Source of the DNA: Candidatus Aenigmatarchaeota archaeon
Lineage (GTDB): Archaea > Aenigmatarchaeota > Aenigmatarchaeia > QMZP01
Direction: 5' to 3'
Assembly (NCBI GenBank): GCA_016782405.1
Contig: JADHYO010000002.1
Span: forward strand, 1 to 41,093
Length of the DNA stretch: 41,093 nt
This document shows, piece after piece, positions 1-41,093 of this stretch. The translations under genes were made by a program, and so were the position numbers. Under the pieces are notes generated by a model. The model saw only the letters and a list, made by a program, of their open reading frames with translations. It was not told the origin of the DNA and ran no database searches. Positions within the stretch are counted from its first letter, which is position 1; each line of letters starts with the position of its first letter.

Positions 1-1
1 A

Positions 2-346
2 GACTCACAACCAACTGACAACCTAAAAGAGCGGCAGGGAATGGTCCAGCGCTTTGCTAAAAAACTTGGCTGTACATTCCTGCTGAAAGGCAATGTTGAC
101 ATTATATCAGACGGAAAAACTACAGCAGTGAACAAGACCGGCAACCCTCAAATGACTGCAGGCGGAACCGGTGATGTTCTAGCAGGTATTGCAGGAGCCC
201 TCCTCGCCCGCGGCACCACCCCATTCGAGGCAGCGTGCGCAGCCGCCTGGATTAACGGGTCAGCCGGAGACTTGGCAGCCAAAGAATACGGGGAAAGTTT
301 AATGGCAGAAAACGTGTTAGAAAAAATACATCAGGTGTTGAAATGA
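2..346 (+). CDS. nnrD: NAD(P)H-hydrate dehydratase (YjeF C-terminal / carbohydrate kinase domain), 5'-truncated by window edge
   Basis: Frame is open from base 2; motifs LLKGNVDII, GNPQMTAGGTGDVLAG, AAWINGSAGD. Confidence 0.9.
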   Translation, partial: DSQPTDNLKERQGMVQRFAKKLGCTFLLKGNVDIISDGKTTAVNKTGNPQMTAGGTGDVLAGIAGALLARGTTPFEAACAAAWINGSAGDLAAKEYGESLMAENVLEKIHQVLK

Positions 347-1662
347 AAACAAACATTATTATAATGGGAGCAGCTGGTAGAGATTTCCACAACCACAACG
401 TCTTCTTCAGAAGAAACCATTATTACAACGTGGTCTGCTTCACTGCAACCCAAATACCGAATATTTCTGGCAGAACATACCCAAAAGAGCTAGCAGGCAC
501 CCACTACCCAAAAGGCATCCCAATATACCCAGAGGAGCAGCTCTCAAAGCTAATAAAAAAATTCAAAGTAGACCAAGTAATCCTTGCCTACTCAGACCTT
601 CCTTTTTCAGAGGTTATGCACAAAGCCTCCTTAGTAAATGCGGCTGGTGCAGACTTCCGCCTAATGGGACCAGAACATACAATGATCAAATCCAGAAAGC
701 CAGTAATTGCCGTGAATGCTGTAAGAACAGGCTGCGGAAAATCCCAAACTACCCGCTATATAGCAGACATCCTCCGTTCTCGAGGGAAAAGAGTGGTTGT
801 GGTTCGGCATGCCATGCCTTATGGTTCCCTTCTGAAACAAGTCTGCCAGCGCTTTGAAACTTACGAAGACCTAAACAAACACAACGTCACCAGAGAGGAG
901 GCAGAGGAATACGAACCTTTAATTGAAATGGGGCTTGTTGTTTATGCCGGGGTGGATTATGAAAAAATCCTGAGGGCAGCTGAGAAAGAAGCGGATTACA
1001 TAATTTTTGACGGGGGCAATAATGACACAAGCTTCTTCAAACCAGACATCCAGATCACCCTAACAGATCCTCACCGCCCAGGTCATGAAATATCATACTA
1101 TCCAGGCGAGACAAACCTCCGCATGGCCGATGTTATAATAATAAACAAAATAAAAACCGCAAGGAAAAAAGGAATCAAAACAGTCCGAGACAACATAAAA
1201 AAATACAACCCAACCGCAGTCGTCATAGAAGCCCAGTCAGAAATAACAGTGAACAACCCTTCCCTCCTTCGCAATCGCCGCGTCCTAGTAGTTGAAGATG
1301 GTCCCACCCTAACCCATGGGGGAATGCCATATGGCGCAGGTACAATAGCAGCGAAGCGATACAACGCAAAAATAATGAACCCAAGACCCCATCTCTCAGG
1401 TTCCCTAAAAGATGTATTCAAAAAATACCCACACCTCGGCAACGTTCTCCCTGCAATGGGCTACAGTCCTCAGCAGGTGTGGGAGCTGGAATCGACAATA
1501 AACAAAACCCCGTGCGATGCTGTTGTCTCAGGCACCCCAATAGACCTCAGGCGAATAATCAGAGCAAAGAAACCAATCGCCCGCATTCGTTACGAACTCA
1601 AAGAGTTGGGAAAGCCCCGCCTGGAAACCATCCTGAAAAAATTCACCAAACCCAAACACTGA
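343..1662 (+). CDS. COG2403 P-loop protein (cyclic 2,3-diphosphoglycerate synthetase-like; probable arginine synthetase ArcE-type)
   Basis: N-terminal GAAGRDFHN...FTATQIP, Walker A AVRTGCGKSQT, DGGNND, EDGPTLTHGGM; ATGA overlap with upstream gene. Confidence 0.8.
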   Translation: MKTNIIIMGAAGRDFHNHNVFFRRNHYYNVVCFTATQIPNISGRTYPKELAGTHYPKGIPIYPEEQLSKLIKKFKVDQVILAYSDLPFSEVMHKASLVNAAGADFRLMGPEHTMIKSRKPVIAVNAVRTGCGKSQTTRYIADILRSRGKRVVVVRHAMPYGSLLKQVCQRFETYEDLNKHNVTREEAEEYEPLIEMGLVVYAGVDYEKILRAAEKEADYIIFDGGNNDTSFFKPDIQITLTDPHRPGHEISYYPGETNLRMADVIIINKIKTARKKGIKTVRDNIKKYNPTAVVIEAQSEITVNNPSLLRNRRVLVVEDGPTLTHGGMPYGAGTIAAKRYNAKIMNPRPHLSGSLKDVFKKYPHLGNVLPAMGYSPQQVWELESTINKTPCDAVVSGTPIDLRRIIRAKKPIARIRYELKELGKPRLETILKKFTKPKH

Positions 1663-2125
1663 TGTTAAGCAGTCCCCCAGTCTCATTAACTGCAATCCTT
1701 TTGATGTGGCTAGCACTCACGTTCCCTGGTAATGAAGGTCCTGTTGGCGGCTTACAATCCAGTCTTGTCTCAGGGGGATCCAACCAGTCAATCTTTAACC
1801 TCACATTATACATACCAAAAGGTTTGTCATCAAGATTAAGCGAGCTGAGTAATTTAGGGTAATTTTCATCAACCAAACAAAAATCTTTCAGGGCAGCAAT
1901 CCTCACTTCATCTAACACAGGCCAATCCTTTTCAACCCCAATAACCCCGCTTTTTGTTTTGAGTAATGCCTCAGAAGCAGCAACCGCCTTGTTCTCAAGG
2001 CTGTACGCAAAATAATTCCCTGTGAAAATGGATATGTTGGTATTAAGCGAGTTCAATGTGAACAACACGATGCCCATGAAAACAACCACAGCAATAACGA
2101 ATTCAAAAACCAATTGCCCTTTCAT
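1643..2125 (-). CDS. Class III signal peptide (pilin-like) protein
   Basis: MKG|QLVFE with Glu at +5 followed by a hydrophobic helix; AGGTGA SD-like motif upstream. Confidence 0.75.
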   Translation of the reverse strand: MKGQLVFEFVIAVVVFMGIVLFTLNSLNTNISIFTGNYFAYSLENKAVAASEALLKTKSGVIGVEKDWPVLDEVRIAALKDFCLVDENYPKLLSSLNLDDKPFGMYNVRLKIDWLDPPETRLDCKPPTGPSLPGNVSASHIKRIAVNETGGLLNISVWVW

Positions 2126-2170
2126 CTATATTCACCTACTTATTTATTCTTCAGAATTTAATAATAATGA

Positions 2171-3136
2171 ATGAACAAGCTTCTCCCCCTCTTAGCGCTG
2201 GCACTCCCTCTAATTGTCTCTGGTTGTACTTTACCAGGGGGCATTGACATTCCCTGGCTCTGGGGCGGAACAATATCAATGGAAAACGACATTGTTGTCA
2301 TAAAATCCATCCAGGCGATACCATCAACAGTCACAGCCCCCCAACAAGTTAGGTTAATAGTTGACATCCAAAATCAGGGCTCCCATGATTTCTCTGGAAA
2401 TGCTGGAGAAGGCACGAGCGAAAAAATAAAAGTGGACCTCTACGATCACTGCGAAGGCTTGTTCAAAAAGAGTGATATCACTAGAACATGTGAGGGCAGC
2501 AGTGTTAGTGGAGAAACCGAATGTGAGATTGACAAAATACTCCCAAAGGAAATCAAGCAAATAGTTTGGACACTCAAACCAGATGAAAACACAAAACTAA
2601 TCACACCATGCACACTAAAGGTCTCAGTCACATACCCATACAAGACCACAGGCCTCACATCAGTTAATTACATCGGTTCCCAGGAATACGCAAACCAGCT
2701 TGCCCGAGGCACATTCCGCGCAGTCTCATCAACCAATTCCCTAGGAGAGGGTCCTGTCAAGGCATGGTTTGAAATTAAGGACCAGCAGCCAATTGTCTGC
2801 ACCACAGGAACCCCTTCACCCATTCCGGTAACCCTAAACATCCAAAACAAGGGAGCAGGCTTTGTGGATAAGGATGATGTGAAAATAACAGATACAAACA
2901 TATTTGTCGAGCCATTCAATGCCAAGACAGATGGATGTTCATTCAAAAAAAATTATGACGAAAAAAAACCAGAAAAACTTATCCAAAAAAGCAGAACACT
3001 CCCCTGCAATATCATGCAGCTCACAGATACAGATGTCCCAAAAGAAACCACCCGTCACATCAAAGTGGAAACTGAGTATAAGTACGAATTCAGGGATGAC
3101 GTCAAGGTTACAGTCAATCCCCAACCAAAAACCTAA
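2171..3136 (+). CDS. Putative surface lipoprotein, paralog 1
   Basis: Hydrophobic signal ending VSGC; beta-rich; motifs IQNQG, YPY, GPV, NKGAG, YKY shared with the two downstream genes. Confidence 0.75.
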   Translation: MNKLLPLLALALPLIVSGCTLPGGIDIPWLWGGTISMENDIVVIKSIQAIPSTVTAPQQVRLIVDIQNQGSHDFSGNAGEGTSEKIKVDLYDHCEGLFKKSDITRTCEGSSVSGETECEIDKILPKEIKQIVWTLKPDENTKLITPCTLKVSVTYPYKTTGLTSVNYIGSQEYANQLARGTFRAVSSTNSLGEGPVKAWFEIKDQQPIVCTTGTPSPIPVTLNIQNKGAGFVDKDDVKITDTNIFVEPFNAKTDGCSFKKNYDEKKPEKLIQKSRTLPCNIMQLTDTDVPKETTRHIKVETEYKYEFRDDVKVTVNPQPKT

Positions 3137-3140
3137 AAGC

Positions 3141-3152
3141 AAACATATAAAT
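3141..3152 (+). promoter_or_regulatory. TATA-box promoter of lipoprotein paralog 2
   Basis: AAACATATAAAT beginning 35 nt before the ATG; identical motif and spacing at 4155. Confidence 0.6.
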
Positions 3153-3175
3153 GTGGTAATACAAATATAATGTAG

Positions 3176-4156
3176 ATGCGCATGCTGTCTTCCAAAATCT
3201 GCCTGCTTGTATTATCCTTACTACCTCTAATCGCAATCTCTGGTTGCACTAGCAGCGGGGGTGGAATAGGCCCGGGCGTTGTGATTCTTTCATGGGAACC
3301 AGAGCTCTCCCAAGTTTATTCCAACGAGAATGTTGACCTCTTGGTAAAGGTCCAAAACCAGGGAGAATCCAGAGCAAAAAATGTAATAGCAGAAATCACA
3401 AATATTGATCTTGTTGAATGGGGTGGTCTATTCCAGGAACAAGTTCAGTTAGGTCAGCTAATCCCAGCTGACGAAGTCTCAAGTACCCCAGGAGAAACCA
3501 AAACATCCCAATTCCAAAACCTAAGGGCGCCAATACTTTCAAAGGGTCAGTCATTTGACTACCAACCTACTGTAAGGGTTTCCTACGACTACAGAACAGT
3601 TGCCCAGAAGCCAATCACAATTGTTGACCAGATCGAGCTGGTAAGAATCCAACAACAAGGTAATACCTTGCCGAGCAAGGTTACAACATATTCCTCAGGC
3701 CCATTAACTGTCGAAATAGTGATGGGCAATTACGTCAAGACGTCAAGCAGATTTGGGATGGGTGGAGAAACGTATGACATCTTCCCTGTCCAGATAAAAA
3801 TAACAAACAATCTCTGGGGCTCTGGTGGTTCTGTAATACCAATGGGCATTGGTGGAATGGGAGGCGGATTCGGCACCGGACAGTATGATTACCCTGTCCT
3901 TGTTAAAGTAACCCCACCAACAGGCACAAACTTCATCTTCTCTGGCTACGGGGACGATTGCTCTTCCTTCCAGTTCACCACAGAGCTCTTCAAAGGAAAG
4001 GAAGCAGAAGTAACCTGCGAGCTTGAGGTCACATCACCGCCAACAGCAAGATCAGAATCCCTCCTCCAGGTGGAGCTTGACTACCGCTACTTTGTCGACA
4101 GTGTAACAAACCTCAGGGTGCTTGGAACCAAAGAAGCAGGCACTTTCGGATTCTAA
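3176..4156 (+). CDS. Putative surface lipoprotein, paralog 2
   Basis: ISGC lipobox-like motif; VQNQG, YDY, SGPL, FPVQIKITN, YRY. Confidence 0.75.
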   Translation: MRMLSSKICLLVLSLLPLIAISGCTSSGGGIGPGVVILSWEPELSQVYSNENVDLLVKVQNQGESRAKNVIAEITNIDLVEWGGLFQEQVQLGQLIPADEVSSTPGETKTSQFQNLRAPILSKGQSFDYQPTVRVSYDYRTVAQKPITIVDQIELVRIQQQGNTLPSKVTTYSSGPLTVEIVMGNYVKTSSRFGMGGETYDIFPVQIKITNNLWGSGGSVIPMGIGGMGGGFGTGQYDYPVLVKVTPPTGTNFIFSGYGDDCSSFQFTTELFKGKEAEVTCELEVTSPPTARSESLLQVELDYRYFVDSVTNLRVLGTKEAGTFGF

Positions 4157-4166
4157 ACATATAAAT
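4155..4166 (+). promoter_or_regulatory. TATA-box promoter of lipoprotein paralog 3
   Basis: AAACATATAAAT beginning 35 nt before the ATG at 4190. Confidence 0.6.
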
Positions 4167-4189
4167 TCTGCGGGTAACATATATTTTAT

Positions 4190-5107
4190 ATGCAGAAGAT
4201 TGCAGTCCTGCCCATACTGGCAGTTTTAATTGTCTCTGGATGTGTTTCAACCGTTGGGGGCAATGGTGTTATAATTGAAAACTTTGAACCTGACTTTGCT
4301 GACGCCTTCGGCGGCGAAAAAATAACATTCCAGGCAAAAATCCGCAACACAGGCTCTGTTGGTGCCAAGGATGTCCATGCCCACGTAATAGGCCTTGGTG
4401 AGTGGGGCGCCGGTACCACGGGCGGAGCAAAAAGCGATAAAATCGAAATGGACTGTAATGGTAAAAAAGGTGTAACACTATTACCACCCCAGCCTGATTT
4501 TGGCACAACCGGTGAGGTTGCGGTCTGCTCCCTCCTCATACAAGCACCAACCCCCCCTAAAGGCCTCCCAGTAACATACCAACCAGGCCTGCGTGTTTAT
4601 TACAAATACAGCAGCAGTGTAATAAAATCAATCAATGTCGGCTCCCAACAAGAACTCAGAAGAATACAAAACACCGGCGCAGCCCTACCCACAGAAACTG
4701 TGTCCCAAACCTCAGGTCCTGTAGCAATAACAGTGGTGAGCAAAGGTCCAATCCGAATGTTTGGCAGCGAAGTGGAGTTCCCTGTTGAAATTACAGTCTC
4801 CAATGTCGGCGGCGGTGTTGTCTGCAGCTCTAATTGTGATGACAAAGGCTCAAACTGGAACAGAATAAAAATCTCAACAGAATTTAGCGGAAAGCAAATC
4901 AATGACTGCAGCAAGGAATTCACACTTTTCCGCGGCCAGTCAAACACAATCGTCTGTAAGCTGAAAATCAGCGATGCCCCAACAAGCGGAGTTATCCAAA
5001 AGTCCGTAAGTGTGGAAGCATCAAACTACGGATACTTCATTGACTCTGCCACTTCAGTCGAGGTCAACCCATCCCTGGCACCATCCAGCGGTGTAACCGA
5101 CCCCTGA
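4190..5107 (+). CDS. Putative surface lipoprotein, paralog 3
   Basis: VSGC lipobox-like motif; IRNTG, YKY, SGPV, FPVEITVSNVGGG, YGY. Confidence 0.75.
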   Translation: MQKIAVLPILAVLIVSGCVSTVGGNGVIIENFEPDFADAFGGEKITFQAKIRNTGSVGAKDVHAHVIGLGEWGAGTTGGAKSDKIEMDCNGKKGVTLLPPQPDFGTTGEVAVCSLLIQAPTPPKGLPVTYQPGLRVYYKYSSSVIKSINVGSQQELRRIQNTGAALPTETVSQTSGPVAITVVSKGPIRMFGSEVEFPVEITVSNVGGGVVCSSNCDDKGSNWNRIKISTEFSGKQINDCSKEFTLFRGQSNTIVCKLKISDAPTSGVIQKSVSVEASNYGYFIDSATSVEVNPSLAPSSGVTDP

Positions 5108-5108
5108 A

Positions 5109-6422
5109 CTAAAACTCCCCAAGCGTCTTCTGCTTCTTCCCAGCCTTCCGCTTCTTCTTGAAGTCAAGAACAGAGTGCTGCTTCTTCCCCTGTTTTTCCG
5201 GCCTTTTTTCAGGACTCTTCATTTTGGCGCCTTCGAGAACAGGCTCCCCATACACCCCGTCAAACCCCGGATTCACTTTAACCCTTCCATCCCGCACATC
5301 TAGGATAGCCTTTGCGATCTTTTTGTCTGTTGCTTTCTCCAGCTCCTTTTTGCCAGCGTCCAGCAGCACTGTAAACTCGTTCCCAAAAGCATTCGTAAGC
5401 TTGTAGTAAGTCTCCCACGTCTTTTTAGAGAATGGTTGCCCCCCCTGCACCAATGTAATTATCTCAGAAAGTGGTATCAGGCGCTTGAATGGTTTAGCCC
5501 CGTCAGGCTTGAACCCTTCAGGACGGTCAGCAAGCTCCTCAACCCTATGTTCAACCCCGATAGTCAGCTCCTTTTTACAAACAGGGCAGATACTATCAAC
5601 CTTCATCGCTTCTTTAGGACTCATAACAATATTGCAGTTTCTATGACCGTCCCAATGATACTTCCCCTCTTCAGCAAAGAATTCAAAAGTCTCTTTCAAT
5701 CCCACCCCTGTCCTTATAGCATTGATTATGTTGGCATAACTCAATTCCACATCAAAAACAGTGGCTTCCCTCCCCAAGCGGTGGGGCCAAAAACTGTGTG
5801 CATCTGAGAAGGAAACCATCTGGATTTTGTCAAGCGCGCTTAACCTCCAGTTCATGTCAGGGGTACTGCTTAAACCTGTCTCAATTGCATGAATATGTTT
5901 CGCCTGATCACCATAACACTCCTCAATGGAGTCAAAGCCAGATTTGGACCCAAAACAGCTCATCCAGCTTGTCCATACGTGCGCAGGTATAACCTCAATG
6001 TGTTTGTCAATCCCGCGCATCATCTCCACTAGCTCTATACAGGAAAACCCAAATATAGGCCGGCCGTCATAATCCAACCTCCCCCTATTTCCAAGCGCCT
6101 CTGTTATCTGGTCCACAACCTCCAAACTTGGTGCTAAAATAACATTGTGAACCCTCCTACCTTTCCCACCCTGTGTAAAAAAATTCGCAATTTCCGTGGA
6201 TGGTAAAAAATGAAACCCTGTTTTGCTTTTCAAAATCCCAGACCCATCATCAGTCAATTCAGCTTTGATTTCAGAAATCCATTTCGGGTGTGTGAAATCG
6301 GTTGTCCCCAAAAGGGAAACCCCCTTTAACCTTGCATACTTTTCCAAGTTCTCCAGTGTGATGTTTTTAGAGCACGCAGCAGAGAATCTGGAGTGCAAGT
6401 GCAAATCAGCGATAATTTTCAT
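5109..6422 (-). CDS. endoQ: Endonuclease Q family protein (PHP domain + Zn site)
   Basis: ADLHLHSRFS, GTTDFTHP, PAHVWT, ETGLSS, SDAHS, GKYHWDGHRNC...CPVC, PGFDGVYG; likely start MKIIAD. Confidence 0.88.
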   Translation of the reverse strand: MKIIADLHLHSRFSAACSKNITLENLEKYARLKGVSLLGTTDFTHPKWISEIKAELTDDGSGILKSKTGFHFLPSTEIANFFTQGGKGRRVHNVILAPSLEVVDQITEALGNRGRLDYDGRPIFGFSCIELVEMMRGIDKHIEVIPAHVWTSWMSCFGSKSGFDSIEECYGDQAKHIHAIETGLSSTPDMNWRLSALDKIQMVSFSDAHSFWPHRLGREATVFDVELSYANIINAIRTGVGLKETFEFFAEEGKYHWDGHRNCNIVMSPKEAMKVDSICPVCKKELTIGVEHRVEELADRPEGFKPDGAKPFKRLIPLSEIITLVQGGQPFSKKTWETYYKLTNAFGNEFTVLLDAGKKELEKATDKKIAKAILDVRDGRVKVNPGFDGVYGEPVLEGAKMKSPEKRPEKQGKKQHSVLDFKKKRKAGKKQKTLGEF

Positions 6423-6459
6423 GTGATTTTCTTGGATCGAAGAATTAAATCCTTGCATT

Positions 6460-7653
6460 TTAGGAGGACTTCTTTTTCATTGCTTTCAATTGACGTTCGT
6501 ACTTCTCCACCCACTTCTCTGCGTCCTCCACACCTTTCTGGGAGTTACCAACCCCGCAGGTGTTTCCAACCCCGACAATCAAAACCTTACTCCCTTTCTT
6601 CACGTTTTCCAAGCTCCTCCCAATACTCTCAATCACCTTTGGATACGCGCTTATAATCGCCCTTTTAAGTGGTTCAATAGCCTCTTCAGATGACATCTTA
6701 ACAATAATAGAATCAAGCGGAATCCCACTCTTCACTGCAGCCTCTTCAATATAATTCCTCTCAACCCCTATACCTCCCATTGCCACGCCAACACCTTCAG
6801 CCACGCTTCCTGTCTTCTCTCCCTCAAGCTTCGCAGCTGCATCAATAGAAATAATCTTTTGGATCTTGTGCTCCTTCATTAGGTTGTGGATAGCAAGCCC
6901 AGGCCTGCCCAATCTGCCTCCAGGGCCCTTCGCTTTCATAAGGAAAACATCCCTACCATCCATCTCCTTCCTTGAAAGTATAATATCCTCATCCACTTCC
7001 CTCGTCTTCCCGCTCCCAATAAGCCTAGCTACAACATATGGCCCTAAAGCGTCCCCAATAGGCATCCCCTTTGCCATTACCTTTGTGCCCTTGAAAATAG
7101 AGCGCGCCATCCGCTCCACGAGCGGAAGCTGCATCTGCAATATCATTGCAATCTGGAATGATTTAGTCTTCTTAACAATCTCCACATAATGGCGGACAAC
7201 CTTTGTTATTTCATACAAAGTAATTCCCCCAGCCAGCCCCATCTCTATATGGGTCCGCTTCTCCTCAGGCATTTTCGGGGCAACCTGCCCAACAAAATAC
7301 CGGAACCGTTCCCGCTGCCCTTTCACAAGATGTTCTATTTTCCTCACTATCCCCTGTGTGTCCAGGGAAACAGGGCTAATCATAAAGAAATCATAAAACC
7401 TTCCCACAGAATCCCTAATCCTCTTGTCTGGTTTGGGTGAAATCTCCTTCATAATTATAACCTTTGACTCATTTGACATGGTCTCCAAGTCCTTGACCGT
7501 CTTCTCAAGCTTCCACATAATCTGAATGAGCATAATCCTTGGGTAAAATAGGAAAAATACCACTAACAAGACAAACGAAAGTACAAATGATAATGGGTTC
7601 CCATCAAGACCAAGACCAAACTGGAACAGAACATTCTCTACAGGCATAAACAT
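6460..7653 (-). CDS. DUF1512 family membrane-anchored protein
   Basis: N-terminal TM; PIGDALGP, KAKGPGG, IDAAAKLEGEKTGSVAEGVGVAMGG, GVGNTCGVG. Confidence 0.8.
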   Translation of the reverse strand: MFMPVENVLFQFGLGLDGNPLSFVLSFVLLVVFFLFYPRIMLIQIMWKLEKTVKDLETMSNESKVIIMKEISPKPDKRIRDSVGRFYDFFMISPVSLDTQGIVRKIEHLVKGQRERFRYFVGQVAPKMPEEKRTHIEMGLAGGITLYEITKVVRHYVEIVKKTKSFQIAMILQMQLPLVERMARSIFKGTKVMAKGMPIGDALGPYVVARLIGSGKTREVDEDIILSRKEMDGRDVFLMKAKGPGGRLGRPGLAIHNLMKEHKIQKIISIDAAAKLEGEKTGSVAEGVGVAMGGIGVERNYIEEAAVKSGIPLDSIIVKMSSEEAIEPLKRAIISAYPKVIESIGRSLENVKKGSKVLIVGVGNTCGVGNSQKGVEDAEKWVEKYERQLKAMKKKSS

Positions 7654-7714
7654 CACTCGCAATTAACATAATATTGCACTGTTAATATAAATATACAGAT
7701 TCTAAAAAAGAAGT

Positions 7715-8281
7715 ATGCTTGACTGGAAAATCCTTGCAGCTTCCATAGCAGCACTGCTTTTCATCTCGTCCATATTTATTGGTGGTCTTGGCATCCGTGA
7801 CACGTTCTCAGGTATTATAGAAAAAATAAGTGAATACCTGGACACCTCACCATTCACTGGAATGATTCCAGCCGCTGCCCCCAGCGGTGGTAGCGGAGAG
7901 GTCACAATCCTTTTGTCCCCACCTGAACTAACACTTGTCCCAGACTCACCCACCACGCTAAAATCTGGCGAAACCGTGTTCAGTGGTTTCGAGGGCCAAA
8001 TCACCCTAAACCTCCCAGACAAAACAGTGGCTCTGTCCTCAGGTTCCCTGGAAATCACATTCCCTCTTCAATCCCTAGAGCTGGAATCCCTAGAAATCAA
8101 CTCGCTCTCCCTCGAAGGCATTCCCATGGAAATCAAGCCTGAAATCTCAACAGATTCCGGCAACCTCCAACTACAAGGCTTCACAGGCTCTGCCACCGCC
8201 ACCCCCGAGGGCCTCGAGCTCACCGGCAAGGTCTCCAGCCTCCGCGTCACTATCGGAGACCTCAACTTCGAGCTAGTCTAG
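7715..8281 (+). CDS. Hypothetical membrane-anchored protein
   Basis: 188-aa ORF with an N-terminal hydrophobic segment, a beta-rich acidic body and an upstream TATA-like sequence. Confidence 0.65.
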   Translation: MLDWKILAASIAALLFISSIFIGGLGIRDTFSGIIEKISEYLDTSPFTGMIPAAAPSGGSGEVTILLSPPELTLVPDSPTTLKSGETVFSGFEGQITLNLPDKTVALSSGSLEITFPLQSLELESLEINSLSLEGIPMEIKPEISTDSGNLQLQGFTGSATATPEGLELTGKVSSLRVTIGDLNFELV

Positions 8282-8335
8282 TTTTTAAAAACTCCCTTGT
8301 TTAATATCTATCATGCCTCGGTAGCTCAGTAGGTA

Positions 8336-8363
8336 CCTCCTGCAAAAGCAGGTGAGCTTTAAA
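8336..8363 (+). other. Non-canonical D-loop tRNA intron (28 nt; boundary +/-1-2 nt)
   Basis: Removal gives D-loop AGTAGGTA; internal hairpin CCTGC-AAAA-GCAGG; relaxed helix TAGG/TTTA. Confidence 0.7.
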
Positions 8364-8379
8364 GAGCACACGGCTGTTA

Positions 8380-8393
8380 CATTTATGGCAGAC
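8380..8393 (+). other. Canonical 37/38 tRNA intron (14 nt)
   Basis: Central helix CTGT/GCAG followed by bulge AC^A. Confidence 0.85.
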
Positions 8394-8439
8394 ACCGTGT
8401 TGTCGTAGGTTCGAGCCCTACCCGAGGCGCTTATCCAAC

Positions 8440-9258
8440 CTAAGGAAAACCAAGCTCAAGTTGAATGGGGAAATGGTCTGATGGGCTTTGCTCCTTGCCG
8501 TCCTTTCTTTTGTATGTTGAATTCATCACCGAATAATTCTTAAGAAAAGGCTTCAGTCCAGGGGAAACAAAGAAATGATCTATCTGTGGGCTCTGCGCCC
8601 AGCCTAGCCAGTTGGCGTGCGTCGGCTGCTTGTTCCCAAAATGCCCAGCAGCGTCAATAAAATACTTGCTAAGTTCCTTACCACAACCAGCCACATCCAC
8701 ATTCCTCCCAGGGAGAATGTCTGTATTCATATCCCCGAACAGTATAATCCCGTCTTTGTACTGTTCAGGAAACTGTTTTTTGAGCAAACCCATCAACGCA
8801 GCACCTTCCTTTTTCTTGTGTTTCTGGTCCATTGTTGGATCAAGATGTGTGCAGATCAAAATCAATCGTTTCTCCCCAACAACAACCCTTGCCCACACAT
8901 AAGTTGACCACAAATTATTCCCCTTCATCGCAGTCCCGTTGTCCTCAATCTTTCCCCATCCCTGCTCCTCAACAGTGATCCTGGGGGAAACTGCAAGCAC
9001 ATTTATGATCCCCCAGTAAGGCTCGTGTGATTCAGGATAAGCAATAATATTGTAATCCCCACCAAAAGCCCTGGAGAACTGCCCCAAGTTATCAGCTGTA
9101 AACTCCTGTAACCCAAAAACATCTGCTTTTGCCTTTTTGATAACAGAAAAAACCTTTTCCTTGCGGTATTTCCAAGCCACAAGCGGATCTTTATAGCGTT
9201 CAATCACACCTTTATGGTCAGCCAGCACGTTATACGAAAGCAATTTCAGTGAATGCAT
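8440..9258 (-). CDS. Endonuclease/exonuclease/phosphatase (EEP) family protein, CCR4/nocturnin/Angel-like motifs
   Basis: SYNVLA, GLQE, THL, GDMN, IDHFF, PSDHFPI. Confidence 0.88.
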   Translation of the reverse strand: MHSLKLLSYNVLADHKGVIERYKDPLVAWKYRKEKVFSVIKKAKADVFGLQEFTADNLGQFSRAFGGDYNIIAYPESHEPYWGIINVLAVSPRITVEEQGWGKIEDNGTAMKGNNLWSTYVWARVVVGEKRLILICTHLDPTMDQKHKKKEGAALMGLLKKQFPEQYKDGIILFGDMNTDILPGRNVDVAGCGKELSKYFIDAAGHFGNKQPTHANWLGWAQSPQIDHFFVSPGLKPFLKNYSVMNSTYKRKDGKEQSPSDHFPIQLELGFP

Positions 9259-9393
9259 ACCAATCCCTTATCCATTTCTACGCACCAAACCCTTAAATTG
9301 CTTCCCCTAACCCCTTGCTTTTTAATATATTCAGCCAAATCAATTACATTAAACAGTGGGGCGGTAGCTCAATGGGAGAGCACCAGACTGAAG

Positions 9394-9408
9394 CCTTTTT
9401 AGGTTGAA
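9394..9408 (+). other. 37/38 tRNA intron (15 nt) with a poorly paired central helix
   Basis: Removal restores the 7-nt loop CTGAAGA; helix CTGA/GTTG is only partly complementary. Confidence 0.7.
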
Positions 9409-9424
9409 ATCTGGGTGTTGTGAG

Positions 9425-9453
9425 AAGGTGAAAGGAAACTCTCACCTCACAAA
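9425..9453 (+). other. 53/54 tRNA intron (29 nt) with a well-formed bulge-helix-bulge
   Basis: TGTG AG^A AGGTGA...TCACCT CACA AA^T: 4-bp helix TGTG/CACA, two 3-nt bulges, inner helix AGGTGA/TCACCT. Confidence 0.85.
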
Positions 9454-9459
9454 TTCGAT

Positions 9460-9490
9460 ACCTTAACGGAGAAATCCGTTATCGAGAAAC
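9460..9490 (+). other. T-loop tRNA intron (31 nt; exact register uncertain, 59/60 best fit)
   Basis: 31 extra nt in the T-loop, containing hairpin TAACGGA-GAAA-TCCGTTA. Confidence 0.7.
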
Positions 9491-10240
9491 TCTCACCCGT
9501 CCCACTTGTTTTTTAATTATTGATTCTGAGTATAGTTGAACCTTACCTTTAGCGTAAATGTCTCTACATCTTGCCACTTTTAGTAAATGTTTTGGGTTAT
9601 TAAAACCTATCAATTTCATCCATTTTTCTAAATTTCTTTTTCCGTTCAGATCTATTTTATACCCAACATGTTTTTTCCCAGTGCCATCATCAACTATATC
9701 AACATATCTACAAAATGAAAACCCCAAACAATTCAACTCAAATGCAACTTGCTGTATAATGGTTTCACTTTTCAATTTCATGGTTATGGTTGGATAATAT
9801 TTGTATTTTTTATGCCTCTTCTTGAGAGCCAAAGAACCATCGGTATCGTATAAACCCCTAACAAACGGTACTATAAATTTTTTATTTTTTAGTATTATTT
9901 CAGGAATTTTTATATCATTCTTTGGACCTATATTCATTCCCACATCTTTCAGAAAATTAAATAAACCCTTTGATTGGCACCTAACAAAGATAACATTCTG
10001 ATCATTTCTCTGAAAAAGGGTAACATTCATATTGAAGAGTACTTTAAACAATGGAATAATCTTAGACTCAAAGTGAGCTCTATCGTTTATAGAATGACCA
10101 ACAATCTCTATCAACCTTCTTCGTTTATTTTTAGGATCAGTGAAGTCATAAACAGAACCATCACCAATTAAAATCCCTAGAAATTCAGCAAATTCAGGCG
10201 TCATCTTCTTTGGTAATTTCAATTTCATCGCCTTGTTCAT
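9479..10240 (-). CDS. Free-standing two-motif LAGLIDADG (DOD/intein-type) homing endonuclease
   Basis: Motifs AEFLGILIGDG and PFVRGLYDTDG, KIPEII linker; no Cys1/HN splicing domains; visibly AT-richer than flanks. Confidence 0.88.
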   Translation of the reverse strand: MNKAMKLKLPKKMTPEFAEFLGILIGDGSVYDFTDPKNKRRRLIEIVGHSINDRAHFESKIIPLFKVLFNMNVTLFQRNDQNVIFVRCQSKGLFNFLKDVGMNIGPKNDIKIPEIILKNKKFIVPFVRGLYDTDGSLALKKRHKKYKYYPTITMKLKSETIIQQVAFELNCLGFSFCRYVDIVDDGTGKKHVGYKIDLNGKRNLEKWMKLIGFNNPKHLLKVARCRDIYAKGKVQLYSESIIKKQVGRVRVSR

Positions 10241-10282
10241 TACGCTTAAATGTGGGGTATATTTTAATTTGAATTTTCATCA

Positions 10283-10340
10283 CCTTATAGATTTCTAAAC
10301 TATATATATTATAGTGCTTTAACCTTTATAAAGATTTCTA
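10283..10340. promoter_or_regulatory. Divergent promoter region with candidate operators
   Basis: AGATTTCTA twice (10289-10297, 10332-10340), inverted repeat ACTATA-N5-TATAGT (10299-10315), TTTATAAA at 10325-10332. Confidence 0.5.
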
Positions 10341-10355
10341 TGGTATAGTATACAT

Positions 10356-10562
10356 ATGCCCAAGAAAAAGGATTTCCCCCCAGACAGATATCAAGAGGAA
10401 ATACTGAAGATTCTCAAGGAAGAGCCTTTCATGTCCACATCAGAAATCTGCCACAAACTGAATATGGGATACGAAACAGGGCTTAAATACACAAACCAAC
10501 TATTCAATATAAACAGGATAAAACTAAAGAAAGTAGGTAATAGAAGATTTTGGTATTTGTGA
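10356..10562 (+). CDS. Small winged helix-turn-helix protein
   Basis: EEILKILKEEPFMSTSEICHKLNMGYETGLKYTNQL followed by beta wing IKLKKVGNRRFWY. Confidence 0.8.
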   Translation: MPKKKDFPPDRYQEEILKILKEEPFMSTSEICHKLNMGYETGLKYTNQLFNINRIKLKKVGNRRFWYL

Positions 10563-10566
10563 TACC

Positions 10567-11145
10567 ATGCCAAAGAAAATCCCCGAAAAAGAAGCGAAGG
10601 CAAAGTATGCCAAGGAGAAACCAGCAGCCGCAAGGCTGCTCACCAACAAGGTTTTTGTCCCCAAGAACTTCGATCCTTTACTGGAAAAGAATTATGGCAA
10701 ACATTTGAGAGGTGGCCTAGAGCTCGGTCTTGTTGAAGCCCTCTATTTGCTAGAAAAAGGAAAAATAAACATTTCCAAGGAAGGAAAAAAAGTCACGTTC
10801 CAAAAGCTGTTAGAACATGCCCTGAAAAAAGACAAAAGAATCCACGAGAAGCTGGCGGTATATAGCGACCTCCGCGACCGCGGACTTGTAGTCAAGACAG
10901 GCTTCAAATTCGGTTGCGACTTCCGCGTTTACCAGCGAGGCGTCGGGGTTAAGCGCGGTCCAAAAGCCCCAGGAGAACATACAAAATGGATTGTCTACGC
11001 TGTCCCTGAAGATTACAAATGTTCCTTCCAGGAACTATCCCGTGCCGTTAGATTGGCACATTCAATCCGGGCTAGAATGTTGTGGGCACTTGTTGATAAT
11101 GAGGCTGATGTCACATTCTTCGAAGTGATGCGTCTCAAACCTTAA
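10567..11145 (+). CDS. endA: tRNA-intron endonuclease (EndA, single-unit type)
   Basis: LGLVEALYL, VYSDLRDRGLVVKTGFKFGCDFRVY, GEH, RLAHSIR, C-terminal RLKP. Confidence 0.93.
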   Translation: MPKKIPEKEAKAKYAKEKPAAARLLTNKVFVPKNFDPLLEKNYGKHLRGGLELGLVEALYLLEKGKINISKEGKKVTFQKLLEHALKKDKRIHEKLAVYSDLRDRGLVVKTGFKFGCDFRVYQRGVGVKRGPKAPGEHTKWIVYAVPEDYKCSFQELSRAVRLAHSIRARMLWALVDNEADVTFFEVMRLKP

Positions 11146-11169
11146 AAAACCTTATGAGAGGAAAACGTT

Positions 11170-11370
11170 ATGGGAAGAATAAAAAGCGTTGCTATCAAGA
11201 CACTGGGAAACGACCTAATAGCCAAACACGGCAAGCGTTTCTCAGATAATTTTGATACAAATAAGAAGGTCCTAAGGGAAGTGAAGCCAATAGAATCAAA
11301 GTATGTTCGCAACGTCCTCGCCGGTTATATTACCAGAAGGGTCCAGATATTGAAGAGAAGGGAAATCTGA
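11170..11370 (+). CDS. rps17e: 30S ribosomal protein S17e
   Basis: MGRIKS...FSDNFDTNKK...SKYVRNVLAGYITR. Confidence 0.95.
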   Translation: MGRIKSVAIKTLGNDLIAKHGKRFSDNFDTNKKVLREVKPIESKYVRNVLAGYITRRVQILKRREI

Positions 11371-11399
11371 TTTTTATTCCTGCACACCAATATAAACAC

Positions 11400-12485
11400 A
11401 TGAACCTTCTTGACATCGCCAAACCCGCCCCCATAATCCAGTGGGATGAGTCAGTATCAAAGGCAGCCTCCAGTATGCAGCGGCAAGGTGTGCAGGATGC
11501 ATTTGTTTTTCAAGGAAAAGAACTGAAAGGAATGCTGAGCGCCGCGGACCTGGTAAAAAGGAATGTCAACAACCCTGACCGCGTCCAGATCTCAGGTCTG
11601 AAAGGTTTAGTTAGGCCAGTCAACACCTTCCCAATGGAAGCAGATGTTGCAGAGCTGCTCCGCTTCCTCCTGCTCCATGACATTACTTCTGTTCCCCTGA
11701 AAAGCGGCAAGAAATACTACATAATACCAAAGCTCAGACTGCTCTCTCTTATAGGCAGGGATATCCTGAAAGGCAAGAAAGCATCTGACGTAATGTTTTT
11801 CCCCTACACTATTTCACCAGAAGACCAGCTCTCAGTGGCGCACTCAATAATGAGGCAATCCAGTGTCCGCAGACTGGTAATACTGAAAAATAGAAGGGCA
11901 GAAGGAATAGTTGAAACCATGGACATTCTCAAAACAGATATTAACAAAAAAAGAATGCGCGCAGGGGAGAAAGTTGGGGAAAAAATTGCGTTAAAGGGAA
12001 TACCCGCATCCTCCCTCATGCAGAAGGTGTTCCTAAAGGTCAGTCCCCAGGAACCCCTGGAGAACGTAGTGAAAAAAATGCTCTCCTCAGGAGCCACCAC
12101 AGTAGTAGTCGAGGACGAGAAGTTCCTCGGGATTATAACCCCTGCCACTATACTGAAGCTTGCTGGCAGGAAGGTAGCCGGCGTCTATGTCAGCATTTCA
12201 GGCCAGCAGAAAGAGGGCCCATTCATCCGGGCTGTAATAGATGAGCAGCTCCGGAACGAAATCAAGAAGCTGGGGAAGTTCATCCCAATCGATTACCTGG
12301 CATTCCATATAGACCGCTACAAAGAAAAGGGGAAGCGGGTGAAGTATTCACTGAAAGCCCGCTTAATAACAGAGAAGGGAATGTTTTTTGCTGATGACCA
12401 CGCCTGGGACATTACCCAGGCAGTGAGTGGGGTTTTGGCAAAACTCGAGAGAGAAGTAATCAAAAGAAAAGAGCGTCACAGGTGA
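11400..12485 (+). CDS. Four-CBS-domain protein with C-terminal HPF/RaiA-like domain (probable ribosome hibernation factor)
   Basis: CBS repeats (LKGMLSAADL, EGIVETMDIL, LGIITPATIL); C-terminal beta-alpha-beta-beta-beta-alpha pattern ending WDITQAVSGVLAKLEREV. Confidence 0.75.
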   Translation: MNLLDIAKPAPIIQWDESVSKAASSMQRQGVQDAFVFQGKELKGMLSAADLVKRNVNNPDRVQISGLKGLVRPVNTFPMEADVAELLRFLLLHDITSVPLKSGKKYYIIPKLRLLSLIGRDILKGKKASDVMFFPYTISPEDQLSVAHSIMRQSSVRRLVILKNRRAEGIVETMDILKTDINKKRMRAGEKVGEKIALKGIPASSLMQKVFLKVSPQEPLENVVKKMLSSGATTVVVEDEKFLGIITPATILKLAGRKVAGVYVSISGQQKEGPFIRAVIDEQLRNEIKKLGKFIPIDYLAFHIDRYKEKGKRVKYSLKARLITEKGMFFADDHAWDITQAVSGVLAKLEREVIKRKERHR

Positions 12486-12565
12486 CTGGCACACATTTAT
12501 AAAGCCTTGCCCTTATTAACCTTATTAATAAACACAAAAAACCCTGTTGTAATGTTCAGGTGATT

Positions 12566-13060
12566 ATGAAAATAAAAGAGCCCTATTCTACTGTGTTATA
12601 TATTGTTCTAGGCGTGTTGCTTGCCTTTGGGATAAACCAAGGCCTGGCCCTAGCACTTTCAACAGACCTCCCCATTGTTGCAGTGGAATCAAAGTCCATG
12701 CTCCCCACATTTGATCAAGGAGACGTCCTCTTCCTCCAGGGTCAGCCATCCTATGAAATCGGTGACATCATCGTATTCACTCCAACACCAGGAGCAACCC
12801 CAGTAGTCCACAGAATAATAATAATCAACCCTGACGGTACCTATCAAACCAAAGGCGATGCCAACAGAAGCCAGCTCCCGTTTGAAAAGGAAATCCACAT
12901 TGAACAAATCCACGGTAAAGTAGTCCTTATAGCCCCTTACCTGGGATGGGTAAAGATAGGAATCACCCAATACATAGTCCCTAACATACTTGCCCTTGCA
13001 GGGATAGTAGTATTTCTATACTTAATGATAATCGGTATTAGAAAAGTGTGGAGGTCATAA
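12566..13060 (+). CDS. Signal peptidase I (archaeal Sec11-type)
   Basis: SKSMLPTF (catalytic Ser), GDIIVF, VVHRI, TKGDAN. Confidence 0.92.
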   Translation: MKIKEPYSTVLYIVLGVLLAFGINQGLALALSTDLPIVAVESKSMLPTFDQGDVLFLQGQPSYEIGDIIVFTPTPGATPVVHRIIIINPDGTYQTKGDANRSQLPFEKEIHIEQIHGKVVLIAPYLGWVKIGITQYIVPNILALAGIVVFLYLMIIGIRKVWRS

Positions 13061-13061
13061 A

Positions 13062-13388
13062 ATGGATTTCTGTAAAAAATGCGGCTCACTTATGATCGGG
13101 AAGGAAATAAATAAAAAGACAGTGCTAGTGTGCAGAAGTTGTGGTTTCACACTCAAGAAATACCGCCCACTCAAAATCCAGGAAATTATTACAAAAACCC
13201 CACTGGAAAGCGAAGTTGTTATTATTGAAAAAAACGAAGAATTCCTCCCAACAACCAAGGCAGAGTGCCCAAAGTGCAGAAACAAACAAGCCCTCTGGTG
13301 GCTCCAGCAGACCCGCTCAGCTGATGAAGCACCAACACTCTTCCTCAGGTGCGTAAAATGCCGCCACTCCTGGCGTGAGTATGGTTAA
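13062..13388 (+). CDS. tfs: Transcription factor S
   Basis: Two Zn ribbons (CKKC/CRSC, CPKC/CVKC) and QTRSADEAPT acidic hairpin. Confidence 0.93.
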   Translation: MDFCKKCGSLMIGKEINKKTVLVCRSCGFTLKKYRPLKIQEIITKTPLESEVVIIEKNEEFLPTTKAECPKCRNKQALWWLQQTRSADEAPTLFLRCVKCRHSWREYG

Positions 13389-13392
13389 CACA

Positions 13393-14409
13393 TCACAAAA
13401 ATATCAAGAACCCAATCAAGCAAATCAAAATCTCAATTCCTATTAGTCTTATTGTGATACCCTTCTCAGTATACTTCCCCTTCCTAAGGAAGAAATGTGT
13501 AAGCGAGTAAATGTGCTGGTAGCGCGACTTCAATGTTCCGTCCTCCTGAAGAATACCAAGAGAGGAAACCGCAAACCTTCCCCTTAGTTTTAGGAATGCC
13601 TCAATAATCCAGGGAATGTAAATGAAAATCCCAAACTTCTCGGCATTACCGATAATAACAGCAGTGACAAACCCAGCCCCTATAAGATATGTCAAGGAAT
13701 CGCCAGGGAGGATTCTTGCAGGATACCAGTTATATGCCAAGAAAGCCAATAGCGCAGCCGCCAAACCGAAGGAAATAACAGCACCCTCGACACGCCCTGC
13801 AAGGAAGAGATAAATCCCGAGAGAAATACTGGCCACTAGGCCCAGCCCAGCCTCCAGACCATTAAACCCTGCAAGCATGTTATTGACATTGCTAACAACA
13901 ATCACTGCAATAGGTACAAAAACAAGCGGAAACAGAATACCAACATCCACTGCCCCAATAAAAGGAAGAACAAGATCACTCGCACCTGCTGAAATAACCA
14001 TCAATGGGACAGCCCCAGCCAAGGTCATAACAGGTTTCACCCACTGCCTCAGACCAAGGCGATATTCGTTAGTTCCAGTCCTCGCTATTTTTTGAGTTTG
14101 CTTGATGTTGAGATCATCCAGAATCCCCACCAGAGAAATGATAAGTATGGTAGAGGATGCAGCCAACAGTATAGTAAGATTGGCTGGCCCTTTGAGAAGA
14201 AACGTATTCAACGCAATATAAACCATCATCCCAGCCAGAAGCCCAAAAGCCACTGGAAGGCCGCCAGAGCTGGGCAGCAGTGGCTTCCCTTCCTTTTGTT
14301 GGTCAATCCCCACAATGTTTGAGCTCTTCAGGAATTCCATGAACCTTGGAACAACCACAAGCCCAGAGAAAAACGATACCACAAACACCAGTATAATAAC
14401 CTCTATCAT
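13393..14409 (-). CDS. UDP-GlcNAc:dolichyl-phosphate GlcNAc-1-phosphate transferase (AglH/MraY-like)
   Basis: Multi-TM; GILDD, NVNNMLAGFNGLEAG, YNWYPARILPGDS. Confidence 0.88.
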   Translation of the reverse strand: MIEVIILVFVVSFFSGLVVVPRFMEFLKSSNIVGIDQQKEGKPLLPSSGGLPVAFGLLAGMMVYIALNTFLLKGPANLTILLAASSTILIISLVGILDDLNIKQTQKIARTGTNEYRLGLRQWVKPVMTLAGAVPLMVISAGASDLVLPFIGAVDVGILFPLVFVPIAVIVVSNVNNMLAGFNGLEAGLGLVASISLGIYLFLAGRVEGAVISFGLAAALLAFLAYNWYPARILPGDSLTYLIGAGFVTAVIIGNAEKFGIFIYIPWIIEAFLKLRGRFAVSSLGILQEDGTLKSRYQHIYSLTHFFLRKGKYTEKGITIRLIGIEILICLIGFLIFL

Positions 14410-14454
14410 ACCAGTATTGTTGCCTATTGTTATTATAAATATTTATCCAATTCG

Positions 14455-15699
14455 CTAGTCGACAATTCGCGGTTTGGGGAGAGGTACAATGAACCTTCCC
14501 TTGAAGCCCTTCGCCCTAATCTTGGGTATGAGCTCATCTGCAATGTGCCAGGAAAAAAGAAGTGCAAAATCAGGTTGGTCCTCATATAACTTGGATTCAT
14601 CTAACACAGGAATAATTGTCCCAGGAATATACTTCCCTATCTTATGTGATCCCTGGATCTCCAAAACACAGTCCACAGTTCCGTCATCAAGCCCAACATA
14701 ATTAATTAGTGTGCTTGCCCTAGAAGGTGCCCCAATACCATACACCTTCTTCCCCTCCTTCTTAATCCCCATTAGAAGCGTTTGCAATTCAAGCTTAGAG
14801 ACAACAACCTTCTCCTTAAATGCCCGAAGATCCTCTATTCCAAGGCGCTCTTCCCCAAGCAGCGTGGAAACGCTCCCCTGAACAGGATACTTCCCCTTCC
14901 GCGCAGCATACACCCTAATAGAACCCCCATGAGTGGGAATTTTCTTTGCATGAATAATTTCCATTCCATGCTTTCCCAGCAGAAAATTAAGACTCTCGAG
15001 AGAATAGTACCTCAAGTGCTCATGATAAATAGTGTCATACTGAAGCGTTTCCACCAGTGAAACCAGGTAGTGTGACTCAGAAATGAAAACCCCATCATCA
15101 GCAAGAATCATCAACACACTCTCAACAATATCATTCACATTCTCAATATGTGCAAACACATTCGTTGCTGTCACCAACTTCGCTTTTCCATGTTCTGAAA
15201 TAATTTTAGATGCAACATCCTTAGTGAAATAATCAAAAATCGTTGGAATCCCCCTATCCACAGCAATCTGTCCAATTTTCTCAGGAGTGACCCCAAGCAC
15301 CTTATGAGAAGTGAAATTGCTTAAAAGGTTCCCGTCATTAGACCCAACATCAACAACCAAATCCTCAGCCTTCAGGGGAATGATTGTCGTGCATTCCTTA
15401 TACAGTTCAGCAAAGTTGTCTCTCAAAATCTTTGTTGTGCTGCTGGTGTAAGGGTATTCAGGAGGAAAAAGAATAGCAGAATCCACAATCAGCCCAAGCT
15501 GGACCAAAGAACAGTTCGGGCAACGCAGCAGTTGCGCGGGGTAGCTTGGCTGCTCCCTGGGTTTCTGACCAATAGCGTGCATCTCATTTACTGGTGGCAA
15601 ATAACCAAGAAACAAGACCGATTCCAGCTGCGTGGAACCGCACACCTGGCATTGCCCCACCACAACACTTGATCCAGTCTTAAATGTTAATTCAGTCAT
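14455..15699 (-). CDS. NDP-sugar C-methyltransferase (Zn-binding N-terminus + class I SAM domain)
   Basis: CQVC...CPNCSLVQL, DVGSNDGNLL, NVFAHI, YDTIYHEHLRYYS, THGGSIR, YGIGAPSRASTL. Confidence 0.88.
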   Translation of the reverse strand: MTELTFKTGSSVVVGQCQVCGSTQLESVLFLGYLPPVNEMHAIGQKPREQPSYPAQLLRCPNCSLVQLGLIVDSAILFPPEYPYTSSTTKILRDNFAELYKECTTIIPLKAEDLVVDVGSNDGNLLSNFTSHKVLGVTPEKIGQIAVDRGIPTIFDYFTKDVASKIISEHGKAKLVTATNVFAHIENVNDIVESVLMILADDGVFISESHYLVSLVETLQYDTIYHEHLRYYSLESLNFLLGKHGMEIIHAKKIPTHGGSIRVYAARKGKYPVQGSVSTLLGEERLGIEDLRAFKEKVVVSKLELQTLLMGIKKEGKKVYGIGAPSRASTLINYVGLDDGTVDCVLEIQGSHKIGKYIPGTIIPVLDESKLYEDQPDFALLFSWHIADELIPKIRAKGFKGRFIVPLPKPRIVD

Positions 15700-16654
15700 T
15701 CAGCCCTCCGGCTTTGTCAGCATTATGATCATACCATTCAACAGTTCGAGCCAGCCCTTCCTTTAGAGAGACAGTTGGCTCAAATCCAGTCAACTTCCTA
15801 AGCTTGGTGATGTCAGGACATCTCCTCAATGTCCCCCCCTTGGCAGCAGGCCCTGGAACAATTTCGATTTCCTTCCCGAAACATCTTCCAACCTCCTTGG
15901 CAACCTCCTCCATGCTGATCTCGTCCATTGTCCCAATATGATAAATCCCCAGATGCTCACCCTTTTCCAAAAGCCCGACAAGAGCTTCAACAAAATCATC
16001 AATAAAAATAAACGATCTGGTCTCCTTACCTGTCCCCTGTATCTGAAACTGCTTCCCCTCCAAGCTCCTCATCCTCAGTATAAACTGGGGGATAACATGT
16101 TCCCTTCCCATATCCGGTCCATATACATTATGAGGCCTGAAAATAACAATACGGTCAAAGTGCTTCCGTCCAAAATTAATAGCCATCAACTCGCTGATGA
16201 TCTTCCCACCGCAATAGGAATACCTAGGATTAAGTGGATCAGGAACAGATAACGGAACATCCTCTGGTGTGGGTATAATTGGGGGACTCTGATACACCTC
16301 AGAGCTAGATGCAAGAATAAGCTCCTTCACCCCAGCTTTCATGCACCCGTCAATAACATTCATCATCCCTTTTACACCAACATCCAAAACAAGATCAGGC
16401 TTTGTATAGAAAAACTCAGTACCGTTCACAAAGGCAAGATGAATAACACTATCAACTCCTTTGCATGCCTTCGCAACTGCTTCGGAATTCCTAATATCAC
16501 CTTGCACAACTTCAACCTCAACATCATGCAATCTTTCCTTTGATCCCCTCAAATCATTATCAATAACCCTCACGGAATGACCATCTCTAACCAAACGCTT
16601 CACAAGAGCGCTTCCTATAAACCCAGTTCCCCCAGTTACAAGATATTTAGTCAT
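15692..16654 (-). CDS. NAD-dependent nucleotide-sugar epimerase/dehydratase (UDP-glucuronate decarboxylase-like)
   Basis: VTGGTGFIG, ASSSEVY, YCGGK, RPHNVYGP, RRCPDI. Confidence 0.88.
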   Translation of the reverse strand: MTKYLVTGGTGFIGSALVKRLVRDGHSVRVIDNDLRGSKERLHDVEVEVVQGDIRNSEAVAKACKGVDSVIHLAFVNGTEFFYTKPDLVLDVGVKGMMNVIDGCMKAGVKELILASSSEVYQSPPIIPTPEDVPLSVPDPLNPRYSYCGGKIISELMAINFGRKHFDRIVIFRPHNVYGPDMGREHVIPQFILRMRSLEGKQFQIQGTGKETRSFIFIDDFVEALVGLLEKGEHLGIYHIGTMDEISMEEVAKEVGRCFGKEIEIVPGPAAKGGTLRRCPDITKLRKLTGFEPTVSLKEGLARTVEWYDHNADKAGGLND

Positions 16655-16691
16655 ACAAAGTCATACCCTTTAATATTTTTAACAGTTTCCC

Positions 16692-17405
16692 CTATTTTCC
16701 ACGCAGTATCTTGATCCCGTGCAAAAACCACTTGAAGTATTCCCATGTCCATGCCCTAAACTTGAATGTTGATGCCCCCCCATACATGCGATTGATAGAT
16801 ATTATAGGAATCTCACCCATCCTCAATCCAACAAGCTGAGCCTTTATACTCATCTCAAAACCAACCAACCACCCCACTGGCCTGGCATCCAGCTCTATCC
16901 TCCCAAACACAGAACGCCTAAACATCTTGAAGCCAACAGTAGAATCAGTCAGCTTCGAGCCAGCAAGATGATAAAAAAGCTTGTTCGCTACGCGAGAAAA
17001 CATTCCCCCAATAAAAGATCCGCCATGAACCCTACCACCATCACTGTACCGCGTACCGCTCACAAAGTCATGCCCCTTATCCATGTGCGATATCATCTTA
17101 CCAATAGAGAAAAGTGGCCCAAAATCATCTGCCACAGTGATAAAAACATATTCCCCTTTAGCCGATTCCACTCCAGCCTTCACAGCGTTCGCAACCCCCC
17201 TCCCAAGTTTATTATGAACACACCTCACTTGTGGATACCCTTTCAACGCCTTCACAACGGGAATGCTGTCATCAACCTCATCATCATGAACAACCAAAAC
17301 CTCATGGGGAACATCAACAATAGCCTTCATCACATTCAATGTCTTTTGTAGCACTTCGCCTTCATTCCGAACAGGCATCAAAATAGTCAGCTTCGTCTTG
17401 CTCAT
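16692..17405 (-). CDS. GT2 glycosyltransferase (polyprenol-phosphate glycosyltransferase-like)
   Basis: ILMPVRNE, VHDD, VADD, FVSGTRY, DSTVGFKMFR. Confidence 0.85.
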   Translation of the reverse strand: MSKTKLTILMPVRNEGEVLQKTLNVMKAIVDVPHEVLVVHDDEVDDSIPVVKALKGYPQVRCVHNKLGRGVANAVKAGVESAKGEYVFITVADDFGPLFSIGKMISHMDKGHDFVSGTRYSDGGRVHGGSFIGGMFSRVANKLFYHLAGSKLTDSTVGFKMFRRSVFGRIELDARPVGWLVGFEMSIKAQLVGLRMGEIPIISINRMYGGASTFKFRAWTWEYFKWFLHGIKILRGK

Positions 17406-18118
17406 TTCATCCCCTCCCACAGCCTACAATCCATTGAACTATCCCTTGCCAACGGAGCCGGCGACTGGCGCAAAACATCCTCAAATGTGCAAGCTTTTAG
17501 AGAGTGTTTGTGCTCCTTATACACATCAAAATCAGATCTCCTCTCCCCGCCGATATTAACAGTCCCCACAAAATCATTATGAACCATTTTTACAATAGCC
17601 TCCACAATCTGGTGAATTGTGATCTGAGAGGAATATTTATCTGTAGCAGAATCCTCAAATCTTATGTCACTGGGGTCAAAAAAACTAGTCCTAATAACGC
17701 AGTGATTGGTAAGCAATTTCACAGCGCTTTCAGCCCCCAACTTTGTCCAACCATACACATTATAAGGCCTGGTCTCATCCGTTTCCGAATAGTTGCCCCT
17801 TGTCCCAGGATACACCCCATCTGTTGAAATGTGAACAAACCTTGCCTCAGTACCAAGAACACCCATCACAAGATTTCCAGTCCCCATCACATTTGTCCTA
17901 AAGGCATTCCCAGGATCAGCCTCACACTCACCCATCCGCGCCAATGCAGCACAATGAACAATAGCATCAAACTCGTGTTCAGATAAGAACGACTTAACAC
18001 TTTCTGGTTTTGTGATATCCATCTCATCCCTTTTCGGGGCAACCAATCCTGGCAAGCCGCCTGAAGAAATTATAGCCTTTCCAAGCTTTCCAGTCCCACC
18101 AGTCAATAATATGCTCAT
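17402..18118 (-). CDS. RmlD-like NDP-4-keto-sugar reductase (SDR)
   Basis: LTGGTGKLG, VHCAA, HISTDGVY, NVYGWTKLGAE. Confidence 0.85.
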   Translation of the reverse strand: MSILLTGGTGKLGKAIISSGGLPGLVAPKRDEMDITKPESVKSFLSEHEFDAIVHCAALARMGECEADPGNAFRTNVMGTGNLVMGVLGTEARFVHISTDGVYPGTRGNYSETDETRPYNVYGWTKLGAESAVKLLTNHCVIRTSFFDPSDIRFEDSATDKYSSQITIHQIVEAIVKMVHNDFVGTVNIGGERRSDFDVYKEHKHSLKACTFEDVLRQSPAPLARDSSMDCRLWEGMK

Positions 18119-18186
18119 TCCACTCACTCTCTGTGCTTATCTTCAAAAAATGATTATAAAATATAAAAAGCAGTTGGTAGCAAGCA

Positions 18187-19380
18187 CTAGGTTTTATTCC
18201 CGGACTTTATCACACCCCAAAGGTCCACAACCTCAGTCCCTTCAGGTATATCAAGATCCCTATAGGCTGAATGAGGAACCCCAACAACAACAACATCACT
18301 TTCCTTGACAAGTTCCTCCTTTGAAACAAAATCCGGATTCTTCGCGTGTTCATCAGAGTAATACACCTTCGCCCCATGGAACCGCAGTATCTTTCCAATC
18401 TTGAATGAAAGTGAATCCCTCACATCATCTATATTTGCCTTGAAACTCATCCCCAGAATACCCACCTTAGTCTTGCTCAGATCATACTGTTTCCTAAGAT
18501 TTTCAACCACAAAATTCGGCAGGCCCTCATTAATCATCATTGCCGCATGACCTAGCATGAAATTGTTGCTGTTGAATGCTGCCAGCTGCATTGTGTCCTT
18601 CAAGAGGCATGGACCAGCAGCAAAACCAGACTTGGGAAGAGTGTGAGCTCGCTCATAACCGTCCCTCATGGCGCGCCTAATTTTATCATAATCAGCTCCG
18701 AAGTTATGTGCAATCATGTAGAACTGGTTGGCAATCGCAAACTGTATATATCTCCAAGCATTTGCGAACAGCTTGATAAGCTCTGCCTCCCTCATGGTAG
18801 TCTTTATTATCTTGGGCGAAATAACACTGAACAGCCCGGACGCCTCCTCAATAGCCTTATCACTCAGGCCGGCAATAATCTGCGGAAGCTCGTTCAACTC
18901 CTTCACAGCATACCCCTGCACAATCCTTTCAGCACAATAAGCTATATGCCACTCCCCATCACCCAACAGCTTAAGCACCTGCCCACATGTGTTGGGATAT
19001 ACAGTACTGCGTATGATTATAATGTGCTCCGGTGTAATGTGTTTCTTCAACTCAGCAAAAAATTCAAGGAACTGGCGCGTCTTTGGGTTAAGATATTCAT
19101 CAACAGGGGTTCCAATAGCAACAATCACAAACTTAGCCTTTGAAACATCGTTAATATCATGCGAAACAGCAAGCTTCCCTTCATCAAGCACCTTCTTGAG
19201 GACGGGTTCAGCCCCATACTCTATAAATGGCATCTCACCCCTCATCACCATCTCACCTTTCTCTTTGTCAGTGTCATACAAACATACCTTCTTACCCTTA
19301 TCAGCAAAAACAATTCCAAGTGGGAGGCCTACATGACCTAACCCACCAACAATCACAATATCATAAACCATGCTGTCCAT
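18187..19380 (-). CDS. Nucleotide-sugar dehydrogenase (UDP-glucose/GDP-mannose/UDP-ManNAc dehydrogenase family)
   Basis: GGLGHVGLP, IGTP, RSTVYP, AELIKL, GPCLLKD, GMSFKANIDDVRDS. Confidence 0.9.
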   Translation of the reverse strand: MDSMVYDIVIVGGLGHVGLPLGIVFADKGKKVCLYDTDKEKGEMVMRGEMPFIEYGAEPVLKKVLDEGKLAVSHDINDVSKAKFVIVAIGTPVDEYLNPKTRQFLEFFAELKKHITPEHIIIIRSTVYPNTCGQVLKLLGDGEWHIAYCAERIVQGYAVKELNELPQIIAGLSDKAIEEASGLFSVISPKIIKTTMREAELIKLFANAWRYIQFAIANQFYMIAHNFGADYDKIRRAMRDGYERAHTLPKSGFAAGPCLLKDTMQLAAFNSNNFMLGHAAMMINEGLPNFVVENLRKQYDLSKTKVGILGMSFKANIDDVRDSLSFKIGKILRFHGAKVYYSDEHAKNPDFVSKEELVKESDVVVVGVPHSAYRDLDIPEGTEVVDLWGVIKSGNKT

Positions 19381-19531
19381 ATAACCACCTATATAATCAC
19401 CGGATTAATTTTAAATACAAAGCCCCAAGTCAGGGTTCATTCCCCTTCCCGCTCCTCAAATAACCCAGCTTCCATAATCAACCTAAGAGGAAGACAATTT
19501 AAAACTTAAGATTGTTCCACTATAATCTATT

Positions 19532-20479
19532 ATGCGCATCTCAAAGCTGCTGCCGCTAATAGGAATCGCAATATTCATCTACTTACTGCTTAACATAGAC
19601 CTCCCAAAGGTCGCTGATATTCTCCTAAGGACAAGCATACTATTTTTCAGCGTTGCAATTGTAATCACACTGGTAGACATAGTACTGAAAGCGTTCAAGT
19701 GGCAGCTGATATTCAATTCCTACAGCATCCCAGTCAAATTTTCCCGCTTCCTCAGCTCCTGGATTGTAGGACTCTCCCTTAGCATGATTACCCCAGGGAA
19801 GGTGGGAGACTTTGCAAAAGCCTACTACCTCAGGGATAAAGCCCCTCTAGGCAAGGGCCTAACCACAGTCATGGCAGACCGCATAATAGACCTGCTCACA
19901 CTTTTCGTATTAGCTATCATAGGACTCTCAATCTTTGCTACAATGTACACCCAGGACAATGCCCTCCTAATAACAACATATGCACTGTTCGCCGCATTTG
20001 TCCTTGTCATAATAATATTCTCCAAAAAGAGCATAGCCTCTGCAATACTTCGGCCATTCTACCGCCGCCTTGTCCCGGAGAAAAAGAAAGAAAAACTAAA
20101 GTCAATCTATAATGATTTTTACGCAGGCATAGGACTAATCCTTGGGAAGAAAAAACTGCTTACAGTAGTAGTACTAATAACATTCCTAATATGGTTCGGA
20201 ACAATCATGGTAATCTATTTCATCTCCCTTTCTTTAGGGTTTGAAATACCATTACATTTCCTTCTGATAGTCATCCCAATCATAACACTGCTAGAGGCCC
20301 TGCCAATCTCTTTCTCTGGAGTCGGAACTAGAGACGCAACCATGATTTTCTTCTTTGGTTTCATTGGAATAAGTGCAGAGGCCTCTGTTTCCATATCACT
20401 ACTCTACTTGCTGACAAGTTATATTTTTGTCTTTATTGGTTTCCTGATATGGTACAAAAACCCTATCCAGCGCAGCTAA
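19532..20479 (+). CDS. Lysylphosphatidylglycerol synthase TM / UPF0104 flippase-like membrane protein
   Basis: Multi-TM; KAFKW, TPGKVGDFAK, DRIIDL, LPISFSGVGTRD. Confidence 0.85.
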   Translation: MRISKLLPLIGIAIFIYLLLNIDLPKVADILLRTSILFFSVAIVITLVDIVLKAFKWQLIFNSYSIPVKFSRFLSSWIVGLSLSMITPGKVGDFAKAYYLRDKAPLGKGLTTVMADRIIDLLTLFVLAIIGLSIFATMYTQDNALLITTYALFAAFVLVIIIFSKKSIASAILRPFYRRLVPEKKKEKLKSIYNDFYAGIGLILGKKKLLTVVVLITFLIWFGTIMVIYFISLSLGFEIPLHFLLIVIPIITLLEALPISFSGVGTRDATMIFFFGFIGISAEASVSISLLYLLTSYIFVFIGFLIWYKNPIQRS

Positions 20480-20829
20480 TCTTTGAGCTCAAGCTCGCTG
20501 TCCTGTACATATTCCAATCCACGCTTAAGCGCCAGATAAGCCTTCTCAAGCTCAACCCCCATGTCAGCTGCGTGATCCAGCCTGGAAATCATCCCCTCTT
20601 TAATTAGTGTGAAGTATATCTCTATTGGGTGCTTCCCAGTAATCTTGGCCCTGAGTTTGTGATCATTTGTACAAAAACCAACCTCAATGGTTCCATCCTG
20701 GTGGTTCACCCTGATAAGAAAATAACCATTTGGATCAAGGACCCATTCACCGCGCTCAGCCTGAAACTCCTTCATCCCTTCTGCCACAGAAATGTCCCAC
20801 CATTTTCCAGCTATCTTTTCCTCTCCCAT
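20476..20829 (-). CDS. DUF4346 domain protein
   Basis: LDPNGYFLI, ISRLDHAADMGVELEKA, YVQD. Confidence 0.75.
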   Translation of the reverse strand: MGEEKIAGKWWDISVAEGMKEFQAERGEWVLDPNGYFLIRVNHQDGTIEVGFCTNDHKLRAKITGKHPIEIYFTLIKEGMISRLDHAADMGVELEKAYLALKRGLEYVQDSELELKD

Positions 20830-20920
20830 GAGAATCCCTTAGTATGATACAACCTGTTATATTTATATGCTTTGCCCCAAACCCGGCAATTCTTTATAAG
20901 CTGGAACAAATACTAAAACC

Positions 20921-21853
20921 ATGAAGCTAGTCATTACCATCCCCGCTTACAATGAGGAAGAAACAATAGGCAAAGTCATTGACGAAATCCCGAAGAAAAT
21001 CAAGGGAATCAAAAAAATCCGTGTGCTGGTCATTGACGACGGATCCTCAGACAGTACAGCAAGTGTTGCAAAAAAGAAGGGGGCCACAGTCCTTCGTAAT
21101 AAGAAGAACCTTGGCCTCGCCACAACATTCAAGCGTGGCCTTGAAAAAGCCCTGGACATGGGAGCAGATATAATTGTTAATACAGATGCAGATCTCCAGT
21201 ACAACCAACAACAAATCCCCGCTCTGGTAGCCCCTGTTCTTGCCGGCGAAGCTGACCTGGTTTTAGGCTCCCGCTTCCGTGGCAGTATTGAGTATATGCC
21301 TCTCCAGAAAAAATGGGGCAACCGCCTAAGCAGTTGGATAGTAAGAAGGGTCTCAGGTCTCCCAATATCAGATGCACAAACAGGCTTCCGAGCATTTTCC
21401 AGGGAAGCAGCCTTGCGGATGAACATCCAGTCCACATACACATATACCCAAGAAACCATCCTCCAGGCAGCAGCAGCAAATTTGGTAGTAAAAGAAATCC
21501 CAATTGAATTCCGAAAACGCGAGGGAAGTTCCCGCCTAATTTCAGGCATTTTAAACTACGCAGCCCGCGCTGGAGCAACCCTCGTAATAGGATATCTAAA
21601 TCACAAACCGCTTCGCGTTTTTCTTGGCGTTGGCGGACTTTTCTTCCTGGCAGGCTTTATCCTTGGCATGAAAGTCCTCCTTCACTTTATTGCAACTGGT
21701 CTGGTCTCCCCATTCATCCCTACAGCAATACTAACAGCCATACTCCTCATCTTCGGCTTCCAAATAATCATGATAGGACTACTTGCAGAGATGATAAAAA
21801 ACAAGAGAAGCATTGAGGAAGAAATCTTATACAGGATGAAAGCAGGCAAGTAA
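20921..21853 (+). CDS. GT2 glycosyltransferase with two C-terminal TM helices (DPM1/AglJ-like)
   Basis: IPAYNEE, IDDGSSD, DADLQY, GSRF, DAQTGFRAF. Confidence 0.92.
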   Translation: MKLVITIPAYNEEETIGKVIDEIPKKIKGIKKIRVLVIDDGSSDSTASVAKKKGATVLRNKKNLGLATTFKRGLEKALDMGADIIVNTDADLQYNQQQIPALVAPVLAGEADLVLGSRFRGSIEYMPLQKKWGNRLSSWIVRRVSGLPISDAQTGFRAFSREAALRMNIQSTYTYTQETILQAAAANLVVKEIPIEFRKREGSSRLISGILNYAARAGATLVIGYLNHKPLRVFLGVGGLFFLAGFILGMKVLLHFIATGLVSPFIPTAILTAILLIFGFQIIMIGLLAEMIKNKRSIEEEILYRMKAGK

Positions 21854-21948
21854 ACAGTTTAATCAGTGAAACCCCTTGGGGGAACCATTTTATATTCATT
21901 GCAACCAGAAAACACTATGCACACTTCAGTCGCAAAGAGGATTTGGTC

Positions 21949-23391
21949 ATGAAGCTTGAAAAAATAACAAACCGCCCAGAAGAAATAGTAATTATTTCAG
22001 TTATAATTTTCATCCTCATCTACACGTTCACATTCCCTTCATACTTTGCTTCTGTTGATGAGCACGAATACATCAGAAACGCGTTCCTCCTGCAGAAAGG
22101 AACCCTCACAGAACCAGAACCAACAAATGTGTGCACAGGTCGTTTCAATGGCGAAGGTTGGGTATCCCAATATTTTATCGGGCGCTCAATATTCCTCATC
22201 CCATTTACCTGGCTCGGTTTTGGTGTAGTGATGCTCTCTGGCCTCATTATACACCTGCTTAATCTCCTGCTTGTGTACAAAATATTCCCAAGACTTGGTC
22301 ATTCCCCACTATATTCACTCCTTTACCTGCTCTTCCCTGCGTTTCTATGGGAAGCAAGAACACTGAACAGCGAGCTTCTGGTCTTGACAGCGATCCTTGC
22401 AGGTGTATATTTTTATCTTTCTAACAAACCCCGTTCCTTGGCCATTTCAGGCTTGTTTTTCACACTTGCTCTCCTGGTGAGGCAGGAAGCTGCCCTCATA
22501 GCAGCAGTATTTCTCTTAATCCCACTTATTCAGGATAGAAAGAAGTTCCTCTTCATGCTCCTTGGTGTTATCCCAGCAGCAGTCCTGCTTCTAGGAGTAA
22601 ACCAGCTCTTTTATGGCGGTCTTGTCTCATCAGGCTACGGAAACCCGCTACTGTTTGCTCTAAACATTGGCACAAAGGATATTTTCCTCCTCAATATCGG
22701 AAAGTTCATCATACTGTTGGCAGTGGCCTATCCCCTGATGATTTTATCACCATTTGTCACAAAGAGTCCAATAAGAAAAGAGGTCATCCTCTCCACAGCT
22801 GCGTATATCATATTCTATGCCCAGAACGCCTCTGTGTGGATATACCCATTCCTCCACCCCACTGCTGTAACTGGTCAGTTGCGCTACCTCATTCCTGTTA
22901 TAGGACTCCTCATCCTCACATATCCCCCGCTATTTGAGCGTGCCCTCAACAAGATCCGATTGCCCCCAAAGGCAGTTCTCCTCTCCCTGGCAGGAGTGTT
23001 ATTCCTGGCAGCCATTGTAGCATCCTCCATTCACGCCTCATTCCTGGATGGGAGATACGCAACATTCCAGGCAATCCACGAAAACACAGAACCCAACTCC
23101 CTGTTGATAGGCAGCTCTGATGACTGCAACTACGTATTGAACAATCTCTTTGACAGAAGAGCATACCTTGACGTGGGTAACGAGCAAATAAACAGCTTTC
23201 TCAGCCAATATGAAAACATCTATGTGCTTGACATCAGCTACACAACAGTTGATTACTCCTCTTCAAGAGGCCAGCTCATCTCCAAAGAGCGCGCACAAAT
23301 CAGCGACTTCCTGGAATTCCATAAGGATGAGCTTGAACTGGTATTCGAATCAGAAGAGCCCAACCATGTGAGAATATACCGCTTCACCTGA
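21949..23391 (+). CDS. GT-C fold membrane glycosyltransferase (PMT/ArnT-like)
   Basis: DE motif after first TM (VDEHEY), about 11-13 hydrophobic segments, RYLIP, soluble C-terminal domain. Confidence 0.7.
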   Translation: MKLEKITNRPEEIVIISVIIFILIYTFTFPSYFASVDEHEYIRNAFLLQKGTLTEPEPTNVCTGRFNGEGWVSQYFIGRSIFLIPFTWLGFGVVMLSGLIIHLLNLLLVYKIFPRLGHSPLYSLLYLLFPAFLWEARTLNSELLVLTAILAGVYFYLSNKPRSLAISGLFFTLALLVRQEAALIAAVFLLIPLIQDRKKFLFMLLGVIPAAVLLLGVNQLFYGGLVSSGYGNPLLFALNIGTKDIFLLNIGKFIILLAVAYPLMILSPFVTKSPIRKEVILSTAAYIIFYAQNASVWIYPFLHPTAVTGQLRYLIPVIGLLILTYPPLFERALNKIRLPPKAVLLSLAGVLFLAAIVASSIHASFLDGRYATFQAIHENTEPNSLLIGSSDDCNYVLNNLFDRRAYLDVGNEQINSFLSQYENIYVLDISYTTVDYSSSRGQLISKERAQISDFLEFHKDELELVFESEEPNHVRIYRFT

Positions 23392-23457
23392 AACTTTTTT
23401 AGTGTTTAACGAGTTTAGAAAAGAAGCATTTATAAAATTGAATATTATAGAAATCCT

Positions 23458-24897
23458 ATGGAACCCCCCATCAAAGTGGCCTTCCTAAGCCTTGTCAAGG
23501 AAAAAACAATATACCTCCTGGGAAATGTCACACTTGCAACCCACCTGAGGGAAAAGACTGGAGCAGAGGTCAGGATTATTGATGCAAACTGGGAAGATGT
23601 GCTGGAATCTATAAAGGAATACAAACCAGACATAGTCTGCCTCTCTGCCATCTCCCTTTCCTACCCAGAAGCAGTCTCCACTGCAGAAAAAATAAAGGAA
23701 TTTTCAGATGCAATAACCGTTATCGGTGGAATCCACATCTCAACATTCCCAAAATCACTCAAGAAATGCTTTGATGTCGGTGTGGTCGGAGAGGCAGAAA
23801 AAACATTCGAGGAACTGGTGAACATCTGCACCAAGAATAATCAATTTTCCACCAAGCTTCTAAAAGAGTTGAAAGGAACAATCTACCACAGCATCGAGGG
23901 AAAATTAATCATAAACAAGAAGCGTGAACTAATTGAGAACCTTGACGAAATACCTGTTCCTGACCTAGGACTCCTTGACCCACGTTACTTCAGTAAGCGG
24001 GACCTCCACACATTCAAGGGTCGCTCGGGCGTCCAGGCATCACTAGTCTCATCAAGGGGCTGCGCTTTCCAATGCGCCTTCTGCGCTTCCCCAATTTTCT
24101 GGGAAAAGAGAATGCGCTCCTTCTCTGTCCCTCGGGTAGTGAAGGAAATCAAGGAATATCATGATCGTTTTGGGGTGGACCATATCCAGGCATATGACGA
24201 TATATTCCCAATAACCAAGAAGCGGATGCTCGAGTTGATCGATGAAATGGAACGCCAGGGAATACTTGGAAAAATAAGGTTTGCAATCCAGACCAGGGTC
24301 CATATGATTGATGAGGAATTTTGTGGGATATTGAAGCGCCTGGGAGTTGAAACAATAAGCTTTGGGTTCGAGAGTGGCAGTGAAAGAATGCTCCGCCTGC
24401 TGAAAACTGGCCCAACATCAGTGGAGCGCGGTAGACAGTCAGCATCCCTCTGCAAGAAGTGGGGATTCAGTGTTTATGGTAGTTTCATCATCGGGAACCC
24501 TGAAGAAAAGCTGGAGGATATCCAGCAGACCTTCAGTTTCATCAAGAAGCTATCTGAAATGGGCGTTGATGGTATTGACTGTTTTATCTCTTCCCCATTC
24601 CCAGGAACCCCCCATTGGAAATATGCAGTGGATAATGGTCTAATCAAACATGACTACGATACCAACCCCCCAGACTTCTATTCACCTGAAAACGCCTACC
24701 TCTCAGACAAGACCATACCAAGGGAGCAACTGACAGGGATATACAACGAAATTATGGCATACCTTTCTGCACGCAGCCAGCGACGCTCAATAAAATCCAT
24801 TCTCCTCTACCCAAAAGAACCCCGGAAAAAAACACTGAAAAGAGCAGCAGCAAATCCACGCGAGACCCTAAGAAGGATAATCTACCATATGAAGTGA
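23458..24897 (+). CDS. B12-binding domain radical SAM protein
   Basis: GGIHIS, VVGEAE, SRGCAFQCAFC, GFESGS, FIIGNPEE, PFPGT. Confidence 0.92.
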   Translation: MEPPIKVAFLSLVKEKTIYLLGNVTLATHLREKTGAEVRIIDANWEDVLESIKEYKPDIVCLSAISLSYPEAVSTAEKIKEFSDAITVIGGIHISTFPKSLKKCFDVGVVGEAEKTFEELVNICTKNNQFSTKLLKELKGTIYHSIEGKLIINKKRELIENLDEIPVPDLGLLDPRYFSKRDLHTFKGRSGVQASLVSSRGCAFQCAFCASPIFWEKRMRSFSVPRVVKEIKEYHDRFGVDHIQAYDDIFPITKKRMLELIDEMERQGILGKIRFAIQTRVHMIDEEFCGILKRLGVETISFGFESGSERMLRLLKTGPTSVERGRQSASLCKKWGFSVYGSFIIGNPEEKLEDIQQTFSFIKKLSEMGVDGIDCFISSPFPGTPHWKYAVDNGLIKHDYDTNPPDFYSPENAYLSDKTIPREQLTGIYNEIMAYLSARSQRRSIKSILLYPKEPRKKTLKRAAANPRETLRRIIYHMK

Positions 24898-24943
24898 TTC
24901 CGGGAAACGAATTTAAAAACCAGCCACAAGCATCACTGATGTT

Positions 24944-25924
24944 ATGAAAATACTACTCACAAACCAGCAAACCAGTTCAGTGAAGGGTGGAACTGAAATA
25001 TTCAGTTCTCACTTAAAAAAAGCGTTCCCTGACCTTGAAATCATTGACACCAGGCCTTTCAGGCAACCAAAACCATCCCCAATTTTCAAGGAGCCAATCC
25101 TTGCCAAGCGCCTGGGCAATCACATCCTCGAATCCGGCCTGGCCCCAGAAGCAATCTTCACCAACGGAATGTTCAGCTGGAACCTGAAAACGTCTGCCCC
25201 TGTGATAAACATCCAGCACGGAACCTTAGCAGCATTTTCTGAGGCAGCGCTCCCCAAAACATCGCTGGCATACTGGCGAACCCGCTATGTTTATGCCCGC
25301 TACGAGAAGCGCGCAGCCCAAAACGCCAGCTTAGTGACTTCAAATTCACATTTCACTGCTGCCAATGTCCGGCGCCACTACAACTGCAACAGCACAGTAA
25401 TCCACAACGCAATCAATACTGATCTCATCCGCCCTATCCCAAAGAAACGGGCAAGGAAGCCCCTTTCCCTCGAAGGCCATGTTGGGATATTTGTGGGTCG
25501 CCCTGATCAAACTAAGGGCTTTGACGTTGTGCAGTCACTGGCCCGTAGCCTCCCGGAAACCACATTCCTCTGTGTATTCCCCTTCCCCTATCCAGAACAA
25601 CTACCCAACATCAGGGTATTATCAAACATTGAGCCCAAGAACATTGGAACCCTATATTCAGCAGCTGACTTCTGTGTAAACCCCTCCCGCTTCGATGGTT
25701 TTGGCTACGCCCCAATCGAAGCCTTAGCCTGCAATACCCCTGTTATTGCCAGCAATGTGGGGGTGTTCAAAGACATGGAGATAGAAGGCAGTTGGATAGC
25801 AAATACCCCACAAGACTATCCCAAACTTATCAAAAACCTCCCAGAAAAAATAACGTCCCGTCCCTTCATAAGGAAAACATTCCCCCTAAAAAAATTCATT
25901 AAAAATTACAGGAACATGATCTAG
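24944..25924 (+). CDS. GT4 glycosyltransferase
   Basis: GGTE, FVGR...KG, PSRFDGFGYAPIEALACNTPVI. Confidence 0.9.
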   Translation: MKILLTNQQTSSVKGGTEIFSSHLKKAFPDLEIIDTRPFRQPKPSPIFKEPILAKRLGNHILESGLAPEAIFTNGMFSWNLKTSAPVINIQHGTLAAFSEAALPKTSLAYWRTRYVYARYEKRAAQNASLVTSNSHFTAANVRRHYNCNSTVIHNAINTDLIRPIPKKRARKPLSLEGHVGIFVGRPDQTKGFDVVQSLARSLPETTFLCVFPFPYPEQLPNIRVLSNIEPKNIGTLYSAADFCVNPSRFDGFGYAPIEALACNTPVIASNVGVFKDMEIEGSWIANTPQDYPKLIKNLPEKITSRPFIRKTFPLKKFIKNYRNMI

Positions 25925-26033
25925 CAACCAACACATCAACAATAAACAAGAACAGGAAGTACCTTTTTATATATAACCTTCATAGTATTATGAAAAAACA
26001 GAGCCCCATCATCAGTAAAAGGGTGATTAGATT

Positions 26034-26990
26034 ATGTATGATTTGAAAGGAAAAAACGTAATGGTGACTGGCGCAAGTGGTTTTACTGGTTACCATCTTT
26101 GCAATGAGTTGGTTAAGGAAGGGGCCAATATAATAGCTTTTGTTCGAGGGAGCAGCGATATAAATGGCATTAAGGATTTGAATGGGGTTAAAATAGTGTA
26201 TGGGGACATGACAGACATTTCCAGCATATACAGAGCAATAAAGTATTCCAATACTGAGTTTGTTTTCAATTGCGCTGCAGTAGTTCCTGTAATGGGAGCA
26301 AGAGACATTCCAATGAACACTGTGGCTGTTAATACTCAGGGGGTTTTCAATCTTTCTTGGATATGCAGCGAACTTGATGTTAAGAGGATTGTTCAAATTT
26401 CAACATGCCACATATATGGCAATCATCCAGAGTCAGAGCTCCCTTTGACAGAGGAAGCCACACCAACACCCGAAGACATTTATTCCTCATCAAAATTTAG
26501 CGGAGAAATTATGTTGAAACATTTCATAAACAACGGGTTAGATGCTGTAATTACAAGAGCATTCAATCTCTTTGGTGCAAAGCAACGATCTGAATTCTTT
26601 ATACCAGAAGTCATTAAGCAGGTGGCCGAAGAAAAGAAAAAAGAACTTGTTGTTGGAAACATAACAACAACAAGGGATTATACATACGCCCCAGAGATTG
26701 TCAGGGGATATATCATGGCCATGAAGATGGGTAAGGTTGGTAATATTTACCAATTCTGTTCTGGTAATGAAATTAAAATGAGTGCTTTGATCGATAAGAT
26801 AATTGAGGCACTAAACGAGGTGACAAAGCAGAATTACCAACCTGAAATAATCTCAAGAAACCCAAGGAAGAACGACATCAATAGAATGTACGGCACCTAC
26901 AAGAAAGCTAAGAACGAGTTTGGGTGGGAACCTGAAATAAGTCTGGAGGATGGTCTAAGGAAAACAATAAGTGAAACTTATGTGGGGTAA
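26034..26990 (+). CDS. NAD-dependent nucleotide-sugar dehydratase/reductase (GDP-mannose 4,6-dehydratase-like SDR)
   Basis: VTGASGFTG, YSSSK, RAFNLFG, RDYTY; GGGTGA SD upstream. Confidence 0.87.
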   Translation: MYDLKGKNVMVTGASGFTGYHLCNELVKEGANIIAFVRGSSDINGIKDLNGVKIVYGDMTDISSIYRAIKYSNTEFVFNCAAVVPVMGARDIPMNTVAVNTQGVFNLSWICSELDVKRIVQISTCHIYGNHPESELPLTEEATPTPEDIYSSSKFSGEIMLKHFINNGLDAVITRAFNLFGAKQRSEFFIPEVIKQVAEEKKKELVVGNITTTRDYTYAPEIVRGYIMAMKMGKVGNIYQFCSGNEIKMSALIDKIIEALNEVTKQNYQPEIISRNPRKNDINRMYGTYKKAKNEFGWEPEISLEDGLRKTISETYVG

Positions 26991-26992
26991 AA

Positions 26993-27994
26993 ATGAGAGA
27001 AATTGGCAGGTTTACAGCAGTTGGGATATTGTCCACTGCTATTTCTTGGGTCATATTCCTGATGTTCTCTGACATCATAGGCTTCCCGGCTGTTATAGTT
27101 GCGATGGCATACACCCCATTTAATTTTTTGTGGCGATTCTATGCTGAGAAGAAATGGGTTTTCAGGCCACCGAAAGAAGGAAATAACTCAATCATTGGTT
27201 TATTCGATACTATAAACAGTGGTATTCGAGCCTACTCAATAGAGCTACACAAAGAAATAGGTGGGGAGCGGATAGATTTCAGCCGATTATATTTTAAATA
27301 TAAAGGTGAGAAAGATTGTTTCAGGTCAAGCGACAAAAGAATTTCATTCCTAAGACCAATGGTCATACCAAAGGGGGACAAAGTATATTTCAATATTTAT
27401 GATTCCAGAATTACACTTGCTGCCCTTCCCACATTACTTATTAGCAAGTTCTTAGGGAAAAGAATAATAGGGATAGCCCACCATACCAGCAACAGGAAAG
27501 TGGTGTTTATAGAGAACACCCCCTTCAATAAAGTGTTCCCAAACTTCATTTTCGATGAATACATAACACACAAAAAAGGAGTAGTTATAAACAACAAGAA
27601 AACAACATTTCGGGATATGTCGGTGGGTTATAAAAAAATATCGTTAAGTAAAAACGCTTGCAGAAAAATGCTTAAAATCCCGGAAAATGCTAATGTTACT
27701 CTAATATTCGGTCACATACGGCCATACAAGAACATAGAGAAATTCGCTGAATGGTTTGTTAACAATGCAAAAAAAGGTGATATGCTGTTGATTGCTGGAA
27801 AGAAATGGTATGATATAAAGCTCCCGGTAAGTAATAAGATCGAAATAAGAGACACGTTCGTTCCAGACAACGAAGTGCCGATGTACTTCAATGCTGCGGA
27901 CAATGTAGCAATACCCTATGATAAGCGGGAATCTGCATTGTACTACCTGTCAAAAAAATACAAAAAAAAGGTAATTGAAGGAAATTTGCATTAG
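26993..27994 (+). CDS. GtrA-like N-terminus fused to a divergent, apparently C-terminally shortened GT4 domain
   Basis: RFTAVG...NFLW...KKWVF (GtrA-like); FGHIRPYKNIE, LLIAG, FVPDNEV..YFNAAD..IPY (GT4). Confidence 0.6.
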   Translation: MREIGRFTAVGILSTAISWVIFLMFSDIIGFPAVIVAMAYTPFNFLWRFYAEKKWVFRPPKEGNNSIIGLFDTINSGIRAYSIELHKEIGGERIDFSRLYFKYKGEKDCFRSSDKRISFLRPMVIPKGDKVYFNIYDSRITLAALPTLLISKFLGKRIIGIAHHTSNRKVVFIENTPFNKVFPNFIFDEYITHKKGVVINNKKTTFRDMSVGYKKISLSKNACRKMLKIPENANVTLIFGHIRPYKNIEKFAEWFVNNAKKGDMLLIAGKKWYDIKLPVSNKIEIRDTFVPDNEVPMYFNAADNVAIPYDKRESALYYLSKKYKKKVIEGNLH

Positions 27995-28001
27995 GCGTGT
28001 A

Positions 28002-28072
28002 TTCTGCCCCAGTTATTGTCGGTTTCCGTAGATGCGAACACCACCACGGGTTGAACGCCCTGTTTTTAAAGA
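28002..28072. repeat. Degenerate direct-repeat copy of 29151-29227 (5' part of the acyltransferase gene)
   Basis: Shares TTCTGCyCCAGTTATTGT, CCGTAGATGCGAACACCAC, TTGAAC and CCTGTTTTTAAAGA with 29151-29227. Confidence 0.9.
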
Positions 28073-28080
28073 GTTAATTC

Positions 28081-28743
28081 TCACACTTTACTCTTACCCA
28101 CTTTCAAAATATAGAAGTAATTATATGTATTTTCTTTGTACCTATACTGCCTTACTATTTTGATATTATTGTAGTTTAATACGTCCTCTAAGTTCTGCTT
28201 GGTTGTTTTTTCCAACTCCCAGAAGTGATATTTAGATTTAGGGTTGTGATTTCTTATCGGGAGTTCTACTATGAAATTCATCTTTGGTGTCAAAAATCTA
28301 TATGCCTGAGTACAGACCGGGAGGCTGACAATAATGTAGTTCGAATAGTGCCTTAACTTTTCAAAAAGTTGTGAAATATGACTAAATGGCATATGCTCTA
28401 GGACCTCGAATAAGCAAACCACATCAAACTTTTTTGAACTTTCAAAACCTCTAATATCGGAGATTATGTCTGGATTTCTGTTCTTGTCAACATCTAGTGT
28501 TGTCACTTCTATCCCCGCTGACTTCAGATAGTTGCTAAGGAAGCCTGTCCCTATTCCAACTTCGAGTACGCTTTTTGGTTTCAAATTGACTATTTCTCTT
28601 ATTTGTTTCCAGTAAGATTTGAACTTGTTTAAGTCATCATACTTCACTATATCAATAGAGTCATTTGAAATATTACTTGGCTTTGTTGTAATCCTCCCAT
28701 TATCTTCATCTACTTTCAGTTTCCAATTAAGGGTATTGGTCAT
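28081..28743 (-). CDS. Class I SAM-dependent methyltransferase
   Basis: VLEVGIGTG, TTLD, FDVVCLFEVLEH. Confidence 0.88.
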   Translation of the reverse strand: MTNTLNWKLKVDEDNGRITTKPSNISNDSIDIVKYDDLNKFKSYWKQIREIVNLKPKSVLEVGIGTGFLSNYLKSAGIEVTTLDVDKNRNPDIISDIRGFESSKKFDVVCLFEVLEHMPFSHISQLFEKLRHYSNYIIVSLPVCTQAYRFLTPKMNFIVELPIRNHNPKSKYHFWELEKTTKQNLEDVLNYNNIKIVRQYRYKENTYNYFYILKVGKSKV

Positions 28744-29240
28744 TCCTTCCCCCTGAGTGGGAGTCCAAATTCACCACAGAATGCTTTCATTCTTTTTAGT
28801 TTAAAATAATGCTCTTTATCTCGGTATTTCAGAATCTTGCAATTGTCCCCTACTATAGCCAATGGCGGTATTTCCCCATGCACGTTCACACCTAGAGCTA
28901 TTATCACACCTTCACCTATTTGAGTTCCTGGGGAGATATTTACATTCATTCCTATCCAGACATTTTCACATATTGTTACATGTTTTAAGATCAGGTTCTC
29001 ATCAAAAGGTAATAGACCCCCTTCGTAAACATGACTATTTGAGTATATTGTGACATTTCTGCTGATTTTTGTGTTGTCCACTATTAATCCACCTTTAGCA
29101 GCTATCCAAGCACCTTCAGCTATAACCACATTGTCCCCTATTTCCATGTCTTCTGCTCCAGTTATTGTTGATTTCCCGTAGATGCGAACACCACTACCAC
29201 AGGATTTGAACATCCTGTTTTTAAAGATTTTTATGGCCAT
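28740..29240 (-). CDS. Hexapeptide-repeat (left-handed beta-helix) sugar acyltransferase
   Basis: IGDNVVIAEG, ICENVWIGMNV, IGEGVII repeats. Confidence 0.85.
   Translation of the reverse strand: MAIKIFKNRMFKSCGSGVRIYGKSTITGAEDMEIGDNVVIAEGAWIAAKGGLIVDNTKISRNVTIYSNSHVYEGGLLPFDENLILKHVTICENVWIGMNVNISPGTQIGEGVIIALGVNVHGEIPPLAIVGDNCKILKYRDKEHYFKLKRMKAFCGEFGLPLRGKE
29151..29227. repeat. Coding copy of the 28002-28072 repeat
   Basis: By-eye alignment to 28002-28072. Confidence 0.9.
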
Positions 29241-29435
29241 GATTTGGTCTCCCTTTCCAATATCACTTGATTCATCAGGTCTTTAATATCTGGCTCTGAT
29301 ATCAATCCCTGGATTTTTAAAATAATTAATTTTACTCTTTAAAACAAACACATAATTTCAAGTGGGGTCTGAAAGGTTTCTAATCAGTATCATAGCAGCC
29401 TACTCATAATGACTTGGGTAAAAAATGTCTTTAGG

Positions 29436-29451
29436 GCTTAAATATTTAAGC
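29436..29451. promoter_or_regulatory. Perfect 16-bp palindrome forming back-to-back TATA-like boxes
   Basis: GCTTAAATATTTAAGC between divergent genes, ending 21 nt before the ATG at 29473. Confidence 0.5.
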
Positions 29452-29472
29452 ACCAACGCTTTTGATTAAGCC

Positions 29473-30624
29473 ATGAAAATAGCAATAAATGCACCTTTTA
29501 GTGATCCTATAAAGGGAGCGGTCGTAATAAGAATCAATAGCTGGAGGGAACATTTCGAAAGAAATGGCTGCACCGTGGATATTTTAACCCCCTACAAACA
29601 CAGGACCCATAATGACGCCCAAAAAAGAATAATAAGATATAAAAACGAAATTGATTTGATTGCAGTTATAATAAAAAACAAATATGATGTTATTATCGGA
29701 ACCTCTCCACCAATGACCCACTCCTTCGTATCGATGATTGTCTCCAAATTAACTGGGAAAATGTTTATTCTTGATGTGAGGGATATATGGACTAATTCAT
29801 TGAAACAATTAAAACAAAAGTCAACAAGAAGCATTAAATTCAACATATATTCCTTGATTGAAAAGCTATGTTACAAATTCTCAGATAAAATATTTATTGT
29901 GGAATCCTTTATGTCGGATATAATAGTAAAAAAAACTCCAATAAAAAGAGACAAGATAATACTCGTCCCACACGGATCTAATAGCGAGCTTTTAAAAAGG
30001 GTACCCAAAGAAGCAGATAAAATTAGGAAAAAACTAGGAATCCCAAGAAAAGCGCCGGTTCTTGTATATTGTGGTGGTATGGGGGATGAAGATTTGGAAA
30101 TGATGCTCAAAAACATCTCTACACCAATTCTTGAAAAGAACGATGTTCACATACTATTCATTATAGCCATCCATAAGAACATAGTCTCTGACAACTTGTT
30201 AAATGGCATTTTAGAAATTGTGAAGAGTAGAAAAATCAAGAATTTCCATTTGGTAAAAAATATTGAGTATTCCAATGTTTGTAATTATCTTTCAGTTGGT
30301 GATATAGCATTGCAACCACTCAGAGATTCACTAAAGGAGTACACTACGCAAAAAACTTATGATTATATGGCTTGCGAATTACCCATTTTTACAAGGGCTT
30401 CCCCACAGGGGAACCTGAAAAAGCTTATGGATAAATATGACATTGGTTATTTTGCATCTGATTGGGATGAATTCAATAAAAATCTGGTGATAGCGCTCCG
30501 GGAAAAGAATAAATCCAGAAAAAAAGGAATTACAGGAAGAAAGATAATAAAATCCAAATTCTCCAGGACCCTCTCCACTAAAATCGCCTTAAAAGAAGTT
30601 CAGGATCAGCTTAAATCCTTTTAA
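29473..30624 (+). CDS. GT4 glycosyltransferase
   Basis: TSPP, LDVRDIW, LVYCGG, KTYDYMACELPI. Confidence 0.82.
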   Translation: MKIAINAPFSDPIKGAVVIRINSWREHFERNGCTVDILTPYKHRTHNDAQKRIIRYKNEIDLIAVIIKNKYDVIIGTSPPMTHSFVSMIVSKLTGKMFILDVRDIWTNSLKQLKQKSTRSIKFNIYSLIEKLCYKFSDKIFIVESFMSDIIVKKTPIKRDKIILVPHGSNSELLKRVPKEADKIRKKLGIPRKAPVLVYCGGMGDEDLEMMLKNISTPILEKNDVHILFIIAIHKNIVSDNLLNGILEIVKSRKIKNFHLVKNIEYSNVCNYLSVGDIALQPLRDSLKEYTTQKTYDYMACELPIFTRASPQGNLKKLMDKYDIGYFASDWDEFNKNLVIALREKNKSRKKGITGRKIIKSKFSRTLSTKIALKEVQDQLKSF

Positions 30625-30712
30625 TATTGACGAGTATGATAAAATACTGCAAAGGGTGCGAAATATTCAGAAAAAAGCGCTGGGATAAGAGCAAGTGGTT
30701 CAAGGTTGTGAA

Positions 30713-31585
30713 ATGAACATGAAAACCAGATTGGGGGTTACAGGCAGCGGTGGATTCGTCGGATCACATCTTAAAAACAATTCCAGTAGCTTTCCTTCAG
30801 TTGAAAGTGTCGAGTGTTTTGATAGTAAAAATGCCAGCTTGTTCGATATTGAATCAATTAAACCTTTTGTTAAGGACAAGAATGTGATATTCCACATTGC
30901 CGGCGCTACCAAGGCGGAGCCCGACGAATTAATGAAAGTGAATCTCCTAGGAACAGGAAATCTCCTGGAAGCAGTGAGAAAATATTCTGAAAACAAAGTC
31001 AAAATAATATTCACGTCATCTTGTTATGTTTACGCCCCAACCAAAACCCCATCCAAAATCAATGAAAACAGCGCTCTTGCCCCCCAGAACATTTATGGTC
31101 TGACAAAAAAATTCGCAGAAGAGTTGCTTGAGAAATACCATAGAGATTATGGAATTGACTTCCTTACACTAAGGCTCACCAACACATATGGTCCACTGTG
31201 CTACCCAAACAAGCAATCCATCGTAGCAACAATAATAGATTCCACACTTAGAAGCAAACATTTTACAATTCATGGCGATGGTAGCAGAATGATAGACCTG
31301 ATATTTGTGAAGGATATTATCGAGGCATTTTCAAAATCACTATCATACAATGGGAAGAAGAAGATTTTCAACATATGTACCGGCAACCCTGTATCAATAA
31401 GCGATATTATAGCTCTAACTGAAAAAATCACCAATAGCAAGCTCAAAACACAGTGCCAAAAACAACCATCCTCTGGTTTTTTGATATCTGACCCCGACCT
31501 TGCAGCAAAAGAACTTGGTTTTTCCTCATCCACAACCCTGGAAGACGGTCTATCTCAAACAATTAAATGGCTAGAACAAATATGA
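30713..31585 (+). CDS. NAD-dependent epimerase/dehydratase
   Basis: VTGSGGFVG, SSCYVY, YGLTK, RLTNTYGP. Confidence 0.88.
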   Translation: MNMKTRLGVTGSGGFVGSHLKNNSSSFPSVESVECFDSKNASLFDIESIKPFVKDKNVIFHIAGATKAEPDELMKVNLLGTGNLLEAVRKYSENKVKIIFTSSCYVYAPTKTPSKINENSALAPQNIYGLTKKFAEELLEKYHRDYGIDFLTLRLTNTYGPLCYPNKQSIVATIIDSTLRSKHFTIHGDGSRMIDLIFVKDIIEAFSKSLSYNGKKKIFNICTGNPVSISDIIALTEKITNSKLKTQCQKQPSSGFLISDPDLAAKELGFSSSTTLEDGLSQTIKWLEQI

Positions 31586-31695
31586 TATATTAGAAACAGG
31601 GTAAACAAATTAAAGGCCCGCAATACAGTAAAGAAACCACGGTTAGGGCTGGGAATATATAATTGAACAGATGTAAACGTTTATAGTGTGGTAAC

Positions 31696-33030
31696 ATGTC
31701 ATTGCAAGGAAAATTATTCAGGCTTGCATCATACAGTGTCGTGGATATCGCGGCTTTAAAAATACTAAGCGGGGTTATTTTTATCATATTGGCGCGTCTT
31801 TTGCCGCGTGCGGATATTGGTATAATTGGCCTTGTTGCTGGGTATCTCACTTTATTTCGGTTTCTTTCCATAACCCCAGAAAGTATATTGTTTAGGGATT
31901 TCCCGAAAATAAAAAATCAGTTGAATGAATATCTTAGCGCATTTATTGTTTTTTGGGCTATCAGAACTGCTCTCATACTGGCTCTTGGTGGGGTATTTGC
32001 CTATATAATGTCATTTTATTACGGGGGCACGGTTCTTCCTTTATATCTATTCGGAGCTGTTGTCGTCTTGTGCCTTGGGTATTTCCAGAGCATAGTAAAG
32101 GAAACACATTACGTGAATTTTATGCAAAAAGCTGTTACAAAGATTAACGTAGTCTTAATGATAATTCAGCTTTCATTGGTCAGCCTTCTATTTTTTGAAC
32201 CAAACATTTTACTCTATCTAGGAATACTTCTCTTTGTGAATATTTCAAGTGTTTTTGTTTGGTATTTTATTCTCAAAAAGAATTTCAATTTTTCCTTCAT
32301 CATCACCAAAGACACTTTTAATAAAATTAAGCATAGTATAATGGATTTCTCGTTATGGCAAAATATGAGCGGGTCAATTACCTACCTTATTTATAATATC
32401 GATACTCTAATACTTGGATTTTTCGTGTCACTTGAAGTTATTGGGAACTATACCATTGCCTTGACAATTGCCAATTTCTTCTTTATAGTTCCGCAAATAA
32501 TTCAGAAGTCATTCACTGTTGGGTTTTCAAATATAGAAAATAAACTTATAATCAACAAGGCGCTTTCTGTGTTCCTCAGATACGCATTATTCTTTAGCGT
32601 TCTGCAACTAGTTTTGTTTGTATTCTTCGGCAATATACTAGTCAGCATCTTTACTGCCACGCATGTAGAAATTATTTTCTGGTATTCACTAATTATTATC
32701 GCTGGTATCAGTATTTTCAATGTTTTCAGGCCACTCAATTCACTTATTGCAGTAAAAACATCATTCAGAAAGGCGTTTTTCCTTGTTTATTTGCCATCTG
32801 GTATCGCTTCTATTATTGTTTATATAACGTTTACATCAATGTTCGGTGCTATCGGGACTGCCTGGGGAAATATAGTTGCATATTCCTTCTTCACATTGTT
32901 CCTTCTTGTATACGTTAAGAAAAACCTTGACCTATCTTTGCATATCCACACAATAACAAGCGAGGAGAAAGATGTCTTAAGGAAACTGTTTGGGCGCAAA
33001 ACCAATGATCACCCTGCAGAAAAGGATTAA
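31696..33030 (+). CDS. Oligosaccharide flippase (Wzx/AglR-like, MOP superfamily)
   Basis: About 12 TM segments; LARLL...G, NIDTLILGFF...GNY, FGAIGTAW. Confidence 0.85.
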   Translation: MSLQGKLFRLASYSVVDIAALKILSGVIFIILARLLPRADIGIIGLVAGYLTLFRFLSITPESILFRDFPKIKNQLNEYLSAFIVFWAIRTALILALGGVFAYIMSFYYGGTVLPLYLFGAVVVLCLGYFQSIVKETHYVNFMQKAVTKINVVLMIIQLSLVSLLFFEPNILLYLGILLFVNISSVFVWYFILKKNFNFSFIITKDTFNKIKHSIMDFSLWQNMSGSITYLIYNIDTLILGFFVSLEVIGNYTIALTIANFFFIVPQIIQKSFTVGFSNIENKLIINKALSVFLRYALFFSVLQLVLFVFFGNILVSIFTATHVEIIFWYSLIIIAGISIFNVFRPLNSLIAVKTSFRKAFFLVYLPSGIASIIVYITFTSMFGAIGTAWGNIVAYSFFTLFLLVYVKKNLDLSLHIHTITSEEKDVLRKLFGRKTNDHPAEKD

Positions 33031-33129
33031 TTCAACCCATCTTTATCAGAAATATGATCAACATTTAACCACACCATTTCGATAATAGCGTGTATTTGAA
33101 TATAATCAACTATTCTTCAATGGTGTTGT

Positions 33130-33840
33130 ATGAAAGATGTTATGAAAATTGCAGATAGTATTGAAGGGTGGTTAAGCCCAAATGAAAAAACATTTCTCTA
33201 TAATGTTGCAAAAAACTGCTCAGGTAAGGGGGTCATTGTTGAGATTGGTTCATGGAAAGGAAAATCAACAGTGTTGCTCGCAAAAGGATCAGAAGCGGGT
33301 AAAAGGATCGCGGTCCATTCTATAGATCCTCACACAGGAAGCCCTGAACATATAAAGCGGTATGGAAAGGTCAATACGTTCAACGAGTTCAATCGGAATA
33401 TCAAGAAGGCAGGTGTGGCAAGTATTGTAAAGCCTTTAAGAAAAACATCAGAACATGCGCATGATAATTGGAAACACCCCATTGAACTCTTATGGGTTGA
33501 TGGGTCTCACGAATATGATATGGTCCTCCTGGATTTTCAGCTCTGGGAGCCAAATCTCGTGAGCGGCGGCGTCATCGCGTTCCATGACACCACACTTCAT
33601 GAAGGGACAAGAAAATTCATTCAAAACAACTTTTTTCAGTCAAAGAATTTTACTGGAATCCGGCTGCTGGATTCAATCATTTATGCAAAAAAGGTTGACC
33701 ATCTTACCTTCTCTCAGAAAATGGGAAATTACGTGCAACGCGTTAGGTTCAGGACGCATATTTTTATAGACTCCCTACCATACCCCATCCGGAAGGTTGG
33801 TGTCTTTCTCTTTGGGAAGAGGAAAAATCCTATTGTTTAA
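33130..33840 (+). CDS. Class I SAM-dependent methyltransferase (Methyltransf_24-like)
   Basis: IEGWL, VEIGSWKGKST, SIDPH, VDGSHEY, GGVIAFHD. Confidence 0.9.
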   Translation: MKDVMKIADSIEGWLSPNEKTFLYNVAKNCSGKGVIVEIGSWKGKSTVLLAKGSEAGKRIAVHSIDPHTGSPEHIKRYGKVNTFNEFNRNIKKAGVASIVKPLRKTSEHAHDNWKHPIELLWVDGSHEYDMVLLDFQLWEPNLVSGGVIAFHDTTLHEGTRKFIQNNFFQSKNFTGIRLLDSIIYAKKVDHLTFSQKMGNYVQRVRFRTHIFIDSLPYPIRKVGVFLFGKRKNPIV

Positions 33841-35284
33841 CAGTCTTGGGAACCCGAGACTCTGTTCTGTGAATAATCCGTTTCCGCGTATTATTTATCC
33901 GTTCGAATAAATCATCATTGACAATGTTGCTCTGATATAAAACTGATAATATCTTTCCAGGAACCCCATAACGCTGGCGGAGGAGCTTAATTTTATATCG
34001 CTTTCGAACAATGCTTCTGATTGCTTTTGATTTCTCCAGCATAATTTTTTGCTGCTGAACAGGAAGTTTATCAGTCTCAATAACCGGCACATTATGTTTT
34101 TTGTCTATTGAATTCATGTATTCTTTTGGACTGTCTATGAGCATCTTCTTTTTGACCATCTCATCGTAAAGCTCTGTGCCTGGGTACGGCATGGTTATGC
34201 TGAAGATGACGTCTTTGACTGGGTATTTCAGCGCAAACTTGAATGAGTCCTCAATATCTTCAACATTCTCTTCTGGAAGACAAATAATAAAAAATAAAAC
34301 CACATCCAACCCCACACATATTGCATCCTTGATAGATTGGTCTATCTGTTCCATGGTCTCTCCTTTCTTTATTGATTGCAATGTTTTGTTGTTCCCGCCA
34401 TCAACACCGTAAGAGACAGACACCCATCCCGCATCCTTCATTTTTTGCAGTAACTCCTTGTCCACCCTATCTGCACGGACACCGTTAGGTGTTGCCATTT
34501 CAACTTTCATGCCTCTCTGGATAATGAGGTCGCATATCTTTTTTGCCCGTTCTTTGTGAAGGGTGAAGTTGTCGTCAATAATCTCGAATCGTTTCCATCC
34601 CCGTTCATACCAGTAGCTAATCTCTTCCAATACATTTTCAGGGCTCCTTGCTCGCCACCATCGACCAAGGACAGTGGAAACAGAACAGAATGTGCATCGC
34701 TCTGGACAGCCCCTGGAAGAAATAATGTAGCGGGCTGGATACCAGTATTTATCCAGCTCAAATTTACTGTATTTAGGGAAGGGGATTTCATCAAGATTAA
34801 TTATTGTGGGTTTGGAAGGGTTGAATATAACCTTCCCTCCCTTTCGGTACATTAACCCGTTTATGTTTTTGAATGGTTTTCCCAAACACAAATCCTTGAT
34901 TACTTCCTCCCCTTCGCGGTGAACCCCGAAATCAATTTCCTTGCACTGTTTCAAGACCGCATCCTGGTAAACCGAAAGGTGTGAACCCCCTGTAAGTATC
35001 TTTGCGTCAGGGAATTGTTTCTTGATTTTCTTAATGATTTCATAGGTTCGCTTATATGAAAATGTCTTCATACCCATCCCAATTAAATCAGGCTTGAATT
35101 TCTGTATTCTCTCGAGGACAGCATGAACATCATAACCAAGGTTCATATCAAGAACATCATATTCAATATTGTTCGTCTCAAGTATCTGGGCCATGTAGCC
35201 TAGACCTGCTTCTGGAGTATCGCCGCCTTTATAAAAACCGTCTTTATAAGAAACTGATATCAAGAGGACATTATTAAATCTCAT
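33830..35284 (-). CDS. B12-binding domain radical SAM protein
   Basis: GLGYMA, GGSH, REGE, SRGCPERCTFC, DDNFT, PYPGT. Confidence 0.92.
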   Translation of the reverse strand: MRFNNVLLISVSYKDGFYKGGDTPEAGLGYMAQILETNNIEYDVLDMNLGYDVHAVLERIQKFKPDLIGMGMKTFSYKRTYEIIKKIKKQFPDAKILTGGSHLSVYQDAVLKQCKEIDFGVHREGEEVIKDLCLGKPFKNINGLMYRKGGKVIFNPSKPTIINLDEIPFPKYSKFELDKYWYPARYIISSRGCPERCTFCSVSTVLGRWWRARSPENVLEEISYWYERGWKRFEIIDDNFTLHKERAKKICDLIIQRGMKVEMATPNGVRADRVDKELLQKMKDAGWVSVSYGVDGGNNKTLQSIKKGETMEQIDQSIKDAICVGLDVVLFFIICLPEENVEDIEDSFKFALKYPVKDVIFSITMPYPGTELYDEMVKKKMLIDSPKEYMNSIDKKHNVPVIETDKLPVQQQKIMLEKSKAIRSIVRKRYKIKLLRQRYGVPGKILSVLYQSNIVNDDLFERINNTRKRIIHRTESRVPKTVKQ

Positions 35285-35439
35285 AGTTATGGTGATTTCA
35301 AATATTTAAATGTTTAGTCTTTACTTTCTGTGTTATGTTTTTAGGTTGATTAAAGAAGAAAAAAATAATATGAATCAGAAACTTCTAGGCAATCTTTCCA
35401 GGGAATTGTGGAAATACTGGCTTGTCTACTAGAAACAGT

Positions 35440-36495
35440 CTACAGTGAATAGACACTCTCCCATTTCTCCATCACATGTGGCCAGTCATACTTCCTTGCT
35501 TCCTCTCTAGCTCGTTTCCTGAGCAAAGTCATATCCTTCCCGAGTATTTCTAAAATCTGCCCCGCAGCTTTCTCTGGGTTCCTGTAGTCAACCAGGAAAC
35601 CTTTCCCATTTAGGATGTCATTGTATGTAGGCAACGGGCTCACAAGAGGAACACAGCCAGATGCCATCCCCTCAAGCACAGAAATCCCAAACCCTTCATA
35701 CTCAGATGCAGAGGCAAAAAACCCAGCATTGGCAAGCAGCCCGAACTTCTCCTCCTGGGAAACGTCCCCAGCAAAAACAATATTATCCTCAAACCCCTCA
35801 ACCATTCCCCTCAACTGCCCAATCTCTCCGCCCCCAACAATAGTAAGCCTCACCCCCTTGTCCATTTCCGCAACCCTTCTGAAGGTTTTTACAAGCAAAT
35901 CTATCCTCTTGTTCGGAGCAAACCTTCCAACTGAAACAATCCCTTTCCCACACTTCTTACCTACCCTAAACTGTTGGGAATCAATCCCATTGGGGATGTG
36001 TTCCACCCTACCTGACACACAGGAAAACCTTTCAAAATCCTGCCTACTCACAGCCACCACACGCTCCACTGCCTGAAGGGAAAGGCGGGCTGCTGTTTGG
36101 AAATGCAACCTCTTAAGCAATCCAAGCTTCTTTGTATGGAAAAATCCCCCGTGTGTGGAAAGTATAATTCTTTTCCTGTGAATACACTTTGTCGCGGCAA
36201 TCATATCCAGGAAGTAACCCATACCGTGTACATGTACAACATCATATCCCTTCAACTTACTAAGTACACCCCTCCCAACCTTGTAATACTTCAAATCCAG
36301 AAACGGGACCCTGGAAATTTTAATGCCTTGATGCTCACCCTCACATGGGAGGTGGTTCCCGTCAGGGCAGCGATTCAGGCACAACACATCTGAGGTGTGG
36401 CCCCGCTTCCTCAACTGAATACAAAGGTCAAGCACGTGCCTTTCTATACCACCCACACATGGATGAAAATGATTGGTTACGTGCAGGATTTTCAT
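35440..36495 (-). CDS. GT4 glycosyltransferase
   Basis: GGIE, STHGG, IPNGID, VGRFAPNK, SEYEGFGISVLEGMASG. Confidence 0.92.
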   Translation of the reverse strand: MKILHVTNHFHPCVGGIERHVLDLCIQLRKRGHTSDVLCLNRCPDGNHLPCEGEHQGIKISRVPFLDLKYYKVGRGVLSKLKGYDVVHVHGMGYFLDMIAATKCIHRKRIILSTHGGFFHTKKLGLLKRLHFQTAARLSLQAVERVVAVSRQDFERFSCVSGRVEHIPNGIDSQQFRVGKKCGKGIVSVGRFAPNKRIDLLVKTFRRVAEMDKGVRLTIVGGGEIGQLRGMVEGFEDNIVFAGDVSQEEKFGLLANAGFFASASEYEGFGISVLEGMASGCVPLVSPLPTYNDILNGKGFLVDYRNPEKAAGQILEILGKDMTLLRKRAREEARKYDWPHVMEKWESVYSL

Positions 36496-37448
36496 GATCC
36501 CCTCCTGATAAACCCTTCGATCAGTCCCATGATAAACACCAGCGACCTTAACTGTAACACAGCAGGCGAGGCAAGCCCTGCCAGTTTGTCTCTCTTGAAA
36601 GCCCAGAAAGAAAATGGCAAAGTGGCAGCGACAATAAGAACGTACATTGCCACAGCGAACAGAAAAGCAGCCTCAAAAAATACAGATACAACCAGTGAAA
36701 TGAAGAGTATACCAAACAACCCAATCTGAAGCTTCAGCCCCTGCGTTGTATATGAGTCTCTCACCATCTTGCTCTTATGTTTTTTATACAGCAGCACCCG
36801 CCAGTAAGCCCTCCAAAATTTAACTCTCAGGTATTCTGATAGTGATGATGGGTGCATGTGGCTCACAAGTGCCTGCGGGTTGAAGACCAGCTTGTATCCC
36901 TCCTTGGAGAGTCGGTAAGAGAACTCAGTATCCTCCCCAGACGCCAAGGGAAAAGACTCATCAAATCCACCAAGCCTGCTAAAAACCTCTTTTCTATAAC
37001 CAGCAGAATATGTCCCTATAAAGTCCACATCCCCGAAACGTTTCATCCTTTCATACCGCTCCGCTATTTCCACTTGGCTGAATCGTGCCATCAGCTCTTT
37101 TTGCTCGGTTTGGTATGCCCCCTGAACCCCCCAAATCCCTAAATCCGCGAAGGGTTCCACCATCCTGGAAACCCAGTCCATCGCAGGGATGCAATCAGCG
37201 TCAGTGAAAAGCACAATCTCCCCAGAAGCCTTCCCCACCCCCATATTCCTTGCCGCAGCAGGCCCGCGCCTCCCCTGAGATATCAACTTCACGTCAAATC
37301 CCCTCACAATATCCACAGTCCTGTCAGTAGACCCGTTATCCACAACAATAATTTCCTTCTCCCCCATGTAGTCCTGGTTGAGTAGCGCATCTAAACATTT
37401 CCCAACACTACCTTCCCCATTATACACAGGAACAATAACGCTTATCAT
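36492..37448 (-). CDS. GT2 glycosyltransferase with C-terminal TM segments
   Basis: Start MISVIVPVYNG; VDNGSTD, AARN, FTDADC, GGFDE...GEDTEF. Confidence 0.92.
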   Translation of the reverse strand: MISVIVPVYNGEGSVGKCLDALLNQDYMGEKEIIVVDNGSTDRTVDIVRGFDVKLISQGRRGPAAARNMGVGKASGEIVLFTDADCIPAMDWVSRMVEPFADLGIWGVQGAYQTEQKELMARFSQVEIAERYERMKRFGDVDFIGTYSAGYRKEVFSRLGGFDESFPLASGEDTEFSYRLSKEGYKLVFNPQALVSHMHPSSLSEYLRVKFWRAYWRVLLYKKHKSKMVRDSYTTQGLKLQIGLFGILFISLVVSVFFEAAFLFAVAMYVLIVAATLPFSFWAFKRDKLAGLASPAVLQLRSLVFIMGLIEGFIRRGS

Positions 37449-38005
37449 ATAGACCTCGCAACAACCGCCATCTGCTCCCTGAGCCCTGGAGGAAGAAAAC
37501 AATGCATCAGCTTCCTTAGCGGGTAGAACCATTTGTGACTGCTACCTTCTGAGGATTCCTCTGTGTAAGGGAATGTTGCCCATCTCTCCACAAGGAACCC
37601 ATACTTTCCAAGCAGTGAAAAAAGTTCACCCTTACTAAAAAGTGACAAATGTGCGGGTTTCTCATACGACCTAAACACCCTATTGATAAGAGATTTTCTG
37701 TTAGGTGTGGTTATCACAAGAACCCCTTTTCTCCTAAGTACCCTGCGACCTTCCTTAAGAAAAAGTTCAGGCCTCTCCAAGTGCTCTATAAGCTCCCCAG
37801 CTAGCAAGGAATCAAATGTCCTATCCTTAAACGGCATGTGCGTTGCATCTGCTTTCACCACTCTTCCCCCAGGTCTCTTTATAACAGTATCAATACCCAC
37901 AACATCCCTTTCTTTACCAATCTCTTGGTGCAACGGCCCAACAGAGTGCCCCACATCAAGAACCCTTCCCTCAAGAGCCTTCCTAACAAAGCAGGTGCGT
38001 GACAT
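37445..38005 (-). CDS. Class I SAM-dependent methyltransferase
   Basis: VLDVG, GID, ADATHMPF, FD...ELIEHL, ITTPN; likely start MSRT. Confidence 0.88.
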   Translation of the reverse strand: MSRTCFVRKALEGRVLDVGHSVGPLHQEIGKERDVVGIDTVIKRPGGRVVKADATHMPFKDRTFDSLLAGELIEHLERPELFLKEGRRVLRRKGVLVITTPNRKSLINRVFRSYEKPAHLSLFSKGELFSLLGKYGFLVERWATFPYTEESSEGSSHKWFYPLRKLMHCFLPPGLREQMAVVARSI

Positions 38006-38049
38006 ACAAACAACTTCCACTATATATATAAGAACCTTTTCCCAGAACA

Positions 38050-40896
38050 CTATGCCTTGCTCTTCCTTTCTGTGACATGCTTAACAAGGTGTTTGAAAAG
38101 AACCTTTCCCCCCTTCACAATTCTCACCGCCTCCCGAGGGTTGGTAGCAGCTTGTTTCGCCATTTTCCCCAGGAACCTGGGATTTGTATAAAAATCAAGG
38201 CGCGCCTTGTTGCACCACTGAACAAGCTCATTAGCCTGGAGCCCTGGCCTGCTCACAGTAGACTTGTGAAGCCCCTCTGGGGTTATCCACTCCCTCCATT
38301 CATTAGTCTCCAAATAATTATTCTGCTGCGCCCATTCAAATGCAGCTGTTCCAGGATAAACCATCAAAGGATAGAACTGTGCAGAATTTGGATTCAGCTC
38401 TTTTGCAAACCCAATTGTGGCTTGCATACTCTCTCTGGTGTCAGTGGGGAGCCCCATAATAAAGCACCCATTAATAAGTAGCCCAGCCCTCTTGGCATTG
38501 TCCATGAACTGCTGCTGCATCCCCCTGGTCTGTCCCTTAGTCACTGCATTCAGACTGGACTGTGCAGAGGATTCAAACCCAACACACATCAACCTGCATC
38601 GAGCCTCCCTCATTTTCTGCATTGTCTCCAGGTCAGTATTAACCCTGGCATTGCACGACCATCCCACTCGAACGTCCCTGCCAATTAACTCATCACAAAG
38701 CCCAATTGTCCTCTTCTTGTCTGCTGGGAAAGTGTCATCCTCCACCATCACTTCATTGACAAATGGAAGCTTCTCCTGGATATATTCAAACTCATCAGCT
38801 GAATTCTTTATTGAACGAGGTCTGTAGGATCTTTGCGACGGAATGTTGCAGTTGCTCACAGCAACCCCATGAATAGTGTACGAGTGTGAATCCTTGACAG
38901 AAAAATTATAAACATATCCATTATATGGCCTTTTTGACACTTTGGTGATGGGTGCAAAAATATATTTGTCTACTCTTTTCCATTTTTTGGATTTTGAAAC
39001 CTTCTTTTTATCAAGGGTAAAGAGATTTCCAAGCAGGGAGTTCAGTCTCTCTTTGGCATTTCCAAAAACCCAAACATCATATCTGTCGTGCTTTGACTTG
39101 ATAACCCTTCCATTTATATTGCTTTCATACTTTCCTTTTTTGGTTACCTGTAAAGAGTGGTAGAAACCCATCCTATTCAAAATAAGTTGTAATTGCTCTG
39201 CAAGTATTTTTGAAGTGGTGTTGAAGCCTATCCTCTTGGGAATCTTGTATCCATCCCCTCTCATATAACCGGTCAGGATACTGATTTGTTTGTCCTCTGG
39301 AAGATGTAACCATCCCCAGGGAATTTTTTTGTTAGATGCCCCTGTCCCAAAAAGTTTTTCAAAAAGGGTGGCAACAAGAGCGGAGTGAACGCTTATTTGG
39401 TATGCTGTTATGGTGTCAGAAATCATACAACCCAACCCAAAATACATTTTCACCAACTTTTTGATATCCTCCAGGTATTCTGTTTCATTCTTATTGAAGG
39501 TGAAAACAAGAACCTTGGAATTCGGCCGTGATTTGAGTTTGTGTACATGACCTTCAGCCAGATAGTAACCAAAAAGCCGTAACAGGCCAGAATCCAGCTT
39601 GAGTCTCCTGGGGACAGGTTTTTTTGAGTAGGTGTACCTCACATCATCCTCCCCAATATGCAAAGCATATTCATGATATGTTATTCTCTGATAACCCTTT
39701 GCTATTTTACTCACAGTCTTGCGGTCGATGCCGCACAATATTGCCGTCTTTTTCATGGAATAGCCCCGCTTCAAAAGGGTTGCTGCTTTCTTGATGTCAC
39801 ACTCTTTCACCCTTGAGGTTTTTTTATGCTTGGATGTGGGTGTTCCTACGATTTCCACTACATCAATAACCCCAATATCCTTAGTCTTGCGTATCCGCGG
39901 CAGAGCAACATAATCCCCAACTGAGAGATTATCAGCCCTGATGGGAGAGGGCTCTTTTCCTTCACGGGAAGCATAAAGTTTGTGATTTGGGGTTAACTCT
40001 AGATGGGAAGGGATTCCTTGAACTTTCAAGACAACAATATCCCCTGTGAATTCCCTCTTCATAACAGCATCAATATTATGGAATTCACCATCATGAGAAA
40101 GAACCCTTGGCATATTCTTGCCATCAATATTGACAACACCACCTGTTTTCAGTCCAGTCCCCTCAATAAGTCTCCCTATGGAATGCATTCCCTTATCTGT
40201 TATCACAGGCATTTCAGGAGTTAAGCAAAAAGCGCATCTATACGGGCAGCCTCTTGCTGTGAGAATCTGGATTTCAGGCCACGTGACAGAAGCATAAAAA
40301 TATTTCTTTATCCCTTCCTTACCAAAATGTTTCAAGTAAATTTCAGAAACAAACGGAAGCGAGTCCAAATCATCTATCAGGCCAGCGTCCTTATTATCCA
40401 CTATCCCCTTCCCGTCCCTGAAAGAAAGCCCCTTAACCTTGTGCAGCTCCTTACCATCCCTGAGGCTCCTTGCCAACCCCCTAACAACAAAATCATACTC
40501 CCCCCTGCACACTGAATCAATTTCACGCCCCATTTTAAAACATTCCTCAGACATGTTAGTGGGAAATGTACCAACCAAGCTGACATGTGCCCCAGCAACC
40601 ACACCCTTAATCTTACCAGCAACATCAATATCATTCCTTATACTCGGCGTGGACGTGTCAATCACAACTAAGTCCGGCGAAAATTCCTTGGCAAAAGCAA
40701 TAGTCTCTTCCCGCCCCCACCCCCTAGCCACAGCATCAATCAACCTAACATCAAATCCATCCTTCTCCAAAGCGCCGGCAGCATACGCAAGATAGTAAGG
40801 CTGGTAAAGTGTTCCACTCTTGGCAACACATGGGGAGCGGGACTGACGCGAATATTTTGGCAGGAATGGTGGGTTGAGTGCAAGTATCTTAAACAT
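38050..40896 (-). CDS. B12-binding domain radical SAM protein interrupted by an intein (489 aa after splicing)
   Basis: LNPP, RGEYD, ARGCPYRCAF|C, EDDTF, VGFES, GLPTDT, YPGT. Confidence 0.92.
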   Translation of the reverse strand: MFKILALNPPFLPKYSRQSRSPCVAKSGTLYQPYYLAYAAGALEKDGFDVRLIDAVARGWGREETIAFAKEFSPDLVVIDTSTPSIRNDIDVAGKIKGVVAGAHVSLVGTFPTNMSEECFKMGREIDSVCRGEYDFVVRGLARSLRDGKELHKVKGLSFRDGKGIVDNKDAGLIDDLDSLPFVSEIYLKHFGKEGIKKYFYASVTWPEIQILTARGCPYRCAFCLTPEMPVITDKGMHSIGRLIEGTGLKTGGVVNIDGKNMPRVLSHDGEFHNIDAVMKREFTGDIVVLKVQGIPSHLELTPNHKLYASREGKEPSPIRADNLSVGDYVALPRIRKTKDIGVIDVVEIVGTPTSKHKKTSRVKECDIKKAATLLKRGYSMKKTAILCGIDRKTVSKIAKGYQRITYHEYALHIGEDDVRYTYSKKPVPRRLKLDSGLLRLFGYYLAEGHVHKLKSRPNSKVLVFTFNKNETEYLEDIKKLVKMYFGLGCMISDTITAYQISVHSALVATLFEKLFGTGASNKKIPWGWLHLPEDKQISILTGYMRGDGYKIPKRIGFNTTSKILAEQLQLILNRMGFYHSLQVTKKGKYESNINGRVIKSKHDRYDVWVFGNAKERLNSLLGNLFTLDKKKVSKSKKWKRVDKYIFAPITKVSKRPYNGYVYNFSVKDSHSYTIHGVAVSNCNIPSQRSYRPRSIKNSADEFEYIQEKLPFVNEVMVEDDTFPADKKRTIGLCDELIGRDVRVGWSCNARVNTDLETMQKMREARCRLMCVGFESSAQSSLNAVTKGQTRGMQQQFMDNAKRAGLLINGCFIMGLPTDTRESMQATIGFAKELNPNSAQFYPLMVYPGTAAFEWAQQNNYLETNEWREWITPEGLHKSTVSRPGLQANELVQWCNKARLDFYTNPRFLGKMAKQAATNPREAVRIVKGGKVLFKHLVKHVTERKSKA
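38851..40227 (-). mobile_element. Intein (459 aa) with LAGLIDADG endonuclease domain
   Basis: Block A CLTPEMPV, block B LTPNHKL, endonuclease motifs FGYYLAEG and LTGYMRGDG, block F VYNFSV, C-terminus VSN followed by Cys+1. Confidence 0.95.
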
Positions 40897-40948
40897 AGAT
40901 TCACCTGAACCCTCTTTTTCTGTTCAGTTTTTTAAAGGTATTCCCCAA

Positions 40949-41092
40949 TCATCCCGTTCTGTATACATAAAAATTCTTATAAGAAAACACATGATCCTCG
41001 AGCATTGGAAATTCCTCAGAATTCACCACAATATATTCAACATCAATCCCCTCCAAACATTCAACGCATTTCTCACTGAAAATCTTTTTGTA
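40949..41092 (-). CDS. C-terminal fragment of a gene extending beyond the window
   Basis: Open frame from the window edge: YKKIFSEKCVECLEGIDVEYIVVNSEEFPMLEDHVFSYKNFYVYRTG-stop. Confidence 0.6.
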   Translation of the reverse strand, partial: YKKIFSEKCVECLEGIDVEYIVVNSEEFPMLEDHVFSYKNFYVYRTG

Positions 41093-41093
41093 T

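Follow-up and report, generated by a model that had tools for sequence, protein, structure and literature searches.

An intron-rich tRNA and EndA cluster in an Aenigmatarchaeota genome is probably a mosaic of an old gene order and two unrelated insertions

What brings six genes together within 2.8 kb of an archaeal chromosome? The window, by which we mean the whole stretch of 41,093 nucleotides analysed from a Candidatus Aenigmatarchaeota genome (G000), holds such a cluster, in the order tRNA-Asn, a gene of the EEP fold, tRNA-Phe, a LAGLIDADG endonuclease gene, a winged helix-turn-helix (wHTH) gene and an EndA-family gene of 192 aa (EndA192). A sequence-only reading had taken these parts for a candidate tRNA-intron module. 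All six are present as listed, and the LAGLIDADG-wHTH pair is a real one that docks on tRNA genes, but the claim that they make up one system fails, since the order of the backbone genes is kept without introns and the EEP gene turned up in just 1 of 41 related genomes. Nor is the arrangement an assembly artefact, because the overlapping contigs of a second, independent study match positions 7600-10972 letter for letter, except for a gap at 9107-9197, and no joints are seen in the locus over that span. The interpretation that we consider probable is that the stretch is a mosaic of an old backbone and two unrelated insertions, with no dedicated intron system, since a conserved tRNA-EndA neighbourhood here carries a cassette inserted against one of its tRNAs. 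The first insertion would be an orphan EEP-fold gene between the two tRNAs, found in this genome alone; the second would be a compact selfish cassette of LAGLIDADG and wHTH genes, which meets tRNA-Phe at its 3' end in tail-to-tail orientation. What we observe directly is how the locus is built, its synteny, the cassette's patchy distribution with its signs of decay, and the tendency of this LAGLIDADG family to dock on tRNA genes.

The backbone is best seen from the relatives. The genes for tRNA-Asn, tRNA-Phe, EndA192 and ribosomal protein S17e stand in an order that is ancestral to the Aenigmatarchaeota and independent of introns, and the full old backbone would have run orf188, tRNA-Asn, tRNA-Phe, EndA192, S17e and then a CBS/S30AE gene. 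In the window, the left anchor of this synteny is orf188 (7715-8281, plus strand), a conserved flanking gene for which a Pfam search matched no family, and the right anchor is the gene for S17e (11170-11370, plus strand), recognised by Pfam. Among the loci of 20 relatives, S17e lies directly 3' of EndA192 in 16, and in 9 a homologue of orf188 precedes the tRNAs and EndA192; of 80 further loci, at least 32 have tRNA-Phe(GAA) just upstream of EndA192, mostly free of introns. In two genomes (G022 and G029), tRNA-Asn and tRNA-Phe genes without introns adjoin EndA192, and at five loci (L032, L034, L035, L036 and L037) the orthologous tRNA-Asn gene stands at the matching place without introns. Since the order is thus kept at intron-free loci, the linkage of the two tRNAs with EndA192 does not depend on introns. 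EndA192 is strongly conserved and always stands behind tRNA-Phe, a linkage that may have a functional reason and to that extent counts against a plain mosaic.

The sequence supports the proposed introns. Neither ARAGORN nor Rfam reports a tRNA in the unspliced window; once the introns are removed by coordinates, ARAGORN returns a perfect cloverleaf for both tRNA-Asn(GTT), of 73 nt (8315-8429, plus strand; exons 8315-8335, 8364-8379 and 8394-8429), and tRNA-Phe(GAA), of 72 nt (9358-9504, plus strand; exons 9358-9393, 9409-9424, 9454-9459 and 9491-9504). The ARAGORN run on spliced tRNA-Phe used 60/61 for the third intron, which was later placed at 59/60; with the latter model the spliced T loop reads TTCGATT, identical to that of the intron-free tRNA-Phe of a genome of the same genus (G001), and the 3' half agrees with this orthologue. 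The count of five introns in two tRNAs, three of them at non-canonical positions (the D loop of tRNA-Asn, and 53/54 and 59/60 of tRNA-Phe), is therefore borne out by coordinates and splicing in silico. In tRNA-Asn, the D-loop intron (28 nt, 8336-8363, plus strand, at 21/22; removal of 8335-8362 at 20/21 gives the same product) has a central BHB helix of 4/4 pairs, two of them G-U, and no outer helices, and therefore counts as a relaxed motif; introns at the matching position occur in two other genomes (G013 and G028). The canonical 37/38 intron (14 nt, 8380-8393, plus strand) is a strict BHB, with an outer helix of 5/5, a central helix of 4/4 and 3-nt bulges. In tRNA-Phe, the canonical 37/38 intron (15 nt, 9394-9408, plus strand) pairs 5/5 in the outer helix and just 2/4 in the central one, and its BHB is therefore weak. 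The T-arm intron at 53/54 (29 nt, 9425-9453, plus strand) is of the hBH type, with a central helix of 4/4 and an inner helix of 5/5, and 12 nt within it repeat exactly the sequence where intron 3 meets exon 4. The T-loop intron at 59/60 (31 nt, 9460-9490, plus strand), taken with the 53/54 intron removed first, has the T stem as its outer helix (5/5) and a central helix of 3/4; it includes, on the opposite strand, the LAGLIDADG stop codon. Five introns are ordinary for this genome, given its at least 12 tRNA genes with T-arm introns, 11 of them other than the tRNA-Phe considered here. Relatives with no nuclease nearby carry from 0 to 3 introns in tRNA-Asn and tRNA-Phe.

Which enzyme removes these introns? 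The earlier proposal had assigned the task to the EndA gene of the cluster. An EndA-family gene is indeed present: EndA192 (10567-11145, plus strand) matches both EndA domains of Pfam (PF01974, 5e-27; PF02778, 6e-13) and reaches 100 bits with TIGR00324, against a cut-off of 59.6. However, alignment with the EndA of M. jannaschii (1a79) matches the catalytic Tyr and His and finds Ala at the position of Lys156, such that the triad Tyr-His-Lys is incomplete, and this Ala is invariant in 21 of 21 EndA192 orthologues. Because of it, we file EndA192, an alpha-type protein, as an EndA-family paralogue of putative activity; it is found in 23 of 41 relatives and not found in the other 18. A protein of 391 aa encoded on a different contig (C20) is the better candidate for the cutting enzyme: its residues 10-391 align with residues 12-387 of 4fz2 (E 3e-104), it reads ..VAHGVKK.. 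at the triad Lys position, and on this alignment it is an EndA of the ARMAN-2 type, epsilon2 or three-unit, lying off the contig of the window. We infer that the introns are most likely removed by this enzyme. All five would be cut by it, and the exons would be rejoined by RtcB, whose gene lies on contig C5 of the same genome, with the EEP protein needed in neither cutting nor joining. RtcB joins 2',3'-cyclic phosphate and 5'-OH ends directly; with RtcB encoded in this genome, end healing is therefore not required.

The EEP-fold gene (272 aa, 8440-9258, minus strand; Pfam PF03372, Exo_endo_phos, 3e-12) is a lineage-specific insertion between tRNA-Asn and tRNA-Phe. A search of 41 related genomes located it in 1, and none of 80 further loci has it. 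Its product has only seven representatives at E<=1e-10 among 1.84 billion, itself being one of the seven, and its nearest relatives share at most 34% identity; the gene has a GC content of 0.49, higher than the contig's value of about 0.43. The protein passes the general PF03372 model alone. With the model for the exonuclease III and AP-endonuclease branch (TIGR00633) it scores 22.5 bits, below the equivalog cut-off of 99, and its PDB matches are weak and lead to a mannosyl-6-phosphatase.

The second insertion begins with the LAGLIDADG gene (253 aa, 9479-10240, minus strand), which is intact and matches LAGLIDADG_3 of Pfam (PF14528; 6e-7, 30.0 bits against a cut-off of 22.5). Single-chain LAGLIDADG enzymes carry two helices with a catalytic acidic residue at the end of each, and the translation shows the corresponding motifs ..ILIGDGS.. 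near residue 25 and ..LYDTDGS.. near residue 140. The protein also matches, weakly, I-DmoI and 2dch, a putative homing endonuclease of archaeal origin, and the NCBIfam matches are to the intein portions of the helicase, IF-2 and RtcB models. The GC content of the gene is 0.36. Its product would be a free-standing single-chain homing endonuclease, with both activity and target predicted. The gene runs tail to tail into tRNA-Phe, sharing its last 26 nt with the 3' end of the tRNA, and docking of this kind recurs among its kin: ARAGORN places a tRNA within 100 nt of the 3' end for 15-16 of 33 paralogous LAGLIDADG ORFs, as compared with 5 of 593 control ORFs (ORFs of at least 150 aa of the same genome; binomial probability 7e-23). 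This LAGLIDADG family thus adjoins tRNA genes far above chance.

Its partner, the wHTH gene (68 aa, 10356-10562, plus strand), is transcribed divergently from the far side of a shared control region (10241-10355). The protein scores 19.2 bits with HTH_24 of Pfam, under the cut-off of 21.9, and AlphaFold predicts for it, at pLDDT 86.7, the H-E-H-H-E-E succession of a winged helix; Foldseek aligns the model at TM 0.74-0.84 with AspA, with winged helices of the ArsR/SmtB type, with CzrA, CadC and HlyU and with F-112 of SSV1. The control region contains two repeats (10286-10304 and 10329-10347) and a palindrome (10295-10314), and, judged by eye, an inverted repeat of the type CTCTATA..TATAGAG and a TATA-like box lie upstream of the wHTH gene in most of 14 other cassettes. 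The wHTH protein probably represses both cassette genes, its own included, at the palindrome between them.

LAGLIDADG and wHTH are a real unit, a selfish cassette of two ORFs in an insert of about 1.06 kb, which recurs intact or decayed in about 17 other genomes. Strong homologues of wHTH (E<=1e-10) are found in 17 other genomes among 371 searched, spread patchily over families, and at 8 of these 17 loci the gene stands divergently beside a LAGLIDADG gene or a remnant of one. Decay is evident in GW2011_AR5, where the LAGLIDADG gene is broken, and in G221, G212, G236 and G223, where it is undetectable while wHTH persists. The sites occupied are tRNA-Phe or, on contigs without EndA192, tRNA-Met. 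That the components are linked as a module is contradicted by these tRNA-Met cases, in which the cassette lies off the EndA192 contig (G235, G234 and G218), and by G314, which has the cassette and in which EndA192 was not found. In G001, tRNA-Phe lies about 95 nt from EndA192, with neither the cassette nor any of the three tRNA-Phe introns; within the genus, then, cassette and introns are both present (G000) or both absent (G001). The missing cassette of G001, the series of decayed copies and the patchy spread are indirect signs of homing.

Do nuclease and introns nevertheless vary together, as the idea of a coupled system would have it? In part they do: T-loop introns occur in 6 of 9 tRNA-Phe genes with the cassette and in 6-8 of 49 without it, but all four combinations of cassette and intron exist, and the compared genomes are related, so that these counts are not phylogenetically independent and overstate the number of independent events. 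Among the cassette-bearing tRNA-Phe genes, both positions are occupied in G000, G314 and AR5 and 59/60 alone in G221, G212 and G236, and all three tRNA-Met cassettes face T-arm introns (both positions in L167, 59/60 in L169 and 53/54 in L171). On the other side are five loci with T-loop introns and no cassette, at 53/54 and 59/60 in L081 and at 59/60 in L080, L087, L096 and L108, where 49 queries found no LAGLIDADG or wHTH remnants. These loci, and the absence of the EEP gene elsewhere, speak against the proposal that the locus couples the spread of introns with their tolerance. The excess at tRNA-Phe, the tRNA-Met cases and the pattern within the genus hint that cassette and introns are not fully independent; since T-loop introns also occur without a cassette and in 11 other tRNAs, a link between nuclease and intron is possible but unproven.

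One form that such a link might take is collaborative homing, which would supplement the mosaic interpretation and not replace it, and which we regard as a speculative addition, more probably wrong than right. The cassette would be a homing element directed at the T arm in tRNA-Phe and tRNA-Met genes that lack introns: LAGLIDADG would cut in or near the arm, the twin introns at 53/54 and 59/60 would split the site and serve as an immunity device for the carrier, and repair from the carrier allele would copy both the cassette and the 3' portion of the tRNA gene with its introns, such that the nuclease would spread BHB introns at the DNA level by co-conversion. The excess of T-loop introns beside tRNA-Phe cassettes, the three tRNA-Met cassettes and the lack of both cassette and introns in G001 all fit, and between the two introns lie the six bases at the centre of the T-arm inverted repeat, which would be a plausible LAGLIDADG site. 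Against it stand the occurrence of all four combinations and the intact LAGLIDADG genes that face intact T arms in G214, G220, L045, L046, L047, L050 and L057. Moreover, no trace of a cassette was detected at L081, where both T-loop introns are present only 68 nt from EndA192, the 11 other tRNAs of this genome with 53/54 or 59/60 introns have no adjoining LAGLIDADG gene, the intron sequences differ between families, and the counts carry the non-independence already noted. The two positions are, besides, intron hot spots in ARMAN-2, according to the available part of PMC3239211. Were collaborative homing nonetheless to operate, selfish DNA endonucleases would help to drive the spread, so far unexplained, of tRNA introns at non-canonical positions among DPANN archaea, and the introns that today lack a nuclease would be footprints of lost cassettes.

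Much less probable is that the insert is what remains of an integrase-type plasmid or virus with a tRNA as its attachment site, LAGLIDADG and wHTH being leftover cargo. tRNA genes are classical sites of archaeal integration, the wHTH protein is similar in fold to AspA (plasmid pNOB8) and F-112 (virus SSV1), and a recombinase-type element by tRNA-Thr has been proposed as the cause of intron gain in Caldiarchaeum (in the part of PMC3293823 available). However, the insert of two genes lacks an integrase, the 3' part of the tRNA is not repeated at its flanks, no leftover tRNA half was found nearby (alignment scores are at the null level), and the same LAGLIDADG-wHTH unit lies at two different tRNAs without other cargo. 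Least probable of all is the integrated module, in which EEP would heal ends, LAGLIDADG spread introns, wHTH control them and EndA192 confer tolerance, for although the parts are close together in this one genome and the LAGLIDADG-wHTH pair lies upstream of EndA192 in several, the EEP gene is found nowhere else, the tRNA-EndA192 order holds without introns or nuclease, the cassette sits on contigs without EndA192 and in G314, EndA192 is not found in 18 of 41 genomes, and a genome encoding RtcB has no need of end healing.

Several known systems come close to the locus. The cyanophage psbA group I intron and the endonuclease F-CphI are a case of collaborative homing. The likeness, by analogy, is a free-standing endonuclease gene that neighbours a gene with an intron capable of splitting the enzyme's target; the differences are that the BHB introns here are spliced by proteins, that the association with the nuclease is incomplete and that cleavage and immunity are putative. 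Phage T4 has free-standing homing endonucleases that practise what is called intronless homing, above all SegB, whose gene lies in the tRNA cluster. Like SegB, the LAGLIDADG gene stands alone between conserved genes, adjoins tRNA genes and is patchy among relatives; unlike SegB, which is a GIY-YIG enzyme of a phage, it belongs to an archaeal chromosome, is paired with wHTH and overlaps the end of a tRNA. SegB is named in the accessible part of PMC13096335. For tRNA-Thr of Caldiarchaeum subterraneum, Sugahara et al. (2012; PMC3293823) offered, in the part available, a mobile-element model of tRNA gene disruption, which likewise links an element at a tRNA gene with intron gain, there within a population; that element, of 1.8 kb, has a recombinase and leaves a tRNA fragment, whereas here the enzyme is a LAGLIDADG protein and no fragment was found. 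A parallel for the introns is ARMAN-2, for which the accessible text of PMC3239211 describes twin introns at 53/54 and 59/60, relaxed BHB motifs and a three-unit EndA, all of which recur in the present host. This host, however, belongs to the Aenigmatarchaeota, the tRNA concerned is that for Phe and has a third, canonical intron, and this tRNA gene adjoins a homing-endonuclease cassette, of which the same part of PMC3239211 makes no mention for ARMAN-2. Full-length alignment of the 391-aa protein with the epsilon2 EndA of ARMAN-2 (PDB 4fz2 and 9w2k), a type said in the accessible part of PMC5829648 to be known only from the ARMAN-1/2 group, makes it the likely enzyme for the relaxed motifs; EndA192, a separate paralogue of the alpha type in which Ala takes the place of the catalytic Lys, differs from that type, and no second EndA is reported for ARMAN-2 in the part of PMC3239211 at hand. 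Finally, the LAGLIDADG gene shares its family, LAGLIDADG_3 of Pfam, with the intron- and intein-borne archaeal enzymes of the I-DmoI type, but it is free-standing, outside any intron or intein, and on the strand opposite the tRNA.

The two interrupted tRNA genes lie on contig C28 of a 625-kb assembly (28 contigs, 65% completeness), and neither is visible to standard searches of the raw window: ARAGORN missed both, with and without intron mode and at lowered thresholds, and Rfam at gathering scores found neither. When the exons were joined by coordinates, ARAGORN returned tRNA-Asn(GTT) and tRNA-Phe(GAA) as perfect cloverleaves. The tRNA-Asn gene (8315-8429) has two introns, one of 28 nt in the D loop (8336-8363), for which only the central helix of the splice motif forms, and a canonical 14-nt intron at 37/38 (8380-8393) with a strict bulge-helix-bulge (BHB) motif. 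The tRNA-Phe gene (9358-9504) has three, comprising a canonical 15-nt intron at 37/38 (9394-9408), whose central helix pairs at only 2 of 4 positions, a 29-nt intron at 53/54 (9425-9453) with a good relaxed (hBH) motif, and a 31-nt intron at 59/60 (9460-9490) in a revised splice register. A position of 60/61 for this third intron was rejected for its poor BHB; with every splice register tested, 59/60 is the best fit once the 53/54 intron is removed, the T stem then forming a 5/5 outer helix and the central helix pairing at 3/4 positions. Moreover, the spliced T loop, TTCGATT, is identical to that of the intron-free tRNA-Phe of a same-genus relative (G001), which gives the 59/60 model independent support. 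Scripted splicing and ARAGORN thus bear out the sequence-only reading as to five introns in two tRNAs, three of them non-canonical, and the phosphoesterase-fold (EEP), LAGLIDADG, winged-helix (wHTH) and EndA genes that it described beside the tRNAs are all present. An exact 12-nt direct repeat occupies 9435-9446 and 9486-9497, so that the sequence where the 59/60 intron meets the 3' strand of the T stem is also present inside the 53/54 intron; the repeat may be a trace of how the 53/54 intron arose.

The question is whether these genes form a unit. The 192-aa EndA-family gene (EndA192; 10567-11145, forward strand) was taken as the reference point, and its neighbourhoods were compared in 20 related genomes and then at 80 further named loci. 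The ribosomal protein gene S17e lies directly 3' of it in 16 of the 20, one contig being too short and three loci rearranged, and DUF1512 and the conserved flanking gene orf188 lie upstream wherever the contig is long enough. Between orf188 and EndA192 the relatives have tRNA-Asn and tRNA-Phe, as found by ARAGORN and by a windowed spliced alignment (with intron length unrestricted, the alignment returned noise). In two genomes (G022 and G029) neither tRNA is interrupted and the pair abuts EndA192, and other relatives have between 1 and 3 introns, variously placed, and lack a nuclease gene in the vicinity. At the 80 further loci, a same-strand tRNA-Phe(GAA) upstream of EndA192 was called by ARAGORN in at least 32, a LAGLIDADG homologue is present in 5, wHTH in 1, and the EEP gene in none. 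The dedicated intron module proposed for 8315-11145 is therefore not supported on its own terms, since the order of tRNA and EndA is kept without introns or nuclease. In one genome of another family (G038, contig C3; loci L047 and L106), the same conserved cluster holds a LAGLIDADG gene 31% identical to the window's, placed tail to tail with tRNA-Asn, between it and the tRNA adjoining EndA192.

The EEP-fold gene (8440-9258, reverse strand, by Pfam) is found in 1 of 41 whole genomes, the source genome itself. At E<=1e-10 it has six relatives among 1.84 billion representative proteins, the best 34% identical; a word-index search with the protein matched only itself, its closest Atlas clusters consist of bacterial EEP proteins, cluster names for the few distant relatives are uninformative, and matches in the PDB are weak only, including one to a mannosyl-6-phosphatase. 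Its GC content is 0.49, against 0.43 for the contig and 0.36-0.39 for the LAGLIDADG-wHTH stretch, and we read it as an unrelated acquisition. (The window also has a low-GC region, 0.34-0.40 at 26000-34000, against about 0.45 in the rest.) An end-healing role in tRNA splicing had been suggested for it. Such a role is not required, for the source genome encodes elsewhere both a 391-aa EndA (L043:3773-4948, contig C20), whose alignment with 4fz2, the three-unit enzyme of ARMAN-2, is full-length (E 3e-104), and a match to the ligase RtcB (C5:8089-9432, E 2e-167), so that the standard archaeal splicing route is available and an end-healing phosphoesterase is unneeded. The RtcB match contains one in-frame TAG.

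The LAGLIDADG and wHTH genes behave differently, and together they are a mobile two-gene cassette. In the window the LAGLIDADG gene (9479-10240, reverse strand) is intact with two motifs, and the divergent wHTH gene (10356-10562, forward strand) encodes 68 aa, with a Pfam score just under cut-off and a predicted fold that is a clear winged helix. Strong wHTH homologues (E<=1e-10, 47-72% identity) occur in 17 other genomes, spread over several families, of 371 searched across the phylum; at E<=0.001 the gene is present in 18 of 44 genomes of family f27 and in 2 of 46 of f1, the family to which the window belongs. Of the 17 loci, 8 have a LAGLIDADG gene or its remnant upstream in divergent orientation, and a further one gives a weak match to LAGLIDADG_3. 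At yet another (L172:259-1500, G290:C125) the LAGLIDADG gene is replaced by one for a 413-aa protein with a homing endonuclease associated repeat (PF18780). Two contexts recur. The window's order of tRNA-Asn, tRNA-Phe, LAGLIDADG(-), wHTH(+) and EndA192 is represented by G314, where the nuclease gene is intact and 58% identical to the window's, by G214 and G220, and by GW2011_AR5 (G213), where it is broken into fragments. In G314, a genome of the same family that is 70% complete, S17e directly follows the cassette across a 260-nt gap (L159, contig C10), and EndA192 was not found, only a 402-aa EndA form. The second context, tRNA-Met(CAT), LAGLIDADG(-) and wHTH(+), is seen in G235, G234 and G218, and G227 keeps a remnant of the two genes; in the first three, EndA192 lies on contigs other than the cassette's, which speaks against linkage of all the components as one module. 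In four further genomes of the first context (G221, G212, G236 and G223) wHTH remains and LAGLIDADG is no longer detectable. Finally, in G001 tRNA-Phe lies about 95 nt from EndA192 with the cassette absent, and no homologue of LAGLIDADG or wHTH was found anywhere in that genome. Homing-endonuclease genes pass through intact, broken, lost and empty-site stages, and the intact, broken and lost copies and clean empty sites seen here are the pattern expected of that life cycle. A search for a left-behind tRNA-Phe half near the cassette gave alignment scores at the null level. Contigs from an independent study match 7600-10972 in overlapping pieces with zero letter changes and a gap at 9107-9197, and those aligned to this stretch contain neither joints nor a cassette-less variant. 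Among RNA sequencing runs, none is listed that contains it. By eye, most of 15 cassettes share an inverted repeat together with a TATA-like box between LAGLIDADG and wHTH; on the strength of these conserved elements, we propose that the wHTH protein would repress both its own gene and the LAGLIDADG gene.

Docking on tRNA genes extends to the wider LAGLIDADG family, homologues of which, at most 39% identical to the window's protein, are found in 29 of 41 related genomes. A sample of 31 loci with 33 free-standing ORFs was drawn, 11 loci automatically and 20 by E-value order, leaving out weaker matches and also intein-like ones, in open frames at least about 580 aa long. The 3' end of the ORF overlaps a tRNA called by ARAGORN or lies within 100 nt of one in 15 or 16 of the 33, the uncertainty being one doubtful 'tRNA-Stop', compared with 5 of 593 ORFs of at least 150 aa in the source genome; the binomial probability of 7e-23 overstates the independence of the sample, because the genomes are related. 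Twelve docked ORFs share the orientation of their tRNA and four are tail to tail with it, as in the window. At four loci (L053, L055, L059 and L070) the stop codon is T8-A9-G10 of the tRNA, and at L069 it is one base off; where a same-direction ORF ends inside the tRNA in this way, the tRNA has no space for a promoter of its own. By eye, further multi-intron tRNAs missed by ARAGORN also lie beside LAGLIDADG ORFs. The LAGLIDADG tree, from a quick search only, is too divergent to relate clades to tRNA identity except for pairs, such as L053 and L070, both beside tRNA-Thr(CGT). In the literature searched, supplementary tRNA tables aside, no description was found of free-standing LAGLIDADG genes abutting archaeal tRNA genes. 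Beyond the window, the LAGLIDADG sequences of the source genome are only those of intein(s) in an MCM-like protein and one free-standing gene. The former is a 1766-aa ORF (L041:4408-9708, contig C11) with apparently two inteins bearing LAGLIDADG-type endonuclease domains; the latter (L042:3273-4322, contig C7) encodes 349 aa with an N-terminal HTH_3 domain and sits between the Spt5/NusG and L11 genes, with no tRNA seen beside it.

Do the introns follow the nuclease? The sequence-only reading had asked whether the two covary, and a possible mechanism, 'collaborative homing', would link the LAGLIDADG nuclease to the T-loop introns of the tRNA on which it is docked. The idea is attractive because the six bases at the centre of the T-arm inverted repeat lie between the 53/54 and 59/60 introns, and the counts lean its way. 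Of the nine tRNA-Phe genes with a cassette, three carry both T-loop introns (the source genome, G314 and GW2011_AR5) and three have 59/60 only (G221, G212 and G236), as against 6-8 of 49 cassette-less tRNA-Phe genes upstream of EndA192 with T-arm introns, a range that reflects two doubtful calls, whose introns would be 69 and 78 nt long. T-arm introns are also present in each of the three tRNA-Met genes that face a cassette, and G001 lacks the cassette and all three tRNA-Phe introns alike. (The GW2011_AR5 tRNA-Phe, L126:965-1288, has by eye four introns, near 27/28, in the variable region, and at 53/54 and 59/60.) However, the exceptions run both ways. Intact LAGLIDADG genes face intact T arms in G214 and G220, and at five of six other tail-to-tail loci without wHTH. 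Conversely, at L081 a tRNA-Phe with both T-loop introns and a window-like TTCGAT T loop is 68 nt away from EndA192 and free of any cassette remnant nearby, and a search with 34 LAGLIDADG and 15 wHTH queries found no remnant in any of eight cassette-less loci with T-loop introns. The same is true within the source genome, where ARAGORN in intron mode called 18 tRNAs, 12 of them with introns. At least one of these intron calls is spurious, a 'tRNA-Trp' at 20306-22102 whose 1706-nt intron covers ordinary protein genes. Because false hits dominated a loose scan for T-arm introns, only strict-filter results were used; these give split T arms at 59/60 in 7 further tRNAs and at 53/54 in 4, with 15 intact T arms, and none of the 11 split genes has a LAGLIDADG gene beside it. 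(Of the strict-scan calls of both positions together, the window tRNA-Phe alone was accepted, because the others had long spans and weak T loops.) Moreover, 53/54 and 59/60 are known intron hot spots in ARMAN-2, according to the available text of an earlier study (PMC3239211). The answer is thus mixed, with enrichment beside the cassette (6 of 9 tRNA-Phe and 3 of 3 tRNA-Met, against 6-8 of 49) and exceptions in both directions, and we consider collaborative homing unlikely.

The locus is thus a conserved tRNA-EndA-ribosomal neighbourhood to which an orphan EEP gene and a selfish, tRNA-docked LAGLIDADG-wHTH cassette have been added. How archaeal tRNA genes came by introns at so many non-canonical sites is still debated, with intron transposition and protection against integrating elements among the current proposals. 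Here, a selfish endonuclease is joined to the end of an intron-rich tRNA gene in a clean, testable case, with a regulator as partner, a same-genus allele that lacks both cassette and introns, and decayed copies elsewhere. At stake is whether nucleases of this kind carry T-loop introns with them or exert selection for them, and the features that deserve following are the cassette and its regulator, the way it docks on tRNA ends and the partial association of T-loop introns with it.

EndA192 itself is a separate matter. Aligned with the M. jannaschii enzyme, it keeps the catalytic Tyr and His and has Ala at the position of the catalytic Lys, as do 21 of 21 orthologues, and all orthologues conserve a Lys-rich insert between the Tyr and the His; in the ARMAN-2 enzyme this same region holds the loop needed for broad specificity, according to the text available for two reports (PMC12397907, PMC5829648). 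Its role may be that of a structural partner or of a specialised enzyme whose lysine has moved, or it may be an RNA-binding relic, and we do not file it as a catalytic EndA. It is present in 23 of 41 relatives, nearly all of which have the long EndA form, and no description of a second EndA in Aenigmatarchaeota was found in the literature searched, which did not extend to supplementary tRNA tables. For the ARMAN-2 three-unit EndA, cutting of relaxed motifs, including that of a 59/60 intron, is described from experiments in the part of PMC3239211 available. The literature consulted describes four EndA architectures, with the epsilon2 type reported from the ARMAN-1/2 group only (PMC5829648). Genomes of the window's type have two EndA genes, one for a 391-aa, ARMAN-2-type three-unit enzyme and one for a 192-aa, alpha-type protein without the catalytic Lys, and this combination does not fit any of the four architectures as they are described there.

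Follow-up and report, generated by a model that had tools for sequence, protein, structure and literature searches.

A free-standing LAGLIDADG nuclease gene immediately 3' of an intron-bearing archaeal tRNA-Phe gene, and the recurrent association of its family with tRNA genes

In the window (the whole stretch of 41,093 nt from a Candidatus Aenigmatarchaeota archaeon that was analyzed here), a LAGLIDADG nuclease gene and a divergently oriented winged-helix (wHTH) gene lie immediately 3' of a tRNA-Phe gene, and together they probably represent a homing cassette targeted to tRNA genes. Abutment of tRNA genes is found across the nuclease's family, where it lies far above chance and is not incidental. 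The principal features of the region, which belongs to a 625-kb, 65%-complete genome, are given below; L and G numbers denote loci and genomes, respectively.

9358 to 9504, plus strand: tRNA-Phe(GAA) gene with three introns (manual parse with script checks; 24-bit Rfam tRNA match at 9358-9449 with E-value thresholds)
9479 to 10240, minus strand: free-standing LAGLIDADG homing endonuclease gene with two motifs, 253 aa, ATG start, TAA stop at 9479-9481
9505 to 10566, no strand: inserted cassette (nuclease and wHTH gene), ~1.06 kb, low GC, missing in G001
10241 to 10355, no strand: region between the two divergent genes; A+T-rich, TATA-like boxes lie ~25-30 nt ahead of each ATG
10356 to 10562, plus strand: wHTH gene, 68 aa (Pfam HTH_24, E 9.3e-4, below cut-off)
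10567 to 11145, plus strand: host gene for the tRNA-splicing endonuclease EndA, 192 aa (Pfam PF01974, E 5e-27; PF02778, E 6e-13)

Judged from its sequence, the open reading frame at 9479-10240 is an intact gene for a monomeric, two-motif LAGLIDADG homing endonuclease, and its product is predicted to cleave DNA. The frame matched Pfam LAGLIDADG_3 (PF14528) with an E-value of 6.3e-7 (score 30 bits, cut-off 22.5), and its PDB matches were to I-DmoI-type rRNA-intron LAGLIDADG enzymes (2dch_X, E 7.6e-4; 5ak9_A, E 0.13). Both motif 1 (LGILIGDGS) and motif 2 (VRGLYDTDGS) are present in the 253-aa protein, which has the full length seen in homologues. In an alignment of 16 sequences, G26-D27-G28 of motif 1 and T133-D134 of motif 2 were invariant and the catalytic Asp of each motif was kept. 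The enclosing open frame is only 265 aa long, and so there is no intein host and the nuclease is free-standing, outside the tRNA. The Pfam match, the alignment and the short frame thus uphold the earlier description of this gene, made from the sequence-only reading, as having two intact acidic motifs and neither an intein nor an intron host.

The segment at 9505-10566 is an insertion. Its GC content is 31.3% (31.6% for the nuclease frame by itself), compared with 43.1% across the window and 45-46% in the genes on either side. In G001, a genome of the same genus that is 85% complete, the tRNA-Phe 3' half is followed by ~110 nt and then by EndA, without the nuclease or the wHTH gene, and a search of this whole genome at that completeness gave no match to the nuclease. 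The tRNA-Phe gene of G001 is divided over two contig ends, within an anticodon-stem intron, and its T arm is unbroken (GAGGG-TTCGATT-CCCTC). An equivalent cassette stands next to tRNA-Phe in L023 and L024, and the tRNA-Phe/EndA junction is therefore polymorphic for presence and absence of the cassette among these relatives. A comparison of presence and absence between strains had been put forward with the sequence-only reading, and within the genus it yielded a genome that lacks the cassette and has an intron-less T arm. A joint that skips the cassette was not seen in metagenome contigs over the locus, and no read-level polymorphism was seen there. The gene order tRNA - EndA - S17e recurs in relatives.

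Homologues of the wHTH gene lie divergently at the corresponding place in L023 (71% identity) and in L024 (63%); among L001-L134 they were found at no other locus. The TATA-like boxes between the two divergent genes are presumably archaeal promoters, and the CTTTATAAAG box of this intergenic region is found in L023 too. Identity to G027 is 45% for S17e versus 58% for the nuclease and 71% for the wHTH protein, a difference that is too weak as a hint of cassette transfer.

The tRNA-Phe gene itself is interrupted three times, as follows.

9358-9393, 9409-9424, 9454-9459 and 9491-9504, plus strand: exons of tRNA-Phe
9358-9364 (GGGGCGG) and 9497-9503 (CCGTCCC), plus strand: acceptor strands, with discriminator A9504
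9394 to 9408, plus strand: intron 1, 15 nt, anticodon loop, 37/38; excision restores the loop CTGAAGA
9425 to 9453, plus strand: intron 2, 29 nt, 53/54, canonical bulge-helix-bulge with 4/4 central pairs
9460 to 9490, plus strand: intron 3, 31 nt, 59/60 in the T loop; contains the nuclease stop codon

Removal of the introns gives a predicted mature T arm of GTGAG-TTCGATT-CTCAC, in which the loop TTCGATT equals that of intron-less tRNA-Phe alleles in relatives. The start of intron 1 is supported by contigs of other organisms, which carry tRNA-Phe 5' halves and continue with A-TCGGG directly after the base corresponding to position 9393. A canonical bulge-helix-bulge was not found at intron 1, either by manual reading or by folding, which gave a 2x2 internal loop with no staggered bulges. 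Intron 2 has the central helix TGTG (9419-9422)/CACA (9448-9451), the bulges AGA and AAT, and an inner helix at 9426-9431/9442-9447. Introns at 53/54 are genuine bulge-helix-bulge introns: over 18 of them, 68 of 72 central pairs formed in register versus 18-29 of 72 when the register was shifted, and the 53/54 intron of L023 has a compensated central helix (TGCG/TGCA), which is covariation. Intron 3 contains a GAAA-capped hairpin (9464-9470/9475-9481) and has the central helix TTCG/AGAA with 3/4 pairs; over 16 introns at 59/60, three of them mis-parsed rows, 57 of 64 central pairs formed in register versus 23-35 of 64 when shifted. Placement of intron 3 at 58/59 or 60/61 was considered and rejected, as only 59/60 yields both a 7-nt loop matching the intron-less relatives and 3/4 central pairs. 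The gene also holds a 12-nt direct repeat (9435-9446 and 9486-9497), which could have arisen by duplication or be imposed by the structure.

The sequence-only reading had placed one intron in the T loop of this tRNA. The stop codon does lie in such an intron, at 59/60, but the T arm carries two introns and the anticodon loop a third. Standard tools missed this gene: ARAGORN without intron handling and Rfam at its gathering score gave no tRNA in the window, and ARAGORN with introns allowed (-i) still missed tRNA-Phe and made spurious giant-intron calls instead. The neighboring EndA would excise the tRNA-Phe introns.

The nuclease and tRNA-Phe genes are convergent and overlap in antisense by 26 nt (9479-9504), with the TAA stop inside the 3' arm TCCGTTA (9475-9481) of the intron 3 hairpin. 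In this respect our parse agrees with the sequence-only reading, in which the frame ran antisense through the tRNA-Phe 3' end and stopped in that hairpin arm. The junction was found a second time, in a 929-nt contig from an independent metagenome run that is identical to the window across 9198-10126, and it therefore cannot stem from misassembly in a single data set. That the frame reads on into the intron is a lineage-specific trait and lends no support to the sequence-only interpretation. The closest homologue (58% identity), in L004, which is apparently the same contig as L023, keeps the synteny of wHTH gene, nuclease and tRNA-Phe, and its TAG stop lies beside the discriminator base so that the overlap is zero. 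The nuclease of L024 (42% identity) overlaps its tRNA-Phe by 35 nt and stops in a variable-region intron. In the 16-sequence alignment the conserved core of the nuclease ends near residue 225 and the C-terminal tails vary among homologues.

The overlap needs no special cause, since an antisense frame that crosses the G+C-rich exon meets a stop in the A+T-rich intron. The 26-nt overlap and the stop in intron 3 are an incidental, lineage-specific by-product of tight packing. An ordinary selfish gene whose position beside a tRNA and overlap with it were accidents of a compact genome would show just these properties: a closest relative that does not overlap, unconserved tails, and stops where A+T-rich introns provide them. 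We accept chance for the overlap itself and disfavor it for the adjacency. As an account of the locus as a whole it is quite improbable, given the survey and the nuclease tree described below.

A match to the nuclease protein was present in 41 of 61 related genomes. Among 19 loci from these relatives, a tRNA abuts the 3' end of the frame in ten, with convergent genes in L004 (by hand), L005, L006, L007, L008 and L014 and tandem genes in L013, L018, L020 and L021; in L016, two homologous frames lie within a 23S rRNA gene. A wider survey of one genome per species, partly overlapping the 19-locus set, confirmed 181 relatives, of which 80 loci were kept. ARAGORN with introns allowed placed a tRNA within -130 to +120 nt of the stop codon in 40 of the 80 versus 0.77 expected, the expectation being taken from the tRNA density of flanking DNA at distances above 500 nt (21 tRNAs in 542 kb). 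At eight further loci of the 80 the tRNA abuts upstream of the frame. A custom tRNA covariance model, combined with manual reading, revealed that 20 of 31 loci first scored as having no tRNA contain multi-intron tRNAs abutting the frame, and three more loci appear, by eye, to hold tandem multi-intron tRNAs. With ARAGORN, the covariance model and manual reading together, a tRNA gene abuts the frame in at least 69 of the 80 DPANN homologue loci. The covariance model and reading assigned no tRNA at eight of the 80, among which two frames run off the contig end and one is broken. Several ARAGORN labels were dropped on reading the sequence, namely 'tRNA-Phe' at L014, 'Val' at L033, 'Ile(aat) with 876-nt intron' at L040 and 'Leu(cag)' at L070. 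L070 is the sole locus where the frame lies inside a tRNA gene; it is on the same strand, and the intron ends pair as a 10-bp helix. Convergent overlap with tRNA 3' ends, a pattern for which the sequence-only reading had suggested a survey, recurs among the homologues.

In a FastTree tree of 80 nucleases, the proteins grouped by partner tRNA, with 32 label changes versus a mean of 51.6 after shuffling, and none of 200 shuffles gave so few. Support values in this tree are local SH-like only, and some long branches were flagged. The Phe clade comprises 11 rows, in which the nucleases of the window, L023 and L024 group together with 94-95% support, and the initiator-Met clade comprises 15; further clades correspond to Asn, Gln, Leu, Arg and His. 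Convergent and tandem orientations both occur within each of the Phe, Asn and His clades, a pattern that favors repeated settlement beside a given tRNA species over inheritance of a single locus. This correspondence of clades with tRNAs, like the survey count, speaks against a chance neighborhood.

A persistent linkage to tRNA genes might also be expected if the LAGLIDADG protein had been domesticated, as a maturase-like helper of EndA or as a regulator tied to the tRNA for co-expression. LAGLIDADG maturases exist for group I introns, and the EndA gene of the window lies ~330 nt from the nuclease. We consider domestication very improbable. The nuclease is patchily present, as the 41 of 61 genomes indicate, and a tRNA-Phe-linked copy occurs only in G000 and G027 among 37 family genomes (G000 included). 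Genomes carry several nuclease copies, each at another tRNA, and the deviant GC content and the invariant catalytic Asp of both motifs likewise count against a host function. The convergent orientation rules out co-transcription of the nuclease with the tRNA, and EndA adjoins tRNA-Phe also in relatives that lack the nuclease.

We then turn to the introns. Among 75 tRNA hits examined by model alignment, the T-loop region exceeded 7 nt in 6 of 19 convergent-abutting tRNAs versus 1 of 56 others (Fisher p = 8e-4), and on reading all six convergent inserts were 53/54 introns. By class, the others had such inserts in 0 of 29 tandem-abutting, 0 of 8 upstream and 0 of 18 distant tRNAs, and in the single tRNA at 254 nt. 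The 29 tandem-abutting tRNAs had no inserts in either the T or the D arm. As a control set chosen independently of the nuclease, the initiator-tRNA anticodon arm was searched in 121 genomes of one order, which gave 71 matches in 69 genomes; 70 were read, and of these 67 could be parsed as genes, 66 of them by script and one by eye. The three left out were two matches to something other than a tRNA and one gene truncated at the end of its contig. The 53/54 intron was present in 4 of 4 initiator tRNAs with an abutting convergent nuclease, and a T-arm intron was present in 4 of 61 without a nuclease and with enough flank (L145, L148, L157 and L196), a contrast with p = 1e-4 (3/3 and p = 8e-4 with the center genome left out). 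These p-values overstate the nuclease-intron association, since kin are not independent. Within the initiator clade, the intron site (53/54 or 59/60) tracks the nuclease subclade.

The expected enrichment of T-arm introns was thus present for convergent neighbors and initiator tRNAs, and absent from the 29 tandem ones. For co-occurrence of nuclease and intron the evidence points both ways. G001 lacks both the nuclease and T-arm introns, but four relatives have an intron-bearing tRNA-Phe without a nuclease in the locus (all three introns in G025 and G009, the 59/60 intron in G016 and G007), and in L052 and L055 the nuclease abuts a fully intron-less tRNA-Phe. In L024, L033 and L086 the T arm is unbroken and introns lie elsewhere. 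T-arm introns were found, on our own reading, in about 13 of 30 tRNA loci of relatives, a high background in this family. A strict rule that the intron protects is contradicted by several loci.

Displaced remnants of tRNA 3' ends were seen at some loci. In L040, L063 and L033, a decayed second T arm and acceptor 3' strand, in the orientation of the tRNA, is found just upstream of the start of the frame, and in L039 such a remnant lies 700 nt away. Junctions of the remnants start within the T arm or ahead of it. At both L040 and L063 the remnant is intron-less, with 5 extra bases at the 53/54 site in that of L063, and an intron at 53/54 interrupts the working copy. The remnants of these two loci would fit a unit of 'tRNA 3' part plus nuclease' that displaced the resident 3' end.

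Repeats of this kind that flank the nuclease (L040, L063, L033) may also bring to mind elements of the integrase type, which would use tRNA 3' ends as attachment sites, with the nuclease as cargo or as the last survivor. Nuclease-free loci offer some support for this: eight initiator-tRNA loci have inserts of 59-126 nt, behind which roughly the last 18 nt of the tRNA recur as a direct repeat, the repeats starting in the T loop, and in L182 an insert of 900 nt that gives no LAGLIDADG match precedes a remnant of the tRNA 3' half, with the intron in the remnant and not in the working copy. These loci indicate that the initiator-tRNA 3' end draws other elements too. A recombinase-bearing element that integrated into and disrupted a Caldiarchaeum tRNA gene is reported to be linked to the gain of an intron and a tRNA fragment (Sugahara 2012, PMC3293823). 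As described there, that case resembles ours in having an inserted element next to the tRNA gene, a working copy with one more intron and a leftover piece of tRNA at the opposite end; it differs in its recombinase and in leaving a 5' fragment, whereas here the element has a LAGLIDADG nuclease and 3' fragments are left. An integrase-type origin is nevertheless unlikely overall, although it may apply in some cases. The cassette consists of the nuclease and the 68-aa wHTH gene only, none of the 14 ORFs from 3.2 to 15.7 kb in the window matched an integrase family, and no direct repeat of the tRNA 3' end, with up to a quarter mismatches allowed, was found beyond the cassette in the window or L023. 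Moreover, it is the nuclease frame itself that abuts the tRNA in the great majority of the loci surveyed, and the clades match tRNA identity across phyla and in both orientations.

Under the homing explanation, which we favor, the nuclease would cleave those alleles of its cognate tRNA gene that lack the nuclease, at a site within or close to the T arm, and repair would transfer the 3' part of the donor tRNA along with the cassette, a step with which the remnants at three loci are consistent. Introns at 53/54 and 59/60 would split the T-arm DNA so that the donor allele escapes cutting, as the association of nuclease and intron may suggest, and the neighboring EndA would restore the tRNA at the RNA level. 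Parts of this scheme differ in how far we would defend them. Immunity through the intron, with co-conversion of intron and nuclease, for which the evidence is the association and the two remnant cases, is a tentative proposal that we hold with some doubt. The broader statement, that a widespread archaeal LAGLIDADG family homes into specific tRNA genes and brings along a tRNA 3' part with a T arm split at 53/54 or 59/60, is possible but somewhat more doubtful still.

The arrangement has counterparts in phages. In collaborative homing, a free-standing nuclease gene reportedly works with a neighboring intron, as for F-CphI, a neighbor of the psbA group I intron in cyanophage S-PM2, and for mobE of T4, paired with the I-TevIII intron; the intron, it has been suggested, breaks up the target sequence and is co-converted along with the nuclease gene. 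Our locus is similar in that the nuclease gene is outside the intron and adjoins the intron-bearing target gene. It differs in that the introns are 20-35-nt, protein-spliced bulge-helix-bulge tRNA introns and not ribozymes, that cleavage is here predicted, and that a LAGLIDADG nuclease is encoded on an archaeal chromosome by a frame convergent with and overlapping the tRNA. With the I-DmoI-type rRNA-intron endonucleases, the nuclease shares its fold family and an association with EndA-spliced bulge-helix-bulge introns; those frames lie inside the intron, whereas the window's frame lies outside the gene. Phage T4 SegB is a free-standing homing endonuclease encoded among tRNA genes that drives preferential inheritance of the tRNA region (PMC2330249). 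SegB is alike in its position beside tRNA genes but is a GIY-YIG enzyme of a phage and acts without introns, whereas the nucleases studied here fall into clades tied to single tRNA species. A search of open papers turned up no description of LAGLIDADG genes that abut tRNA genes in archaea.

DPANN archaea show heavy disruption of tRNA genes, and their tRNA sets are not fully predictable, according to one study (PMC5829648). The association described here bears on the origin, movement and persistence of short, protein-spliced archaeal tRNA introns and on their abundance in DPANN, and it would account for the failure of standard tRNA finders at nuclease-adjacent loci. Nuclease clades that shadow single tRNA species would make the question of intron spread testable at the bench, and the family would supply natural LAGLIDADG enzymes with tRNA-gene targets. 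If the family does home in this way and brings intron-split tRNA 3' parts with it, this would be the first mechanism at the DNA level by which short archaeal tRNA introns spread and are retained, and the 3' fragments left over would represent a route towards fragmented or split tRNA genes.

The 12-nt sequence GAAACTCTCACC occurs as an exact direct repeat at 9435-9446 and 9486-9497 of the window, both within the tRNA-Phe gene. The first copy lies inside intron 2, and the second runs from the tail of intron 3 through the final T-loop base and the 3' strand of the T-stem to the first acceptor base. The repeat may have originated as a duplication scar or through structural constraint.

Copies of tRNA 3' sequence were seen at initiator-tRNA genes. 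In L140, L156, L158, L169, L170, L174, L177 and L201, all loci of a single order, the gene is followed by an insert of 59-126 nt, in some cases composed of tandem units, and each insert ends with a repeat of the last ~18 nt of the tRNA. The initiator tRNA of L182 is accompanied by a 900-nt insert containing antisense ORFs and by a remnant 3' half that bears an intron. In L054 / L005, the pre-tRNA abutting the nuclease carries an internal T-arm-like element (GTGAC-TTCAAAT-CAC, then CGGGAC) immediately 5' of the genuine T arm; it resembles a former 3' end that has been turned into intron sequence.

A second intron-bearing tRNA was detected in the window with our custom covariance model:

8315-8430 (334-449 of L001), + strand: intron-bearing tRNA, 116 nt, 49.5 bits

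Rfam gave a weak match within this gene (8355-8421), and ARAGORN did not find it. Across the whole 625-kb genome, ARAGORN -i reported just 18 tRNAs, the majority of them intron-bearing, and 14 tRNAs exceeded the Rfam cut-off. Many multi-intron tRNAs of this genome are probably missed by tRNA finders.

The genome (G000) contains two more LAGLIDADG matches, one within an open frame of 1769 aa and the other within one of 349 aa:

G000:C11:23775-24386, LAGLIDADG match within the 1769-aa or 349-aa open frame
G000:C7:3525-4136, LAGLIDADG match within the 1769-aa or 349-aa open frame

The match in the 1769-aa frame is probably an intein. In a Micrarchaeota record (L070, 4915-5769), a tRNA gene encloses a LAGLIDADG ORF on its own strand, and the ends of the intron form a 10-bp helix, which makes this a candidate ORF-bearing tRNA intron. 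Nucleases of the tandem class (those of L013 and L021 and, in the His/Arg clades, for example L043-L049 and L065) are 340-415 aa long and carry extra N-terminal sequence resembling a helix-turn-helix domain. In the window, a winged-helix protein is encoded by a separate gene.

Archaeal-type nuclease and tRNA arrangements were also found in two records labelled as CPR bacteria (L063 and L098; Nomurabacteria, Dojkabacteria), which may reflect mis-binning or transfer. Within the window, a 7-kb stretch (26000-33000) has a GC content of 34-39%, compared to ~45% elsewhere, and may be another foreign segment.

In the same-genus genome G001, the assembly breaks within a tRNA-Phe intron at ~30/31, leaving the halves at the ends of contigs C25 (L104) and C109 (L103), with a piece missing between them. 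The order tRNA, EndA, ribosomal protein S17e is present in the window (10567-11370) and also in L103, L121, L132, L024, L007, L106, L107, L109, L116 and L117. Its repetition across relatives indicates that the gene for the tRNA-splicing endonuclease habitually adjoins an intron-rich tRNA gene.
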